Positions 1 to 64,000 of a DNA stretch of 64,000 bases are shown piece by piece. This DNA comes from a virus. Lineage: Duplodnaviria > Heunggongvirae > Uroviricota > Caudoviricetes. The translations under genes and the position numbers were made by a program. Numbering within the stretch: position 1 is the first letter of the stretch; each line of letters begins with the position of its first letter. The stretch covers positions 12,794-76,793 of IMG/VR virus record IMGVR_UViG_3300029850_000274; one strand, written 5' to 3'. Below the pieces are notes generated by a model. That model made no database searches. It was not told the origin of the DNA and was given only the letters and a program-made list of their open reading frames with translations.

Positions 1-3000
1 CTTTTCCACTCTTTGCTCAATGGCTTGCTTGTTTTTATCCACCTTTAAACTCACATCAGAGATCTCTGATTTGGTAGATAAAATCGCTGTTTGGACATCT
101 TCGGGAGCAGCTGACCATCCTGACGCAGATTGTCCTTTTTCTAGTTTAATGTCCCATAATCTAATTGTGTAAGAATTAGTACCATCTGAATACTGATTAA
201 CTCTAAGTTTATATTTAGTTGTTTTAGGGGCAATAAAAACAGCATATCCTTTTGACATATCCAAAAAAGTATTAGTGTCGTCACTTACAAGCCGCAACCC
301 CACCAATTTTTCTGATGGAGTATGTCCACCTGTATCATGTTTGGTTGCCCAATTACTATCGGTTTTTGCTTGTAATGTGTATTTTTGCTTTGCGCTTAGA
401 TCAATAGAGGTAATGATTTTAGGATATGTTGAATAATCGTCTGTTTTTGAACCAGTACGCTCCAGCGGATTTGATTCTCTATAAGAAGATGTGTTCAGTA
501 ATAAGTTCCTACCATCACCAATATCGCTCACATCATAAATCTTAGCAATACTACACGTATCATAAAAACTACTATCACTAGCCACAGCTCTGAAAGTGAC
601 CATAGTAACAGCATCACTGTATAAACTACTATCTTTGCTAACAGTCAACACATTATTACTGATCGTCAAGCCTTTCTGTCCACTCACAACATCAGCGAAG
701 CTAACTCCACCATCAATACTGTATTGCCATTTACCAAAGCTGATTTCTCCTTGAATAGTAGGTTTGATTGTAATTGTGTATGGTGCAAATGTTTTGCCAC
801 CATCTGTAGACTTGAAGTATTGAGATGAAGGCGTAATAGAGAGGTTTTTTGCGTTGTCACCTTTTTCGCCTCTACTATTTACATAACTAAGTAACTTAAT
901 ATTAACATTTGATCCACTGACGCTTATTACTTGCCATGTACCTGTATTAGAAGAGCCATCAAGTGTTGTGAAAACATCCCCAGCAACTGGCGTTCTATTG
1001 AAATCAGATAATGCAGCTGAAGCTGTACCATTAATAGTTGTATAAGTACCTGTCCAATTTCTTTTACATTGTAGGGCATTGGCTCCCTTATCTCCGTATA
1101 CGCCAATAATTTTAGGTGTGCTGATAGGTTCACTCGTGCCATCACTATATTTTGTCTGATAACAGTTCCATAAATACTTTTTATCAGCAGTTAGTTTTTG
1201 AGTTGTAATGTCTGTACTCCAACCAGAAGTAGAAGAAGTTACTCCAGAGGCTTGAGATGTTGCTAAGTAGTATTGAACTGTTTGGGAAACTCCACGACCT
1301 TCGAGGTCTTTTGGGTGAGGTGCCCAATGGGAAGCAGTAGAACCTTTCTCTAATTGAATATTCCTTACATAAACATCAACTTCAGAACCAGTACCACCAC
1401 CAAAGTAGAAATACAAATAAAAACTACCGTCACTTTCTATTTTGATATTAGACGGGATTATGTGTGTTGTCGATTTTCTCGTCCAGTCTGGAATGGAAGT
1501 TGAATATTTTAATCCGTTGTGTACAGCTGCCCAAGAATTATTATCTGTAGTTGTTGCATGCATAAGACATAAACCATTATTCTTTGTGCCAAAAGTACCT
1601 TTAACATCACAGCTAAAAGTAACAGTGTCACCAACTTTCAAATCCAAAACAGAAGAATTAATTTTTACTCCACGAGAACTATTTGGTGCGCCATTAGAAG
1701 CTGTTGCTTTATAATGCAAACCATTTGTAGTAAATGCAGTTGCAGAAACATTGTTTACAGTTACCATTGAAAAATTTACGTTATTTGGTAGTGAGTTATA
1801 TAAAAATGATGATCCAATAAGTGCATTCCAACTAAACTTCTCCCCATCAACCCCTTTATAACTTACACTATAAGAAGTAGTATCTTTTCCATCACTATAC
1901 TTAACATAAGTCTTAGTCCATAAATACTGTCCTTGATCGCAACTTGGCATTGTCGTACTCCATGTACCCGTAGGAGCAGTAGTACCGCTTGCACTAACTT
2001 GATATGTAACTTCCGTTTTACTTACAGTTACAGAAGTTCCGTTCGTACCGTTTGTACCTTTGTAAGATACACTGTATGCTTCCGTTTTATTACCATCTGA
2101 GTATTGTACTGTAGTTTTAGTCCAGAGATATTGCCCATTATTAACCGTAGGGACAGTAGTTTGCCATGTTCCAGTAGGAGCTGTTGTGCCAGAAGTTGAC
2201 GTTTGATATGTAACTGATTTAGATGTGATTTTTATAGATGTACCATCTTTACCTTGTAATTCATCTGGATGTAAACACCATGGAGATTCTTTATCCTCTT
2301 TTGCGATTTTAAGATTGCTGATCTTGATTTTTCCAGTACCGTCAGTATTGTCAAACCTAATACCAATTTCAAAAATTTTCTTATCAAGTAATGATTGTTT
2401 CATAGTGCAAACCGCAGACAAGTGTTTCTTACCATCAGAAGCAAGAATTTCTGCTTTTGTAGGTTGTACTTTCTGTAATCCTTGTGTAAAAATGTTATCA
2501 TATGACCAGCTATAATCAACAGATCCTTGAAACCAATAATCAAATGTACCACTTGTGCCTTGTGTAAATTGAGTCCATTCAAGGTCACAAGAAATAACAA
2601 ATTTATCTCCTTCTTTTAGTGTTTGACCAGATAAATCTAATTTATTAAATAACGTTGTTTGATTTGTTAAATTTCCTTTAGGTGTAAACTCCTTAGCAGT
2701 TCCAGTACCTTTTAGTAAGTTCCAAGCAAAATTACTTCCGTCTTCACCCTTAACACCCTGAGGTCCCTGTTTTCCACAACTCCAAGAAAACTGTTTTTTA
2801 ACAGTCTGTCCATCAAGTGTAATAGGGATCTCAATAACTCCTGTATCGGCACCAATAGTAGTGTCAGCACTCACACTAAATGTAACTCTTTTACTACTCT
2901 TACTGACAGTGATTCCACTGCCAGAAGTAATATTTCCAATCGTGTAATCAGTCCGTTCCTGACTACCACGAATAACAATAATGTCTGTATAGTAACTTTG

Positions 3001-3123
3001 TGCGGAAGTTACTTTTCTATTTGAATCTGTGGCAAATTGCTGTGCTTCATTTGTTAACATGACTGTGAAAGGTTCCGTCACGTTAACAAATGTGCCTTCC
3101 GCCCAAGCAATAGTTTTATTCAC
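1..3123 (-). CDS. Tail fibre / receptor-binding protein, 3' end outside window (not in ORF track)
   Basis: GTG at 3123 after AAGGAGG; frame reads as sense in the segments translated by hand down to base 1 (...DVSLKVDKNKQAIEQRVEK); short GxxG linkers, repeated VTYQxSxSGTTAPTGTW..YLWTKT units, three NLL...W.xxPED-type modules. Confidence 0.8.
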   Translation of the reverse strand, partial: MNKTIAWAEGTFVNVTEPFTVMLTNEAQQFATDSNRKVTSAQSYYTDIIVIRGSQERTDYTIGNITSGSGITVSKSSKRVTFSVSADTTIGADTGVIEIPITLDGQTVKKQFSWSCGKQGPQGVKGEDGSNFAWNLLKGTGTAKEFTPKGNLTNQTTLFNKLDLSGQTLKEGDKFVISCDLEWTQFTQGTSGTFDYWFQGSVDYSWSYDNIFTQGLQKVQPTKAEILASDGKKHLSAVCTMKQSLLDKKIFEIGIRFDNTDGTGKIKISNLKIAKEDKESPWCLHPDELQGKDGTSIKITSKSVTYQTSTSGTTAPTGTWQTTVPTVNNGQYLWTKTTVQYSDGNKTEAYSVSYKGTNGTNGTSVTVSKTEVTYQVSASGTTAPTGTWSTTMPSCDQGQYLWTKTYVKYSDGKDTTSYSVSYKGVDGEKFSWNALIGSSFLYNSLPNNVNFSMVTVNNVSATAFTTNGLHYKATASNGAPNSSRGVKINSSVLDLKVGDTVTFSCDVKGTFGTKNNGLCLMHATTTDNNSWAAVHNGLKYSTSIPDWTRKSTTHIIPSNIKIESDGSFYLYFYFGGGTGSEVDVYVRNIQLEKGSTASHWAPHPKDLEGRGVSQTVQYYLATSQASGVTSSTSGWSTDITTQKLTADKKYLWNCYQTKYSDGTSEPISTPKIIGVYGDKGANALQCKRNWTGTYTTINGTASAALSDFNRTPVAGDVFTTLDGSSNTGTWQVISVSGSNVNIKLLSYVNSRGEKGDNAKNLSITPSSQYFKSTDGGKTFAPYTITIKPTIQGEISFGKWQYSIDGGVSFADVVSGQKGLTISNNVLTVSKDSSLYSDAVTMVTFRAVASDSSFYDTCSIAKIYDVSDIGDGRNLLLNTSSYRESNPLERTGSKTDDYSTYPKIITSIDLSAKQKYTLQAKTDSNWATKHDTGGHTPSEKLVGLRLVSDDTNTFLDMSKGYAVFIAPKTTKYKLRVNQYSDGTNSYTIRLWDIKLEKGQSASGWSAAPEDVQTAILSTKSEISDVSLKVDKNKQAIEQRVEK

Positions 3124-3197
3124 GTATAATTTCCTCCTTTATTTAAGCACAGAATCAAAAAAGCAATGATCCTGTGCTTAAACACCTACCATTGCTT

Positions 3198-5663
3198 TTA
3201 AGGTTCTGAAATTTCTACATCAAAACTCATTGTTCCTTGAATTACTGAACTATCTACAAAGATAGCTTTCCCTGTTGCATAAGGAGTTGTTGTATCAAGT
3301 GATTCTCCTTGTGCATTTTTTCTATACCACTTATATGTTAATGTTGCCTGATCACTGGATGGAGCGGCTGCCCATTTAGAACCATCGTATTTCATTAAAG
3401 TTACAGTTTTTGCAGACGTATTTACCGCATAATAAAAATCTCCACTTGTAGGATTGCTAGGTGCTTTTGTTAAGAAATCAGTTGATTTAGGAGCATCAAT
3501 TTCCACTCCATTTCTTAAAACTTGAATCCATGCTCCACCTGTTCCTTGTCCATTTTTAATTGTCATAGGGATAGAACTTCTTAATGTAGCTGTACATGGG
3601 TCTGTTTTATCCTGAACCACACTATATGCGTTATAAGTTTTTCCACCATAGACTGCGGAAACTCTAAAGGACGCAAATGAATCAATCATATCTGGCGTTA
3701 CTGTCAATGTAGATTGTGTTTTACCCTCAAGATTTGTATATCCCTTTCCTGTAAATTTTGCCCATTGATAACTCGAAGCAGTTACAGCGGTTGTTCCATT
3801 TTGTAATAAAGTTTGTAGGACAACATTATTGTTACCATTATAAATTAACCCATCTCCCTGAGGGTAAGCCTGTAACAATACAGCACTTGTACCATTTAGT
3901 GCCTGTACAGATTTAGACCATGAAAATTTAAAAGTTCTTGTTACTGAAGCAGCTGTAATTGTAATTGTAATTTCTCCTGAGTTGGCTGTACTAGATAGTA
4001 CTGCGCCCTTTACAACAGTTAGTACAATTGCCCCATCAGCAGAAGCCGTAGCTGCTGTATTTGTTTTTAGTGTTACTCCACTAGGTAATGTTCCAACAGC
4101 TGCTGTTCCTGCAACTCTGACTCCACCTTTATTACATTCAAATGGAATTGTAATATCTCTAGCTTCCTTAGATTTTCCACCTGTATCGCAAGGGATACTA
4201 TCATGAAAGTTTCCTAAGTTTACTGCAACCGCATCCTTACCAGCTGCACCAGTTTCACCTTTATGACCATCAGGGACAACAGCAACAGTCTGACTATCTA
4301 AAAGTTGTGTTGTATTTCCAGATACATAAAGTTCTGCTTTAATGATTTTCACAGATGTTGAAGATGGAGTATATGTAATAGCAGTTTGATCAGATGAAGA
4401 AGTGTATTTTAGGTTATATTGTGTTCCATCTGTTGTTTCGTATACTTTAAATCTACCAGAATATGCTGCCGCAACCGTAGCATTTCCAACTCTTTTTGTC
4501 CCAGAAAATTTAACACTTGTTGGAACATAGACATCAGAAGCATTTAATTTCATAACCGCAACATCAGATGAAATTTCGAAGATTTGTGCATCTTTTCCAT
4601 CGGCTCCAGATGTATCTTTATGTATATTGAATCGTCTTGTGATAGTAGCACATCCGGTTTTTGTTGCAATAAATTCAACGTATCCTGACATTACTGTTAA
4701 GCCTGTAACAGTATATTTGTGTGTGTCAGAATCAAAAGATCCTGTTACACCTGTACTTGGAGTAGCTGTGATATTCCAGTTTGCGGTATCGTCGTTACCA
4801 CCTTTCCAGATAGCCATTGCAGAATCACATCCTGTGAAGGCACCTGTTTTTGGAGTGCCTGAAGAAGTACAAGAAACAGAAAATACATCATTAGTCATTT
4901 GACAAGTATAAGTATCGCTACCTGCGGCACCATCTCGCACATTTTGAATCTGATGAATATCAATTAGCCCGTCCATGTTTGTAACGAGTTTAATTGTTGC
5001 AACTTCATTGAAGAATACAGCATCAGTGTTTTTGACAGTTAATGTAGTGCTTGTCCCAGAGTTTGGATAAACCGCATAAGACCCATCTGCTTTTTTATAT
5101 TGCCATTGTTTTAATGTACAATTTGTTAAGTTGGCTGTTAATACAATAGAAGAAGCAGATACTAATTTTCCAGAACCATTATATTTAAATGAAGTTTCAC
5201 CTGTAATAGAACATTCTGAAAGCTCCAATGCATTCTTGTTAAGACTGAATGTGATCTGCTGTTGTGTTTCTGCTACAAGTTTTGTATCTGGATCTGTATA
5301 AGTAATTGTACAAATATACGATAAAAGCTCCACAGATCCAGCAACCATCATATTTTTACTTACATTTAATACACCAGAAGAAACAGTCTCGCCTGTTACC
5401 AAATTTGTAGCCGATCCAGAACCCACTCTACGTTGCCAAATGATTGACATTCCATTTGCGTTTGGTGCAACTCTTTCATTGTCCACAAGAATTACTGGTG
5501 TGATAGTTAATTTATTTGTTCCCCAGTCTGGTGCATAGTTCTGAGCTTGGTTCGGATCGTATTGTATTGTCAATGGCTGATTATAATTTAAATAAGCCTG
5601 AATCTGCTTTCCATCTGTTAAATCGACAAAGGTGCCCTCTGTCCATGCTAGTATTTTCCCCAT
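3198..5663 (-). CDS. Tail/baseplate structural protein with Ig-like beta-rich repeats
   Basis: 821 aa, Thr/Ser/Gly-rich, AAGGAGG RBS; N-terminus ILAWTEGTFV resembles that of the downstream fibre (TIAWAEGTFV). Confidence 0.7.
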   Translation of the reverse strand: MGKILAWTEGTFVDLTDGKQIQAYLNYNQPLTIQYDPNQAQNYAPDWGTNKLTITPVILVDNERVAPNANGMSIIWQRRVGSGSATNLVTGETVSSGVLNVSKNMMVAGSVELLSYICTITYTDPDTKLVAETQQQITFSLNKNALELSECSITGETSFKYNGSGKLVSASSIVLTANLTNCTLKQWQYKKADGSYAVYPNSGTSTTLTVKNTDAVFFNEVATIKLVTNMDGLIDIHQIQNVRDGAAGSDTYTCQMTNDVFSVSCTSSGTPKTGAFTGCDSAMAIWKGGNDDTANWNITATPSTGVTGSFDSDTHKYTVTGLTVMSGYVEFIATKTGCATITRRFNIHKDTSGADGKDAQIFEISSDVAVMKLNASDVYVPTSVKFSGTKRVGNATVAAAYSGRFKVYETTDGTQYNLKYTSSSDQTAITYTPSSTSVKIIKAELYVSGNTTQLLDSQTVAVVPDGHKGETGAAGKDAVAVNLGNFHDSIPCDTGGKSKEARDITIPFECNKGGVRVAGTAAVGTLPSGVTLKTNTAATASADGAIVLTVVKGAVLSSTANSGEITITITAASVTRTFKFSWSKSVQALNGTSAVLLQAYPQGDGLIYNGNNNVVLQTLLQNGTTAVTASSYQWAKFTGKGYTNLEGKTQSTLTVTPDMIDSFASFRVSAVYGGKTYNAYSVVQDKTDPCTATLRSSIPMTIKNGQGTGGAWIQVLRNGVEIDAPKSTDFLTKAPSNPTSGDFYYAVNTSAKTVTLMKYDGSKWAAAPSSDQATLTYKWYRKNAQGESLDTTTPYATGKAIFVDSSVIQGTMSFDVEISEP

Positions 5664-5684
5664 ATAGGTTATTTCCTCCTTTAA

Positions 5685-8600
5685 TTAATTTGTTGATGCG
5701 ACAGTTTCTCCATCAACCACAAAAAGCAGCTTAATAGCTGCTCCAAAATATATATCGTCTCTAGTTATAGTTATTTGTTTTTTTCCTTTATGAGCTTCAT
5801 TCCAATAAGAATCTCCACTCGTATCTCTCGATTCTCTTTTCCATGCAAAATGAGATTCATCCCATTCGTCTGTAACATCTTGTCCATCTTTAGTTAAATG
5901 AGCAGTTGCTACTGTTTCATTAATTCCTCTACCAAGTGTTCTGCCAGCAGAAGTGGTCATGAAGATTTCATATCCCATTTCATCCATCTTAGTATCCCAG
6001 TCATCTAATGTACTATTTACACTTTCCTTAAATGTCGCATACTCAGCTCCCCACAAACCGCCTTTACCATCATAAATCTGTGTAATATCAACTCCGCCTT
6101 GTGCGTTCGCTTCAACGATAGGGAAGTTCAGCTTATCCTTAGATATAGATTTATCTCCAAGCATATTATTCACAATCAGCCCATCAGCAATCGCATCCTT
6201 AGTAATACCTTGACTTGTCATGATCGTTGCGCCTTTATCGTCTTTGATAATAATGCTAGGATTTTTGTTTGTATCATAACCGATCTGGATTCCAACATTG
6301 CCCTTAGTATCTAAAAACTGCATGGCAGACCCGTTCATTATAAAGTTGCCGTTCTCAGATAAGATTCGCATTGTGTCAGAGATTGTAATATCGCCTGCGG
6401 CTAAGTCACCGATCGTCATTTTCCCTGCGATTCCGTTTATGATCCATGCACTGTCAAACTTTGCATTTGCTGAGGAAAGGTTGAATACAATACCTGTTTC
6501 TGTAGAAGAAGTACCGATGATTGCAGAGTTAATATTGGCAACGTCTGTGTTTAACTTTTTAATATCAGCCGAATTAGCAGCAATATATTCTGAGTTAATA
6601 TATTTGCTAAACAACTCATTAAACTCAGCTTTGTTACCTGTGATATTCCCGACATTAATTACTTTATAATTCAGATAATCTCCAAACAGTTTATTAATTG
6701 TTCCTTGATCGCTTAATACATTTTGTACACTATTGTTCACTGCATTTCCAAACAAAGAACTGTTCGTCATTCTCTGAAGCATGTTAGTCATATACTCAAC
6801 AGAATCTTTAGAGTCGCCCGTTCCGACAGAAATACTATTTTTCTGAGAAGCAGCAGTATCGTCAAATAGATAAGAGAAATCATCCCTACCTGTTAGACTC
6901 GTGATCATGTTAGTATACGTCACACTAATTTCCGAACTTTTTGTGCAAGGATTGTATGCAATTGTCAATAATCTCAATTTAACTGCATAATCATCACGCA
7001 CACCAACTCGAATAAAATTACCGACCGTAAACTGATTATGCCAACCTTGTTTATTATCTGAATTTACGTCTGCATATTCATTTAATGAAAGAATGTTATC
7101 GAGAGAAGTCTCAATCTGATATTGTGGTTGAGAAGTTTCAGAGATACGTTTTAATCCATCTTGATATAATTCTTCGCAATGCTCGTAAGATGTGATTGCG
7201 TCGTCAAGAGAAGTAGTAAAGATATTATTGTTTGTATAATCTCCCATACGAACAATATTCATGACAGCAGTATATTCTTTATCTGTCAATCCAAATTGCG
7301 GATCATTAAGTTCAGAATGAGTATTCATATCTGTCATTACATCGTCATATGGTTTCTTCTGAGTTTCAAGTTCATCGACCTGTGCATTTAACTCTTTTAA
7401 TTTATATAAAAGTGAACCTTCTGTATTTTCATCTCCAAGCCAATTTTTGTACTTAATAAAATTCTTATGGAATACATTGTAAGTTTTCTCATCCTTTACG
7501 CCAGCCTTACTAATTTCTTCATCAGTAAGTTGATTCCATTCTTTTTGATATGCAGCAAGAATATCTAAAATCTGTTTTTTGTATTCGTCACGTTTGCCTT
7601 CAAGTTCTTTGATTCCATATAAATCCCAGTTTGATTCAAATTCATCATTATAATCAATCTTCTTATCATCGGCTAAATGCAAGTTTTGAATTGCTACCTT
7701 AATATTTGGAATAATATAATCTCTTAATTCTTGATATGTATAATATCCTTTATTACTTTCTTTTAGTAAAGCAAGATATTTTTCATGATCAACTTCGCCA
7801 GAAGAAGTAGTCCAAGGTTTATAGACACGATTCTGAATATCATCTGGTTTATCCCATTTTGTATAATTTCCGTTTGAATCTTTCTCATGATCATCTCTTG
7901 CATCAACACTTACTTGGATTGTAGTAAGCATCTGCTCATACATTTTTAGAGCTTTCTCAAGAGTTTCTTGATCCATTGTTTTATATTGAGCAATCTGAAT
8001 ACCATCATTTGGTACACGATAGTAAATTTCATCTATCTTTGCCTGATATTCCGCAGACTTCTTTCCGTTCTCAATATATTTAGCGTGGTTATCAATTTGC
8101 CACTTTTGCCATGTTTTGATCTTATCAATAGTTTCTTGAGGAAAATAGTTTGTAGTCAAATAATAATCAAGATTATAAATCTGACTTCGACCATAATTGA
8201 CTCTCGTAATATCTAACTCTTCATCACCTTGAATTGTCAGAGCATTATACATTGTATCTGTCTGCGGAGTCATTTTGAGCATATTAAGTGCATTACGCCA
8301 TCCAATGAAGATATTCGTGTCTTTTCCTATGTTTTCTTTTGCATACGCACTTACCGTTCTATTGATTGTATCGAAATAAAATACGCATTTTACAACATTG
8401 GCTACAGTTGTGTTAAGGAACGCATAAGCGTTGGTATTATCTGCCTCAAACGAATATTTTTCATTCTTTATTGCAGGATCGATATAACCGACACTCCATC
8501 CTGGAACTCTGTCTAATACTAAATGCATGAGCGATAATTCGTGGTTTCTATCGTTGCAGAATGTGATATATTCTTTCGCATAACCCATATCGTCTACATT

Positions 8601-8990
8601 ATTTGTAGCCAACATTTCCATAGAATCGGTTGTACCTTTGTTGAAAGACAAACCTTTCATATCTTTATCTTCAAAGGTTTTTTCATCAGAATATGCTTCA
8701 CATGCCTTGTATTCATATCTGCCATTATCATTCTGTAAAGTAGGCTCTTGAAGCTGAAAATAGTCAAGCCCTTCAAGATAAATCGTCATGTGGTCTTTTA
8801 ATTTCTCATAGCCAGCAGATTCAACGTACTCACCATCAATATCTATATATCTGTCTACATTAAATGTAAGATGGTTAAAGTCTTTTAGTTGCTGTTCGTA
8901 TTCCACACTGTTGATCTGTACTCCATTTAAAGCACAGATAACAGTTCTGTCAGGACGGCATAAATAAATTTTTGAATTGTGTTTAATCAT
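5685..8990 (-). CDS. Tail hub / Tal-like minor tail protein
   Basis: 1101 aa directly after Dit; TMP-Dit-Tal synteny; coiled coil then beta-rich C-terminus. Confidence 0.7.
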   Translation of the reverse strand: MIKHNSKIYLCRPDRTVICALNGVQINSVEYEQQLKDFNHLTFNVDRYIDIDGEYVESAGYEKLKDHMTIYLEGLDYFQLQEPTLQNDNGRYEYKACEAYSDEKTFEDKDMKGLSFNKGTTDSMEMLATNNVDDMGYAKEYITFCNDRNHELSLMHLVLDRVPGWSVGYIDPAIKNEKYSFEADNTNAYAFLNTTVANVVKCVFYFDTINRTVSAYAKENIGKDTNIFIGWRNALNMLKMTPQTDTMYNALTIQGDEELDITRVNYGRSQIYNLDYYLTTNYFPQETIDKIKTWQKWQIDNHAKYIENGKKSAEYQAKIDEIYYRVPNDGIQIAQYKTMDQETLEKALKMYEQMLTTIQVSVDARDDHEKDSNGNYTKWDKPDDIQNRVYKPWTTSSGEVDHEKYLALLKESNKGYYTYQELRDYIIPNIKVAIQNLHLADDKKIDYNDEFESNWDLYGIKELEGKRDEYKKQILDILAAYQKEWNQLTDEEISKAGVKDEKTYNVFHKNFIKYKNWLGDENTEGSLLYKLKELNAQVDELETQKKPYDDVMTDMNTHSELNDPQFGLTDKEYTAVMNIVRMGDYTNNNIFTTSLDDAITSYEHCEELYQDGLKRISETSQPQYQIETSLDNILSLNEYADVNSDNKQGWHNQFTVGNFIRVGVRDDYAVKLRLLTIAYNPCTKSSEISVTYTNMITSLTGRDDFSYLFDDTAASQKNSISVGTGDSKDSVEYMTNMLQRMTNSSLFGNAVNNSVQNVLSDQGTINKLFGDYLNYKVINVGNITGNKAEFNELFSKYINSEYIAANSADIKKLNTDVANINSAIIGTSSTETGIVFNLSSANAKFDSAWIINGIAGKMTIGDLAAGDITISDTMRILSENGNFIMNGSAMQFLDTKGNVGIQIGYDTNKNPSIIIKDDKGATIMTSQGITKDAIADGLIVNNMLGDKSISKDKLNFPIVEANAQGGVDITQIYDGKGGLWGAEYATFKESVNSTLDDWDTKMDEMGYEIFMTTSAGRTLGRGINETVATAHLTKDGQDVTDEWDESHFAWKRESRDTSGDSYWNEAHKGKKQITITRDDIYFGAAIKLLFVVDGETVASTN

Positions 8991-9802
8991 AACAGATCAC
9001 CGATCCGTTTCTGTGGCACATCAAACTCAATTTTATAAGTACACGCACCTGTAATACTTATCACATTATATCCATCATGTAGTTTAAGCCACGAAATATT
9101 TCCGACATCAGCCCATCCAATATCTTCAAAATTAGTCAACCCTGTTACAGTTCCATCTGTTACCATACAATGTTTACAATCAATGCATACTGGTAAAGTA
9201 GGTCTGCACAGTACCGACATAGAGTTTTCATCACGAACTTCGATTGTTACTGTTTGACTTGTCTGAGAAGTGATCGTCACCTTTGGATAAATCTCATACT
9301 CCGTATCGTCACTATCTACGAAGATGTTTGTTGAGAATTTATTACTTGTTGCGACTTCCCCAGAAATCTCATAGTGTTTCCATATAAATGGTGTGTCACA
9401 AACGAAACTGCATTGAACTGCATCAAGCAGCCCAAGTTTGCATGTGATCATTTTCCATCCAATATTCTGAAAGATTCCTCTGTAAATGACAGTTTCTTTA
9501 TCATCTGCAATTCCTGTCAATGGTTTTACAAGAGTAGGAGAAGTCAGCCATTTATTGATCTTTCTCTGCTCTGAATTTGTAAATCCATGTCCGTTTTCTT
9601 TTACGAGGTAAAATTCATATGTGCTCTCATCAGAATACATTGCACCATAATGATTTGTCTCCTGACGTAACATTGTTTTTTCACCTTTAACAATCTCTCG
9701 TGAAAATCCCGTGATGTCATTTGTCACATCAAACTGCACGACCATCAGAGGTGTATCTAAGATTGTTTTTGTAGATTGTCCATTATATTCAAATGACAAC
9801 AT
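8987..9802 (-). CDS. Distal tail protein (Dit)
   Basis: Start MLSFEYNG at 9802 after AAAGGAG; WLTSP, CDTPF, LHDGYNVI motifs; follows tape measure gene. Confidence 0.75.
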   Translation of the reverse strand: MLSFEYNGQSTKTILDTPLMVVQFDVTNDITGFSREIVKGEKTMLRQETNHYGAMYSDESTYEFYLVKENGHGFTNSEQRKINKWLTSPTLVKPLTGIADDKETVIYRGIFQNIGWKMITCKLGLLDAVQCSFVCDTPFIWKHYEISGEVATSNKFSTNIFVDSDDTEYEIYPKVTITSQTSQTVTIEVRDENSMSVLCRPTLPVCIDCKHCMVTDGTVTGLTNFEDIGWADVGNISWLKLHDGYNVISITGACTYKIEFDVPQKRIGDLL

Positions 9803-9904
9803 ATATGTAATCTCCTTTCTGTATAAATTTTTGCATAAAAATAACAGGCAAGAGTGCGTATTTCTACGCACCGCTCAACCTGTTTCTTCCTTATTATATA
9901 AGGT

Positions 9905-12900
9905 TTAAACTGGACGTTTGCGACCAACGATTTTAGCCATGTCACGAGTAACTTTTTGAGAAGTATATTTATAAGATTCATTAACGATTCTTTGAAGTTC
10001 TTCGTCAGATACTCCAGAAGGAACATTAATTGCACCAATAGCTTCGCCAAAATTGACATTGATTTCCGTTGTTCCAATTCCATCCATAGTCATTCCGTTC
10101 AGCATATGTCCATTTGCTAAGGCATTTAATACCTTGTCTTGTCTTACTTTATTTGCTAGATTAACAACATCGACAGTAGCAACTTCCTCACCTACTGCGA
10201 GAGAAGCAAGACCATCATCTCCGTTCTTATGTACAGATTTGACTAATCCACCTTTGGCATAACCTGTGACTTTGCTATCTGTTAGTCCAAGATCACTTGG
10301 TTTAACACCATAATGACCTAAGATAGTAGTAATCGTACTATCAATTTTTGCACCCTCTGAACTGATTGTTCCAGATAAAGAAGTAAACGTCTCTTCAATC
10401 TTATCGACAGAAGAAGATAACTCTTTACAGTATTTCTCATAATCATCATTCAGCTGTGTGCTTAATTTATCAAGTCCGTCAATCTGAAGATTATAAATAT
10501 GATCTTTTACCGTATCATCACGAGCATCTTTCTTTTCTTGAATTTCTGCATCCAAACGTGCTTTTTGAGCCTTAGCTTCTGCCGTATTGACTCCTTCCAA
10601 GGCTTTCCGCTTGCTTTCAAGAATTTGAATTTCTTTGTTTGAAGATTTTAACTGCTTGTCATATTCATAGTAGGATTTCTCTGTGGATAGGCTAGTTTTA
10701 TAAGCATCTATAGTTTTGTTAATCGCATCTAATTTCTGCTTTGCGTTATTTTTCAGAATAGTTGTTACACTATCTTCGGCAGACTTAATACTCTTAACTG
10801 CATCCGCAATATCTTGATCGCTCTTTTGAATTGCGTCAGCCCATTCTGTGTCAGAATATTCATCACGATGCTCAGCCATTTTGGCACGTTCTTGCATTAA
10901 TTGATTCAATTCTTCTTTTTCAGATTTGACATTAGCAATATTTGTTGCAATGGCAGCAGTACCATAATCTGTCAGATTTCCGTCATCATCAAACATCGCA
11001 TCTTCATCGATCAGAGAAGATATTGTTGTAAGTGAATTTTGTAAATTCTGAGCCGCTTTAATAGCACGTTCAAAACCACGATAATAAATATCGTCACGCA
11101 TACTATTTTTAAGTTCTTCGTTAGAAGTTCTTAAGTCATCTGCGCTACCTTTACAAGCGTTGATTTCGTTTTGCATTTGCATCCATTCTTGAGAACCATA
11201 TTTAATAGAACCATCGTTCAATTTGTTATTCAGGTTCTCTTGCATTTTTGCAGCTTCTTCATCAATGATCTGTGCTTGTCTCTCATTGGCATCAATCTGA
11301 TTCTGGTAGTCAGAACTATCAAGGTCTTGACCTTTTGATTGTTTCAACTTTGCGGCAGAAGAAGCATTGCTACTATTTGTAGCTTCCATATTTGCTTTCG
11401 CATCATAATACGCTTTAATATTAGCCTGAGATTGTACGGCAGCATTTGTCTGTTCAGCAGCCCAATCCGCAGCAGCATCATTCGCATTTTTATTTGCAGT
11501 TGCTAAAGCATTTGTAGCATCCGCTTCATTTTGTTTAGCCTGTGCTAATTTATTAGAAGCGTCTTTTGCTTTTTTGACTTGTGCATTATATGCTTTGAGC
11601 TGTTTTAATAAAGTCTTATCTTTAATTCCTTTTAAAGAAACCTCTTTTCCAGACTTAATTGCGTTTTTCTGAGAGTTAGATAATTTCTTAGCCCGTTTGG
11701 TCTTCAGAATACTACTACCCTTGGTCTTAACTGCACTATCAGCTTTATTCTTATTAGCTTGTGCATTTTCACGTTCTTTCTGATATTTAGCTTGGTTCTT
11801 ACTAGCTTCTCTTACAGCAGTCTGACTATTTTCGTACTGTTTCTTCTTATTTTTGACTTGATTGTCCAACACGTCATTCTGGTATGCGTAAGCAGGCTGA
11901 CCTGCATAATTGCTGGCGATTGCTTGTTCTTTAGTAACATTATCTAAATATACCTGTGCATCGTATAATGCACTATTGGCACTAGACAGATTTGCACTTG
12001 TCTTGGCAGCAGAAGATTTTGCAGATTTCGTACTCTTAACGGCTTTATTGTAAGCAGTAACTTTTTTCTTCGCAGACCCTTTGAGACCCTTAGTAGAAAT
12101 TGTCTTACCTGCTTTAATGCTTTTGTTAAGAGACGCTTTCTTTTTCTTAGATAATCCAGACTTATTGACCGCTTTTGTAGCAGATTTCGCCTTGGATTTC
12201 TGACTCTTTGTCGCTTTTGAAACCTTCTTTTGTGCTGTTTTATTAGCAGAAGAGGCACGACTCTGAGTAGATTTTGCAGAAGAAACATTAGATTGCGCTT
12301 CGGATAACTGATCGTTTGACGTTTGAACTAATCGTGCAACACCAGACTCTCCCGTAGATGCAGCAGAAGAACGATTAGATAATGTATCATAGGAGTTTTG
12401 TAGGTTTTCAATTGCTTTCTGTGCCTTTTCAGTAGGCATATTCAACCATTGATTGAATAAATCACGCTGAGTGTTCTTTAACTGTTGAGCAGCAGAATTA
12501 GCTTGAAGGTACTTCTCATATAAATTCTGATAGGACTCCACAGCAGAACGCATGTTATCATTCTTGATAGTATTGATATTCATACTACCGTTACGCACAC
12601 GTTCAAAGTATGTCCGTAATCGTTTCTGATTCTTCTTCTTAGAACTGTTCTTTGTCTTAGGAACTGTCTTAATTGCCTTACTTGCAAATGAACTTGCCTC
12701 AGATTTATATTTCTTAGCTGCTTGCTGATTTACAGAAATTTCTTTGCCAGTTGATTTATATTGATTCCAAAGTGCGCTTTGCTTAACCTCTGGTTTTACA
12801 TAATCATTGATCATATTAGCAAATTTTTCTGTAGCAGTTGCAGCTCGATCAATAGCGATTGCAATAAAGTCAAATTGTTTACCCATGTTGTCAAGCAATA

Positions 12901-15900
12901 TGGCAAATTTTGACTTTTTCTTTGTACTCTTATCTGTAGCTTTGCTGTCTTTCTTTTTAGAATCTGTGTTCTTTTTCGTTGCTTCCGTATTCTTTTTAGT
13001 GGATTCTGTATGCTTTTTGGTAGAGGAAGAACCAGATTTCTCAGCGATACCACCACGCCATCCACCAGAAGCTGTCGCAGACTGACCAGAAGAAAGAGCA
13101 GTACCATGTGCAAATGCTGACATGCCACCTTTAATAGAAGCACGACTATTTGTAGACCCTTTTGAAAGTAAATCTGCTGTCTGCTGATGATTAAAAACTA
13201 TATCTCCCCTACGTATATCAGTGAACTCCGCCCCATTATCTCCCGTAGTAAACCATTTATTACCACGGACGACTAATTCTGGCGCAACTTCCCCTGTTAA
13301 AGATAATCCAGAGAATTTAGCACCTAATGTTCCACTCGCTAATGCACGTCTATTATTTGTAATTCTTGGTATAGTACCATGAGCAAAAGCAGCAGTACCG
13401 TGGGCAACGCCACCACCTTTAGCAGGTTTGCCACTTTGGCTATAATTTACAGATACATTAACAGATTTATCATGTAAGCCATTGATCGCTGATTTTGCAG
13501 CTTCAACATCATGTAATCCACTTGTATTGATGGTAACTTTTGGAGTCGGATGCATCTTACCTAATGCATTCAACTTTCCTTTAATGCTACTGATTTTATG
13601 TGAAGCATTGTCTTTTACTTTGACGGTAATGTTCTTGTTTTTCAGTTTCTTTAAAGCACTAGCAATCTTCTTAATGACAGAAGAGGCGTTGCCTTTTGCT
13701 TTAATAGAAACGCTCTTAGATTTTAATTTCTTAAGAGATTTAGAAATAGAAGAAATTGTTTTCTTTGCATTTCCTTTAGCCTTAATAGAAATGCTTTTGG
13801 ATTTCATGCTAGATAAAGATTTTTTGATAGAGTCAATGGTCTTTTTAGCATTACCTTTAGCATTTACTTTAACATCTGACTTAGATGACTGCTTTTTACT
13901 AGCATTTTGACTAGCAGAAGCAGAAGACTTTGAACCACCAAATAATCCTTTTATGCCACCTGTAATGCTTGACCAAATGCCTTTTGCACCAGATGTAAAC
14001 TTGTCATATTTAGTGTTATCAGTCTGCCAATTCTGTGCTCCAGACTTAACCTGTGGTTTCTGATATGTAGTAGAATTCTGTTTTGTTTGAGCACTCTTAA
14101 ATACTCCATTTAAATTAGAAGGAATACTTTTAACAAAGTTAGTTAGAGATTGAACTTTCTTTGTCTGTTCGCCAGTATTTTCTTCAGATTTTTTCGTCGT
14201 ATTATTTTTGAACTCTTTTGTCTGGCGCTCTTTGAAGAAACTATTGATCTTGTCTAAAATGGAAGGAGATTTATTCTCTTTACCAGAAGTTTCTGTCTTG
14301 GTCTCTGTTTTAGGCTTCTCATTCTTAGAAGAAGTGCTGTCTTTCGATCCAGATTCAGACTTTTTACCCTTGGTATCAGACTCATTTTTCTTAGGTTTAG
14401 TATCTGGTAATTTACCGTCAGCCCAAGTAACCTTAATCTCATTGCCTTTATGTGCTTTGTTATAAGCGTCAATGATGGTTTTAACATCTTGGTTATCTTT
14501 ACTTGCAGTAACATTTCCGCTCTTATCGACTGTTGCGCCATTACGTTTTAACTCTTTTTGGACATCGTTCTTGTCTTTAAACTTCGTTTTAACGTAATAT
14601 TTATTGTCTGTTGCACCAGCAGTAATAAGATCCTGACGGGCTTGAACGGCTTTAAGATATGCTTCCATATCTTTCTTCGAACCAGTTTTATCTGCTTGCT
14701 GTAATGCGGCTTGAACTGCATTTTCTTTTTTCTCATACTCAGCTTCGTATTTTTGATTTAGTTCACGACCATTTTGACCTAACACAGAATCTTGAGCTTT
14801 TGTTGCCTTGTCTGTAGCAGAAGATCCTTCATCGAAAATTTTACTACGTTCTTTCTTTGCATCTTTGGATGTACCCCAGCTATCACCTCTGTCTTTGAGT
14901 TTTTGTTTATACTCATCAACAGAGTTCGTTAAAGCCGTTTCTGCTTCAGATGCATTAAGTTTTATGGTAAGTGTTTGCTCGAATCCTTCTGGTAGTTCTT
15001 TTTCATTTCTGCGCAAATCTTCAAGTTGTTGTTTGTATTTTTCGATTTCCTTACCTTGAGAATCTCCTAATGATCCACCATTTTTCTGCCAAGCCTGTGA
15101 CCATTCATTCAGTTTTTCACTAGCACTATCCCATTGCTCTGTAAGAGAATCAAACTGCACATCCCAACCGTATGTTTTAAGATTATTCAAGATGGATTCA
15201 AATGGAGTGATACCCATTCCCATCTTTTTAGCCGCCTTACCAACATTGTCAATTTTAACTTTATAATCGCCAGTTTTTGCATTGAGTTTAGCCATAGCTT
15301 CACCAGAAGCATTTGTCATGTTCTGTAACTGACTTACAAACGCTTTAGGACCTGAATCGTCAGAAGTAAAATACTTCATGATATGATCATAGTTTTCTTT
15401 GAAATTCTTATCATCCGTCTTTCCAGTAGGAGAGATAAGACCTGCCATTTGCTTAAATTGGTCGGTTCCAACTTTACCTTTATCCCATTCGTCTTTGGCG
15501 CTCTTTAATCCAGACACAAAAGTATTGTAATTTGCATCATCGTCAGCAGATTTTGTAGCTTGAGTATACGTGTCAAGAGTATAAGATAATCCACTATCTT
15601 TGTATTTCGCAACATTATCAAGACGCTGTTTTAGCTGTTCAAGAGAACCTGTAAAGATTTCATTCTTATCGGTAATTAAGTCATAGGCTTCAGACAACTG
15701 ATCGAGGCTAAGGTTTTCAAAATATCCTTTACCGAATATTTTGTCAAAGTCAACAGAAGAATTAAGCTGTTTACCTAATTTCTCATATTTACCGCCTTGT
15801 TCGGTCATATAATCTTTAATCTTTCGTAAAGATTCTGCTTCTTTATCATAGCCCTTTTCATTATTTTCATGAAAACTTTCGGTCTTTTTATTGGCTTCAT

Positions 15901-18298
15901 CTACGGAGTCAGCAACACCTTCAATGACGTTTTTAACTTTCTGTCCACCAATTTCCAATCCTTTGGAATCAAGTTTTAACAACTCATCTTTGCTTGTAGC
16001 TTTAGAAGTAATTTTGGAAATATACTCCTGCATCGTTTTATCATCAAGCTTTTTACCAGTGCTTGACAATACAGGTGTGTACATAATTTCCTTTCCTTCA
16101 AACATACTACCGTCAGCACCAGCCATAGAAGAAGAGATTAATGTACTATAAGATTTCTTTTTATCATTATTTAACAATACAGGTCTTCCATTGAGGTCTA
16201 CATTACCGACTTTGGATGAACCTTTGGATAATCTGTCATTTCTGGCAGACTGATATTGAGAAATTAATTTCGTAAATTCTTTCTGATCTTGAAGATTAGC
16301 TACCGTCTTTTGGTCTTTAGTTTTCTGACCTTTAAACTCATCGTTAAGAGTCTTGATCATTTTTTGAACATTTTGTCCGTTAGATGTTAATACATCGCTT
16401 CCAGACATAGACACGCCAAGCATACCAGACAACTCTTTAGTAGAAGCTCCTGTCTTTTTCTTAAGAGTCTCAAATTGTTTATTGATTTGCTTTTGCCATT
16501 CACTAGCAGTTAAAGACGTATCACCTTTGATATCAGAGAATTTTTCATAAGCATCTTTTAAAGAACTATCAGTTGCCAGTTTGCTTGTAAAACTACGAAC
16601 TTTCTGTTCTTGTTCCTCAAGATATTTTGTTGCACCTTTACCAGACATCTTATCAGAACTTAGATCCATATTACTTACATAATTTTTGGCAAATTGCTGT
16701 GATGTCTTGTCTAATGTTGCAAATCCTTGAGATGCCTCAAGCGTATTTTCCAGAGTAGTAGATTTAAATTCTTTAAGTTGATCCTGAACTTCTTTCAGAT
16801 TACTCTTTGTGGCTTCAACATATTTGCTCATAGTGTTGTCTTTAACACCGAGTCCACCACTATCGAAGTTTGCGTTATTTAATAATGTAGATAACTGTTG
16901 GTCTGTTAAGTTGTCAAGATCTGCATTTTTACCAAGAATACTCTTTGCTTCTTTCTTATAAGCCTTTGTGTTCTTGATCATACTAATGAGATTAGATTTG
17001 TTAGAATTTAATCCATCACTTTGAATGGATTTCTTGCTTGCAAAGATACTATGCAATGCGCCTGCGTCCTTTGTGCCGAGTAAACCAGTACCAATACCAT
17101 TCGCTATTGATTGTAAACCAAATCCTAACCCTGCACCAGCGGCAGTACCAATACCAGGTGCGATAAGTGTACCAATTGCAGCTCCAATCGCAGCTCCACC
17201 TATACCGTATACAGATTTACCACCAGTCAGCAGTCGTCCGACGTTACCTGTTAGACTTCTGTCACCAACTTGATAACCTTCAGTGGTTTTATTCATATTT
17301 AAAGCAGCGGCTTTGTTCTGGATGGCTAAATTCTTCTTACTAGCGATCGCCTGTTTATTTTTCTGGATTTGACGTTCATATTTCTTAATAGATTTGTCAA
17401 TTGCAGAATTATTATCAATGATAGCATTTCCTTCACTATCCATTGATTTAACAAGGTCTTTGTTAGTCTTAACAAGCTGTTTCTTTAATTCAAGATAACG
17501 ACTATAGTCAGATGTAGAAAGACCTACGTTTTGATTTGTAGTATTATCGACACCTTTGGCGAGTCTGTTGAACTCTGCCTTGATGTCATTTACAGAGTCG
17601 AGTTTAGACTGACTCTTATTGATTTTCTTGTTGTATTTGTTGAGATTCTTTGTGCCTGCGTTTAATGCTCTGCTACGAATATTGTTAGCTAATGCATTGA
17701 CACCAGCGGCAGCAGCAGTACCAGCAGCAAGTAATACGGCAGGGAGATTAGCAACCATAGTTTCTTTTAATCCAGTGCCTATATTACTAAGTGATGTCTT
17801 TAATTCTCCAAGCTTGGCTTTTGTTTTTGTTATACCATTTGAGAATTTGGTATGAACTTTTTCAACCCCACCTCCAACATGCGTCTTAAACTTGCTCGCA
17901 AAACTTGTTGTTGATTTTTCTGCTTTTTCAAGATTAGCATTGTTATTAAATCGTTTCATTGCTTCAGTAGCAGAGTCAGCAGAATTATTTATTGATTCAA
18001 AAGAAGCAGAGATATCGTGTTTCCGTAATGCTTCAGATACTTCGTTTCCTTTATTTTCAAAGGATGATTCTGGCTGATTAACAGCCAAAGTCATTGCATC
18101 GTTAATCACTGCTGAATTTAATTTGGATTTTTGCATTTTGTCGATTTGTTCATCAATTGACAATCCATCTTTATTTTTTGCAATTTCCGTAACCAATCCG
18201 CTAAACAGATCATTTTTCATATTCCTTTGATCTGAAGATAAATTATTTAAATCCTTAATATCTTTAATGGTACTACCTATTTTTTCAAATGACAAAAG
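9905..18298 (-). CDS. Tape measure protein, exon 4 (2797 codons)
   Basis: Very long helical Lys/Ala/Ser-rich frame with AHGT and GYAKGG..GEEV motifs, upstream of Dit; ATG at 18313 has no RBS; joins exon 3 in frame after terminal G at 18299. Confidence 0.85.
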   Translation of the reverse strand, partial: LLSFEKIGSTIKDIKDLNNLSSDQRNMKNDLFSGLVTEIAKNKDGLSIDEQIDKMQKSKLNSAVINDAMTLAVNQPESSFENKGNEVSEALRKHDISASFESINNSADSATEAMKRFNNNANLEKAEKSTTSFASKFKTHVGGGVEKVHTKFSNGITKTKAKLGELKTSLSNIGTGLKETMVANLPAVLLAAGTAAAAGVNALANNIRSRALNAGTKNLNKYNKKINKSQSKLDSVNDIKAEFNRLAKGVDNTTNQNVGLSTSDYSRYLELKKQLVKTNKDLVKSMDSEGNAIIDNNSAIDKSIKKYERQIQKNKQAIASKKNLAIQNKAAALNMNKTTEGYQVGDRSLTGNVGRLLTGGKSVYGIGGAAIGAAIGTLIAPGIGTAAGAGLGFGLQSIANGIGTGLLGTKDAGALHSIFASKKSIQSDGLNSNKSNLISMIKNTKAYKKEAKSILGKNADLDNLTDQQLSTLLNNANFDSGGLGVKDNTMSKYVEATKSNLKEVQDQLKEFKSTTLENTLEASQGFATLDKTSQQFAKNYVSNMDLSSDKMSGKGATKYLEEQEQKVRSFTSKLATDSSLKDAYEKFSDIKGDTSLTASEWQKQINKQFETLKKKTGASTKELSGMLGVSMSGSDVLTSNGQNVQKMIKTLNDEFKGQKTKDQKTVANLQDQKEFTKLISQYQSARNDRLSKGSSKVGNVDLNGRPVLLNNDKKKSYSTLISSSMAGADGSMFEGKEIMYTPVLSSTGKKLDDKTMQEYISKITSKATSKDELLKLDSKGLEIGGQKVKNVIEGVADSVDEANKKTESFHENNEKGYDKEAESLRKIKDYMTEQGGKYEKLGKQLNSSVDFDKIFGKGYFENLSLDQLSEAYDLITDKNEIFTGSLEQLKQRLDNVAKYKDSGLSYTLDTYTQATKSADDDANYNTFVSGLKSAKDEWDKGKVGTDQFKQMAGLISPTGKTDDKNFKENYDHIMKYFTSDDSGPKAFVSQLQNMTNASGEAMAKLNAKTGDYKVKIDNVGKAAKKMGMGITPFESILNNLKTYGWDVQFDSLTEQWDSASEKLNEWSQAWQKNGGSLGDSQGKEIEKYKQQLEDLRRNEKELPEGFEQTLTIKLNASEAETALTNSVDEYKQKLKDRGDSWGTSKDAKKERSKIFDEGSSATDKATKAQDSVLGQNGRELNQKYEAEYEKKENAVQAALQQADKTGSKKDMEAYLKAVQARQDLITAGATDNKYYVKTKFKDKNDVQKELKRNGATVDKSGNVTASKDNQDVKTIIDAYNKAHKGNEIKVTWADGKLPDTKPKKNESDTKGKKSESGSKDSTSSKNEKPKTETKTETSGKENKSPSILDKINSFFKERQTKEFKNNTTKKSEENTGEQTKKVQSLTNFVKSIPSNLNGVFKSAQTKQNSTTYQKPQVKSGAQNWQTDNTKYDKFTSGAKGIWSSITGGIKGLFGGSKSSASASQNASKKQSSKSDVKVNAKGNAKKTIDSIKKSLSSMKSKSISIKAKGNAKKTISSISKSLKKLKSKSVSIKAKGNASSVIKKIASALKKLKNKNITVKVKDNASHKISSIKGKLNALGKMHPTPKVTINTSGLHDVEAAKSAINGLHDKSVNVSVNYSQSGKPAKGGGVAHGTAAFAHGTIPRITNNRRALASGTLGAKFSGLSLTGEVAPELVVRGNKWFTTGDNGAEFTDIRRGDIVFNHQQTADLLSKGSTNSRASIKGGMSAFAHGTALSSGQSATASGGWRGGIAEKSGSSSTKKHTESTKKNTEATKKNTDSKKKDSKATDKSTKKKSKFAILLDNMGKQFDFIAIAIDRAATATEKFANMINDYVKPEVKQSALWNQYKSTGKEISVNQQAAKKYKSEASSFASKAIKTVPKTKNSSKKKNQKRLRTYFERVRNGSMNINTIKNDNMRSAVESYQNLYEKYLQANSAAQQLKNTQRDLFNQWLNMPTEKAQKAIENLQNSYDTLSNRSSAASTGESGVARLVQTSNDQLSEAQSNVSSAKSTQSRASSANKTAQKKVSKATKSQKSKAKSATKAVNKSGLSKKKKASLNKSIKAGKTISTKGLKGSAKKKVTAYNKAVKSTKSAKSSAAKTSANLSSANSALYDAQVYLDNVTKEQAIASNYAGQPAYAYQNDVLDNQVKNKKKQYENSQTAVREASKNQAKYQKERENAQANKNKADSAVKTKGSSILKTKRAKKLSNSQKNAIKSGKEVSLKGIKDKTLLKQLKAYNAQVKKAKDASNKLAQAKQNEADATNALATANKNANDAAADWAAEQTNAAVQSQANIKAYYDAKANMEATNSSNASSAAKLKQSKGQDLDSSDYQNQIDANERQAQIIDEEAAKMQENLNNKLNDGSIKYGSQEWMQMQNEINACKGSADDLRTSNEELKNSMRDDIYYRGFERAIKAAQNLQNSLTTISSLIDEDAMFDDDGNLTDYGTAAIATNIANVKSEKEELNQLMQERAKMAEHRDEYSDTEWADAIQKSDQDIADAVKSIKSAEDSVTTILKNNAKQKLDAINKTIDAYKTSLSTEKSYYEYDKQLKSSNKEIQILESKRKALEGVNTAEAKAQKARLDAEIQEKKDARDDTVKDHIYNLQIDGLDKLSTQLNDDYEKYCKELSSSVDKIEETFTSLSGTISSEGAKIDSTITTILGHYGVKPSDLGLTDSKVTGYAKGGLVKSVHKNGDDGLASLAVGEEVATVDVVNLANKVRQDKVLNALANGHMLNGMTMDGIGTTEINVNFGEAIGAINVPSGVSDEELQRIVNESYKYTSQKVTRDMAKIVGRKRPV

Positions 18299-18325
18299 CG
18301 TTAGGCATGGCATTTTATATATAAG

Positions 18326-18354
18326 TTGCGTTCATATATATAAAATGGTACAAT
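18326..18354 (+). promoter_or_regulatory. SigmaA-type promoter for antisense cargo genes
   Basis: TTGCGT-17 bp-TACAAT with extended TG; GGAGG RBS before ATG 18391. Confidence 0.6.
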
Positions 18355-18390
18355 TAAAAATATAAATAAGTTAATGCGGAGGTAATAAAA

Positions 18391-19212
18391 ATGTCGTTAA
18401 TTAAATGTCCCGAATGTGGACAAGATGTATCAGACAAAGCCGAAAATTGTATTCATTGCGGATATCCTATTAAACAATATCTCGAATCTAACAAAATCCA
18501 AAATTTAAAAGAAAATCAAGTATGTAATATCAATCATAATCTCGTTGATTTCTCTGACATCACACCATATCTTAAAGAATCTTGTGATACTGACATAATG
18601 ATTAAAATTCTGTTAAAACTTAGAGATATGGAACAACGAATCGGATTGCTAGATGAACTTGAGCTGACAAAATATATTATGACGCAACATGTTATTCCTA
18701 AAGAATATGCGGCAGACACTTACGATCAGTTTCTTGAAAAACTAGCAAATAAATTACAAAATAATACTCATTGTTTAATTCATAAAACAACCACATATGA
18801 CTTATCTCCTGTAAAAGAATATCTCAAAACACATAGCGGATGTAACTTTAAACTTATGGGAATGATCAAGAAAATTCCAGAGTTAACAAAAAGAGATGCT
18901 ACATATTTAATAGATTTTATTAATAAAAATCATATTATTCCAATATGTTATCCAGAAAAATATGATGATGTTGTTATAGAAGAATATGTTAAAGAGATTG
19001 ATCAATATTGGATACAAAAACATAATCCATGTCAAGCGATAGAACCTCAAATTCAGATGTTAACCAACAAACCTTCATGCCCTAACTGCGGATCAACAAA
19101 TATCAAAAAGATAACTGCTAGTTCTCGCATTGTTAGCGGCTTAGTGCTAGGAATATTGAGTTCAAACATTGGTAAAACATATCAATGTAATAAATGCAAA
19201 TATAAATGGTAG
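18391..19212 (+). CDS. Zinc-ribbon domain protein (intron cargo)
   Basis: N-terminal CPECG..CIHCG and C-terminal CPNCGS..CNKC motifs; strong RBS. Confidence 0.8.
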   Translation: MSLIKCPECGQDVSDKAENCIHCGYPIKQYLESNKIQNLKENQVCNINHNLVDFSDITPYLKESCDTDIMIKILLKLRDMEQRIGLLDELELTKYIMTQHVIPKEYAADTYDQFLEKLANKLQNNTHCLIHKTTTYDLSPVKEYLKTHSGCNFKLMGMIKKIPELTKRDATYLIDFINKNHIIPICYPEKYDDVVIEEYVKEIDQYWIQKHNPCQAIEPQIQMLTNKPSCPNCGSTNIKKITASSRIVSGLVLGILSSNIGKTYQCNKCKYKW

Positions 19213-19222
19213 GAGTACGCAA

Positions 19223-19759
19223 ATGAATTTAAACAAAGGACATGTCTTGATTGCTGTTCTATCAATTTGTTTATCATTTAGTGTTGGAACTAATATCAAA
19301 ACTAGCGAAGAACATAAAAAAATAAGGTCAAAATACGAAGATGTAAAAGGTTCTTATGATGATATTTATTCACGTTATTATGATCTTTCCAAAGAGAATG
19401 ATAAAATACAAGAAGATTTGAATCGTTCTAGTGGAGAATATAATGATCTATGGTATAAATATACGTCACTAATTGACAAATACGATAAGTTAAAAGCAAA
19501 ATATAAAAAGGTAGCAAAACCGAAAAAATCTACATCAAAGAAATCATCTAGCTCAAACAATACCAGTTCATCATCAAATAATTCGTCTTCTTCAGATTCC
19601 GATAATTCTTCATCCGCAAGTTATACAGTTTACATAACAGATTATGGACAAAAGTATCATGCGGCTGGTTGTAGATATCTTAAAAAGAGTTCGATATCAA
19701 TCTCTAAATCTGAAGCAGAACAACGTGGATACACAGCTTGTTCGCACTGCCACCCGTAG
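19223..19759 (+). CDS. Membrane-anchored/exported coiled-coil protein with C-terminal Ada-like metal-binding domain (intron cargo)
   Basis: ATG 19223 after AGGAG; hydrophobic N-terminus, coiled coil, Ser-rich linker, VYIT..GQKYH..C..GYTACSHC. Confidence 0.7.
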   Translation: MNLNKGHVLIAVLSICLSFSVGTNIKTSEEHKKIRSKYEDVKGSYDDIYSRYYDLSKENDKIQEDLNRSSGEYNDLWYKYTSLIDKYDKLKAKYKKVAKPKKSTSKKSSSSNNTSSSSNNSSSSDSDNSSSASYTVYITDYGQKYHAAGCRYLKKSSISISKSEAEQRGYTACSHCHP

Positions 19760-19820
19760 TGCAAGAAATACATATTAATGTAACAAATGTGGATATAAGT
19801 GGTAAGAAGAGAAGCATAAC

Positions 19821-19851
19821 AATAAGAGAGGACATTCGATCCTCTCTTATT
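19821..19851. terminator. Hairpin between convergent cargo genes, probable bidirectional terminator
   Basis: AATAAGAGAGGA...TCCTCTCTTATT. Confidence 0.65.
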
Positions 19852-20548
19852 AAGATGTGATCTTATCAATTGAAGTAGAAGAAATTTCATCAGAAGAATT
19901 TATATTATCCGCAAGATTGCTTAAATTATTTTCTTCTGGCTCACTATTGAATATTTCAATCATATCAACATCACTATATCGAATAACAATTTTGGCATAA
20001 GGATTTCCATCATATGAAATAAATGCATCCTCATCGTTTCCAATCTTGTATTGAGAATATGCTCTCAGAACAATCTGTTGATCATTGTTAATTCTTTCTC
20101 CAAGATAATCCATATCTCCAATAATGTAAAAATCTTTTTCTTTTAATGTAATCTTACATTTACTCCCACCTTTAAAGTCAATTACGTCATAAAAGATGTC
20201 GTCATTTAATGTCATATTAAAATATTGTTCCATAAACTCCGTAAATGATTGTTTTGTAATCAAATATAAAACCACAAATCCTAGCACGAGTGCTAAACAA
20301 ATCGACAAAATTGAATTTGCATATATTTGGTTAATACTCTGTAGTAAGCTTAATTTTACTCGAATTAGTGTTGAAATGCATAAAAGCACATAGCTAATTA
20401 CACACCCAGATACATTCAAAGCCCATGTCGATAATTTCTTTGAAAATCCAGTCTTAACTATGTAAATAAATATGATGCCAGGTACATAATATTGTAGTAA
20501 ATTTGGAATATTGTTTATAATTTCTGTTAATTCTTTAATTTTTATCAC
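19850..20548 (-). CDS. Three-TM membrane protein, DUF6338-like (intron cargo)
   Basis: YYVPGIIF first helix, three hydrophobic segments, soluble C-terminal domain; GTGA overlap with upstream peptide. Confidence 0.6.
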   Translation of the reverse strand: MIKIKELTEIINNIPNLLQYYVPGIIFIYIVKTGFSKKLSTWALNVSGCVISYVLLCISTLIRVKLSLLQSINQIYANSILSICLALVLGFVVLYLITKQSFTEFMEQYFNMTLNDDIFYDVIDFKGGSKCKITLKEKDFYIIGDMDYLGERINNDQQIVLRAYSQYKIGNDEDAFISYDGNPYAKIVIRYSDVDMIEIFNSEPEENNLSNLADNINSSDEISSTSIDKITS

Positions 20549-20700
20549 TTCCCTTGATCGTTATTTTTATTCTGTTGTTTAAATTTGTTTCCTTTTTGAA
20601 TATATTTAATAGAGGTGTTGGAAGTTCCTGTAATTACTTTACTATTAAATTCAAAAATTTTTGCTTCTTGCTGTTTCTTGTTCCCTTTGTTTTCTGCCAT
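20545..20700 (-). CDS. 51-aa basic peptide coupled to the membrane protein (not in ORF track)
   Basis: AAAGGAG RBS, MAENKGNKKQQEAKIFEFN...DQGK*, TATAAT box at 20744-20749. Confidence 0.6.
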   Translation of the reverse strand: MAENKGNKKQQEAKIFEFNSKVITGTSNTSIKYIQKGNKFKQQNKNNDQGK

Positions 20701-20783
20701 AATTATACTCTCCTTTGTATATATAAATTAATAGTTATAATTTATTATACAGCAAATTTCTAAATTAATAAAGAGTATAACAA

Positions 20784-20813
20784 AAGAGAGGTAACCGTTG
20801 AGTTATCTCTCTT
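20784..20813 (-). terminator. Intrinsic terminator-like hairpin
   Basis: AAGAGAGATAAC..GTTACCTCTCTT followed by TTGTT on minus strand. Confidence 0.55.
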
Positions 20814-20854
20814 GATTCTATTTACGCAATAAATCAGCTTATTACAACAAATTA

Positions 20855-21032
20855 TTGACAAAATAATATCTCTGTATTAATATGAAAATACCCCATATAA
20901 CTTATTTATCGTCAAGTTATAAGGTTAAGTTTACAAGAAATGCAACGAGTTATCTTCCAAGTTCGTCATTGCATTTCCAAAGGATCTACAGTCTATTAGT
21001 TGCCGTAAGTGGTTTCTGATAGACTGTTTTTT
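20855..21032 (+). ncRNA. Candidate small RNA A with promoter and terminator
   Basis: TTGACA-17-TAATAT; three consecutive hairpins, the last followed by a T-run; no ORF with RBS seen. Confidence 0.55.
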
Positions 21033-21075
21033 GTTATGAATATTTATTTTTTATGACATTGCATAAAATTACATA

Positions 21076-21197
21076 TTGACATTTCAAGATTCCAATGATA
21101 CTCTGATAATAAAGAAAGGTGTTACTGATAACGGTTCACCTGATAATTTATACGTTTAATAATAACCGCTTACTTACCAGGTCAGGCGGTTATTTTT
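21076..21197 (+). ncRNA. Candidate small RNA B with promoter and terminator
   Basis: TTGACA-17-TACTCT with extended TG; AGGTG/CACCT hairpin; AATAACCGC/GCGGTTATT stem plus T-run. Confidence 0.5.
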
Positions 21198-21201
21198 CTG
21201 C

Positions 21202-21358
21202 AATAAAAAAGAAGTTATTTGGTAGGCGTCGCCTCTCCTACATCTCTTTTAACCCATAGGGTGCATGGTTGCAACGAATTTTACCACCTCAAATAACTTC
21301 TTGATTATATATTCAATTTATGTATATTTATCATATCAAAAACTTGCCAAAATGTCAA
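21202..21358 (-). ncRNA. Candidate small RNA C with promoter and terminator
   Basis: TTGACA-17-TATGAT with extended TG; 13-bp closing stem AAGAAGTTATTTG/CAAATAACTTCTT around internal hairpins, then T-run. Confidence 0.55.
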
Positions 21359-21900
21359 TCTTCAAAAAACCTTATAAAATAAGGACTTTTTGATGGTCAT
21401 TTTTTACATAAAATTTGAATTTGAATTCCCTGCTTAGAGATGAAATATCTCTGTACGCAAACGATGATAGCAGGTAAACATCGACATTAATTTACACTTT
21501 TGGGCTATACATTACCAGACAATGATCATAAGGTCGTCATTATCTGTCAGGATCGGTAGTCTCTGAACATCCATTCTTATTGAAACATCTTAGCTACTGT
21601 GCCTTATCCCGAAGCACGTTTCTTATGCGGTAGTTTACCGATATCTTCCTATACGGTAAGAATGTGTGTGGCTGATTAGATACAATCGTATAATACGATA
21701 TGAATATCAAATTCTTAAACTATTCCGTCTATTGTTGCCAATTCCGTTTCAGTTTTGATATCCTTTTTCGTTCCAGCAATTACTCCTGATACGTGTATTT
21801 TAAAACCCCGTATCCTATATATTTGTCCAAAACACCATTTCTGTTTCTTCCTTATATATAGTAGGCTCACTGTCACCCTAATGATTTTGAGATAGGGTCA

Positions 21901-22378
21901 ACCTAGGTTTTTAAAAAGTTTAATGCCAGCAAAGCCAGCGGCAGCAGTTTGCAATAATCCAAAACTACTTACTAATTTATTAACCACATTAAGAACATTT
22001 GATAGTAAAGTAATTCCTCCACCAAGAAGGTTTTTATCAGCAAATGTTGTTGAGATAGATTGGAATGAGTTTTTAAGATCTTCTGTTCGTCCTTCCAAAC
22101 TATTCTCATAAACTTTGTACTTTTTGTCTGTAGATCCAGCAGAATTTTCGGATACTTTCTCGTATTCTTGAGCTTTACCGTAATTATTTAATAATACAAG
22201 TACCTCTTCCATGTGGTTTGTGCCAGCGAGAGCTTTGGCAATCGCACGTTTTGATACATCACTGTAGTTAGTCCATTTACCAGCGACTTCATCGAGCACA
22301 TCACCGAAATTTCTAAATGTATCTTGTTTGTCTCTCAGGCTAATTCCTTCACCTTTTAAGACAGTTTCTACATCACTC
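21901..22378 (-). CDS. Tape measure protein, exon 3
   Basis: 478 nt: (L)SDVETVLKGEGISLRD...FGDVLDEVAGKW...FKNLG, continuing the TP901-type TMP core domain. Confidence 0.85.
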
Positions 22379-22720
22379 CAAGCTGTTACTTTGTCCTGTA
22401 GAATGAGACAATATGACTTCTATATAATAAGAAGAAACTCATTACATAGAAGCGGTTGCGGTACTTCCAAAAGTGTCTTTACACTTGACCGCAACTCCAC
22501 TTCTTAAGGAATTATGGGAAATATAGAAGTGTGTTCAGACTGTCGCATAGTCATCGAAATGACCTTCTTTCGCTCAGTCGTTCAAGGCGGATATAGATAT
22601 ATCCTTCCTCCTTATTGACCGTTCCCTCGGCTTCCAAGCACATATGAATATTATTCATATGATCATAAGAAAGAATTGCCACAGTGGTTTATGTATTATG
22701 CCACTGCGCCCCAAATGTCT
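22379..22720 (-). ncRNA. Group I intron 2 (342 nt, no ORF)
   Basis: 5' site after U (GACCU), P1 with U.G pair; R GAACGACUG, S AUGCGACAGUCUG; ends AAAGUAACAGCUUG; P10 CAUUU/GAGUG; CU+G gives an in-frame Leu codon. Confidence 0.9.
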
Positions 22721-22878
22721 AGGTCTTCGCCATTATTTTGATAATCTTTAAGTCGTGCTAGTTTGATATTTCCCATACGGGAGAAAATGGCGTTCAAACC
22801 AGTTCCGACTGAACTCATACCTTCCTGAGTTGTTTCACCGATAGTTGCTAAATAACCGAGCAATTTGTCCATGCTGAC
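22721..22878 (-). CDS. Tape measure protein, exon 2
   Basis: 158 nt: VSMDKLLGYLATIGETTQEGMSSVGTGLNAIFSRM...NNGED. Confidence 0.88.
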
Positions 22879-24464
22879 CAAGCTGTTACTTTCACGTTTG
22901 CTCTACGCTACAGACCACATCAAAGGTACAATGTGGCGGAGGCGGTTCTTCTTAAAGTAGTCTGTTTACTACTGACCGCCTCTCTACATATTTCTATATA
23001 GTTCAGACTGTATATTTGTCTCATAGAGACAGCTACCCGAACAGTCGTTACAATACTGATAAATTTTCATCATATTTAATTTCATAGTTCTTCAAAATAA
23101 ATAAATCATTATCAATATCAAAAACAACCCAGTTATTATCTGTATTTGATAATAGCTGAGTTGCTAATTGCTTAATATGTAATAATTTTTCATCATCTGG
23201 AAGTTTCTTTCCTTTATGTACAATCTTAAACATTTTTAAACCAGAAGATTTTAATGTTTTATATCGAATAATTTCTTTTCTGTCAAATTCTTCTTGTGTT
23301 AAGTGTCCCAAAATCACATTTAGATTATGACCAGATCCATCATATTCACAATAAATATTGTTCTCTAATAAAATATCCAGAAAATAATATTTAGTTGGAA
23401 AATTTAAGATTCCATGATATAAATTGCATAAATGAATTTGATTTTTACTTGCAGGAATGTCGTCTATATTGTGAGAAGAAACAAAAGTTGTTCTAATTTT
23501 ATTTTTTATGCTTTCTGACTTTGATGCAGGATAAACACCATATAGTTCAATAGATGTCTGCCTTGTCTTTTTTAATGCACTTTCCATATGTTTTTTAGAT
23601 TGCATAATATTTTCAACTCCATATTTATCTAATACGGTTTGAATTTGCTTTTGTTTAATCTTTTCATTTTGCAGTGGATGAAGAACTCCATATTTTTGTA
23701 TATTTGTATTTTTAATTTTTTGTTTAACCTTTTCTGATTGCAGTGGAGTTTTCACCCCATATCTCATTAAACAAGTATTTTCTGTTTTATTTCGTATTTG
23801 TTCTGATTTTTGAGGGTTATCAACGCCATATTTTTCTATACAACTTTCTCTGATTTTTTGCTTAATTTCTGAATTTTGAAATACATTATTAACGCCATAT
23901 TTCTTTTTTACAGTTTTAATTTGATTTTGCTGTACTTCTTTATTTTGCATAACATTTTCAACACCGTATTTCTTAAGACAAGTTTCCTTATATCGTTCTT
24001 TGCCTTCTTGCGTCCCCATATAAGAAGAGGTGCCATATTTAAGAATATTTCCTTCTTTTGCTTTTAAAGAAGCACAAGATTTACATGCATGTTTATTTAC
24101 TAGCCCACGATTTAAGTCCTGTCTTTGAGCATAAAAATGTTTTCCACAATAATCACATTTTACTTCAACTTTTTGCATACTACCTTTCGGGATGTCTAAT
24201 TGTGAGACAAGAATTTTTGTTCTATACCCACATTTATATCCTAAATTTTGATAGTATTTTATGGCTTTTCCACATGTCATTATTTCAATTTGTTTATCAA
24301 TAATCATAACTATCACCGTCTTTCTTTATAGTTATGAAATTTATCAGTTATCTCGGTCTTGTCTTTTAGGCTACGATAGCCCATTCAGGTTTTAACCGAT
24401 TTGGGTAATAACTACTATTTGTAAAAATAGCCCATATGTCGCCATATGGTCGGGCATCTACTTT
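22879..24464 (-). mobile_element. Group I intron 1 (1586 nt) with endonuclease ORF in the P6 loop
   Basis: P1 CGGGU/GCCCG with U.G; stem ACUGAUAAAUUUCAU/AUGAAAAUUUAUCAGU brackets the ORF; R GUAACGACUG, S AAUAUACAGUCUG; ends AAAGUAACAGCUUG; junction NLAG|VSMD in frame. Confidence 0.9.
23048..24316 (-). CDS. Intron-encoded putative homing endonuclease (Zn finger, KYGV repeats, Vsr/PD-(D/E)xK-like C-terminus)
   Basis: CDYC..CKSC; about eight (K/R)YGV-type repeats; FLDI..IYCEYDGSGH. Confidence 0.7.
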   Translation of the reverse strand: MIVMIIDKQIEIMTCGKAIKYYQNLGYKCGYRTKILVSQLDIPKGSMQKVEVKCDYCGKHFYAQRQDLNRGLVNKHACKSCASLKAKEGNILKYGTSSYMGTQEGKERYKETCLKKYGVENVMQNKEVQQNQIKTVKKKYGVNNVFQNSEIKQKIRESCIEKYGVDNPQKSEQIRNKTENTCLMRYGVKTPLQSEKVKQKIKNTNIQKYGVLHPLQNEKIKQKQIQTVLDKYGVENIMQSKKHMESALKKTRQTSIELYGVYPASKSESIKNKIRTTFVSSHNIDDIPASKNQIHLCNLYHGILNFPTKYYFLDILLENNIYCEYDGSGHNLNVILGHLTQEEFDRKEIIRYKTLKSSGLKMFKIVHKGKKLPDDEKLLHIKQLATQLLSNTDNNWVVFDIDNDLFILKNYEIKYDENLSVL

Positions 24465-26366
24465 ACCCGCTAAATTTGCATTCGTCGCAACTTCGGACAT
24501 ACCTTCTGCCAAACCACCAACATCAGTAGCAGAAGCCATATCTACAGAAGACATTTTATCTACGATTTTCAAGGTATCTTCTGCACTCGTAATGCCATAA
24601 CCCTTTCTCGCAGAAGTTAAATATTTTGTAGCATTTTCAGATGTTAAATCACCAACCTTGCTCAGTTTAATAGAATTTTCAGCAAGTTTATTAGACTTTT
24701 CAACACTTTGTCCCTGTTTCATCCACTCAGTAGAAGAAGCAGCAACATCTGTACCAGTAGCCTTTAATTGATGCCCCATATTTGAATATGTTTTCATCAA
24801 ATCTTTGGCTTTGTCATTTGATACACCAGTAGCCATCTGAAGCTGAGTCATGGCACTATCTACATCGTATGTATTTTGCACCATTTCTTGTGCTTTGTTC
24901 ATACCAGATTGCAAGATGCCATATGTTCCTACGAACTGAGAAATCTGACTAAATCCACGCTTAACTTCTGAAAACATTGAATTTCCAGTCAATCCCCTTG
25001 CAGAAATTTCAGACTGTATTTTCTTAAAGTCTTGATTTGCTCCTTGTAATTCACCTTTGGTTGTTGCAGACTCAGACTTCTTTGCAATATCTTCTAAGAC
25101 ATCGCCGTAATCCTTTGCAGCTTTTGTATTGTTCTCTAAATAAGTTCTGATCTTATTTGCTTGGATACTACCTTCACCAGGATTAAGTGCTTTTGTTTGA
25201 GTTGAATTGAGAATCTTCATCTCATTATTTAGTTTTTCATATGATTGAATTACTTTCTCATTCTGCTGAATGATTGCATCTTGATTTGCAGTAGTTGGTT
25301 TTGCCTGATACTGAGTATGTAACTTTTGTAAATCTTGTACATTCTTTTCATATTCCTTAAAAGATTTACTTGCATTTTTATATTCTTGAGTACCTGCGTA
25401 ATAGCTATTTAATTTATTCTGCTGTGCGGCTAAATTAGCATCATACGATTTATTTCCAAGATTCCTAGAAACATTTTCTACGTAAGAGTCTTTTTTCTCT
25501 TGTTCCTTGAGTGCTTGATTAAACCAGTTACTATATTGTTTTTCTTGTTCTTTGTGTTGTTTTTCAACTTGTTTTTGAACATCGCTCTGAAGAACTTTAT
25601 TAGGAGAAGCATTTAATAAAGATAAACTACTTGCGGTGTTTTTATCATATTGTTCAAGTTTGGCGTGTGCCTCAATTAACAGATCACGATTCTCAGCGCT
25701 TCGATTCTTCTGAAAGTTGCCATACATTCTGTTTAGTTCTTTTCGCTGTTTATCGTAATCAATGACGTTCATTCCAAACTCATTGTATTCTTTGCTGTTA
25801 TTGTCAACATACCCAGAAAATTGTTTTTGATATTTGCTTGATTTTGATGCAAATTTCTTGGCTTGAATGTCGGATTCAATTTTGGCAGCTTTTTCGTTTA
25901 AAGCTTTTTGCTTTGCTTGAAATTTAGCGTTGTTTTTCTCTTGTTCCTTGAGTGCTTGATCCTGCGCTTTTTCTTGTATTTTTGAAACATTTTTTGCATA
26001 TTTTTTAGCGTCTTTATCTGAAATACCTTCATTTTTTGCAATGTCAGTAATTACAGATGCCATTTCCTCGGCTTGTTTCTTCTGACGACTGATAAGCCCC
26101 TTATCAATATTAGTTTCACCACTAGAATAAAACGTCCCAGAAGCATGTTTCATCTGTTTTTGAATTGCAGATTTACTATATTGTACATATGATTTTGCCT
26201 GAGCATTTGCCTGTCTTTTAATTTGGTTATTAAGTGTTGTATTTGTTGATCCGCTTGTCCCGACAGTAGGATTAATATGAACATCCCTGTCTTTTACAAG
26301 ATCAGCCAATTGAGATTCAACATCACCTTTATTAAGTATTGCTTTAATGACGGCTTGAAAATCCAT
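24465..26366 (-). CDS. Tape measure protein, exon 1 (634 codons)
   Basis: GAGGTG RBS; coiled coil, then TP901-type core (VDSAMTQLQMATG...EWMKQG...ATDVGGLAEGM); last 32 aa of the track ORF are intron read-through. Confidence 0.88.
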
Positions 26367-26447
26367 TCACTCACCTCTTTCATAATTTTGTGCATAATAA
26401 AAAGAGCCTATACAAAATAGACTCTTTTAGTTCCAGTATATAATTAA

Positions 26448-26518
26448 CAGACGGTCAGGGAATCGAACCCCGATCTCTGGTTTTGGAGACCAGTATAATT
26501 CCATTATACCAACCGTCC
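26448..26518 (-). tRNA. tRNA-Trp (CCA)
   Basis: GGACGGT/ACCGTCT acceptor, CTCCAAA loop, TTCGATT T-loop. Confidence 0.85.
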
Positions 26519-26554
26519 GATCAAAGCAATGATCAATTACTTGTTACTTATTCT

Positions 26555-26749
26555 TTAACTAATTGCTGTCAAACATGGCTTCAGTACCCATGTACCAGTA
26601 GGGAAGTCATAAAGATGTGATAAAACATATTCATGTGCTTCGATGACTGAACCAACATTTACCTCTGTATGTATAACTATTCCTCCGCCATACATACTCC
26701 ATTCAGCACAAATAAGTGTATAGTAATTTTTTCTATTCTCTATCATCAT
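26555..26749 (-). CDS. Small hypothetical protein (64 aa)
   Basis: AGGAG RBS; enclosed by a 15-bp inverted repeat. Confidence 0.45.
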   Translation of the reverse strand: MMIENRKNYYTLICAEWSMYGGGIVIHTEVNVGSVIEAHEYVLSHLYDFPTGTWVLKPCLTAIS

Positions 26750-26871
26750 AACATCATCTCCTACTATATAAGTGGTGTTACATCATAGATTTTGTTGTGT
26801 AATTGATCATTGCGAGTTTGAGTATATCATAGTAATATGTTGTATGTATACAGGTATATTTTTCCAGTGCT

Positions 26872-26980
26872 TTGAACCTCACATGGCTAAAGCCACATGA
26901 TTCTTGGGAACTTCCGACTAACGTCAAAATATTTACCAAGCTAACCCCACAATTCCTGCGGTTTTGTTTATAGTTTCTAG
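26872..26980 (-). ncRNA. TnpB omega/reRNA scaffold (approximate 5' end); guide would read AGCACTGGAAAAATAT
   Basis: Structured tract between tnpB stop and right end TTCAA. Confidence 0.6.
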
Positions 26981-28080
26981 GCTACTTTTAGTAACCTTAA
27001 TCCTTCATTCATAATGTTAATTGCTGCATTTATATCTCTGTCATGATGAGTATTACAGCAAGGACAATCCCATTCTCTAACACTGAGATTTTTAGTTTCT
27101 TTATTGACATATCCGCACACATTACAAGTCTGAGAACTTGCAAAGAATTTATCTATCTTAACCACTTTTTTATTATACCAATTAGCTTTATACTCTAATT
27201 CTCTAATAAATTCAGACCATGATACGTCTGCAATAGATCTAGCAAGTTTATGATTTTTAATCATGTTTGATACTTGCAAATCCTCTAAACAAATTACATC
27301 ATTGTTTCTGATGATTTCCGTAGATAATTTTTGAAGAAAATCCTTTCTCTGATTTGCAATATGTTCTTGGAGTCTTGCGACTTTAATTCTTGCTTTATTA
27401 CGATTAGAGCTACCTTTTGATTTTCGAGACAGCTCTCTTTGTAATTTAGCAAGTTTGTTCAAAGACTTATTAAGATATTTATGATTTTCAACCATTTTTC
27501 CATCCGACGTAATACAAAACTCTTTAATTCCTAAATCAATACCAACGGAATTTCCAGTTTTTTTTAATGGTTTAATATCTACATCAGTACAACAAAGTGA
27601 TACATAATATTTGCCACTAGGTGCTTGTGATATAGTGGCATTAAGTATTCTACCTTGTGGTATTAACTTATTTTTTGTCTTTACCATTCCAAGCTTAGGC
27701 AGCTTAATATGTTTGCCACAATAACGAATATTTCCATTAGTACATTTTGATTTGTATGAATATCTGTGCGTTTTCTTTGACTTAAATTTTGGATATCCAG
27801 TATGTTCTTTGAAGAACTTTCGATAAGCAGAATCCAAATCTTTAAGCGAGGATTGAAGGGCAGTAGAGTCAACTTCTTTAAGCCATTCTAATTTGGTTTT
27901 AAGATTCTTCATGTCATTTGCGCACTGTACATATGTAAATGTAGTTTTATCTTTTTCGTATGTTTCAATCCTCTTTGCAAGATATGTATTGTATACAAAT
28001 CTACAACAACCAAAAGTCTTTGCGATTATTTCTTTTTGCTTCTTGTTTGGATAAATTCTGTATTTATAAGCCTTTTCCAC
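26977..28080 (-). CDS. tnpB: RNA-guided endonuclease TnpB
   Basis: [20 protein letters not shown]; RuvC GIDLG, LEDL, DRDINAA; zinc finger [15 protein letters not shown]. Confidence 0.95.
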
Positions 28081-28178
28081 TGTTCCTCACCTCACTTTCT
28101 TTTTTAGGTTTCGGCTCATGTATATTTTTTATTTTGGATGGCGATTCATCTCACCACTAAAGTGGCGAGTGTTCTCGC

Positions 28179-29210
28179 CTACATTGATAAATCAGACAAA
28201 GAACCTTGTTTTCCTTCTTTAATACCGTCTTTTGTAAAGTATTTTCCGAAGTCATCTTCTGCGGATGAATCGTTGTAAATACCAACCAATTCAGTAGAAG
28301 ACCATCCAAAGAATTCTTTGATAACATCAATCGGAATATTCTTCTTTGCGAAAGCAGTGCAAGTATAATGTCTCATACAATGGTAGTAGAAGTCTACGTC
28401 TAACATCTCTGAAAATTCAGCTGTCCATTTATCAAGATTGGATCTACGATGCCAACCATTTTTATCTTTCGTTACAAAGATATCATCAATATCAACGCCA
28501 AGTTCTTTACGTTGTTTATCCCATAAATCAATGTATTTTTTAACATCGACAAGGATAAATTTGTTTAACTGCTTACCTAATTTACCACGACCCTTTGTAC
28601 GAATCTTTGGCGTTTTATATAAAGCACCATCAAATTCAAGAGCATCATCCGTAAAATAAGACATTTTCATCTGAATAATTTCAGACTTTCTCATTCCAGA
28701 ATAAGCAGCGATAGCGATAGCACACGCTTTTTCATATTTCTCTTGTTCGACAAGAGTTTTCAATAAGTCATCAACTTTTTCATCTGGCAGGATAGTTTTC
28801 TCACGTACTGCCTCATTTGCAGGATTCTCAATCTTGTTTACAATTTTTCTGAATCCTTCAAATTCCTCTTCCTCATCTAACATATTTTCGATATAATCAG
28901 ATAAAGAAGAAAGACATGATTTAACACGTCTTGTTCGTTTAGGACTCCATCCCCATACGTTAATTGCATGATTTTGAAATTTAGCAATATCACGCTTTGT
29001 TAATTTTGCGAAGTCCTTATTCTTATTATGTTCCAGATTCCAACACCAGAAAATATCTAAGTCATTGCGATAACCTTTGATTGTACTCTGCGCACGATCA
29101 ATAGAGGCAAGGTAGTCTAACCACTCATTGCCTAAGTCTTTATTATCTTCATTGACCAATGCTAGTTTTTCTGGAGATGTAATCTTGTTATATACCGTAA
29201 ATCTAGCCAA
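28179..29210 (-). CDS. Tyrosine recombinase/integrase-family protein in tail module
   Basis: YSGMRKSE, HCMRH, FGWSS, terminal Y; likely TTG start at 29210 after AGGAGG. Confidence 0.85.
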   Translation of the reverse strand: MARFTVYNKITSPEKLALVNEDNKDLGNEWLDYLASIDRAQSTIKGYRNDLDIFWCWNLEHNKNKDFAKLTKRDIAKFQNHAINVWGWSPKRTRRVKSCLSSLSDYIENMLDEEEEFEGFRKIVNKIENPANEAVREKTILPDEKVDDLLKTLVEQEKYEKACAIAIAAYSGMRKSEIIQMKMSYFTDDALEFDGALYKTPKIRTKGRGKLGKQLNKFILVDVKKYIDLWDKQRKELGVDIDDIFVTKDKNGWHRRSNLDKWTAEFSEMLDVDFYYHCMRHYTCTAFAKKNIPIDVIKEFFGWSSTELVGIYNDSSAEDDFGKYFTKDGIKEGKQGSLSDLSM

Positions 29211-29365
29211 CGGTAAACCTCCTGTGTATAAAATAAATACAACCACAATATATAGTAGTATTCGTAAAAATGAATCACATATATTGTGGTTGCTATGCAT
29301 ATAAAATCTTGGTTTTATTTTGTGAAATTTACATCAGATTTGATGTGAAAAGAATCAAAGATATA

Positions 29366-30022
29366 TTATTTGTTCTTAGATGATAGATATTTTTTCAAAA
29401 CATCGCTTTGATATGTTTCAGGAATATCAATTCCATAATAAATGCTTTCAATGACTGTAGAGTCTGTTTCTGCTTTAATCCACATGTTTAAAGAATTACA
29501 ATATGTAGTATTATATGAAACAAAGGTCATGGCAGCAGTAATTAATTTCTGAATATCTTCTACAGAATAGTATTTACATGGTTGTCCATCAGCATGATAT
29601 TCTAAAGCAGTTTGTCCTGCCGAAATTTTTGCCTGTAGTCCAAAAATGTTAATCTGATCTTTTTCTGTTAAACTAAAATGATAAGTTCCATCAGACATGT
29701 TTACATCTACACCGTTATAAATTGTTTCCTCGCATTTTTCAGAAACTTCTTTTAATTTTGTCTCTCTAATATCAGCGAGTTTTTCTGTGTTTGTATAATG
29801 TAGATACTTTGAGGGATTAGATTTAACATCCTTAATATCAATATTTTCTTTAAGTTCTACAATCTCAGCATAATCATATTCAAAATATTCCAGTTCTTTA
29901 TCTGTATCTTTTAATTTCTCAGTTTTCTTTTCTTCGTTAAGACAAATAAAAATATAATATTTCTCTATATCTTCTATAATCTTAACAGTTTGTTGTTGGC
30001 TAGAAAATCTGGCTTTTTTCAT
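29366..30022 (-). CDS. DUF4376-like tail-fibre-associated protein
   Basis: HFSLTEKDQIN..YHADGQPC..TTYCNSL pattern. Confidence 0.55.
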   Translation of the reverse strand: MKKARFSSQQQTVKIIEDIEKYYIFICLNEEKKTEKLKDTDKELEYFEYDYAEIVELKENIDIKDVKSNPSKYLHYTNTEKLADIRETKLKEVSEKCEETIYNGVDVNMSDGTYHFSLTEKDQINIFGLQAKISAGQTALEYHADGQPCKYYSVEDIQKLITAAMTFVSYNTTYCNSLNMWIKAETDSTVIESIYYGIDIPETYQSDVLKKYLSSKNK

Positions 30023-30058
30023 GAGTTCACCTCTTTCTTATGATGTGGTAGGTGGTTG

Positions 30059-31793
30059 TTAGTCAGCAGCGCAGTAATTCATGTACACATAGTCAAGCCT
30101 GCCCCCGCAATTCAAGAAAGCAAAACCAGCATCCGAAGCATCATATAAGCAACCGCCCTGTATATATTCTCTTGTTCCAAATGTGAAATTTCCTCCTGCG
30201 CATACAAAGTCTGCAAATCCCTGACTATTTCCAGCCCCCTGTGAGCAAGGATACCAAACACCATTTTTGATATCGATGTCTCCAACCCAGTAATTGAATT
30301 CTCCCTCATTTGAATTAACAGGGATATTACCGATAAGAGTATAATTTTTCTTAATATCTACTTCTGTTATTGTGTGTTTTACACCTTTGGGAGCGACATA
30401 CACATCTTTGCTATAATCGCTTTTAAATATCATTACAGTATTAGAAGCAATCATACACCCACCAACAGAATATTCACGCCCTTGAACACGATATGGATAT
30501 TTACCATTTGCGTTAGAAATCATTGATCCATCATGCTTTCCAATAACATTATCAGTTGTACCAGAATACCATGTCGTATTCACCAAATACTTAGATTCAT
30601 CAGAATCTGATTCTACTGTACTAATAAAATCTTTGTTTTTTACATCTAAATATATTGCGGTATTATTATTATCAATAGTTTCAATTTTAATAACCTTGGT
30701 TGGCGCAATATCAACAGCAATGCCACCATCACTTCCTTGATGAGCAACATACACTGGGGTACCAACAACCAAGCCAGACACATCTTCACTTGTAACAACA
30801 TACACTGATTCTCCTGTGGTTTTTATCGATACTGAAGCCGCAACATCATAATCAGTACATCCCGTAAATAAACTCTGAGAATTTTTTGTTGCACCTTTAA
30901 TTAGTATAAAAATAATCTGGAATGTATTTCTTTCAGCTCCAGCGCCCCAATAACCAGCACCCTTTTTCTGATAATTTGTAATCATATTCTCATATGATGT
31001 ATTTTCTTCTGGTTGTCTATCTGGCAAAGACCTTAATAATCCATTATCTCCAATAGACGAAACATACTTACTTCCAATACACCAAGGCAATACAGTACCA
31101 TCTGCCTGCAAACATTCATTCCAAGGATGCAACACAATATCAGTTCTTAAAGTATGGGGCATATCTGAGATTGTTACATCAATATATCCTTCTTCGGCAT
31201 TAGTCTCAAAATTATAATAAAAACTTGGCTGAATAACTCCAACATCGACATTACCTGTTGTTGTATATCCATCCTCTCCCTCGATAGCAGTAGGATAAGC
31301 AGTGCCATCTGCATTTCTTTTATAATTACAGTTATACCATTCAAAAAGAGGATGTTCTCCGTTCAAATAATCATCTTTTCCTTCAACAGTGTCCGTACTA
31401 GGTTCATATTGTAATCCTGCGTTATCTAATAATTTTGTACCTTCACAAGTAGGATTCTTTGCAAATGTATAAAATCTTGTTCTATAAATCTTTCCCGTTC
31501 TACGCAAGTCAAAGAAATCTCCAACAGTTTCTGCGTGTGGCGTATTATGTAACACATCATATAATACGGACTTGTCGCACTTATCTGTATCTAATTTTTC
31601 AATTACCTTATTTAATGCATCGTGTTCTGTCTTTGCCTTTTCAGTTGTTTCTGCACCGATTGATTCTGCTGTGATTGGATTATCTTTCAAGTATTGTTTA
31701 ATGGCTGCGCTAATATCTGCACTTAGAGCCACTGCCACCGCCATACTTTGAAATCATTTTCTTCATCAGAGCAATAGTAGTTGCGTCTATCAT
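30059..31793 (-). CDS. Virion fibre-like protein with an apparent frameshift near 31724
   Basis: 561-aa frame from 31744 has no RBS; the RBS-supported ATG at 31793 is one base out of frame. Confidence 0.55.
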
Positions 31794-31990
31794 GATTCAG
31801 CTCCTATCCATTTTTTATTTTCTTCATCATAGAAATACACATCTAATGTATCTATGCAAGTAAAAGTGCTACCATTTTTAATAGCCACACCTTCAGGTGT
31901 CTCACCAATTGGCTTTACATCAGTGGACAAACCATCTAATTGTACTTTGATTAAATTTGGCGTATCGCCAATATGTGAAATTGTTACCAT
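31790..31990 (-). CDS. Small virion-module protein (66 aa)
   Basis: GAGGTG RBS; GLSTDVKP..NGSTF..DT..YDEE..W motif. Confidence 0.65.
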   Translation of the reverse strand: MVTISHIGDTPNLIKVQLDGLSTDVKPIGETPEGVAIKNGSTFTCIDTLDVYFYDEENKKWIGAES

Positions 31991-32060
31991 TTAACACCTC
32001 GTCTAGTAAATAAAAGTAAAATTTGATTGTTACAATACAGATCATATTGATCTGATAAAT

Positions 32061-32471
32061 TTATTTAAATCTTTTTGCAAATGCCTGTTCAGCGTATTGT
32101 TGAGCTTTTTGCTCTGTACGTTGCCAGAATCCAGAAGTTAATACAATACCAGATCCCCCAGATTCCGCTTCTGAAAAGACGTGAGGAGTAGAATAAGTTC
32201 CAGTATTATAATTGTATCCCTGATCAAGATACACGGTGGCACTAACAGAATCTCCGCCACCAACAACGCCAGTTGTTCTTGCAGAGTTTTTCATCTGATA
32301 TGTTCTTACATATCCACCTTGCTCTGGAGGTATTGGTTCTCCATCTGCATAAGAAGCAGTAAGCTCTTGATTGGCTGTTAAGAACGTTTTACTCTCAGCT
32401 TCGCTTACGGCATCACGCATTTCGTTCTGGATTTGTCTCCATAACCCAGCCATTGCACCCATGTTTCCCAT
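32061..32471 (-). CDS. Putative tail completion/neck protein
   Basis: 136 aa, YVRTY motif, position in tail module. Confidence 0.45.
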   Translation of the reverse strand: MGNMGAMAGLWRQIQNEMRDAVSEAESKTFLTANQELTASYADGEPIPPEQGGYVRTYQMKNSARTTGVVGGGDSVSATVYLDQGYNYNTGTYSTPHVFSEAESGGSGIVLTSGFWQRTEQKAQQYAEQAFAKRFK

Positions 32472-32480
32472 GAGATCACC

Positions 32481-33161
32481 TTACTTTCTGTCAATAGAAA
32501 CTACATTATTATTGACTGCATCAGCGGCACCCTGTTTAATTGCTTCAAGTGCATCAATTCTATTTTTCTGAAAATCATCAGATTCAACAACAGCTTTTGT
32601 AATGTCTTCGGCAGTAAAGTCAAAGCCATGATCTGCAAAATACTGCATCATCTTCTGAGTTACTTCTGGATCAGCTTTGGCAAATACTTCATTAATATAT
32701 TCAAGAGCAGGTGCTAAAGCCACGACAGATTCTACTAAATCGTCAACACCTTCGACCTTGAAATTCACATCTTTGCTGTCAAGTTTAATATCAACCGCAC
32801 TTGCAATTAACTGCTGTTTGATGTAGTCACATTTTTCATCAATTGCAGTTAACATATCTTTAAACTGTACTTTGTTAATATCATTTTCATCAACAAATTC
32901 GTCAACATTAATATCTGAAGCAAGTGTATATAATTCATCAATACCAATGCTTTCTAAATCCACGTTTCCATAAAATTTGATAATATTCATCTTGATTCCC
33001 ATAAGTTTGCTCAGTGGATCGTAGTCCATACTGGATGCCCCATTTTCATCCTGAGTTACTGGGAAAGCAGAAGCGACAACCGCCTCAACGAAATCATTTG
33101 CCTCAAATCTATTTAAAGACCCATCTTCATAATGTCTTGTTTCAAAAGCGATTTTACCCAT
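32481..33161 (-). CDS. Hypothetical acidic protein, possible tail assembly chaperone
   Basis: 226-aa ORF with RBS in operon. Confidence 0.5.
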   Translation of the reverse strand: MGKIAFETRHYEDGSLNRFEANDFVEAVVASAFPVTQDENGASSMDYDPLSKLMGIKMNIIKFYGNVDLESIGIDELYTLASDINVDEFVDENDINKVQFKDMLTAIDEKCDYIKQQLIASAVDIKLDSKDVNFKVEGVDDLVESVVALAPALEYINEVFAKADPEVTQKMMQYFADHGFDFTAEDITKAVVESDDFQKNRIDALEAIKQGAADAVNNNVVSIDRK

Positions 33162-33165
33162 AAAA

Positions 33166-33702
33166 TTATTTCTCCATTTCTCTATTTAACTTCTCAATCA
33201 ATTCAGATACATGATATCTGTAATTAATTTTCAATTTTCGACTATTAACAATGATTGGATTGAATTTTTTTAAATCCTTTTCGTTGAATGATTTCTTATC
33301 CATAGAAGCAATCATTCTGTCAAAATCATTGATGTGTTGAAAATATGTAGTTTCCATGTTATTTTTCTTTCTAAAATTAAATAAAAACCCTGCGATCATA
33401 TTTTTGTAACCTACAAATTCTCTTAAACCTTTAATCTGATGATAATGAATCACGCCTTTCTCTTCTTTGGTACGTTCAAAAGAAATAGAAGAAGTGCCAA
33501 CACTTTTCAATTCCAATGCATACATATAAGGAGAGTAAAATAAGAAACAATCGCAAGGATTCTTACTTGAAAATCTTAAATTACTACAACCACCAAAAGA
33601 TTGTGCTTGATCTTTTAAACGATAGTAGAATATGTCTGAAGGAATACTGGCTTTCCAATTTTCTTCAAATCTCTTACCAACATTCTTTGCCAATCTATTC
33701 AC
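33166..33702 (-). CDS. RecU-like Holliday junction resolvase
   Basis: GKRFE..YRLKD..NPCD..ALELKS..HQI motifs. Confidence 0.75.
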   Translation of the reverse strand: MNRLAKNVGKRFEENWKASIPSDIFYYRLKDQAQSFGGCSNLRFSSKNPCDCFLFYSPYMYALELKSVGTSSISFERTKEEKGVIHYHQIKGLREFVGYKNMIAGFLFNFRKKNNMETTYFQHINDFDRMIASMDKKSFNEKDLKKFNPIIVNSRKLKINYRYHVSELIEKLNREMEK

Positions 33703-34012
33703 CTACCTGATATTTATCGTTAATATATTTTCTATAATCAACATATAGTCTGTATGTATCTTTTTTTGGATACCAGAACGCCATAATATCTGCACGTTCA
33801 GATGGATAGACCAGAAGTGGTTGTACGCCATGTTCCACATAGAACTTAACCTGTGCCAAACTTGTAACAGGAATGAGTTTTGTATCTTTATAGGCTTCCT
33901 GCAACTGCTCAGGCGTTGTAATTTCTGAATTCAATAAATACACCCTTTCTTTTAAAATCGTAAAAAATAGGGAAGAAAACAAAAAAATCATATAATCCAA
34001 TTTGTGAACCAT
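33695..34012 (-). CDS. Hypothetical protein (start probably at internal TTG)
   Basis: ORF overlapping the RecU-like gene start. Confidence 0.5.
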   Translation of the reverse strand: MVHKLDYMIFLFSSLFFTILKERVYLLNSEITTPEQLQEAYKDTKLIPVTSLAQVKFYVEHGVQPLLVYPSERADIMAFWYPKKDTYRLYVDYRKYINDKYQVGE

Positions 34013-34159
34013 ATTAAAGTTTTGTTCTCTTCCCTATCTTCTAACTAAAATGTAAAACTATAATATGATTACTGCAATATTTTTTCATGTTCAATATTCC
34101 AAGTTAATACACTACTGATTAGTATAAACTAACCAGTAGTGATAAATAATATCCTTAAA

Positions 34160-34912
34160 TTAAGCTAAAGACTTGATCTGATAAATATCTACAAATTCAT
34201 CATCTGCATCTGTCATCAGGTCAAATGTGATCTTCAGTGTAATAGGATCTCCCTCAGCTGCGAAAGCTAATTCGATATTTCTCTGAGGAGTAGCTTTGTA
34301 GCAAGTGATATGTAATGGTGTTACAACTCCTTGCTCAGATTTCTGGTTGATTTCTGCGTCAACTCTGAAATCAGCTAATTCCTGATTATCGTTAATCTTA
34401 ACTAACTGAAGTGTAGAGTCATTTACGATATAAGATACATCGTATTTCTTACCAACAACGATATCGCTATCTGTTGTAGCTGTGAATACTTTTGCTGCTG
34501 CACTTCCTTCGATCTGTGTTCCACCAACATCACCTTTTTCGTAAACGAATAAAGCTCCTGCTTTTGGATCATCTGGTAATGTAAGTTTTCCTGCTTCTGT
34601 AGCAGTGATCGTCTTCATTTCTGCACGATCTCCACCTTCTGTAATTGTACCGTTACCAAAGATAGAGAATAACTCAAATGGATATACCTGAATTTCTGAT
34701 TCAAGTGTTCCTTCCATTGGGTTGGCAAATGTTACAGCATCTCTACCTCTCTTTTTAGCTTTTACAGAATCTGCTGTAATATTTAATGTTACTGTATTAG
34801 CATAATCAACTCTTAAAGCCTTTTTGCTTGTAGCTAAGTTAGTTAACTCAAATACACCGCAGTCACGGCTTGCATATTTCTTACTAGCTGCCATTTTGTC
34901 ACATCCTTTCAT
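34160..34912 (-). CDS. Major tail (tube) protein
   Basis: ~245 aa, C-terminal AAEGDPITLKITFDL, flanked by terminator hairpins, synteny. Confidence 0.7.
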   Translation of the reverse strand: MKGCDKMAASKKYASRDCGVFELTNLATSKKALRVDYANTVTLNITADSVKAKKRGRDAVTFANPMEGTLESEIQVYPFELFSIFGNGTITEGGDRAEMKTITATEAGKLTLPDDPKAGALFVYEKGDVGGTQIEGSAAAKVFTATTDSDIVVGKKYDVSYIVNDSTLQLVKINDNQELADFRVDAEINQKSEQGVVTPLHITCYKATPQRNIELAFAAEGDPITLKITFDLMTDADDEFVDIYQIKSLA

Positions 34913-34960
34913 TAGAATTTTTAAATTTTAGTATTAAAAAAAGACCCATAAAGATAGGTC

Positions 34961-35776
34961 TTATTTTTCTTCTTTAAGATTTTTCAAATATGAATCTTCT
35001 TTAAAGTCACTACCTTCAGTTCCCCAGACACTGGCATTAAGAGCCATGATTTGATAATTTCTATCAATTAGAATTCTTTGAAAGTTATCATATAATTGAG
35101 GAATTGTTAGTTGCCCTACGTTAGTAAAATTAATACTTGGGTGATACGCACATACGACAGAGATAATATTACCGATATCATATTTTGGATCTTGTTTATC
35201 TAAGTTTTTTCCACGAGTACGTTTAGCTTTTGCCTTATCACGTCTACGTTGCATTTGGATAACAACAGGATCTTTTTGTTTTGATAATTCTTCGGACACT
35301 GTGCGTTCATTGTTGATATTTGAAATTTGCATCAGAATATGTAATACATCATCAAAGATTTCTCGATCAATAACCCCGACAACCTGTGATTCGATTTCTC
35401 CAGTTTCTTCGTTCTCATGTGTTTTTAAGATCTCAAATCTTTTTTCTCTTAATTTATACACAACATCTTCGACAAAATAAAAACAAAATGCTCTCACATA
35501 AATCCGTATAACATCTGTGTTTTCTGATACCAAATCAAATAATTTAACATCTGTTCGTTCTTCATAAGGTAATGCCAAAAAAGCATCATATTTATCTGGC
35601 AGGAGAGCAGAGTAGTAGCTGTCTACTGTCAATGTCATATAGCTGGCATATTGCATCCATAGCCCTTCACCAATTCTCCTACGATCACTGATTTTAGGTG
35701 GCTGAATATGCCCAATTCCAACAGGTATTGGTTCGCTTGACAGTAGCTGTGAATAAGTAAGTTTTACGTCACTCAC
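34961..35776 (-). CDS. Hypothetical tail-module protein
   Basis: 271 aa, overlaps upstream gene stop. Confidence 0.55.
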   Translation of the reverse strand: MSDVKLTYSQLLSSEPIPVGIGHIQPPKISDRRRIGEGLWMQYASYMTLTVDSYYSALLPDKYDAFLALPYEERTDVKLFDLVSENTDVIRIYVRAFCFYFVEDVVYKLREKRFEILKTHENEETGEIESQVVGVIDREIFDDVLHILMQISNINNERTVSEELSKQKDPVVIQMQRRRDKAKAKRTRGKNLDKQDPKYDIGNIISVVCAYHPSINFTNVGQLTIPQLYDNFQRILIDRNYQIMALNASVWGTEGSDFKEDSYLKNLKEEK

Positions 35777-36375
35777 TTACAAAGCAACTCCATATTTATA
35801 TCATCAATCCGATACACCATTGTCCTGCCATAAAAGTTAGTGTTCGGTTTAAAAGACTGTAATTGGCTTGTACGACTATCTAACCTCATAGCCCCGATAC
35901 CAAATGAGTCTTTGATTGATTCGTCAGTTAAGGCAAGATTGATTGCTTGACAAATCATATCTAAACGATTGCCAGCGTATCCTTTTTCACGCCATTCTGA
36001 CATTTCATCATCATCTAGTTTGATAACATCCCTATGACATACGACATTGATAACCAATGTGTAATCAATAATAGATGTTGATGTACTAGGATATGTTTCC
36101 ATTAAGATAATAGATCGTGTATCTGTAATGGTTTCATCCATATATGGGACATCTTTGCAATGTCCTAATAAACGATTGTCTTTCACTTGCCCATGTATAT
36201 TTTCGCCAATTTTGCATCCAAACCAATTATCCTCGAAAGAATAATCCTCATCATCAAGATATGGCATAGCAAGAGTGTTGACATCGTCATTTGTCATTAA
36301 AATATTTCCTACGGCTTCTTTGATCAATCCAAGCGAAACCAGAGGATTTTCCATCATTTTTTCTGTTTTCGTCAT
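35773..36375 (-). CDS. Putative tail terminator/neck protein
   Basis: 200 aa, GNRLDMI motif, synteny. Confidence 0.5.
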   Translation of the reverse strand: MTKTEKMMENPLVSLGLIKEAVGNILMTNDDVNTLAMPYLDDEDYSFEDNWFGCKIGENIHGQVKDNRLLGHCKDVPYMDETITDTRSIILMETYPSTSTSIIDYTLVINVVCHRDVIKLDDDEMSEWREKGYAGNRLDMICQAINLALTDESIKDSFGIGAMRLDSRTSQLQSFKPNTNFYGRTMVYRIDDINMELLCK

Positions 36376-36385
36376 TGAATTTCAC

Positions 36386-37450
36386 CTATGTAAGACTTTC
36401 TATAGTTATTTCAATAGAAGCAGTAGAAGAAGTTCTATCTTTTGCAGATAATTTCAAGATGATTTTCTGACCAACTAATGCAGAATTTGACACAGAGATT
36501 CCAATGTTTGAACCAGTTTCTTCTATATTAATGGAGTCTTTTAATTCACATTCAAGATCCCATTGAGGATCTTTTGTAACTATGTTTCCATCTAAGTCTT
36601 TAAAAGAAGCGGTAAATGTAGATTTCTTTCCTACAAAAACTTTCTTGTATCTATACTTAATAGTAGCAGTACATGTCTGTTCTACAGTTGGAACATCTGG
36701 CTGTTCTGGTTTCTCTGGCTGCGTTGGTTCAGGATCTTTTTTAGGCTCAAAGTAATCACATAATCGCAAGTCTTTTCTGTCTTTCGCTGGGTTAAATTCA
36801 TCTTTATCAACGATAAAAGATAATACACCACCATGTTCAGTACCAAAATGATATAAAACATTATCATCACGAGTGAATGTAAATACGTCATTTGGAACTT
36901 CACGAATATCAAGAAATACTCTTTTTCCATCAAGCCCAAGAGTATCATCGTCTTGCGGTACAATTACCGTATAGTTATTTGACCCAACAAATATAATATT
37001 GTTACCTGTTTTACCAACATCATATTTAGATGCCGATTGATAATAAGCCCATCTTTCATGGATATTACCGTCTGCATCTTGCCATTTTACAGTAGACTGA
37101 CACAACTTCATTGTTGTTTTTTCAAATACACCACATTGTCCAGGTCTTCCGTCTATGATCCAGTAATTATTCTCAAAATATACATACATTCCTGCTTTGG
37201 AAGTATTACATGGGAATAGTACAGTTCTCTGCATAGTTTTTAATGCGGTATCAGAATCATTATCTTGAACCACACATCGGATAGTCGTTCTTTCTGATAA
37301 ATCAGAGTTACATAATTCAACCGTAGAAGCAATGTCTGTATCTAAGATCTCTGCAAATTCATCATCTTTATAATCGTTATATGCATCATTTTCATAACCG
37401 CCCGTTAAGTTAGGTCGTGTATTAGGTGTTATTAAATACCAATCTTGCAT
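36386..37450 (-). CDS. Putative head closure protein with C-terminal Ig-like domain
   Basis: 354 aa, beta-rich, Pro-rich linker, synteny. Confidence 0.5.
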   Translation of the reverse strand: MQDWYLITPNTRPNLTGGYENDAYNDYKDDEFAEILDTDIASTVELCNSDLSERTTIRCVVQDNDSDTALKTMQRTVLFPCNTSKAGMYVYFENNYWIIDGRPGQCGVFEKTTMKLCQSTVKWQDADGNIHERWAYYQSASKYDVGKTGNNIIFVGSNNYTVIVPQDDDTLGLDGKRVFLDIREVPNDVFTFTRDDNVLYHFGTEHGGVLSFIVDKDEFNPAKDRKDLRLCDYFEPKKDPEPTQPEKPEQPDVPTVEQTCTATIKYRYKKVFVGKKSTFTASFKDLDGNIVTKDPQWDLECELKDSINIEETGSNIGISVSNSALVGQKIILKLSAKDRTSSTASIEITIESLT

Positions 37451-37462
37451 TTATCGCACCTC

Positions 37463-37858
37463 CTATGTATAAGCGGTAGGTTTCTGATTGTTTGTCATTT
37501 TTTCAGCATTATATTTAATAGCATCAAGCTCATTCTTTGCTGAAGTTTTTGACCCATTATTTCCATCAATACTTAATTCTTTTGTTACAATACTCACTCG
37601 TTTATTTACAAGAGAGTAGTAACGCTCCTGATAATATTGATGCATATATTCTGCCATTGTATCTATGACATATTGATCAAGATCTTCTGAAAATTCTTTT
37701 GTTTCTACATCGAATGTAAGATCATCAATTTCCATAGAATATCTTGCAATTGCCTTTTTTAGCCATTGAAAAACTAAAGAGTCTGGCAGAGGCGTTTTAT
37801 CTGCAAATGTAGATTCAAAACTTTGAATTACATCATCTGCGGTTGTCATTATAATCAC
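37463..37858 (-). CDS. Putative head-tail adaptor
   Basis: 131-aa helical protein downstream of capsid. Confidence 0.5.
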   Translation of the reverse strand: MIIMTTADDVIQSFESTFADKTPLPDSLVFQWLKKAIARYSMEIDDLTFDVETKEFSEDLDQYVIDTMAEYMHQYYQERYYSLVNKRVSIVTKELSIDGNNGSKTSAKNELDAIKYNAEKMTNNQKPTAYT

Positions 37859-37865
37859 CTACATC

Positions 37866-38363
37866 CTATTTCATTTTGTGTCCTGTATAGTTTTCAATGA
37901 ATCGAATTTTTTCGTAATCGTTATAATTACCTTTTTTAATCATCATCATGACAGCTGATTTTTCAGCACTTGTGACAATATACTCAGAAACTTTGTCCTT
38001 AAATGTTTTTGACATCCCTTTATAGGCAAATAATTTTGCTACTAATTCAGGCGTTAAAATTTTCTGAACTTTCTTTTCTTTTTTATTGTCAAAGTCTAAC
38101 TCTTCACGAGTATCAGCGTCTTCAATATATAATGTTGCATGAGAGCCAACACCATCAATTCCAGTAAAAAGCATATTCCCGTTCTGCACCTGTGAGATTA
38201 CTTCTCCACGAGATAAACGGGTAGTACCATTTGGTGTGATTGTTACATCTCCTGTGGATTCAATTCGCTGAAATCCTGTTGTCCAATTGGCAAGGCTGCG
38301 TACTGTAATTTTTGTTTCCATGCTTAACTCTTTTACAACTTCCGTATTTTCCATCTCTTTCAA
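37866..38363 (-). CDS. Hypothetical head-module protein
   Basis: 165-aa ORF in operon. Confidence 0.55.
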   Translation of the reverse strand: MKEMENTEVVKELSMETKITVRSLANWTTGFQRIESTGDVTITPNGTTRLSRGEVISQVQNGNMLFTGIDGVGSHATLYIEDADTREELDFDNKKEKKVQKILTPELVAKLFAYKGMSKTFKDKVSEYIVTSAEKSAVMMMIKKGNYNDYEKIRFIENYTGHKMK

Positions 38364-38392
38364 TTATTTATCCTTTCACAACTAATTATCGT

Positions 38393-38575
38393 TTACTTGA
38401 ATTTGTATTTTACAGAATTATACAATTCAATCTTTTCATCTAAATCTTTCGACTTTTGGAATGTCCAATAACGTACACCAGTATTTTTGTTGATGTTAGA
38501 AGAAATATAACTTTCGCCTAACCCCATTAAAAAATAGTGTAGTTTTTTGGAATAGCAAAAGTAAATATCGTTCAT
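38393..38575 (-). CDS. Small DUF5659-like protein
   Basis: FCYSKKLHYFL..G..Y...N..T...YWTF..S..L pattern; AGAGG RBS. Confidence 0.5.
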   Translation of the reverse strand: MNDIYFCYSKKLHYFLMGLGESYISSNINKNTGVRYWTFQKSKDLDEKIELYNSVKYKFK

Positions 38576-38687
38576 GGTCTATGTCCTCTATTTAACTAAT
38601 TAATTGCAAAGATATACAGAATTACCATATATCTTTGCAAATAAAAAAGACCCATAAGGTCTACATTTCTTCAACTATTTACGAATT

Positions 38688-39791
38688 CTAGTAAGTACCA
38701 AGTTCTGTTGACAGTTTCTTGTCTCCAAGTAAACCAATCATATATTCTCTGCCTGGAGCAACTAAAGCACCAACTTCAAGGTCATATCTTGTGATTAACT
38801 GACCTGTTGATACGTCTGTTCCAGAAATAGATGTTAATCCGCCTCTTGTTACTGTATAGATTGGAGACTGTCCACCAGCAGGAATTACATATCCGAGTCC
38901 CTGTGGTAATACTGTCTGGAAGTCTGTTCCAGCTGCATTCATCAGAGAAGTATCATATGGGTTTGGTAATTCAGAAACAACTGCACCATTGTACATTCCC
39001 ATTAATCCTGTATCGTGGATTTCTTTCATAACGGCTTCAGAGATACCTGTAACAGCAGGTGTTGTTCCCTGATATCCTGCGAATGCATTAAGCTGAGAAA
39101 CTAAAGCATAATCACCAGTGATAGTTGGTTTTCCAAAACGTCTTACAGGTGTGATAACTCCATCAACACCAGTTTTTGTTAATCCGTCTCCCTCGAAGAA
39201 GTATTTAACTCCATCTGCATGTTTGATTGCTTTGTAGATTGTTTCTACAACATAAGCAGCAGCTTTGTTTCTGATTTGAATAGCGATCTGATTCTTTAAC
39301 TCGTTTTCATCGCTCATGTCACCAATAGCAGCTTTTCTATAATCTACTGCATAACCAGCAGAAATAGCTACTGTAGCGATAGGTGTTCTTTTCTTTCTGA
39401 TTACTGGGAAGTTAACATCCTGACCTAAAGCCTGTTTGTTTGCTGGGTTTCCAACAAATTCTGGGATTTCAACTTCGCAAGAATCGTTATATCCGATTGC
39501 TTTATAATTTCCATAGATGCTTAATAATTTAGCTTCTTGAAGAATCTGAGGTTCCATTGAGAAACGTCTGATTTCATTTAATTCAGAAACTGCTGATAAA
39601 TCACCAGCAGAAGCTTTACTATTTAATTCTTTAATATAATTAGCAGCCTGATCTGCTTTTCTTCCGAAAGGTGCTAAGTCTTTTCCGTCTCTCATTGCAG
39701 AGAAAATTTCTACTACAGGAGATTTTGTAGACACACGACCGCTTGCAAAGTTCGCATCCTTACGTTCGTTGTTTAATTCAAATGTATACAT
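38688..39791 (-). CDS. Major capsid protein
   Basis: 367 aa, AAGGAGG RBS, follows protease/scaffold and decoration genes, terminator after. Confidence 0.8.
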   Translation of the reverse strand: MYTFELNNERKDANFASGRVSTKSPVVEIFSAMRDGKDLAPFGRKADQAANYIKELNSKASAGDLSAVSELNEIRRFSMEPQILQEAKLLSIYGNYKAIGYNDSCEVEIPEFVGNPANKQALGQDVNFPVIRKKRTPIATVAISAGYAVDYRKAAIGDMSDENELKNQIAIQIRNKAAAYVVETIYKAIKHADGVKYFFEGDGLTKTGVDGVITPVRRFGKPTITGDYALVSQLNAFAGYQGTTPAVTGISEAVMKEIHDTGLMGMYNGAVVSELPNPYDTSLMNAAGTDFQTVLPQGLGYVIPAGGQSPIYTVTRGGLTSISGTDVSTGQLITRYDLEVGALVAPGREYMIGLLGDKKLSTELGTY

Positions 39792-39817
39792 TTATACTAT
39801 CCTCCTTTTTCAATTAA

Positions 39818-40258
39818 CTATTTTGATACTGACTGTGTAGCTGGAGCAGAAGCAACAACTCCTACAACAATGCCTTTGTGATTTCCAATAATTTCAGTTA
39901 CTTCTACATATGGTGCGGCAGTAGCTCCTTTAACAAGATCCCCTGTTGCTGTAGATTTTAACTTGTCACCTTTAGCCACCCCAGTAGGAATCTGTTTTCC
40001 ATAAATTTCAAGTTCTTTTCCATCTAATTTATCAAGATCTAAAACTCTTAAATCTGATCCTTTTGCGATAAAGTATTTGTCTAAACCTTCGTCATCACCA
40101 ACTTCAATATTCATTACTACCTGTTTAGCGTTAGCGGCTAAAGCAAATGTACCTTCTGTTACTGTTCCAAAATCGCCATTATAAACATCTGTTCCTGCAA
40201 CAGCTTTTACATATGGGTATAATTTCTCGATTTCAGAAATATTGCGGAATTTAATCAT
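39818..40258 (-). CDS. Capsid decoration/cement protein
   Basis: 146 aa, Ala/Gly/Val-rich, between scaffold and capsid. Confidence 0.6.
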   Translation of the reverse strand: MIKFRNISEIEKLYPYVKAVAGTDVYNGDFGTVTEGTFALAANAKQVVMNIEVGDDEGLDKYFIAKGSDLRVLDLDKLDGKELEIYGKQIPTGVAKGDKLKSTATGDLVKGATAAPYVEVTEIIGNHKGIVVGVVASAPATQSVSK

Positions 40259-40276
40259 TTTTATCTATCCTCCTTA

Positions 40277-41509
40277 TTAAAAAATACTTACATCTTCGTC
40301 ATTATCATCAACTTCGATAGATTCACATACCTCAGAAAAGATGTCTTCAACTTTTTCTGAATTTGTTTCTGCTGTAGGCTCTGTGGCAGATGCCTGCTTC
40401 TCAGCTGCTTTCTGCTGCGCTACAATATTCATGCAAATCTTAGATTTGATAGAGTTAACTTCAGAAGCAATTTCGTTTAACTCGTCAATATTTTCGCAAG
40501 AGTTAATATCAGATTTTAATTTGTCGATATCTTCTTTTGCGACAGCTTTTTCGTCTTCATTGAACTCGCTTAAAGCTTCGTCAACTTCACCTAATTTTTC
40601 TGCAACTTTAGCTTTTGCAATTTCTTTTCTAAGAATTTCGATCTGTTCCCATGCTGTCTCATTCTCTGTCTTTGTGTCTTCAAGAGCTTTCTGTAATTTT
40701 TCGACACTTGCATTAAGTTCGGAAATCTTTACATCCTTTTCTGCGATAACAGAATCTTTCTGTTCAATCACGGAATTCTGCTCAGAAATTTTCTCTTCTA
40801 ATGCAGATTCTTTGGAATTGATTTCAGAAATTGTTTCTTTGATAGCAGAAGTGATTTCTTTCATATCAATTGTTCCGTCCATTTTCTGTTTGTCCTCCTT
40901 GTTTTGATTTTCGTTTAATTCCAATACAATAGAAGAAGTATCAGCTGGGTTCATTACCATGTCCCAACCAGAGTGAATGAATTCCACAGGGATTCTCCCT
41001 GTTTCTCTCCATCCATTCATATAAACAATTCCTGTATTACCTTTTGCTTTGAAAATTTCTACGCTACCTTCTACGGCAACGCCATTGTTAAGATCTTCTT
41101 CAAGATTTGCAACGAATTCTGGATAACACATTTCATCAAGATATCCTTCACCGCATACACATCTCTTTGTTTCACCTTCGTAATCAATGTCGTCAATATA
41201 GCCTCTTGTAAAATGTCCAACAACACTTGCATTTCTAAATGTTATTAAGCCATCTTCGTTGACACCAGTTTCTCCGTGACCGCAGATTATTGTTCTGTTT
41301 TCATCTAAAAATTCAACACGAACGCTCATGTCTGTGATACTGCCGAGTTGTGGCGCACAATATTCCTCTAAAAAGGTAATTCCATTTTTGTTGTATTTTG
41401 TTCCGATACCATTTTCTACTGATTCAGGAGGCTGTAATTCGTACAATACGGCTTTAAATGGTCTGCGCCCATTTTTGTATTTCTTTTCAGATAACTCTAC
41501 GATTGCCAT
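40277..41509 (-). CDS. Prohead protease / scaffold
   Basis: Start MAIVEL after AAGGAGG; GHG and GSVEI motifs, acidic coiled-coil C-terminus. Confidence 0.7.
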   Translation of the reverse strand: MAIVELSEKKYKNGRRPFKAVLYELQPPESVENGIGTKYNKNGITFLEEYCAPQLGSITDMSVRVEFLDENRTIICGHGETGVNEDGLITFRNASVVGHFTRGYIDDIDYEGETKRCVCGEGYLDEMCYPEFVANLEEDLNNGVAVEGSVEIFKAKGNTGIVYMNGWRETGRIPVEFIHSGWDMVMNPADTSSIVLELNENQNKEDKQKMDGTIDMKEITSAIKETISEINSKESALEEKISEQNSVIEQKDSVIAEKDVKISELNASVEKLQKALEDTKTENETAWEQIEILRKEIAKAKVAEKLGEVDEALSEFNEDEKAVAKEDIDKLKSDINSCENIDELNEIASEVNSIKSKICMNIVAQQKAAEKQASATEPTAETNSEKVEDIFSEVCESIEVDDNDEDVSIF

Positions 41510-41583
41510 GTTGTATCCTCCTTTAAAAAGTTTTGTATAACAAAAAAGCCGATTAAACAAAATCGACCTTTCATTATTGATAT

Positions 41584-43194
41584 TTATTTAGAGTCACTTG
41601 GACTTGGGATATTGTTCCCATTATTATTTCTACTTCGAATTGTATTTTCGGTAGGGTTGTCCGTAGTTGGACAACCGCCTTGATCATTTGTATTATTTGA
41701 AGAATTAGTATAGGCGGTCATATGTGGTAAATATTTTTGATATACACCATCTTCGATTTCTTCATCTAATACATTAAAATATGCTTCTGGGTTAATTCCT
41801 GCACTAGCAACAAGATAAGATAAGGAACCGCTTGCTTCTGAATATAATGTTTTGCACATATCAAAGAATGTCTTGCGATTTACAAAAGAAGTAGGGAAGT
41901 AGTAAACTTCCACTGGATTGTTTTGATCTTTAATGACATTTTTGTTAATGACGTAATTTAATTCTTTTTGCCATTCATACACCCATGTATATACTTGGGC
42001 GGTGATCATTTCGAGGTTATTCGCTCCAGCTCCAAAATTACCTGATTCCATTGCACCAAGTAAAGAAGCGCAAATACCTAAATCCAAAGAGATTTGATTG
42101 CTAAGATTTGATTCATTTTTATCATTAAAAATATCTGTAGAAACATCTAAAGAATTGATCTTTGTTCCTGCGGCAACGCTAATGAAACTTAATCCACCTT
42201 TGTTGTTTTTGTTAACTACAGCGGTTTTAACATCATTATGTTGGGCTTCCTGTTGCTTTTTGGTTAAAGCACAAAGTCCTTTTTCTTTCCCTTCTGGGAA
42301 TGTCTGATAGACAACTTTATTGTTCATGTCATCCAAAACATTTCGTTTTGTGTCTGTAAAATAATCTTTATATAGTACATCCTCAAGAGCAGCAATAACC
42401 AATGATCTTCCCCAAGGTTCTGAGTCTTTGCATTTGATTTTTCTACACATTGTTTTATCCGAATTTAATATTAACCAATTGCCGTTTACGCCATTACTTT
42501 TCTTGCGATCGTAATACCCTTTCCTGATTTCTTCTGGATACTTTTTAAGTTTTCTTTCCCGTGTATCGTCTGTGAAATCATCAAAATATCTCAAGTCAAA
42601 ACCAACAACAAATCGCCCATTTTTCTTACCAACAATTTTACAATACTGCCAAGGCAAAGAAATAATAGAGACATTGACACCGATGTCATTTATCTCCATA
42701 ATACGCTCAACATCAAAATCATTCATGTATTTTGTATGATCAATATCGGATGGTCTTACTTTGGTTTCGAAGTAATAAAACGCAATTCCGTCTAACATCT
42801 CGGTATGTAATGCATCTCTAATGAAATGTTTGTCGTCGATTGTCTCAAGGGTAGAGCGCATTAAGCGTTTATTATTTTTTGCCTTGTTGTTATTTTTCTT
42901 TTTTGCTTTCGATTTATTGATTAATATACTATCAAGACATGGCAATGCAACCATATAGTCAACAGAATTTGTAACAACTCCGTTTTTTGTATACACAAAA
43001 TTTGACAATCTAATGGCGGTTTCGTGGTTTTCAATTGGATTTCTTAAAACACTGCGTATTTCTTCTTTATTAAAATAATCATAAACACCACATTGAAAGA
43101 TAGCGTTAAATATATCTGTTGTTGTATATTGATAACTGTTGTATTCATATGTAGTGTCTTGCTTTACATTTTCTTCCATTTTCCCTCCTTCCAT
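41584..43194 (-). CDS. Portal protein
   Basis: ~530 aa directly downstream of the terminase large subunit. Confidence 0.75.
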   Translation of the reverse strand: MEGGKMEENVKQDTTYEYNSYQYTTTDIFNAIFQCGVYDYFNKEEIRSVLRNPIENHETAIRLSNFVYTKNGVVTNSVDYMVALPCLDSILINKSKAKKKNNNKAKNNKRLMRSTLETIDDKHFIRDALHTEMLDGIAFYYFETKVRPSDIDHTKYMNDFDVERIMEINDIGVNVSIISLPWQYCKIVGKKNGRFVVGFDLRYFDDFTDDTRERKLKKYPEEIRKGYYDRKKSNGVNGNWLILNSDKTMCRKIKCKDSEPWGRSLVIAALEDVLYKDYFTDTKRNVLDDMNNKVVYQTFPEGKEKGLCALTKKQQEAQHNDVKTAVVNKNNKGGLSFISVAAGTKINSLDVSTDIFNDKNESNLSNQISLDLGICASLLGAMESGNFGAGANNLEMITAQVYTWVYEWQKELNYVINKNVIKDQNNPVEVYYFPTSFVNRKTFFDMCKTLYSEASGSLSYLVASAGINPEAYFNVLDEEIEDGVYQKYLPHMTAYTNSSNNTNDQGGCPTTDNPTENTIRSRNNNGNNIPSPSDSK

Positions 43195-45044
43195 TAGTTT
43201 ACAAATGTTGCGTATCCGTATTCTTCATCTGTAGTTGCCATATCTAATTCCAACTGGTCTATAAAATATGATCCGTAACTACATGAAGAATATCTATCTT
43301 TTCGGTTATTTCCACGTTCCTTAATTCGGATACCACCTGTGGTTAGTTTTTCATATTGTAATTCTGCACATTCACTAACAAGTGCCTGAGTCTCTAAGAA
43401 TGGTCGCTCAAAGTCAAATACATCATCGACTTCAATAGCCTGTCTGTACTCTTTGTTCTTAGAAAGAATTTCCTCTTTTGCGGTTTCAAAATTAACAAGA
43501 AAATCAATCTTTCCTTCGACCAGATTCTTTCTGAAGTTCATAGCAATATCACTGTTCAGGTTTTGTGTACCATTGATAGCATAGATGCATGGTTTTGCGT
43601 CTGGATCTTGACACAATCTACCGTATTCATCGTTGTTCATACATTTTAATGGGGCGTATTCAACACTGCGATCTTCATCGTATAGAACTTTTTGTAAAGA
43701 ATACAGAATTTGCAAACCTCCGTTACGCACATCAATTACTATATAATCAGCGTTAAAATCTTCATATAACTGACGTATTCTAATTGCCTGTTTCGTTGTA
43801 TCACCTATCTGGTTAGATTCTATATAAGGGAATTGTCTACGATATCCTTGTTCCATTTGCTTATCGCCATACGTCATTGTTTCTGGGATAGCACGAATAC
43901 AAGAATAAACTGAATTGTCGTTCTGAGAACCTGCTACGAATGCAATATCGCCTGCGATAACTCTTACCTCATTGTCACGTTTAGGGATTGCATAGCGGTT
44001 TTTCTTATTGATTTGAACATCCAAATTATTTCTTGGATAAAAGACTTGTTTTGAAATTTGCCGATTCATCAGCATAGAATATGTAAAATATGCAGAATCA
44101 GATTCTTTGATTCTAAGGTTTAAGAACTCTACCTTCCAACTGGTAGGATCTTGCTTTTTCTTTTCTTTGATCAACTGTTGTCTTGTTTTGAATCCATGTT
44201 TTAGGCATATGCTTTCGTCGAATGCTAATAGCATACCCTTCCCATGTTTTAACATTAATTCATAATTCATGTCTACAATTGTCCACATCCAATGTGTAGG
44301 GTCTTGCCAAGATGAGCTAATATAGATATCAACAGGATCTTCTTGCAAGATTTTCGCTAAAACTGGATCATCTTTATATTGTGGAAGCTGTATATAACCT
44401 GGCTGACGTACCATCTGAAATGGAGAAATGACATTATCTTCAATGTTTTTCTTAATCTGTCTAAACTCTTCTCTAATAGCAACATTTGAACGAATACCAC
44501 GGGCGTTATCATTCGCTGTGAACACTTTAATTGTAGATCCACTACGGAATTTAACAACAACGTCTTGTCCATTGGTCTTAACGTATTCAATTTCTGCTCT
44601 TAAAACAGCGGATTTCTCCATTAATTCACCTTGAATTTTTTCAGTAATAATCAATTTACTCTGTCCACGAGTAGCAGAACCAATAACAACTTTTGATCCT
44701 GGATAAAGAATTGCTCTACAACATGCATATAAGGCAATTAAGAATGATTTTGCATCATTACGTGCTGCAACAATACAAATTGAGTTAGAAACACCCATAT
44801 AATATAGTGATAACTGTTGATATGGATATATTGGAATTTCTAAGTAATCTTGCACAAATCTGTGTAAATTTTTCCTAAAAAACGTACACCATGCTAGTGT
44901 ATGCATAACATTTGTTGGATTACTTAAATAATGCGTAGATGGGAATTTTTTATACAATTCCTTTTGATATTCATCGGCAGGAAACTGTTCAATCATTTTA
45001 CTAAGACGTCTGGCAGCAGTCTTTTTACTTACTTGTTTATTCAT
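43194..45044 (-). CDS. terL: Terminase large subunit
   Basis: AARNDAKS Walker A-like, IREEFRQI Walker B, YISS, nuclease GDIA..DNS..KDRYSS. Confidence 0.9.
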   Translation of the reverse strand: MNKQVSKKTAARRLSKMIEQFPADEYQKELYKKFPSTHYLSNPTNVMHTLAWCTFFRKNLHRFVQDYLEIPIYPYQQLSLYYMGVSNSICIVAARNDAKSFLIALYACCRAILYPGSKVVIGSATRGQSKLIITEKIQGELMEKSAVLRAEIEYVKTNGQDVVVKFRSGSTIKVFTANDNARGIRSNVAIREEFRQIKKNIEDNVISPFQMVRQPGYIQLPQYKDDPVLAKILQEDPVDIYISSSWQDPTHWMWTIVDMNYELMLKHGKGMLLAFDESICLKHGFKTRQQLIKEKKKQDPTSWKVEFLNLRIKESDSAYFTYSMLMNRQISKQVFYPRNNLDVQINKKNRYAIPKRDNEVRVIAGDIAFVAGSQNDNSVYSCIRAIPETMTYGDKQMEQGYRRQFPYIESNQIGDTTKQAIRIRQLYEDFNADYIVIDVRNGGLQILYSLQKVLYDEDRSVEYAPLKCMNNDEYGRLCQDPDAKPCIYAINGTQNLNSDIAMNFRKNLVEGKIDFLVNFETAKEEILSKNKEYRQAIEVDDVFDFERPFLETQALVSECAELQYEKLTTGGIRIKERGNNRKDRYSSCSYGSYFIDQLELDMATTDEEYGYATFVN

Positions 45045-46026
45045 CGTCTAAATCCTCATCATCAGGAATAAAATATTCCTTATCTCTATCAGAAGATCCA
45101 TATTGTAAATTTCTTAATGGACGTAACATAAATCTGTCCACATAGTCTGCCAAGTCATCATAGTCTTCATATAATGGTTTATCTTTGTAAAATTCTTCGG
45201 GCGTATATTTTGATATAGTAGCCAATGTTACTCCAAGAGTGGTGTTCTGACTTTCATCTTTTTCTTCGACTGTTTTTAGACCTGCATCGTTGAATGTTTT
45301 AGAATACTGACTGCTAAGGTCGATATATTTCTTTGAATCACCTGCTTGTAAAGCACGTATTTGCAACATATATAAATTACATAATGATTTTACGAAGATT
45401 TCTTGGTTTTGGTCAATGTTTGGATTATTGTCTTTTAGCATATTATAATGTTCATCCAGATTCTTATAATCCGCCTGTGTAAATCCAGCTCCCCATCTCT
45501 TAGTAGCTGAACCAGAAATAGATATGTTATCATCATTTACAGCTTGTTCTGCACTCATAACATGATCATATCCATCTTCATAAAATTTCGTCTTCATTCC
45601 ATCAAGATATGTATTACCAACCTTTGTTGTCTGATGAAGATTACGCTTTGAAAGATATTGTGAAAATGTAATTGGTTGATTTTCAACCTTTGCATTTTTG
45701 TATGCGTCAACATGAAACACTACATCAAATTGCTGACACACATGCTTAATTGCGTGGACTTCATTTCCATTGTAGTAATTAATCAACTTCTGTAGATATA
45801 AGTCCATACAATCATTACAGATATTGATATACCCATCATTACTCTGGTATAAAGGAGAAGGAGATTTAGCGAAATGGTTTCTCTGATTATCCCAACTCTT
45901 ACCACAGCATGTGCATTTATATTTTTTATCTACCCTAGTAGATCGCCTTGGCATCTCAAATTGCACGTCTCTATTAATGTACATTGGGGCTTTTACCAAT
46001 TCTTCTGGCGTTAATTCTCTTGCCAT
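45037..46026 (-). CDS. Zinc-finger protein, probable terminase small subunit
   Basis: CTCCG..CNDC; overlaps terL start. Confidence 0.55.
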   Translation of the reverse strand: MARELTPEELVKAPMYINRDVQFEMPRRSTRVDKKYKCTCCGKSWDNQRNHFAKSPSPLYQSNDGYINICNDCMDLYLQKLINYYNGNEVHAIKHVCQQFDVVFHVDAYKNAKVENQPITFSQYLSKRNLHQTTKVGNTYLDGMKTKFYEDGYDHVMSAEQAVNDDNISISGSATKRWGAGFTQADYKNLDEHYNMLKDNNPNIDQNQEIFVKSLCNLYMLQIRALQAGDSKKYIDLSSQYSKTFNDAGLKTVEEKDESQNTTLGVTLATISKYTPEEFYKDKPLYEDYDDLADYVDRFMLRPLRNLQYGSSDRDKEYFIPDDEDLDDE

Positions 46027-46099
46027 AAGTCCCTCCTTTCCTTATATAATAGAAGAACAGTAGATGATATCATTCACCTACTGCATATAATTCATAATA

Positions 46100-46645
46100 T
46101 TAAAATCTCCAAAGATCCTTTAACAGATATTCGAAAGGCAACATAGTTGGCAAAACTTCAAAATGTTTATCTTCCATAATTTTAGCAACGATATCCAAGT
46201 CAGATACATCTTCTTTGCTGATCGGAATATCATCTTCATCTTCATATCCAAAAAGCCAGATATCAGAATCAGAGTAGAAGTTTAACACAAAATCTACAAT
46301 ATCCTGAGTAACCTCTTCTTGATATAAATAAATGGAAGTTCCCTGTAAAGAATCATTATATTTATCATATAAGAAAACTCTCAGACTTCCATCATCAAAC
46401 ATTTCAAGACAATATGTGGCATCGTCTTTTTCCATATTAATCTTATGTGGAGCATAGTCAAGTTCTGACATTGCAATGGACAATATATAACGAATTGTCT
46501 CAGCGTTTGCAATGATATCTACACAATTATCTCCATCGACCAACTGATCGTTAACTGTAAATAAAAGCTCAATTTGGTCTTCGAAATCTGTAATATTCAA
46601 GTCCTCATACTTGTTATATTTATCTTTATAAGAAATAATAATCAC
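46100..46645 (-). CDS. Hypothetical acidic protein
   Basis: 181-aa ORF; GTG overlaps the RBS, so the true start may be ATT. Confidence 0.55.
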   Translation of the reverse strand: MIIISYKDKYNKYEDLNITDFEDQIELLFTVNDQLVDGDNCVDIIANAETIRYILSIAMSELDYAPHKINMEKDDATYCLEMFDDGSLRVFLYDKYNDSLQGTSIYLYQEEVTQDIVDFVLNFYSDSDIWLFGYEDEDDIPISKEDVSDLDIVAKIMEDKHFEVLPTMLPFEYLLKDLWRF

Positions 46646-46652
46646 TCCAATC

Positions 46653-46949
46653 TTATTTGTTTACTGCATCTTTTAATGAAGCAGAGATTTTGAATTTTGG
46701 AGCTTTCTTAGCAGGAACATTGATTGTTTCACCTGTTCTTGGATTTCTTGCAACATGAGCTGGTTTATCTTCAACAGTAAATGTTCCAAGACCCATTAAG
46801 CGAACACCGTCTCCAGACGCAATAGCATCAACGATGCATTCAACAACTCTATCTAATTCTTCTTTTGCCTCGATCTGAGTTACTTTATGTCCTTCTGTTT
46901 CTGTTTTCTTTGTTGCGATTGATTTTACTAATTCTTTTGTTGTAATCAT
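46653..46949 (-). CDS. hup: HU-family DNA-binding protein
   Basis: GLGTF..ARNPRTGETINVPAKKAPKFK. Confidence 0.92.
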   Translation of the reverse strand: MITTKELVKSIATKKTETEGHKVTQIEAKEELDRVVECIVDAIASGDGVRLMGLGTFTVEDKPAHVARNPRTGETINVPAKKAPKFKISASLKDAVNK

Positions 46950-47130
46950 AGTTCGATTCTCCTTTTTGTAATTAATGTTTTATTTTCGACTAATTTCTAC
47001 GGCTACCCACTTTTGAGCACTCGTAAATCATTTATAGAAGTGGAGCAGAAGAAGTAGTATCCTCTGCTCATAATAGGCAGTCTGTCCGACCTGTTTTGAG
47101 AGATTGATCCTAAAAAAGACTGCCGAAATG

Positions 47131-48351
47131 TTAATTTAATTGCATCTTGAACGATGCTGTATGCCCATCATGTTCTGTGAACTCAAATAGTTTGCAAGCA
47201 CTCTTTGACCCTTTAAAAATACTGTCTGCATAAGGATCGCTACCTACAAAACTTGGGCACACTAAAATTTCCTTATCGCATGTAATACCTTCGCTGAGAG
47301 ATTTTTCAAGCATTCCGTGGTAATGACCAACCAATAAGAAATCAATATCTTCGTTATAGATAGACTCCATATTTTGAATGGCGCTATCGATTCCTCTTAA
47401 AGTATGTCCATGCATTGCAACTATATTAAAGCAAGCGACAGGAATGTGAATACAATCAGATTCCAGATCAAGATGTACTTCAACACGATTATTGTTTGCC
47501 AAACATTCATTGATATAATTTCCAATAATATATTCAAAGTCTTCCGCACATAATTCAGAAGCTCTTGTTCCTATAGGTCGTGTTTGGCTATGGTTGCTTC
47601 GACCTACGCAATAATATTCAATTTCAACATATTTGGATAATTCATTTAAGAAATGTGAAATGATTTTTGAGATATCAACAACTGCCTTAACAACGGCAGA
47701 GTCATTGAGCTTAACGTCAGTAAGACGTAAGATACCTTGAATATCATCACCTAATGTGACGACTTTGAGTTTAGAAATGCCAAGTCTATGTATCAGCACA
47801 ATGGTCTTAGATAATAATTTTTGAAATCTTTCAATGCAAATTTCTGGAGAGTATTCGTTGTTAACACTCTTAAATACTGCATTATAATGAATATCTGCAA
47901 TAGAAAGCACATATCCTTTAGATTTATCTTCAACTCTCAGAGGTTTGAAGTCTGGGTTTGGTAGCATCTGAATTGCTTCAGCCACATATTCATTGAACAA
48001 CTCAAAACGACTTTCTTGGCGAGAAATACGATTTCTCTCTAAATTAACTGTCTGTAATTTCTGTCGTTCCTTACGAATTCTTTCATATAATAACTGATCT
48101 TCAGACTTTTCATCATTACCAGATTTTTGCTTGCTGCGAAAATAAGCATCTCTGAATCTACCACCAAATGGAGTAGAAGAGGACTTGCGAATTGTATCGC
48201 TTGCACATTGTACATGATGTTTTTCTTTAATTTCCTGCCAATCGATATCAACTACACCATCAAGTTTTGAGTCAATATCTGCACAGACAGCTTCATATGT
48301 TTCTGGAGTTAATCCGATTTTTGCTAATTCTTGTTCAAAATTAATACTGAT
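47131..48351 (-). CDS. Calcineurin-like metallophosphoesterase (YonJ-like), ~406 aa with non-canonical start
   Basis: DIH, GDD, SNH, HGH, GHYH motifs; frame open 117 codons upstream of the track start to ATC at 48351 after GGAG. Confidence 0.75.
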   Translation of the reverse strand: MSINFEQELAKIGLTPETYEAVCADIDSKLDGVVDIDWQEIKEKHHVQCASDTIRKSSSTPFGGRFRDAYFRSKQKSGNDEKSEDQLLYERIRKERQKLQTVNLERNRISRQESRFELFNEYVAEAIQMLPNPDFKPLRVEDKSKGYVLSIADIHYNAVFKSVNNEYSPEICIERFQKLLSKTIVLIHRLGISKLKVVTLGDDIQGILRLTDVKLNDSAVVKAVVDISKIISHFLNELSKYVEIEYYCVGRSNHSQTRPIGTRASELCAEDFEYIIGNYINECLANNNRVEVHLDLESDCIHIPVACFNIVAMHGHTLRGIDSAIQNMESIYNEDIDFLLVGHYHGMLEKSLSEGITCDKEILVCPSFVGSDPYADSIFKGSKSACKLFEFTEHDGHTASFKMQLN

Positions 48352-48367
48352 AAATCTTCACTCCAAT

Positions 48368-48580
48368 CTATTCTTCGTCAGAAGGTACGTTTAATTCCAG
48401 ATCTTCATCAGTCTTTTCTTTCATCTGGAATTCACCATATTTTCCATCAAAGTCTTTTAATAAATCTTTGAAAGATACATTTCCTTCTTCTGTTTCAATA
48501 ACTCCTTTTTCAATGTCTACATAACCTGCCGCCTTAACTGTGACAGTAGTAGATTTTTTATAAGATAAAGCTTTTGCCAT
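48368..48580 (-). CDS. YonK-like small protein
   Basis: 70 aa, AAGGAGG RBS, LLKDFDGK, SPbeta-like synteny. Confidence 0.6.
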   Translation of the reverse strand: MAKALSYKKSTTVTVKAAGYVDIEKGVIETEEGNVSFKDLLKDFDGKYGEFQMKEKTDEDLELNVPSDEE

Positions 48581-48702
48581 ATTTATCCTCCTTTAAACTA
48601 ATGTGAATTTTTTTAATTATTTGTGAAATACCTCTACACACTTGATTAAAAATGTGGTATAGTGTAAATAGGGGTAGTTTAAGCATTTTTATGAATAAAA
48701 AA

Positions 48703-49305
48703 TTAAATGATTTCGTCTACAATTCCAAGGCGAAGCATTTCATCTGCATCAAGCCATAATTCCTGACGATATATTTTTTCGTACATTTCTTCATCAATAT
48801 TAGAATGTGAAAGTACATACTGTTTAATTTTCTCTTCGTATTTCTGTGAAAAATTAAATAAATCTCTTACAGCATGAGCTGTTCCGCTAACAGATTCTGA
48901 TCCACTATGAAGTAAACCTACGCTAAATGGATGACATACGGTTTTTACATTTGGATTATTATGTCCTGCCATAGCAATATGTAGCCCCATACTGGCTGCC
49001 ATACTCATAATGTGAATCGTAAGTGGAGTTTTAATCTTTTCAATAACATCAACAAGATTAAATCCTCTATATACATCGCCACCAGGTGAATCAAGAATAA
49101 TTGTAATAGGTTCTCCAGAGCCATCATTATCCATCTCAATAAGTGGCAAAACAGCACTTTCAAGGATAGTATCGCAAATGGCTTCATTCACAATAATTTT
49201 GCGCTGCTGTAAATTTACATAATACTGATAATCTACTACATCTGGCAGTCCACCGCCAAATTGTTTTAGTAAATCTTTAATTGGAAGTTCGAATTCTATA
49301 TTCAA
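48703..49305 (-). CDS. ClpP-like protease
   Basis: DSPGGDV, AASMG, LLH, WLDADE..GIVDEII. Confidence 0.88.
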   Translation of the reverse strand: MNIEFELPIKDLLKQFGGGLPDVVDYQYYVNLQQRKIIVNEAICDTILESAVLPLIEMDNDGSGEPITIILDSPGGDVYRGFNLVDVIEKIKTPLTIHIMSMAASMGLHIAMAGHNNPNVKTVCHPFSVGLLHSGSESVSGTAHAVRDLFNFSQKYEEKIKQYVLSHSNIDEEMYEKIYRQELWLDADEMLRLGIVDEII

Positions 49306-49314
49306 CAGTCCTTT

Positions 49315-50754
49315 CTATAATGAAATTTTCAAACTTGAATTTGCAATAATAACTCGTGTACTTTTGCATTTCTTTTCAAGTTCAGAAGTTAATTTTTCTT
49401 TTAGTGTCAACTTTGCTTTTTCTGATCCGTGATGTAGTACAATTCGATTTGTATTAATGGAAGAGTAGTAGTCAAGAAGCTGATAGAATGGAGCATGTCC
49501 ACTAAGAGATTTGAGTGAGAAACTTGCACATCTGCAAGTATATTGCTTATTATCTATAGAGATAGATTTAACATTTTTGTCTTTAAGTAATGCAGCCAAA
49601 CTTCCTGGGGTACTGAATCCTACAAATAAAACAGTGGCATTAGGATTTGGAACCGCCTTTTTCAAATGGTGTCTAATTCTACCATTATTACACATCCCAG
49701 ATGTAGATAATATTACACATGGTTCATTACTATGCACCAATGCTTTACTAGATTCTGGGTCACGCACAAATACTAAATTATCCCAATTTAATACCTCATC
49801 AAACAATTCTAGTTCATCGCCCGATAAGATTTTTCGATATTCATTGAAAATATCAATCCCTAACGGTGTATCAATATACACTTTATAAGGGAAATTATAA
49901 TCTTTCATGACCTGATAAATCATTGTTGTGAGAAATTGAAGTCTGTGATTTGCGAAAGTTGGTATAATTACCTGTCCATGCATTTCGCATACCTGTTGTG
50001 TGATAATAGAAAATAATTTTTCGATATCATTATTTCTTTCTTTTTGTCCAGTTTTTAAATCTGGGCGATCTCCATAAGTTGATTCTCCAATGACTAAATC
50101 TGCATGATCAACAGGAGTAAACTTATTGACGTAATAATTATGTACTTTAGAATTTCCAATATCTCCTGTAAACAACAAAGTCTTTTCAACATTGTTCTGT
50201 TTGAGATACAATAAAATTTGCACACTACCAAGCAAATGTCCGTTTGGAATGAGCATAAATGACAAAGTATCATCAATAACAATTTTTTCCATCACAGGAT
50301 GCTCAGAAACATAATTCATTGTATGTTCTACATCTTCAATAGTATATAATGGATCATAATTCTTCCCATGCTGATTGTTAATTAATTCTGTATCTCTGTC
50401 AATAATATAAGCAGAATCTTCAAGCATTCGATGCATAATTCCAGAATTGTGGTCTCCTGTGATTATTTTTGCATTACAATTCTCCTTAAAAAGTCTAGGT
50501 AATATGCAAAAATGGTCAGAATGCAAATGCGAAATAAAGATATAATCAATGTCTTTTGGTTTAAATTCTTTGAATCTTCTCTTGTTTACAAGAAAATCAT
50601 CATATTTACTATTTGACTGATGTAAACCAGCATCAATCAAAATGTTGTGAGTATCTGTTTTTACATAAACCATAGAACCAGTAACATCCATGGCAGCAGG
50701 TTCATCTACAAATGATACTCTGATATTGTTTTGTTTTTTCTTCATAGAGAACAC
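49315..50754 (-). CDS. Metallo-beta-lactamase / beta-CASP nuclease
   Basis: VTGS, SHLHSDH, GHLLGS, FTGDIG, ESTYG, SGM..GR, LSGHA, HG. Confidence 0.88.
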   Translation of the reverse strand: MFSMKKKQNNIRVSFVDEPAAMDVTGSMVYVKTDTHNILIDAGLHQSNSKYDDFLVNKRRFKEFKPKDIDYIFISHLHSDHFCILPRLFKENCNAKIITGDHNSGIMHRMLEDSAYIIDRDTELINNQHGKNYDPLYTIEDVEHTMNYVSEHPVMEKIVIDDTLSFMLIPNGHLLGSVQILLYLKQNNVEKTLLFTGDIGNSKVHNYYVNKFTPVDHADLVIGESTYGDRPDLKTGQKERNNDIEKLFSIITQQVCEMHGQVIIPTFANHRLQFLTTMIYQVMKDYNFPYKVYIDTPLGIDIFNEYRKILSGDELELFDEVLNWDNLVFVRDPESSKALVHSNEPCVILSTSGMCNNGRIRHHLKKAVPNPNATVLFVGFSTPGSLAALLKDKNVKSISIDNKQYTCRCASFSLKSLSGHAPFYQLLDYYSSINTNRIVLHHGSEKAKLTLKEKLTSELEKKCKSTRVIIANSSLKISL

Positions 50755-50910
50755 CTATCTTTCTCTATACTTCTTTAGAGCTTTCATTACGCTTCTTTTC
50801 TCACTTGCATAGTAAGTAGGATGTCCAGAATACGTCTGATGAATATCAGATTTGTCTTTGAATCCTTTTGAGCGAAGATAGAAAGCTTCATTTTTGGTGA
50901 TCTTAATTAT
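50755..50910 (-). CDS. 51-aa basic protein with probable ATA start (not in ORF track)
   Basis: GGAGG-8 nt-ATA ATT AAG..; IKITKNEAFYLRSKGF...KKYRER*, stop abuts next gene. Confidence 0.55.
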   Translation of the reverse strand: MIKITKNEAFYLRSKGFKDKSDIHQTYSGHPTYYASEKRSVMKALKKYRER

Positions 50911-50996
50911 AGAAGATCCCTCCATTTCTTAAAATATTTCCAGTGATGCTTGACGCTGCACATGGCAGTCGTCGTACATATTTACTGGATTTGGAA

Positions 50997-51069
50997 AGCT
51001 GCCGATCAGACTTGAACTGATAACCTGTCGCTTACAAGGCGACTGCTCTACCAATTGAGCTACGACAGC
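50997..51069 (-). tRNA. tRNA-Thr (TGT)
   Basis: GCTGTCG/CGGCAGC, loop CTTGTAA, TTCAAGT. Confidence 0.92.
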
Positions 51070-51165
51070 AGAAAGGAGTAGTGGATGAATTAATATCCAC
51101 CCACTAGGTGCTAACAATGAAAAAATCTTTGTTAAAAAAGAACTGACCACCAAACAGCTCTTTGA

Positions 51166-51241
51166 TTGCACAGGTAGGCTTCGAACCTACGCCTCACGAA
51201 CCAAATGGAGCGAGCGAATTAACCAACTTTTCCACTGCGCA
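51166..51241 (-). tRNA. tRNA-like RNA with 12-nt anticodon loop
   Basis: TGCGCAG/CTGTGCA acceptor, GTAGG-TTCGAAG-CCTAC T arm, CTCGC/GTGAG around TCCATTTGGTTC. Confidence 0.55.
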
Positions 51242-51315
51242 ATAATGGTAGGGACATAAATGTCCTTACCTGATAGGAGATAGTTATGTCAATAACCAAA
51301 ATGAAACCTAGAAAA

Positions 51316-51391
51316 TAGCAGAAGGTGGATTTGAACCACCGATCTTCAGGGCATGAACCTGACGAGATAGACCAAACTTCTCCATTCTGCG
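51316..51391 (-). tRNA. Initiator-type tRNA-Met (CAT)
   Basis: C1:U72 mismatch, TCAGG/CCTGA stem, loop TTCATGC. Confidence 0.85.
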
Positions 51392-51392
51392 A

Positions 51393-51467
51393 CAGGGATA
51401 ACTGGATTTGAACCAGTGAAAATACGGCAGTCAAAGTGCCGTGCCTTAACCACTTGGCGATATCCCT
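51393..51467 (-). tRNA. tRNA-Gln (TTG)
   Basis: AGGGATA/TATCCCT, loop CTTTGAC. Confidence 0.9.
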
Positions 51468-51484
51468 ATAAGTATTTTAATTTA

Positions 51485-52050
51485 AGCGGATCTTCATCCT
51501 ACAATCATTAATAAAATAGTTTATTCTGCAACGCAGTTGACGAATCTGAGCTTCGAGGAGCGACCTCTAACTTTTCGCCAAAGTCTAAAAGACCAAAATC
51601 TGCGACATGATCAATACATGCAACGTCAACCCACCGTTCAGAATTAAGTTTTGTTATCATATACTCTATTGGCATACATTCTTCTTTATACTTGCACTGA
51701 CTTGAGCGACGTACCGACGACTTTTCTTATACGCTGTCTTTTAAACAGTTTCACATCAAACTGACTTATTTGGCTTTCTACCTTCTACATAGCTGCCACA
51801 CTATGCATTGAAGTAGATTATTCCCCACAGGGGCGTCTATTGCGTCAGCGAAAAGTTTCGTGCATTAACCAGATTATAATGTTGCACAGCACCCACTTAC
51901 TTGAGAATTTTCCTCTCGTTCATAATAAATCACTTCATTATAAAAAGAAGTACAAGAAACGTATCCGTCAAATGTACTTCTCTAATTTGCCGTCTGTGGC
52001 TAGAGTGCTTCTCGGACGCATGGCATTGCGTTTTATAACCGAGGTGCTTA
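51485..52050 (-). ncRNA. Large structured ncRNA, ROOL-like (boundaries approximate)
   Basis: ~570-nt gap between tRNAs without a credible ORF; long-range helix 51524-51542 with 51624-51643; recalled ROOL-like motifs GCGAAAAG..AGGTCGCTCCT..GCTCAGA. Confidence 0.5.
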
Positions 52051-52063
52051 ATTAAAAATACAA

Positions 52064-52147
52064 TTCCTACAGCTGGATTCGAACCAGCGACTTTCATCTA
52101 ATGTTATCCTTGCTGTGATGATCCTCTACCAACTGAGGTATGTAGGA
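52064..52147 (-). tRNA. tRNA-like RNA with 18-nt anticodon loop
   Basis: Perfect acceptor, D and T arms; TCATC/GATGA stem closes ACAGCAAGGATAACATTA. Confidence 0.7.
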
Positions 52148-52150
52148 AAA

Positions 52151-52224
52151 CTGACATGACAGGAGTCGAACCTGCAACATCAACGTCCGTAGCGTTGTGC
52201 TCTATCCAATTGAGCTACATGTCA
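52151..52224 (-). tRNA. tRNA-Arg (ACG)
   Basis: TGACATG/CATGTCA, loop CTACGGA. Confidence 0.92.
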
Positions 52225-52476
52225 TTACAACATTTACCGCATCTCATACGTACACACTGGCGACACGGTATAATGCTAATCATTAAAGATATTGTGTGTA
52301 AAGATATCTTTAAAAACGACCTCAATCCACGTAGGAATTTAAGGTACTATCAAGACGAATAGAAGTGATGAACTTCTTAAGAATATTAGGAGAGGTATAC
52401 GTTACCAATATTCACCAGCCATCAGGGCATTCGCATATTTTTTGATCTGCGCATCGTATGCCTCTCAGATCTAGTC

Positions 52477-52562
52477 GTCCATGTTGAGGGAATCGAACCC
52501 ACTCGTGACCGAAGCCATCTGATTTACAGTCAGATCCGCCTCCTTAGCGGGATAAACATGGA
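52477..52562 (-). tRNA. tRNA-Tyr (GTA)
   Basis: Loop CTGTAAA, long variable arm, TTCGATT. Confidence 0.82.
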
Positions 52563-52603
52563 TATTAGCCCACAAGCCCGAAGGACATTGTAGGACAACC
52601 TAA

Positions 52604-52689
52604 CGCTGCGACAAGGATTCGAACCTTGATGTCACTCGGACACAATAGTTTTCAAGACTACGCCGTTATAACCATTTCGGTACCGCAGC
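52604..52689 (-). tRNA. tRNA-Ser (TGA)
   Basis: GCTGCGG/TCGCAGC, loop CTTGAAA, long variable arm. Confidence 0.88.
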
Positions 52690-52694
52690 AAAAG

Positions 52695-52786
52695 CGTACA
52701 GGATGGGCTACGACCCCATGTTACATGTATTCGCATGTAAGCCAGATTAGCAATCTGGTGCATTAAACCAACTCTGCCACCTGTAC
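52695..52786 (-). tRNA. tRNA-Ser (GCT), atypical T-loop GTCGTAG
   Basis: GTACAGG/CCTGTAC, loop TTGCTAA, long variable arm. Confidence 0.8.
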
Positions 52787-53429
52787 ATTCTGTATCTGTA
52801 TTAATTTCAACAAAACTAACACAAATTTTAGTGAGTGATTCCTCCTCACTTTTGGCATACTTATCCATACAATAAGCGAAATATAACATTTCCAGAATAT
52901 GCCATACACTTAATTGTGTAATTTTGTAGACCACTCTATAAAAAGACACACATTCTTTGTGCGATCAAAACACCTTGGATTAGAGTATCGCAAGTTTCTA
53001 CACGAGATCCACCTTGTACTTCGGCACCACTCTTTCAACGATTTGTGTTTTCTTTTATCAGCTAATAGCCTAAATCCACCGATCTTAGTCGGATCACTTC
53101 ACTTCTTGTTGGGCACGCAAGGTGCAATGTTTTATAATATTGATGGGGTAGCATTTTGTTACCCCATAAGGTAGCCCTAAAATAAGGCATCCTTATAATT
53201 TCAAAATTAATATCATGTCACTAAAAGGCGTCCAACATATTAGGTTTGATGACTTGTCGCCAAATATCCTATGGCAATTGACATGATATACGAACAATAA
53301 TATCCGCTGGGGCGTACGCTCCCTATGATTTATACCTCTGTGTTTTGCATGGCGTCCCATGCTCACCAAAATATCTTCATTAATGCCCTATAGGCGATAT
53401 TTCTTACGTGTGATAAAATTAGCTTTTTG

Positions 53430-54152
53430 TTACGATATTTTTTGACTATTTAAGTATGAATACTCTTTGAAAATTTCATTTTCTGCTTTTCTTCGAGCAG
53501 CAATTGCATCTTCTTTATTTTTAAACCATCCAAGAGTTGTTGTCTTACCATTTAATTTAATAGTTGCTTTCCACTTTTTATCTCGTATGTGATAGCTAAC
53601 ACCTGCACAACCACTTGTATTATTTGATTGCAACCGCTTATTCATATTATTCTGGGAACTTGTGACGATTCGTAATTCAGATTTACGATTATCATATTTT
53701 TTATGGTGAATATGATCAATTTCATCCTGCCTACGAGTCACTCCCATTATGTATCTGTGCATACTAATCCAATGCCCGTCGCTGGTTCTTGCTTGTACAT
53801 ACCCATTATGTATAGTCCAATAATAATCTTTGATTTTATCGTAATCTTCTAAATCGAAAAAGAATTGTTCATTCTTATAAGTATAACCAATTCCATATTC
53901 TCCTGATATGTCATATGTATTGTATTTTTTACATCGTTCTCTAACACTATCTGATACATAGCATCCACACGATTTAGAACCACCACTTTTTAAATTGTGT
54001 TGATCCACTCTTTTAATTGTTCCGCATTGACACTTACATAGCCATGCTGCTTTTTTATGCCCATTTTTCGAAACAAGATCATCAGCTTGTTTTAACACTG
54101 TCCATCTTCCAAAATGTAATCCAGTTAGATCTTTCGTAACTTTAACTATAAT
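53430..54152 (-). CDS. Free-standing HNH-AP2 homing endonuclease
   Basis: DLTG..FGRWTV, CQCG..SCGC, DHIHH..DNRKSELR, NNTSG..GV..AIAARRKAE; probable ATT/ATA start after AAGGAG. Confidence 0.85.
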   Translation of the reverse strand: MIVKVTKDLTGLHFGRWTVLKQADDLVSKNGHKKAAWLCKCQCGTIKRVDQHNLKSGGSKSCGCYVSDSVRERCKKYNTYDISGEYGIGYTYKNEQFFFDLEDYDKIKDYYWTIHNGYVQARTSDGHWISMHRYIMGVTRRQDEIDHIHHKKYDNRKSELRIVTSSQNNMNKRLQSNNTSGCAGVSYHIRDKKWKATIKLNGKTTTLGWFKNKEDAIAARRKAENEIFKEYSYLNSQKIS

Positions 54153-54162
54153 ACAACACTCC

Positions 54163-54552
54163 TTATTTAATTTTGTATACTTTCATATATTTTTTTCCAA
54201 ATCTTGTAACGGATTTGTGTGATGAAAAATACATGTCAATATGTTTCCCTTTAACTTTTGAGCCAACATCTTCCGCTATAAAAGTCTTACCATTGATTCT
54301 GATCTTAGTACCTAACTTAATTTTTCTCCTATCAACAGAAATGGTTCTGCCTTGTTTTGCTCTGCGACCTGAAGCAGTTCGGTTTCCCCAACCGCCAGAA
54401 CATGATCGACAACCGCAATATGCAGTAATCTTGTATGTTCCCAAACATTTGACTTTTTTATTTTTCGCAGAAACAGCAGTAGAAGTAGTGAATCCTCCAG
54501 CTGCAAGTAACATTACCATAACTAATGTGATAATTGAAATTTTCTTTTTCAT
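54163..54552 (-). CDS. Exported 3D-domain (MltA-like) cell-wall protein
   Basis: Signal peptide MKKKIS..; ITAYC..TASG..ISVD..AEDVG..HIDMY. Confidence 0.85.
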   Translation of the reverse strand: MKKKISIITLVMVMLLAAGGFTTSTAVSAKNKKVKCLGTYKITAYCGCRSCSGGWGNRTASGRRAKQGRTISVDRRKIKLGTKIRINGKTFIAEDVGSKVKGKHIDMYFSSHKSVTRFGKKYMKVYKIK

Positions 54553-54745
54553 GTTTTTCTCCTTTGGTTGCTTTTCAGTTTCCTCTGGAGGTCTACTATA
54601 TATTAATAGAACAGTTGCAAGTCTCGGATACCATCTCTGATTTTTTGTTTTTGATGACATAGACCTCGGAACTCACGGTGTGAAATTTCTTTAGCTGCAA
54701 ACAGCGTGAGCATTTGTACAAAGTACAAATTGGTATTTTGAGAGT

Positions 54746-55042
54746 TTATCTGTTCTGATTAATCTTATCTTTATATCTTTTGGAGATATGAGATGTAATT
54801 TTAATAATCTTGCCTTCACTAACAATTTCACCATTTGGCATAGTGCGCTGACATTTATCTCTGATTGAAGATTGTATATTTAATCCATTCATAATAGTGA
54901 TTTTGCAAGGTTGATTTTGTGCATCTGATAAATTTTGAAAAATAATATTTTCTGCTTCACCAAACACTTTTTTGACAATATCAATACGAATATTTTTGTT
55001 TTTTGCAATTTCTTTATACAAATCTAATTTGTTTATTGTCAT
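54746..55042 (-). CDS. Divergent HU-like DNA-binding protein
   Basis: 98 aa, basic, INKLDLYKEIA; downstream of the RNAP gene. Confidence 0.5.
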   Translation of the reverse strand: MTINKLDLYKEIAKNKNIRIDIVKKVFGEAENIIFQNLSDAQNQPCKITIMNGLNIQSSIRDKCQRTMPNGEIVSEGKIIKITSHISKRYKDKINQNR

Positions 55043-55096
55043 TCCTAACTCCTTTTTACAAGCATATTATAATGCTTCTCCATATACACACATTTC

Positions 55097-55161
55097 ATGT
55101 TCCGAAAAAATCGGTACATTTCATTTTTTTCAAAATTTTTGTACCGATTTTTTCGGAACAT
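55097..55161. repeat. 22-bp perfect inverted repeat
   Basis: ATGTTCCGAAAAAATCGGTACA / TGTACCGATTTTTTCGGAACAT. Confidence 0.9.
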
Positions 55162-55180
55162 TTTAACCCAATATCAAAAG

Positions 55181-58009
55181 CTAACATTCTGTATTTTGAC
55201 GTCTTTTCTTCATTAATTCTTTCTGAAATTTTTTTCTAAAAACTTTCTGGCAAGAATCACATCGAACCTTTTTAGCATTACGCACGTACACCTCAAACAA
55301 TTCTCCGCAATCGACACATTGTACTTTTTTCATTGGTTTGATTACGATATGATGCTTCAGATTCTCAACAATGTACTCTCCATAAACAAACCATAATAAT
55401 TGTTTATATCGTTTGTTTTTAGAATACAGATACTTAACAAGCATGTCCGTGATTTCAATTTCAGAATATCCAGTCTTTTCAAATTCTTTTAAAACCGTCT
55501 GCTTTACAAATGAATCGTTTGCTACACGTTCATCTACAATATTGAATTTGTATCTGTACTGTTTATTTAGACGATCATAAATTTCTACAACACTTTTATC
55601 AACTTTTGTATTAACATCAAACATCATTTTATCGTATTCAATTTCATCAATCTTAAGCTTCCGTGTATTAATCTGCACATTCGGTACAATGTCATACAAC
55701 TTATTAACAAAACTCTGATTTCGTTCTTCTACCTGAGATTCCATCTTGTCTTTTGCATACACAAAAAAGTGAGGAAGTTTCTTCTGTGTAAATTTTGCAA
55801 TTTGTTTAGCAACCTTTTCAGGACGAACAGGCTTGTATAAAGTTTTTGCATAATCAATGACGAAATTATTTTCCATGCACAAAAGTTTTACGGTGTCGAT
55901 GGCTTCTTGTTTATCTTCCTCAGACCCATTAACAAAAATATCACTGTTCCAAATCTTTGTAATGTTATTGCTATAAGGTCCGATATTACCTCCAGTAAAC
56001 GCATGAATCAATCCATTATAAATATTTTCTGGAGTAATCAAAACAGATTTTGCTTTTTTCATTTCATAATACAAAGGTACAACATTATTCATATTTCTTT
56101 CTGCAATATCAACGAAATTTTTATCTGCGACAACCAATGCTTTATCTCCATCATTGTCAAATTGTAAAATTCGTGAGATTAAATCACGCACGCTCGTATA
56201 CAACGCATTTGTAGTAAACCATTTTGAAATTTCGGCTTTTCTTTCTCCGTATGCATCGTAAGCAATGTTAAATCTTACTGCATGTTCCTTATATAAATGA
56301 GGACTTCTCAGACAATCAAGCTTATCATTTTTAGGAAACATCTTGCAGTACACTTCATGATCATCAAGCAATCCTTTAGGATTTTCAATATGTCCAAAGT
56401 AGTATTCACAAACTGCATATAAATCTGGAATTAAGAAAGTATATTTTCCATAAACATCTAGTTTTCCACTGCGATATTTCTTCAGCATACTATTCTTAAT
56501 TTCTCTGATAGTGTCTTTCGCATATGTATCATTTAATAAATTTGGATAGATTTTTACAGCTTCCTGAAAAGGTGTCATGTGAGTATTATATGGATTGATT
56601 CCCAAAGTTCTCTGCATATGTTGTACAGAATCACAAAGTGTAGAGATTTTTTTAACTGATCTTTTACTCAATGTTTCAATTTCTGTATCTGTAATATCAG
56701 TGAGCGTCTGCAACATCTGATAATTTATAGAAGCATTTTTTATGTATTCTTCCTCAACATTACACAAACCTGCGGTACATCCAAATTCGTGATAATATTG
56801 TTTATATTCTTCCCATGAATCATAATATTTCCACATCTTAAACTGACTTTTTGTGAAAATGATTTTAATATCTTCTTCAATAACATTATGTTTTTTGCCG
56901 TAAATATCTGTAATAATTGGCGACCAACCTTTTTCTTTGATCAGCTCAATAAATGCAAATTTCCCAAGAAGTCCTTTGATCCAAGGGATACGCACCATTG
57001 CATTTGCATTTAATACACTTGGGTCTGCGATTCCGCATCCGTCCATGTGAGGAATTGGAACAGAAGAAGAAACCCTCTTAATTTCATACGTCTTATCATC
57101 AATAGAATCAAAAAGTCCTGAAACCATAGTCTCCATATCATCTACAACGATTGATTTGTCAATGTCAAAATCTGCCCATAAATCAGTCGCTGAATTAGTC
57201 AATGCAAGGTAGGCTAAGTGTTTGTTAACATTGTTCCCTTGATGTTTTTCATCATTAATTTTGTCGATTGTAAGTCCACACATTAATGTTTTCTCATATT
57301 TCTGCCATGTTTCTTCCTTGATGAATACAGCTTTTTTTGTACGAATCTGACCAGCAGAAGAGGTGAAGTATCTATATTTTGTAATTACGCCATCTTTATC
57401 GCAGTAGTTCATACCATGGAAACAAAGATCTTTGAAAATATCGAAGTAATATACTTGGACAATAACTAAATCTTCGCATAACATATCGGTTTCTGCTTGA
57501 ATTGTCCTGCTTAAGAATGACTCAAACAGAGATACAGTATTTGTATCATTCAAATCTTTTTCATAAAAACATCGAATTTTTACTCGATCTTCATGCTCAT
57601 GCTTTGCAAGATTTACATTTGTATCAACCGCCCGCTTGAGCCTTAACAGTAGTTTTTCTTTGACATCTTTCGCAGGGAAAGTTTTATAACTTTTAAGCGT
57701 TGACCAATATTGGATCTGATCAAGTATATCATCAGACTGTCTTAGCTCTTTAAAGTTTTTATCATATATGGTGTCAATAATATCTTGTCTGCGCATATGA
57801 ATTGCTTCGATATTTTTAATCTGCTGATCAGAAAATCCTTGCTTTTTTGCTTGTTTTTCTAAATCCTTTAATTGATTATGTATTGCTGCACGTTCCTGTC
57901 GAATGTACATATTTTGCTTATGTAAAGCCTTTTCTTTTTCTGTGTAAAAATGCCCTGTATCCACAGAATGTACATGAATTTGTTTATCTAATGCCATTCT
58001 ACTCATCAT
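55181..58009 (-). CDS. YonO-like single-subunit double-psi-barrel RNA polymerase
   Basis: SAGQIR, DGCG, RxPWIKGLL, LRSPHL, catalytic QFDNDGD, IDYAK, C-terminal zinc ribbon. Confidence 0.88.
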   Translation of the reverse strand: MMSRMALDKQIHVHSVDTGHFYTEKEKALHKQNMYIRQERAAIHNQLKDLEKQAKKQGFSDQQIKNIEAIHMRRQDIIDTIYDKNFKELRQSDDILDQIQYWSTLKSYKTFPAKDVKEKLLLRLKRAVDTNVNLAKHEHEDRVKIRCFYEKDLNDTNTVSLFESFLSRTIQAETDMLCEDLVIVQVYYFDIFKDLCFHGMNYCDKDGVITKYRYFTSSAGQIRTKKAVFIKEETWQKYEKTLMCGLTIDKINDEKHQGNNVNKHLAYLALTNSATDLWADFDIDKSIVVDDMETMVSGLFDSIDDKTYEIKRVSSSVPIPHMDGCGIADPSVLNANAMVRIPWIKGLLGKFAFIELIKEKGWSPIITDIYGKKHNVIEEDIKIIFTKSQFKMWKYYDSWEEYKQYYHEFGCTAGLCNVEEEYIKNASINYQMLQTLTDITDTEIETLSKRSVKKISTLCDSVQHMQRTLGINPYNTHMTPFQEAVKIYPNLLNDTYAKDTIREIKNSMLKKYRSGKLDVYGKYTFLIPDLYAVCEYYFGHIENPKGLLDDHEVYCKMFPKNDKLDCLRSPHLYKEHAVRFNIAYDAYGERKAEISKWFTTNALYTSVRDLISRILQFDNDGDKALVVADKNFVDIAERNMNNVVPLYYEMKKAKSVLITPENIYNGLIHAFTGGNIGPYSNNITKIWNSDIFVNGSEEDKQEAIDTVKLLCMENNFVIDYAKTLYKPVRPEKVAKQIAKFTQKKLPHFFVYAKDKMESQVEERNQSFVNKLYDIVPNVQINTRKLKIDEIEYDKMMFDVNTKVDKSVVEIYDRLNKQYRYKFNIVDERVANDSFVKQTVLKEFEKTGYSEIEITDMLVKYLYSKNKRYKQLLWFVYGEYIVENLKHHIVIKPMKKVQCVDCGELFEVYVRNAKKVRCDSCQKVFRKKFQKELMKKRRQNTEC

Positions 58010-58208
58010 CCTCGCTTTCTTTAAAAATCATGTCTGTCATCTGTTCCATTTCAGTTCTTGGTTTCCTGAAAGCGTTTTTATGTAAACTTTCTGCTTTGAT
58101 CTGGCAATAAATATCTTCCGTAATCATTTCTCTGGTAGCAGCAGAACGACACATTCCTGCGCAAAACAGTACGGCACCGCCAATCAGAATCGTAGATAAA
58201 ACTATCAT
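57999..58208 (-). CDS. Small membrane-anchored hypothetical protein
   Basis: GGAGG RBS, hydrophobic N-terminus. Confidence 0.55.
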   Translation of the reverse strand: MIVLSTILIGGAVLFCAGMCRSAATREMITEDIYCQIKAESLHKNAFRKPRTEMEQMTDMIFKESEDDE

Positions 58209-58209
58209 T

Positions 58210-58638
58210 CTACTGCACCTCCACTGTATTTGACTTACCGCTTAGGTAATCACCTGCACATTCAAGAAGCTTATATATAGCATCAGCAGATTCAATATGT
58301 ATATCAAGATCACCAGCGGTTTCAAGCTCAACTACCTTAGCCATCAGAGCTGTTCTAAGAGAATATCTCTTTGCCGTGATTTGTAAATCATCTTCAAACT
58401 GATGCCAGATTGGGAAATCTCCTGTCTCTTTGGCAATTGAAAGTGTCACTGTAAATGTTTCATCCTCTTTGCCGTTTTCATCATTATGTCTGGCAGTAGC
58501 TAAAATTTTATGCTTTCTGTGATTGATCGGAATCTCAATGGTTGTCCCAAGGCTTTTATAACTGCGCTGTGGACGATTCTTTTTCTTCATTGCCTTCTGT
58601 TCTGCGTATTTTTCTTTATTAAATTTTCTGGATTTCAT
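58210..58638 (-). CDS. Hypothetical protein
   Basis: 142 aa, AAGGAG RBS. Confidence 0.65.
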   Translation of the reverse strand: MKSRKFNKEKYAEQKAMKKKNRPQRSYKSLGTTIEIPINHRKHKILATARHNDENGKEDETFTVTLSIAKETGDFPIWHQFEDDLQITAKRYSLRTALMAKVVELETAGDLDIHIESADAIYKLLECAGDYLSGKSNTVEVQ

Positions 58639-58715
58639 TGAAAAGTCTCCTTATTTATGTATTTGTTTAGTTTAATTATTAATTTGTGTTTATTATGTAT
58701 TTCAGTAATTCTTGC

Positions 58716-59153
58716 TTACTGTTCTGGTAAAATGTTCTTCTCAATCTTTCGCCAATCGTTGGGAAGGGATACCTTGAAATAAATGCCACGGGCACTCATG
58801 CTTTCTTTGACCATTTTGCATATCAGCGTGTGCTTGTGAAACCGCAGCAATTCTTTCACCTGATACCATTTGAAACAATAATCAGTGCCACCTGATCGAA
58901 TGTTACTCAAGATATCGTTGATGAAAATTCGATAATACTGGTCATGCGTTGGCTTATAGACCACGGCATCTGTTGTACTATCTCTTGCTCGAATACCATC
59001 ATTTCTTTTTAATCTTTTCTTTGAAGAAGGAGTAGTGCGTAGTCTCTGTGCTGCTAGTTTTACTGCAAACTGTTCTTGCGTCATGTTCTCAAATGAGATA
59101 CGGTCAGAAGTAGACAATAAGTCTTTGAGTTCTGTATTTAATTGTGTTGTCAT
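58716..59153 (-). CDS. Hypothetical basic protein
   Basis: 145 aa, AAAGGA RBS. Confidence 0.6.
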   Translation of the reverse strand: MTTQLNTELKDLLSTSDRISFENMTQEQFAVKLAAQRLRTTPSSKKRLKRNDGIRARDSTTDAVVYKPTHDQYYRIFINDILSNIRSGGTDYCFKWYQVKELLRFHKHTLICKMVKESMSARGIYFKVSLPNDWRKIEKNILPEQ

Positions 59154-59248
59154 GAAAATTTGTTAGATCCTTTCGTTATGTATATTATTGTTTAGTTAAT
59201 TTTTAATTTGTGTTTACTTGATTACTCACAATGCTGCCAACAAAGTGA

Positions 59249-60112
59249 TTAATCAAATGGAAGTTCCATATCATCTTCAATATGTTCGTAAATTTTATCT
59301 GCTTTTAATTGTTTTCTCTTAGAAGTAAGACGTCCTTCACATTCTTGAATTTCTTTTTTGTAGTCATAAATACTATCTAAGCGTCCTCTTTGTTGTAAAT
59401 CGTATTTATATTGATTTGCAAAAATAGTTCTTCCAGTTAATAAATTTGCAGAGCCTTTAAATCCAGACGTATGTTTACATGCAATAATTCCCATTTCTAC
59501 TAGATCATCCACACATTTTGCAATTGTGCTTTGGTTTAAACCCAAGTCATCGCTAATATTAGTGTAATATTGATGATATGTTTCTGGATATCTTTCTCGA
59601 TTTTTCTTCGTATTATAAGCCGAACCATATCTTGTATTAATATTTAATCTTAAATACGACAGGACAAGTAATAGTTTCCATGGCTTAATTCCAGAATACG
59701 AAGGGCTATTCCATGATTTTAAAATAAAATCAATTTCAAAGTCATATAAAATCGCAAAGTGTTCCTTTGGATAAAACATTTGAGAATCTGGACTAATAAT
59801 CAACATTGCATCTTTGGATGTGCTTATGTTAGAAGTTGTTACGTCTCCGAATAAAATCAATTGATTAATTAATTCACGGAATTGATCAATGTTTGCGTTT
59901 TTATGTCTATCTGGTGTTATTCCGATTAATTTAAATGCTGAGCTATAATTTAAATATATCATTGTTTGTTCTTCCCATGAATTAGTCAACGTATGTTTTT
60001 GAAGTAGTAGAAAGAACAAGACTCTATAATCATTAAACCTTGCATGGTCGTAGATTATATCGTAAGGAATCCTTTTAAAAAATGGTCGTTGTTTTGGTGG
60101 CGATATCGTCAT
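59249..60112 (-). CDS. Winged-helix DNA-binding protein, possible replication initiator
   Basis: Start MTISPPK after AAAGGAG; FKRIPYDII N-terminus; HTH ISDDLGLNQSTIAKCVDDLVEMGII. Confidence 0.55.
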   Translation of the reverse strand: MTISPPKQRPFFKRIPYDIIYDHARFNDYRVLFFLLLQKHTLTNSWEEQTMIYLNYSSAFKLIGITPDRHKNANIDQFRELINQLILFGDVTTSNISTSKDAMLIISPDSQMFYPKEHFAILYDFEIDFILKSWNSPSYSGIKPWKLLLVLSYLRLNINTRYGSAYNTKKNRERYPETYHQYYTNISDDLGLNQSTIAKCVDDLVEMGIIACKHTSGFKGSANLLTGRTIFANQYKYDLQQRGRLDSIYDYKKEIQECEGRLTSKRKQLKADKIYEHIEDDMELPFD

Positions 60113-60188
60113 ATTACGCTCCTTTCCTAAATGTGTAAAAGTTTGACTGTAAATAATTGGTAAACCCACACTATATGTGGGACAAGAA

Positions 60189-60246
60189 AAAATTTTCACA
60201 CAAAAATGTGTGTTAATGGTGTAAAATTTCCGCACAAAAATGTGTG
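60189..60246. repeat. Two 24-bp direct repeats (iteron/operator-like)
   Basis: AAAATTT(TCA/CCG)CACAAAAATGTGTG at 60189 and 60223. Confidence 0.7.
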
Positions 60247-60312
60247 GAAAGTGGGGTGCTAAAGAAGATTAAACCTTATTAGGGGAGATAATACTTCTTA
60301 AGCATATTAAAC

Positions 60313-60391
60313 ATTTGTAATACCGATTTTCATTTTTATTCATAGTTCACTACGTTCACTATTCATAAAAACAAAAATCGGTATTACAAAT
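60313..60391. repeat. 18-bp inverted repeat
   Basis: ATTTGTAATACCGATTTT / AAAATCGGTATTACAAAT. Confidence 0.85.
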
Positions 60392-60506
60392 TCTAGCCAA
60401 TGGTTTCACCATTGCCTTTGTTCGCTGACGCTCATCTCTTTTCTCTTTTGATCTTTCATCTGTCTTTTCTTTTTGTCTGTGTTATCTGTCTTGATAATTG
60501 TATTGA

Positions 60507-60908
60507 TCATCTTTCCATTTCTCCTTTCTTTGTTTTGTTCATCATGTAGATCATATATGATAATTGTTTTATATTTTCTTCCTGCAATGTCCGTAATCTT
60601 TTTCTTGCTATCTCATTGTAGTACAACCACATATATGATCTTGAAGATCTTGGATATAATATCTCAGAATGATCTTTCCAGTAATCATGAATCTTCATTG
60701 TAATTTCTTTTCTGGTATTTGCCAACATATATTCTCTGGAAGAATCTTTACACAGATTACCATGATTGATTATCTGGAATATCATATCTGATGTGATACC
60801 TGATGGCAAATTGAAAGAGAGTTTTGTCTCTTCATTGTAATTATGTATAAAATCATTTGTATTCTTCACGGTATATATCCTTTCTTTCTTCATTTTCTTT
60901 TTAAGCAT
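60507..60908 (-). CDS. Hypothetical protein
   Basis: 133-aa ORF, weak RBS. Confidence 0.4.
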   Translation of the reverse strand: MLKKKMKKERIYTVKNTNDFIHNYNEETKLSFNLPSGITSDMIFQIINHGNLCKDSSREYMLANTRKEITMKIHDYWKDHSEILYPRSSRSYMWLYYNEIARKRLRTLQEENIKQLSYMIYMMNKTKKGEMER

Positions 60909-63900
60909 ATTGGTATTTTAACATACTTTCTGCACCTTGTCAACGGGTGCAATGAGGGAAGTTGGTTGTATTTTTATTTGAGTAGAATGTAATTTTCTTT
61001 ATACTGGATTCTTTACATTTAGAAGAGCTTTTTGTGGTGAATTTCAATTCTATAGGTAAATTGGTATTGTTGGTAGGGGAGAGGTGTAAAATTGATTTAT
61101 GATCTCTCAGGTGCATTTTTTCATAGGAAATATCCTTGTACTTTTTCATGTACAATATATACTGGTGCCGACAATGATCTTTTCAATGTAAAGTGTACCC
61201 CTTATGTGATATTAGTGCGAGAGCCAGGTTATGTATGAAATTACTTAGGGTACTTTTGCAATGTTTAGACGAGAAATCGGATGCTAATTTCCATTTTATA
61301 TGTTCTGGCGATAACTTGTTAGGGTAAGATAGTAGAATTGAAATTTGCTCTCTCAGAGTACATTTTTTAATGGTATAATGAAGAGATATTTTTACCGTGG
61401 ATCTAAGATGGGTTGTGGCAAATGTCTGACTAGGGAATCTGCTGCATAATGGTTGGTGTTGATTATATGTGATTCTCAATGTTTAGAAGAGTATATCCGT
61501 CAAATATGGATTTTGTGGTATGTTATGGAGAGTTGTTAAGGTAGACAGGTAAAATGGATTTATGATTTGTAGAGTGCGATTTTTTATAGGACTGTATGAA
61601 AGATAATTTTTGCATAAAAATAATCCCTGCTTGCAAGGTTAAGTATCTGATTGATAGATTGCTTGTGTTCACTATCTGTCACAAATCTGGTTGATAGTTC
61701 AAGGGATTCCATCTTATAAAATGTTTTGCCTTGCGAGGGATTGTTTTTATTGATACATGGAATACATTGAATGTCTTATTCAATGCCATATACACGATTA
61801 TATCATATAAGATACTTTGTTGCAATGAGAGATTGTTAATTGTAAAAAATATGCCCAGAGAAATTTCCCCTGAGTATAAATTCTGATAATGCATTTGCCG
61901 ATACATTATCTGGGGGTGTCAACTTGAACCCATTAATATCTTTTGTTGTGTCTGTTTTGGCATAGATGTCGAGGGTTGCCTAATCTCTCAATGGAAGTAT
62001 AACATAATCTGCTAAGAAATGGAAGCGTGTAAGTGATATTACCTGCGGTAGCAATGTCGAGAAGGAACGCTGACGCTTATCCTGTCTCTCCTAAACTGCG
62101 CAATAAATTGCTTGTTTACTTGGGATAAGAGAGAAGAGGTAATTGTTGTTTTCTTTAGTGTTTGTAAGTGGTTTCTTGTAATTTATATATTTTTGTGCAT
62201 GTCTTTGTTGAGAACCTTCGATATAGGGTGTCACCAATTTCGTAGGCAAAATGGCTAAAGGTGTAGTGATTATAAAGATAGAGTGACGATGATTTTGTGC
62301 GATTGATTGTGGAGATAAAATCAGTTTTAGACATGATTGATCGAATTTATGCATTTTTCTGGGAGTAATTTTGTGCAAAGGTTGAGAGGTAATTTGTGTA
62401 GGAATTTACTTGTATTTGTGAGGGTGCTGATGGTCAAAATCGTGTTTCGAGAAATGTTAAAAATCGTGTTTCGGGAAATTGTGCGAAAGTTGTGAAATTT
62501 GGGCGTGAAAAATATAAGGAATTGCTTAGGCTTTTGATGGTAAAACTTGCATGAAATGGCGCAAAACAAAAACGTGTCGTCGAGAGAATTGGGGAAAATA
62601 AAGGGGAAACTGGGGCTGATTTTTTGAAAAAGTGCGATTTTTGAAAGAAGGGGTTCTGAGAGCGTTGAAAAAAGAGTAGTAAAATAAACAATTCGCTCGA
62701 CGACGCCTCCGAAGACATGTTTTCGATTAGCAGAAAGTGTTTATCTAGGAAAGTGTAGGAAATTGCTTAGGAAAGTGGGGATTTTGTGACAGTGGGTCGA
62801 AAAATTTTTGTTGACACGGTGATTGAACACGTATGTCTAAAATGACAGTTATTTCCAATTTTTGAAATGTAAACCAACCCCCGTTATGCTGGTTTGAGAT
62901 CTTTTGCAACCATATTTTTACATGGTTAAAAATGTAAAAATCTATTTGAAATACTATATTTTTATCAAATAGATTTTGTAAATGATTGTAAATAATTTGT
63001 AGGTAGATCAGGATCAGGAGTGCAGATAATTTCCAACTATTTCCACATAGTATAGGATACTACGTGATATGTTGCTGGATACCGCAACTATAGTTGTTCG
63101 GCATAATGCACAAACTGTACAATATATTGTACGTGTCGTTATAGTCCGATATCGCACTTCTAGTAAACGACCGTTCACCAACAAGTGTTGTTTATCATAC
63201 ACTTGTCTATTATCCAACACTTTTACATAATGTGTTGGATAGTCTATCCACGCCATCAATACAAAATAAAACTTCACGCCACACCACACCAGCAAAACGA
63301 TATTTTCTTTATCACTCAATACAAACCACCACAACCCACCTATAACTTCACTCTATACCAAACCATCCACCCATAACTTTTGCCTATACCACTTGACAGC
63401 ACAACCAAACCATGCTACACTACTAACCAAACAAGTGTTCGATGTTTGGCAGACTTCCAGCACTTGCAACAAATACACAAATTAAAATATAAACTAAACA
63501 AATTAATATATAGCAATCATACAAGATCAAGCTATCATATATAAACATAACATGATAGTATATCTCATACTACCACATTAAACTAGATCCAAACTACTAT
63601 AACTATACAAGTGCATATAATAGTATAACATACAACTAAACACGACATACACCTATGACATAACATATAGGTATACTACATATACATAACATTATATAAG
63701 AGTACACCTACGGCATACGCAAGCAATACACACAATACTATAATACATATACTAATACACTATATCAATAATGACGTACTGTATGAGTTCTTTCTATATA
63801 ATACACGTTATACTTGCATACTCACGTTATAACACGTTTAAACGGCTGTAAATACGTTATAGAGTGCATAGGCAAAGTACAAGTGATATAAGATAGTTTA

Positions 63901-64000
63901 ATTGTCTTTGCTATCTGCACTGGTATTATTTGATACTATGTTAATATCTAAGGATAAATTACAAGCGTCAAGATATTTAAAAAGAGTATCTAATTTAATA

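Follow-up and report, generated by a model that had tools for sequence, protein, structure and literature searches.

Within the tail tape measure protein (TMP) gene of an uncultured 164-kb phage lies a group I core, 3.6 kb ahead of a predicted far splice site. In the window (the whole stretch of DNA that was analyzed, 64,000 nt), the core and this site flank an island of accessory genes, so that a giant TMP would be produced only if splicing bridges the island. The features around the two predicted splice sites, in window coordinates, are the following:

21901..22378, minus strand: TMP exon 3 (478 nt), its start set by intron-less 846-aa relatives (e.g., P0021)
21356..21900, minus strand: group I ribozyme core, intron nt 1-545, as read from the sequence
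21862..21871, minus strand: internal guide 5'-AGUGA-GCCUA-3', contiguous 5+5 pairing, intron position 35
21497..21501, minus strand: J7/9 (AAAAG), directly 3' of the P7 3' strand, predicted P9.0 partner of CUUUU
21363..21391, minus strand: A/U-rich hairpin closing the conserved 5' block, with a U run
18293..18298, minus strand: predicted intron 3' end CUUUUG (CUUUU, P9.0 strand; G18293, omega-G)
9905..18292, minus strand: TMP exon 4, 2,795 codons plus stop, starting with UCAUU (Ser-Phe)

The group I core behind exon 3

The last letters of TMP exon 3 are AACCTAGGT, running to 21901 on the minus strand, and an identical exon end was found in 51/51 sequences. The preliminary description of this DNA had read AAC CTA GGT as the exon end, followed directly by a group I core, and both readings held. 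The three codons lie at 21909-21901 (minus strand) with TGA immediately 3', which places an in-frame UGA at intron nt 1-3, and P1 (UAGGU/GCCUA with a U.G pair) is accompanied by P3, P4, P6, P7, and P8. The exon strand of P1, UAGGU (21905-21901), comprises the final 5 nt of exon 3. The 545-nt RNA carries the classical group I elements (P/Q/R/S, P1 with U.G, P3, P4, P6, P7, P8, and P9), placed as follows in intron nucleotides of the minus strand:

3-8/21-26: P1 extension hairpin
30-39: guide
120-130: P (P4 5' strand)
224-230: Q
237-244/322-329: P6
333-344: R with the P7 5' strand
349-354 (alternatively 345-351): P3'
355-364/376-385: P8
394-399: S with the P7 3' strand
406-427: P9
428-473: P9.1-like element

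The consensus elements (P, AAUUGCUGGAA; Q, AAUCAGC; R, GUUCAGAGACUAC; S, GUAUAGCCC) were assigned by eye against the group I consensus. The core order P3-P4-P6 followed by P7-P3'-P8-P7' is present, with a G-C G-binding pair after a bulged A in P7, and two mutually exclusive pairings are candidates for P3. P7 consists of G338-C399, the bulged A339, G340-C398, A341.C397, and three further pairs. Its A.C mismatch, noted earlier as a caveat, is present, adjoins the G-binding pair, and is invariant in 44/44 distinct sequences. Since P3' begins within 0-4 nt of the end of the P7 5' strand (nt 344), there is no room for the P7.1/P7.2 of class IA2.

Alignment of the core from 44 distinct sequences gave a mean column identity of 98%, and identity to the window averaged 97.6% in the core as compared with 93.3% in exon 3 and 66% in exon 4. 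The 133 proposed pairs are paired in 99.2% of cases across these sequences, and 22/22 variable pairs stay paired, versus 34-40% paired when the partner was slid by 1-3 columns; the structure scored came partly from the very sequences tested. Within the family, 0 pairs were altered on both sides, and all 22 one-sided changes preserve pairing, a result for which the shuffle control (500/500) is uninformative. Core helices never vary and therefore yield no covariation.

The suggested covariance-model search did not recover the core. Rfam Intron_gpI (RF00028) gave no match on 6.7 kb at gathering or at E<=10, and none at gathering (50 bits) in the window or the whole 164-kb genome. On the 576-nt core alone the model scored 10.3 bits (E=7; cut-off 50) and was partly misaligned; 10 of 15 unrelated loci with the R...S pattern matched it at E<=1e-5. 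The ~245 nt between P3 and P7 probably defeat the model. The sequence supports identification of the core as a group I ribozyme, for which splicing activity is predicted. The hairpin at 21363..21391, which may be either P9.2-like or a weak terminator, has a weakened stem in 5/44 sequences and was not called by the terminator scan.

The predicted far splice site and exon 4

As originally described, no resumption of the TMP frame is seen close to the core. It is picked up again, in frame, 3.6 kb away, in a 2802-aa ORF (9905-18313), the next TMP-like one. The four TMP exons are colinear in order along the profile phrog_4211, exon 3 matching positions 789-939 (E 9e-32) and exon 4 positions 968-1735 (E 1.4e-4). 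The 3' splice site had been placed after G18299, with the junction NLG-LLSFEK and a P10 of UGACAG/UUGUCA. This position proved to be off by 6 nt because the base is A in 34/38 sequences and G in only 4/38; moreover, that P10 does not adjoin P1 and has 0 contiguous pairs at the guide. The fitting site is G18293, which gives an intron of 3,608 nt (21900-18293) and corrects the junction to NLG-SFEK, an in-frame join with a 3,641-aa TMP as its predicted product.

With G18293 as the site, guide pairing is contiguous over 5+5 nt, versus 5+0 with the site first proposed. Specifically, GCCUA is complementary to the exon 3 terminus (P1, U.G at the splice site), and AGUGA to the opening 5 nt of exon 4 (P10). 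G18293 combines the expected omega-G and P9.0 with a following UCAYU complementary to the guide beside P1. The guide and the J7/9 AAAAG are each invariant in 44/44 sequences; so is the P1 U.G, and an exon A-to-G variant in 4/44 retains its pair as G.U. At the other end, CTTTTG-TCAYT (hyphen at the splice site) is invariant in 35/35 sequences though exon 4 is so much less conserved, and this 11-mer occurs a single time in the window. Two introns whose borders are known from intron-less 846-aa proteins served as positive controls, and each had a guide score of 8/10.

Residue 1 of exon 4 is Ser in 8/8 aligned lineages, including the distant lineage L218. The 2802-aa ORF lacks a ribosome-binding site, as had been noted (Shine-Dalgarno (SD) match of 0 nt, versus 6-nt matches at 4/7 other gene starts checked). 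Across junction contexts, neither a start codon nor a ribosome-binding site is conserved for exon 4: the ATG at 18313 occurs in only 2/17, and the sole universal in-frame start is the TTG within CUUUUG, which has an SD match in 0/17. The comparison with intron-less homologues, one of the tests set for the earlier proposal, did not refute it. Exon 3 aligns to its final residue with residues 361-516 of a 1,690-aa TMP that is continuous past the site, and the similarity of exon 4 to the intron-less homologue was not significant (hhalign probability 8.7%). Introns 1 and 2 of the TMP gene, the first of which encodes a DUF7487/phrog_12131 endonuclease, are missing from many records that encode the 846-aa protein. 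Gene callers label this product a complete TP901-family TMP in many records.

In L218 the TMP is 47% identical and breaks at the same residue (FKNLD-). The intron there differs in sequence and holds 3.4 kb of cargo, after which the TMP resumes at G-UCACUU (SLKSVGS). The L218 guide, AGUGG-GUCUA, also pairs 5+5; its P1 is UGGAU/GUCUA, in which position -2 is altered on both sides, G-C to A-U, one two-sided change between lineages. Judged by its sequence, L218 is an independent lineage with a matching, compensated guide.

The accessory-gene island and its turnover

Between the core and the far splice site, the window contains the following cargo:

21214..21358, minus strand: cargo slot 1, promoter-like TTGACA-17-TATGAT (21358-21330), then a skipping-rope RNA (21297-21214)
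20829..21044, plus strand: second conserved intron block, an sRNA gene antisense to TMP (~145-nt RNA)
19850..20700, minus strand: sense cargo operon, a 51-aa ORF (20700-20545) and a 232-aa predicted membrane protein (20548-19850)
18391..19759, plus strand: antisense cargo, a 273-aa double zinc-ribbon protein (18391-19212; Pfam zinc-ribbon matches) and a 196-aa ORF (19169-19759)
18326..18354, plus strand: promoter-like site of the zinc-ribbon gene, TTGCGT (18326-18331), 17 nt, TGgTACAAT (-10 at 18349-18354)

The preliminary description had counted four genes here, and the same four ORFs were found, two sense (51 and 232 aa) and two antisense (196 and 273 aa), none with a nuclease or transposase domain. 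The 196-aa ORF likely starts at the ATG at 19223 (178 aa). Three sRNAs with promoters had also been proposed; at least two with near-consensus promoters were confirmed, and the third was not identified. The skipping-rope RNA (RF02924, 64.5 bits versus a cut-off of 36.7) has a promoter with 11/12 matches and TG, and was found in 4/11 relatives scanned. The plus-strand sRNA gene has TTGACA-17-TAATAT at 20855-20883, three hairpins, a terminator stem to 21027, and a T run to 21032, and matched no Rfam family. Its block is common to 36/36 other distinct introns (88-97% identity), and promoter and hairpins are conserved in an alignment of 25 distinct sequences. In the sense operon, the 51-aa ORF has a good SD, and the 232-aa ORF, whose family occurs in 21/37 distinct introns, is followed by a terminator-like hairpin of 14 pairs (19852-19820). 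Further terminator-like sense hairpins were seen by eye at about 21390, 21215, 21190, and 20810. All promoter and terminator matches are consensus matches only (23 found versus 26 expected). The zinc-ribbon family adjoins the 3' splice site in 37/37 distinct introns, and L218 encodes a homologue (E 1e-12). The promoter-like site of the zinc-ribbon gene explains why ACGCAA is kept 27-33 nt before the splice site in 38/38 sequences with both ends.

Comparison of relatives gave the expected pattern of a conserved core and 3' end around variable cargo. The core is present in 51/51 sequences, and the 38 with both ends hold 37 different introns or cargo arrangements of 3.5-6.0 kb. These introns are mosaics drawn from about 12 gene families, whose arrangement is reshuffled in all relatives examined, with 4-8 unrelated genes per intron on both strands. 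The families include ToxN (E 5.7e-47; also AbiQ), preceded by three perfect 33-nt repeats, as well as MazF, SocA/Panacea, DUF3800, Rha, Bro-N, and zinc-ribbon proteins. Neither the 4 window ORFs nor 16 representatives of the cargo families contained an endonuclease or transposase domain, and the only IS-related match was that of the zinc-ribbon, below cut-off, to Zn_ribbon_IS1595. As in morons and accessory islands, the cassettes are variable among close relatives, include defense-type and regulatory genes, and have their own promoter- and terminator-like signals. The marks of a mobile (homing) intron are absent: there is no endonuclease in the cargo and no presence/absence polymorphism among the 51 sequences. 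Of the original view of a neutral landing site for moron-like cargo, the landing site is supported by this turnover; neutrality is unsupported because a cis pre-mRNA would need to read through the terminator-like hairpins of the sense strand.

Probable splicing across the island and comparison with known systems

We consider it probable that the core splices exon 3 (end U21901) to exon 4 (start U18292), most likely acting in cis on a late transcript that reads through the island. Guanosine would attack after U21901, held by P1, and the ribosome would halt at the UGA of intron nt 1-3. Once the polymerase has passed the cargo, CUUUU would dock on J7/9, G18293 would enter the G-binding site (G340-C398), and UCAUU would pair with AGUGA (P10). 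Exon ligation would then yield the mRNA for the 3,641-aa TMP and remove the 3,608-nt intron, whose 3' part is the accessory-gene island. The stretch from the P9 hairpins to P9.0 appears to tolerate any insert, which would make it a cassette site, flanked by conserved recombination anchors (i.e., the core, the sRNA block, and the zinc-ribbon gene). Sequence and comparison provide the core, a guide complementary to both exon ends, the CUUUU/AAAAG pairing beside P7, the invariant G18293, the in-frame join, an exon 4 without a start, and reshuffled cargo; splicing, and its cis or trans mode, are what we infer from them. Two difficulties attend splicing in cis. The pre-mRNA must pass terminator-like hairpins, two convergent antisense genes, and an antisense sRNA, which counts against it, and the 3' splice site would be made 3.6-6 kb after the core, so that either a 5-bp P1 must hold the cleaved exon or step one waits.

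Alternatively, the intron could be split and trans-spliced, which we regard as unlikely. One transcript, with exons 1-3 and the core, would stop at the post-core hairpin; a second would start within or after the cargo and carry the intron end and exon 4, the halves meeting via P9.0, omega-G, and P10. All support for P1, P10, and P9.0 fits this equally well, the conserved 5' block does close with an A/U hairpin and U run, and the promoter-like sites, terminator-like sites, and antisense genes of the cargo would raise the cost of a continuous transcript. However, the halves of known split group I introns come together through a helix that re-forms, and only about 10 bp (P9.0 plus P10) would join them here. 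When the core was paired in RNAduplex with the final 130 nt of the intron, energies lay within the shuffled background in 7/7 lineages, and no complementary helix between the halves was found. The space upstream of the 3' site is occupied by the antisense promoter, with no conserved sense promoter there, and the post-core hairpin is weak and degraded in 5/44 sequences. Trans-splicing, if true, would be the first known natural group I case in a virus or bacterium.

It is likewise improbable that no splicing occurs and that two proteins are made, one of 846 aa (exons 1-3) and another of about 2,796 aa from the conserved TTG in CTTTTG on an mRNA that is leaderless or lacks an SD, with the group I-like RNA as a relic or in another role (such as transcript end or recombination anchor). 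The calling of the 846-aa product as complete, the invariant in-frame TTG, the lack of an Rfam call, and the terminator-like sites behind the core and within the cargo agree with this. Yet a relic would be neither the best-conserved DNA of the region nor still paired at all 22 variable pairs. In a second lineage the guide again matches both exon ends, with a compensatory change; the six bases predicted to form P9.0 and omega-G are constant, unlike the one preceding CTTTTG; the SD is missing in 17/17 contexts though the TMP start and other genes have one; and intron-less homologues are continuous through the site. Regulated splicing, in which cargo or antisense transcription (the zinc-ribbon gene and the plus-strand sRNA) decides whether the pre-mRNA reaches the 3' site, so that the state of the island would gate TMP synthesis, seems very unlikely. 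The plus-strand sRNA gene (37/37 sequences) and the zinc-ribbon gene (37/37 distinct introns) are both antisense and fixed in position, a conservation that recombination anchors or useful genes explain equally, and the idea is purely inferential. Doubtful, too, is the broader conclusion that an essential structural gene is permanently split by a ribozyme-bridged island, with its 3,641-aa TMP depending on transcription of the island, perhaps gated by it, or on true trans-splicing.

The arrangement has several partial counterparts. In the phage T4 nrdD (sunY) intron the core lies 5' of the ORF, so that there, as predicted here, the 3' splice site is far away and is selected through P9.0 and P10; the T4 intron is about 1 kb long, has a single homing endonuclease ORF, and lacks independent transcription units. 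Phage late operons have morons and accessory-gene hotspots (HK97/lambda morons, P2/P4 hotspots), self-contained cassettes that differ between close relatives, bring their own promoter- and terminator-like signals, and encode toxin-antitoxin, abortive-infection, and regulator genes. Known morons lie between genes, whereas this island interrupts the coding sequence of an essential structural gene and would be harmless only through RNA splicing. In trans-spliced group I introns of organelles, exons are likewise parted by long stretches with other genes, but the split falls inside a helix that re-forms, a complementarity that RNAduplex did not find between the halves here.

TMP genes of Bacillus cereus group prophages have several group I introns (TMP-IVS1/2/3) at distinct sites, as well as different introns at one site with the same P1/P10 logic, some without a complete homing endonuclease gene; they are classed as IA1/IA2 and described there with or without endonuclease genes only (PMC2504315). 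The third intron here, by comparison, is 3.5-6.0 kb and fixed in 51/51 sequences; it lacks P7.1/P7.2 and houses 4-8 unrelated genes distributed over both strands. IStrons (CdISt1, BcISt1) have an IS downstream of P9.2 and still splice; the insert is of the IS200/IS605 type with transposase genes on the forward strand, the ribozyme is IA2, and the IStrons, 482-2582 nt in size, transpose to many sites (PMC4227781, PMC3984707). Unlike IStrons, the introns here are 3.5-6.0 kb with genes on both strands at one fixed site, and no transposase or IS200/IS605 element (TnpA/TnpB) was found in the 4 window ORFs or 16 cargo representatives. Both kinds begin with the core, carry foreign DNA beyond the P9 subdomains, and have their 3' splice site (a predicted one here) past the insert, which makes IStrons the nearest architectural match.

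The tape measure gene and its insertions

The parent virus record of the window is 164,482 bp long; the phages closest to it in the phage collection are uncultured ones without annotation, at 51% identity in one structural protein. No near-identical DNA was retrieved from that collection, nor were prophage relatives among bacterial genomes (one genome per species). Four ORF pieces on the minus strand match the tail tape measure protein (TMP) profile phrog_4211 colinearly. In many related records a single unbroken 846-aa protein corresponds to pieces 1-3, which fixes the borders of introns 1 and 2. Each of these introns is preceded by U and ends ...AACAGCUUG before an exon G, both contain ...ACAGUCUGAAC..., and Rfam calls neither.

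Pieces and insertions of the TMP gene in the window
24366-26366, minus: TMP piece 1, phrog_4211 profile 222-746
24464-22879, minus: TMP intron 1, optional, with a 422-aa DUF7487/phrog_12131 homing endonuclease ORF inside
22696-22881, minus: TMP piece 2, profile 747-784
22720-22379, minus: TMP intron 2, optional, no ORF
21901-22380, minus: TMP piece 3, profile 789-939
21900-18293, minus: putative island intron, with the group I-type core in its first 545 nt (21356-21900)
9905-18313, minus: TMP piece 4, 2802-aa ORF, profile 968-1735 (weak, E 1.4e-4)

Exons 1-3 (846 aa) and exon 4 (2,795 aa) together yield a predicted spliced TMP of 3,641 aa. By the rule of thumb of about 1.5 Angstrom of tail per TMP residue, the tail would be some 0.5 micrometre long. 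The 846-aa database proteins labelled complete TP901-family TMPs are the first three exons only, and because gene callers split the predicted TMP into proteins of 846 and ~2,800 aa, the annotations and tail-length predictions of these phages would be wrong.

In 15 of 50 relatives (loci L034-L048, about 4650-6000), the match at the fetched site covers only residues 54-160 of exon 3. The beginning of exon 3 was located 0.3-1.3 kb upstream in the four loci checked (L034, L036, L045, and L047), which indicates a fourth, optional insertion in the TMP gene at ...ALAG/TNHME... (here and below, a slash within a motif marks the break). The TMP gene is interrupted there in the related loci L238 and L239 too (AFAG/). 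Elsewhere in the window, seven clustered tRNA genes (50997-52786, minus) surround a ROOL RNA (303 bits; 51469-52067, minus), and the TMP start is closely preceded by an additional tRNA (26448-26518).

Core anatomy and the 3' splice site

Exon 3 ends with AAC CTA GGT at 21901, followed by TGA. The next 545 nt read as a group I core when set against the consensus elements of the classical literature.

Elements of the putative group I core (intron numbering)
P1: UAGGU with GCCUA (nt 35-39), U.G at the splice site
P element: nt 120-130, AAUUGCUGGAA
Q element: nt 224-230, AAUCAGC
P6: CAUUCUUA with UAAGAAUG
R element: nt 333-345, GUUCAGAGACUAC
P8: 355-364 with 376-385, 10 bp
S element: nt 391-399, GUAUAGCCC
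P7: G338-C399, bulged A339, G340-C398, A341.C397, C342-G396, U343-A395, A344-U394

P7 is arranged like a G-binding site apart from one A.C mismatch, A341.C397, which the preliminary description of this sequence had already pointed out. P3 has two mutually exclusive candidates, of which 112-117/349-354 agrees with the consensus position of the P element and 86-93/345-351 is preferred by RNAalifold. The Infernal check proposed in that description gave no match to the Rfam Intron_gpI model at gathering or relaxed thresholds (10.3 bits, E=7 on the core alone), and no Rfam group I match was found in the related loci L218, L232, and L238 either. The model probably fails on the core because P3 and P7 are set apart by extensions of ~245 nt. 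Ten of 15 unrelated viral loci chosen by the same R...S pattern have RF00028 matches. The group I core described earlier is thus borne out by its anatomy and not by the curated model.

For relatives, we fetched 50 viral contigs by the exon 3 protein (85-98% identical protein). Junction and core start are identical in all 50, and mean column identity reaches 98% over a 556-nt block (44 distinct sequences). Since P3 and P7 form a pseudoknot, which is unsuited to nested folding, a structure of 133 pairs was assembled by hand. Across the 44 distinct sequences 99.2% of its cells are paired, as opposed to 34-40% in slid controls, and all 22 variable pairs stay paired, none of them altered on both sides; because the structure derives partly from the same sequences, this statistic is supportive, short of decisive. 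On average the core is 97.6% identical to that of the window, the final 320 nt of exon 3 are 93.3% identical, and the opening 300 nt of exon 4 are 66% identical. A linked two-base change at 21827-21829 (minus; intron nt 72-74) separates UUUUGGAC from UUUCGAAC (28 versus 16 of 44 sequences); its first base turns a G.U into a G-C in the structure model and its second sits in a loop.

Both intron ends fall within the fetched locus in 38 of 51 sequences, the remaining 13 loci stopping too early. The last intron nucleotide had been placed at G18299, but this base is G in 4 of the 38 sequences and A in 34, and guide pairing there is 5+0 versus 5+5 at G18293; we therefore rejected G18299. The distance between the two ends, 3,493-5,989 nt with the former site, becomes 3,499-5,995 nt with G18293. 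The motif CTTTTG/TCAYT is invariant in 35 of 35 sequences (two with too little of exon 4 were left out) and is seen once in the 64-kb window versus 0.23 times expected. CUUUU is complementary to AAAAG (nt 400-404), directly 3' of P7, where P9.0 forms; with this pairing as P9.0, the G that follows (18293) would therefore be omega-G. AGUGA (nt 30-34), the immediate neighbour of GCCUA in P1, is in turn the complement of UCAYU, such that a 10-nt guide, AGUGAGCCUA, pairs gap-free with both exon ends. Such 5+5 pairing is reached at about 1% of window positions after a G (119/12,238), and introns 1 and 2, with their independently known borders, reach 8/10 in the same scan. A pairing of the conserved ACGCAA with UUGCGU of a P9.1 internal loop was dropped, since ACGCAA corresponds to TTGCGT, the -35 box of the predicted promoter for the antisense zinc-ribbon gene.

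The in-frame resumption of the TMP proposed earlier stands, with the junction residues corrected to ...FKNLG/SFEK..., and exon 4 begins with Ser in 8/8 aligned lineages. An ATG at 18313 is found in 2 of 17 junction contexts. The sole universal in-frame start for exon 4 is the TTG within CUUUUG, which has no SD in 17/17 contexts, as had been noticed for the 2802-aa ORF; 6-nt SD matches are seen at the TMP start and at three other genes. A tblastn search of phages with the first 400 aa of exon 4 gave no match.

Island cargo and distant lineages

A constant core and 3' tail with variable cargo had been expected among related phages, and 37 different introns were indeed observed in 38 sequences, all of them mosaics drawn from some 12 families that recur. 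The 3' site is adjoined in every case by an antisense double zinc-ribbon protein (37/37 introns), an antisense 197-aa protein occurs in 26 introns, and a 232-aa membrane protein in 21. Other recurring cargo comprises Bro-N and Rha regulators, DUF3800, DUF2513, MazF/PemK, SocA/Panacea, and ToxN/AbiQ (E 5.7e-47). In one relative (L001, 9007-9684), three perfect 33-nt tandem repeats lie directly upstream of the ToxN/AbiQ gene, and together they make up a complete type III toxin-antitoxin module within that relative's intron. The island families include no nuclease, recombinase, or transposase, in line with what had been reported for the window's cargo. The latter includes a skipping-rope RNA behind a near-consensus promoter (also in 4/11 relatives scanned), a 51-aa/232-aa operon, and two antisense genes.

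A second conserved block (21044-20829) is common to 36/36 other introns and encodes a plus-strand RNA some 145 nt in length that runs antisense to TMP (37/37 sequences compared). This sRNA matches no Rfam family; its predicted promoter, TTGACA-17-TAATAT, is invariant, and three hairpins as well as an intrinsic terminator are predicted. The 273-aa zinc-ribbon protein (18391-19212, plus) has a zinc ribbon at each terminus, and its last cysteine pairs are separated by a hydrophobic stretch; some relatives carry two copies, and its look-alikes are mostly viral zinc-ribbon proteins. These conserved blocks and variable slots therefore give the layout core, slot 1, sRNA block, slot 2, zinc-ribbon gene, CUUUUG, in which the conserved pieces would be natural anchors for cassette exchange via homologous recombination.

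Three related TMPs (P0056, P0059, and P0060; 45-58% identical to exon 3) stop or turn non-TMP-like at FKN[LV][GD]; P0060 had no match in viral contigs. Two TMPs of 1,684 and 1,690 aa are continuous through the split site. Colinearity with intron-less homologues was recovered on the exon 3 side, where exon 3 aligns as far as its final residue with the 1,690-aa protein P0062 (residues 361-516, E 2e-38), whereas hhalign of the exon 4 profile against P0062 gave an unusable probability of 8.7%. In the distant lineage of L218, L220, and L236 (47% identity), the TMP gene breaks at FFKNLD/ and continues with different sequence and 3.4 kb of cargo. The intron-like stretch in L218 spans 9582-13015, and the gene resumes at ...GAAAAG/UCACUU, encoding SLKSVGS. 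Its cargo includes a 627-aa metallophosphoesterase that resembles a defence effector, with a match to PADLOC PDLC00736, and an antisense zinc-ribbon homologue (E 1e-12) adjoining the resumption point. A candidate guide, AGUGG/GUCUA, pairs 5+5 with UGGAU/UCACU, and P1 position -2 is altered on both sides relative to the window (G-C to A-U). The putative core of L218 shows a P3/P7/P8-like arrangement with an atypical P4 and no evident P9.0. L232 (40% identity) breaks at FKNVG/ (9744 to about 16600) with 6.8 kb of cargo (MazF, ANT/Bro antirepressor), and no guide was found there by eye; in L233 the TMP gene is uninterrupted. The intron-like sequences of L218 and L232 are unrelated to that of the window, but the split residue is the same.

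Possible splicing routes and known introns

Sequence comparisons point to a genuine ribozyme of group I type, its 3' site now corrected, which is predicted to bridge a fixed island of reshuffled accessory genes within an essential gene. We favour, with moderate confidence, cis-splicing of exon 3 to exon 4 from a read-through late transcript. A search for sequencing runs listed raw-read runs under the same species label and no RNA run containing the sequence. Such a transcript would have to pass terminator-like hairpins on the sense strand (19852-19820 called by a scan, others by eye) and predicted convergent antisense transcription across the island, and there would be a delay before the 3' site is made. 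TMP is required in few copies per virion, so a low splicing yield may suffice. Trans-splicing of two transcripts would avoid reading through the island, but we judge it unlikely: complementarity between the halves amounts to ~10 bp at most, long-range pairing between core and 3' flank was not above shuffles, and no conserved sense promoter is present, candidates just upstream of exon 4 differing in every lineage and lying too close to the site.

An equally improbable reading, that two separate proteins are made and the RNA is an inert relic, fits poorly with how the region is conserved, with guides complementary to the exon ends in two lineages, and with the absent start signals. The fixed antisense sRNA and zinc-ribbon gene prompted the still less probable speculation that splicing is gated by island transcription. 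If splicing holds, a ribozyme is able to render the inside of an essential gene safe for cassettes of defence and toxin-antitoxin genes, and the known size and kind of cargo of bacterial group I introns would grow. It would also pose the question of how a 3' site is found 3.6-6 kb and many terminators beyond the core.

The ORF of the T4 nrdD intron lies downstream of the P9 subdomains, as does the island insert here. Our literature search, mostly outside subscription journals, found no paper on multi-gene, non-mobile cargo in a group I intron. According to earlier work, group I introns interrupt TMP genes of Bacillus cereus group prophages at three sites, with different introns at one site sharing identical P1/P10 (PMC2504315), and phage introns in capsid and tail genes are spliced in late expression (PMC3706429). 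Group I introns of bacteria and phages are described as having no cargo, a gene for a homing endonuclease or, in the case of IStrons (482-2582 nt), an insertion sequence embedded at the 3' end (PMC3984707, PMC4227781). The intron described here would serve as the frame for a multi-gene island of 3-5 kb, its genes lying on both strands, fixed across a whole clade of ~160-kb uncultured gut phages, and its insert would occupy the same place as the insertion sequence of IStrons, downstream of the P9 subdomains (PMC4227781).
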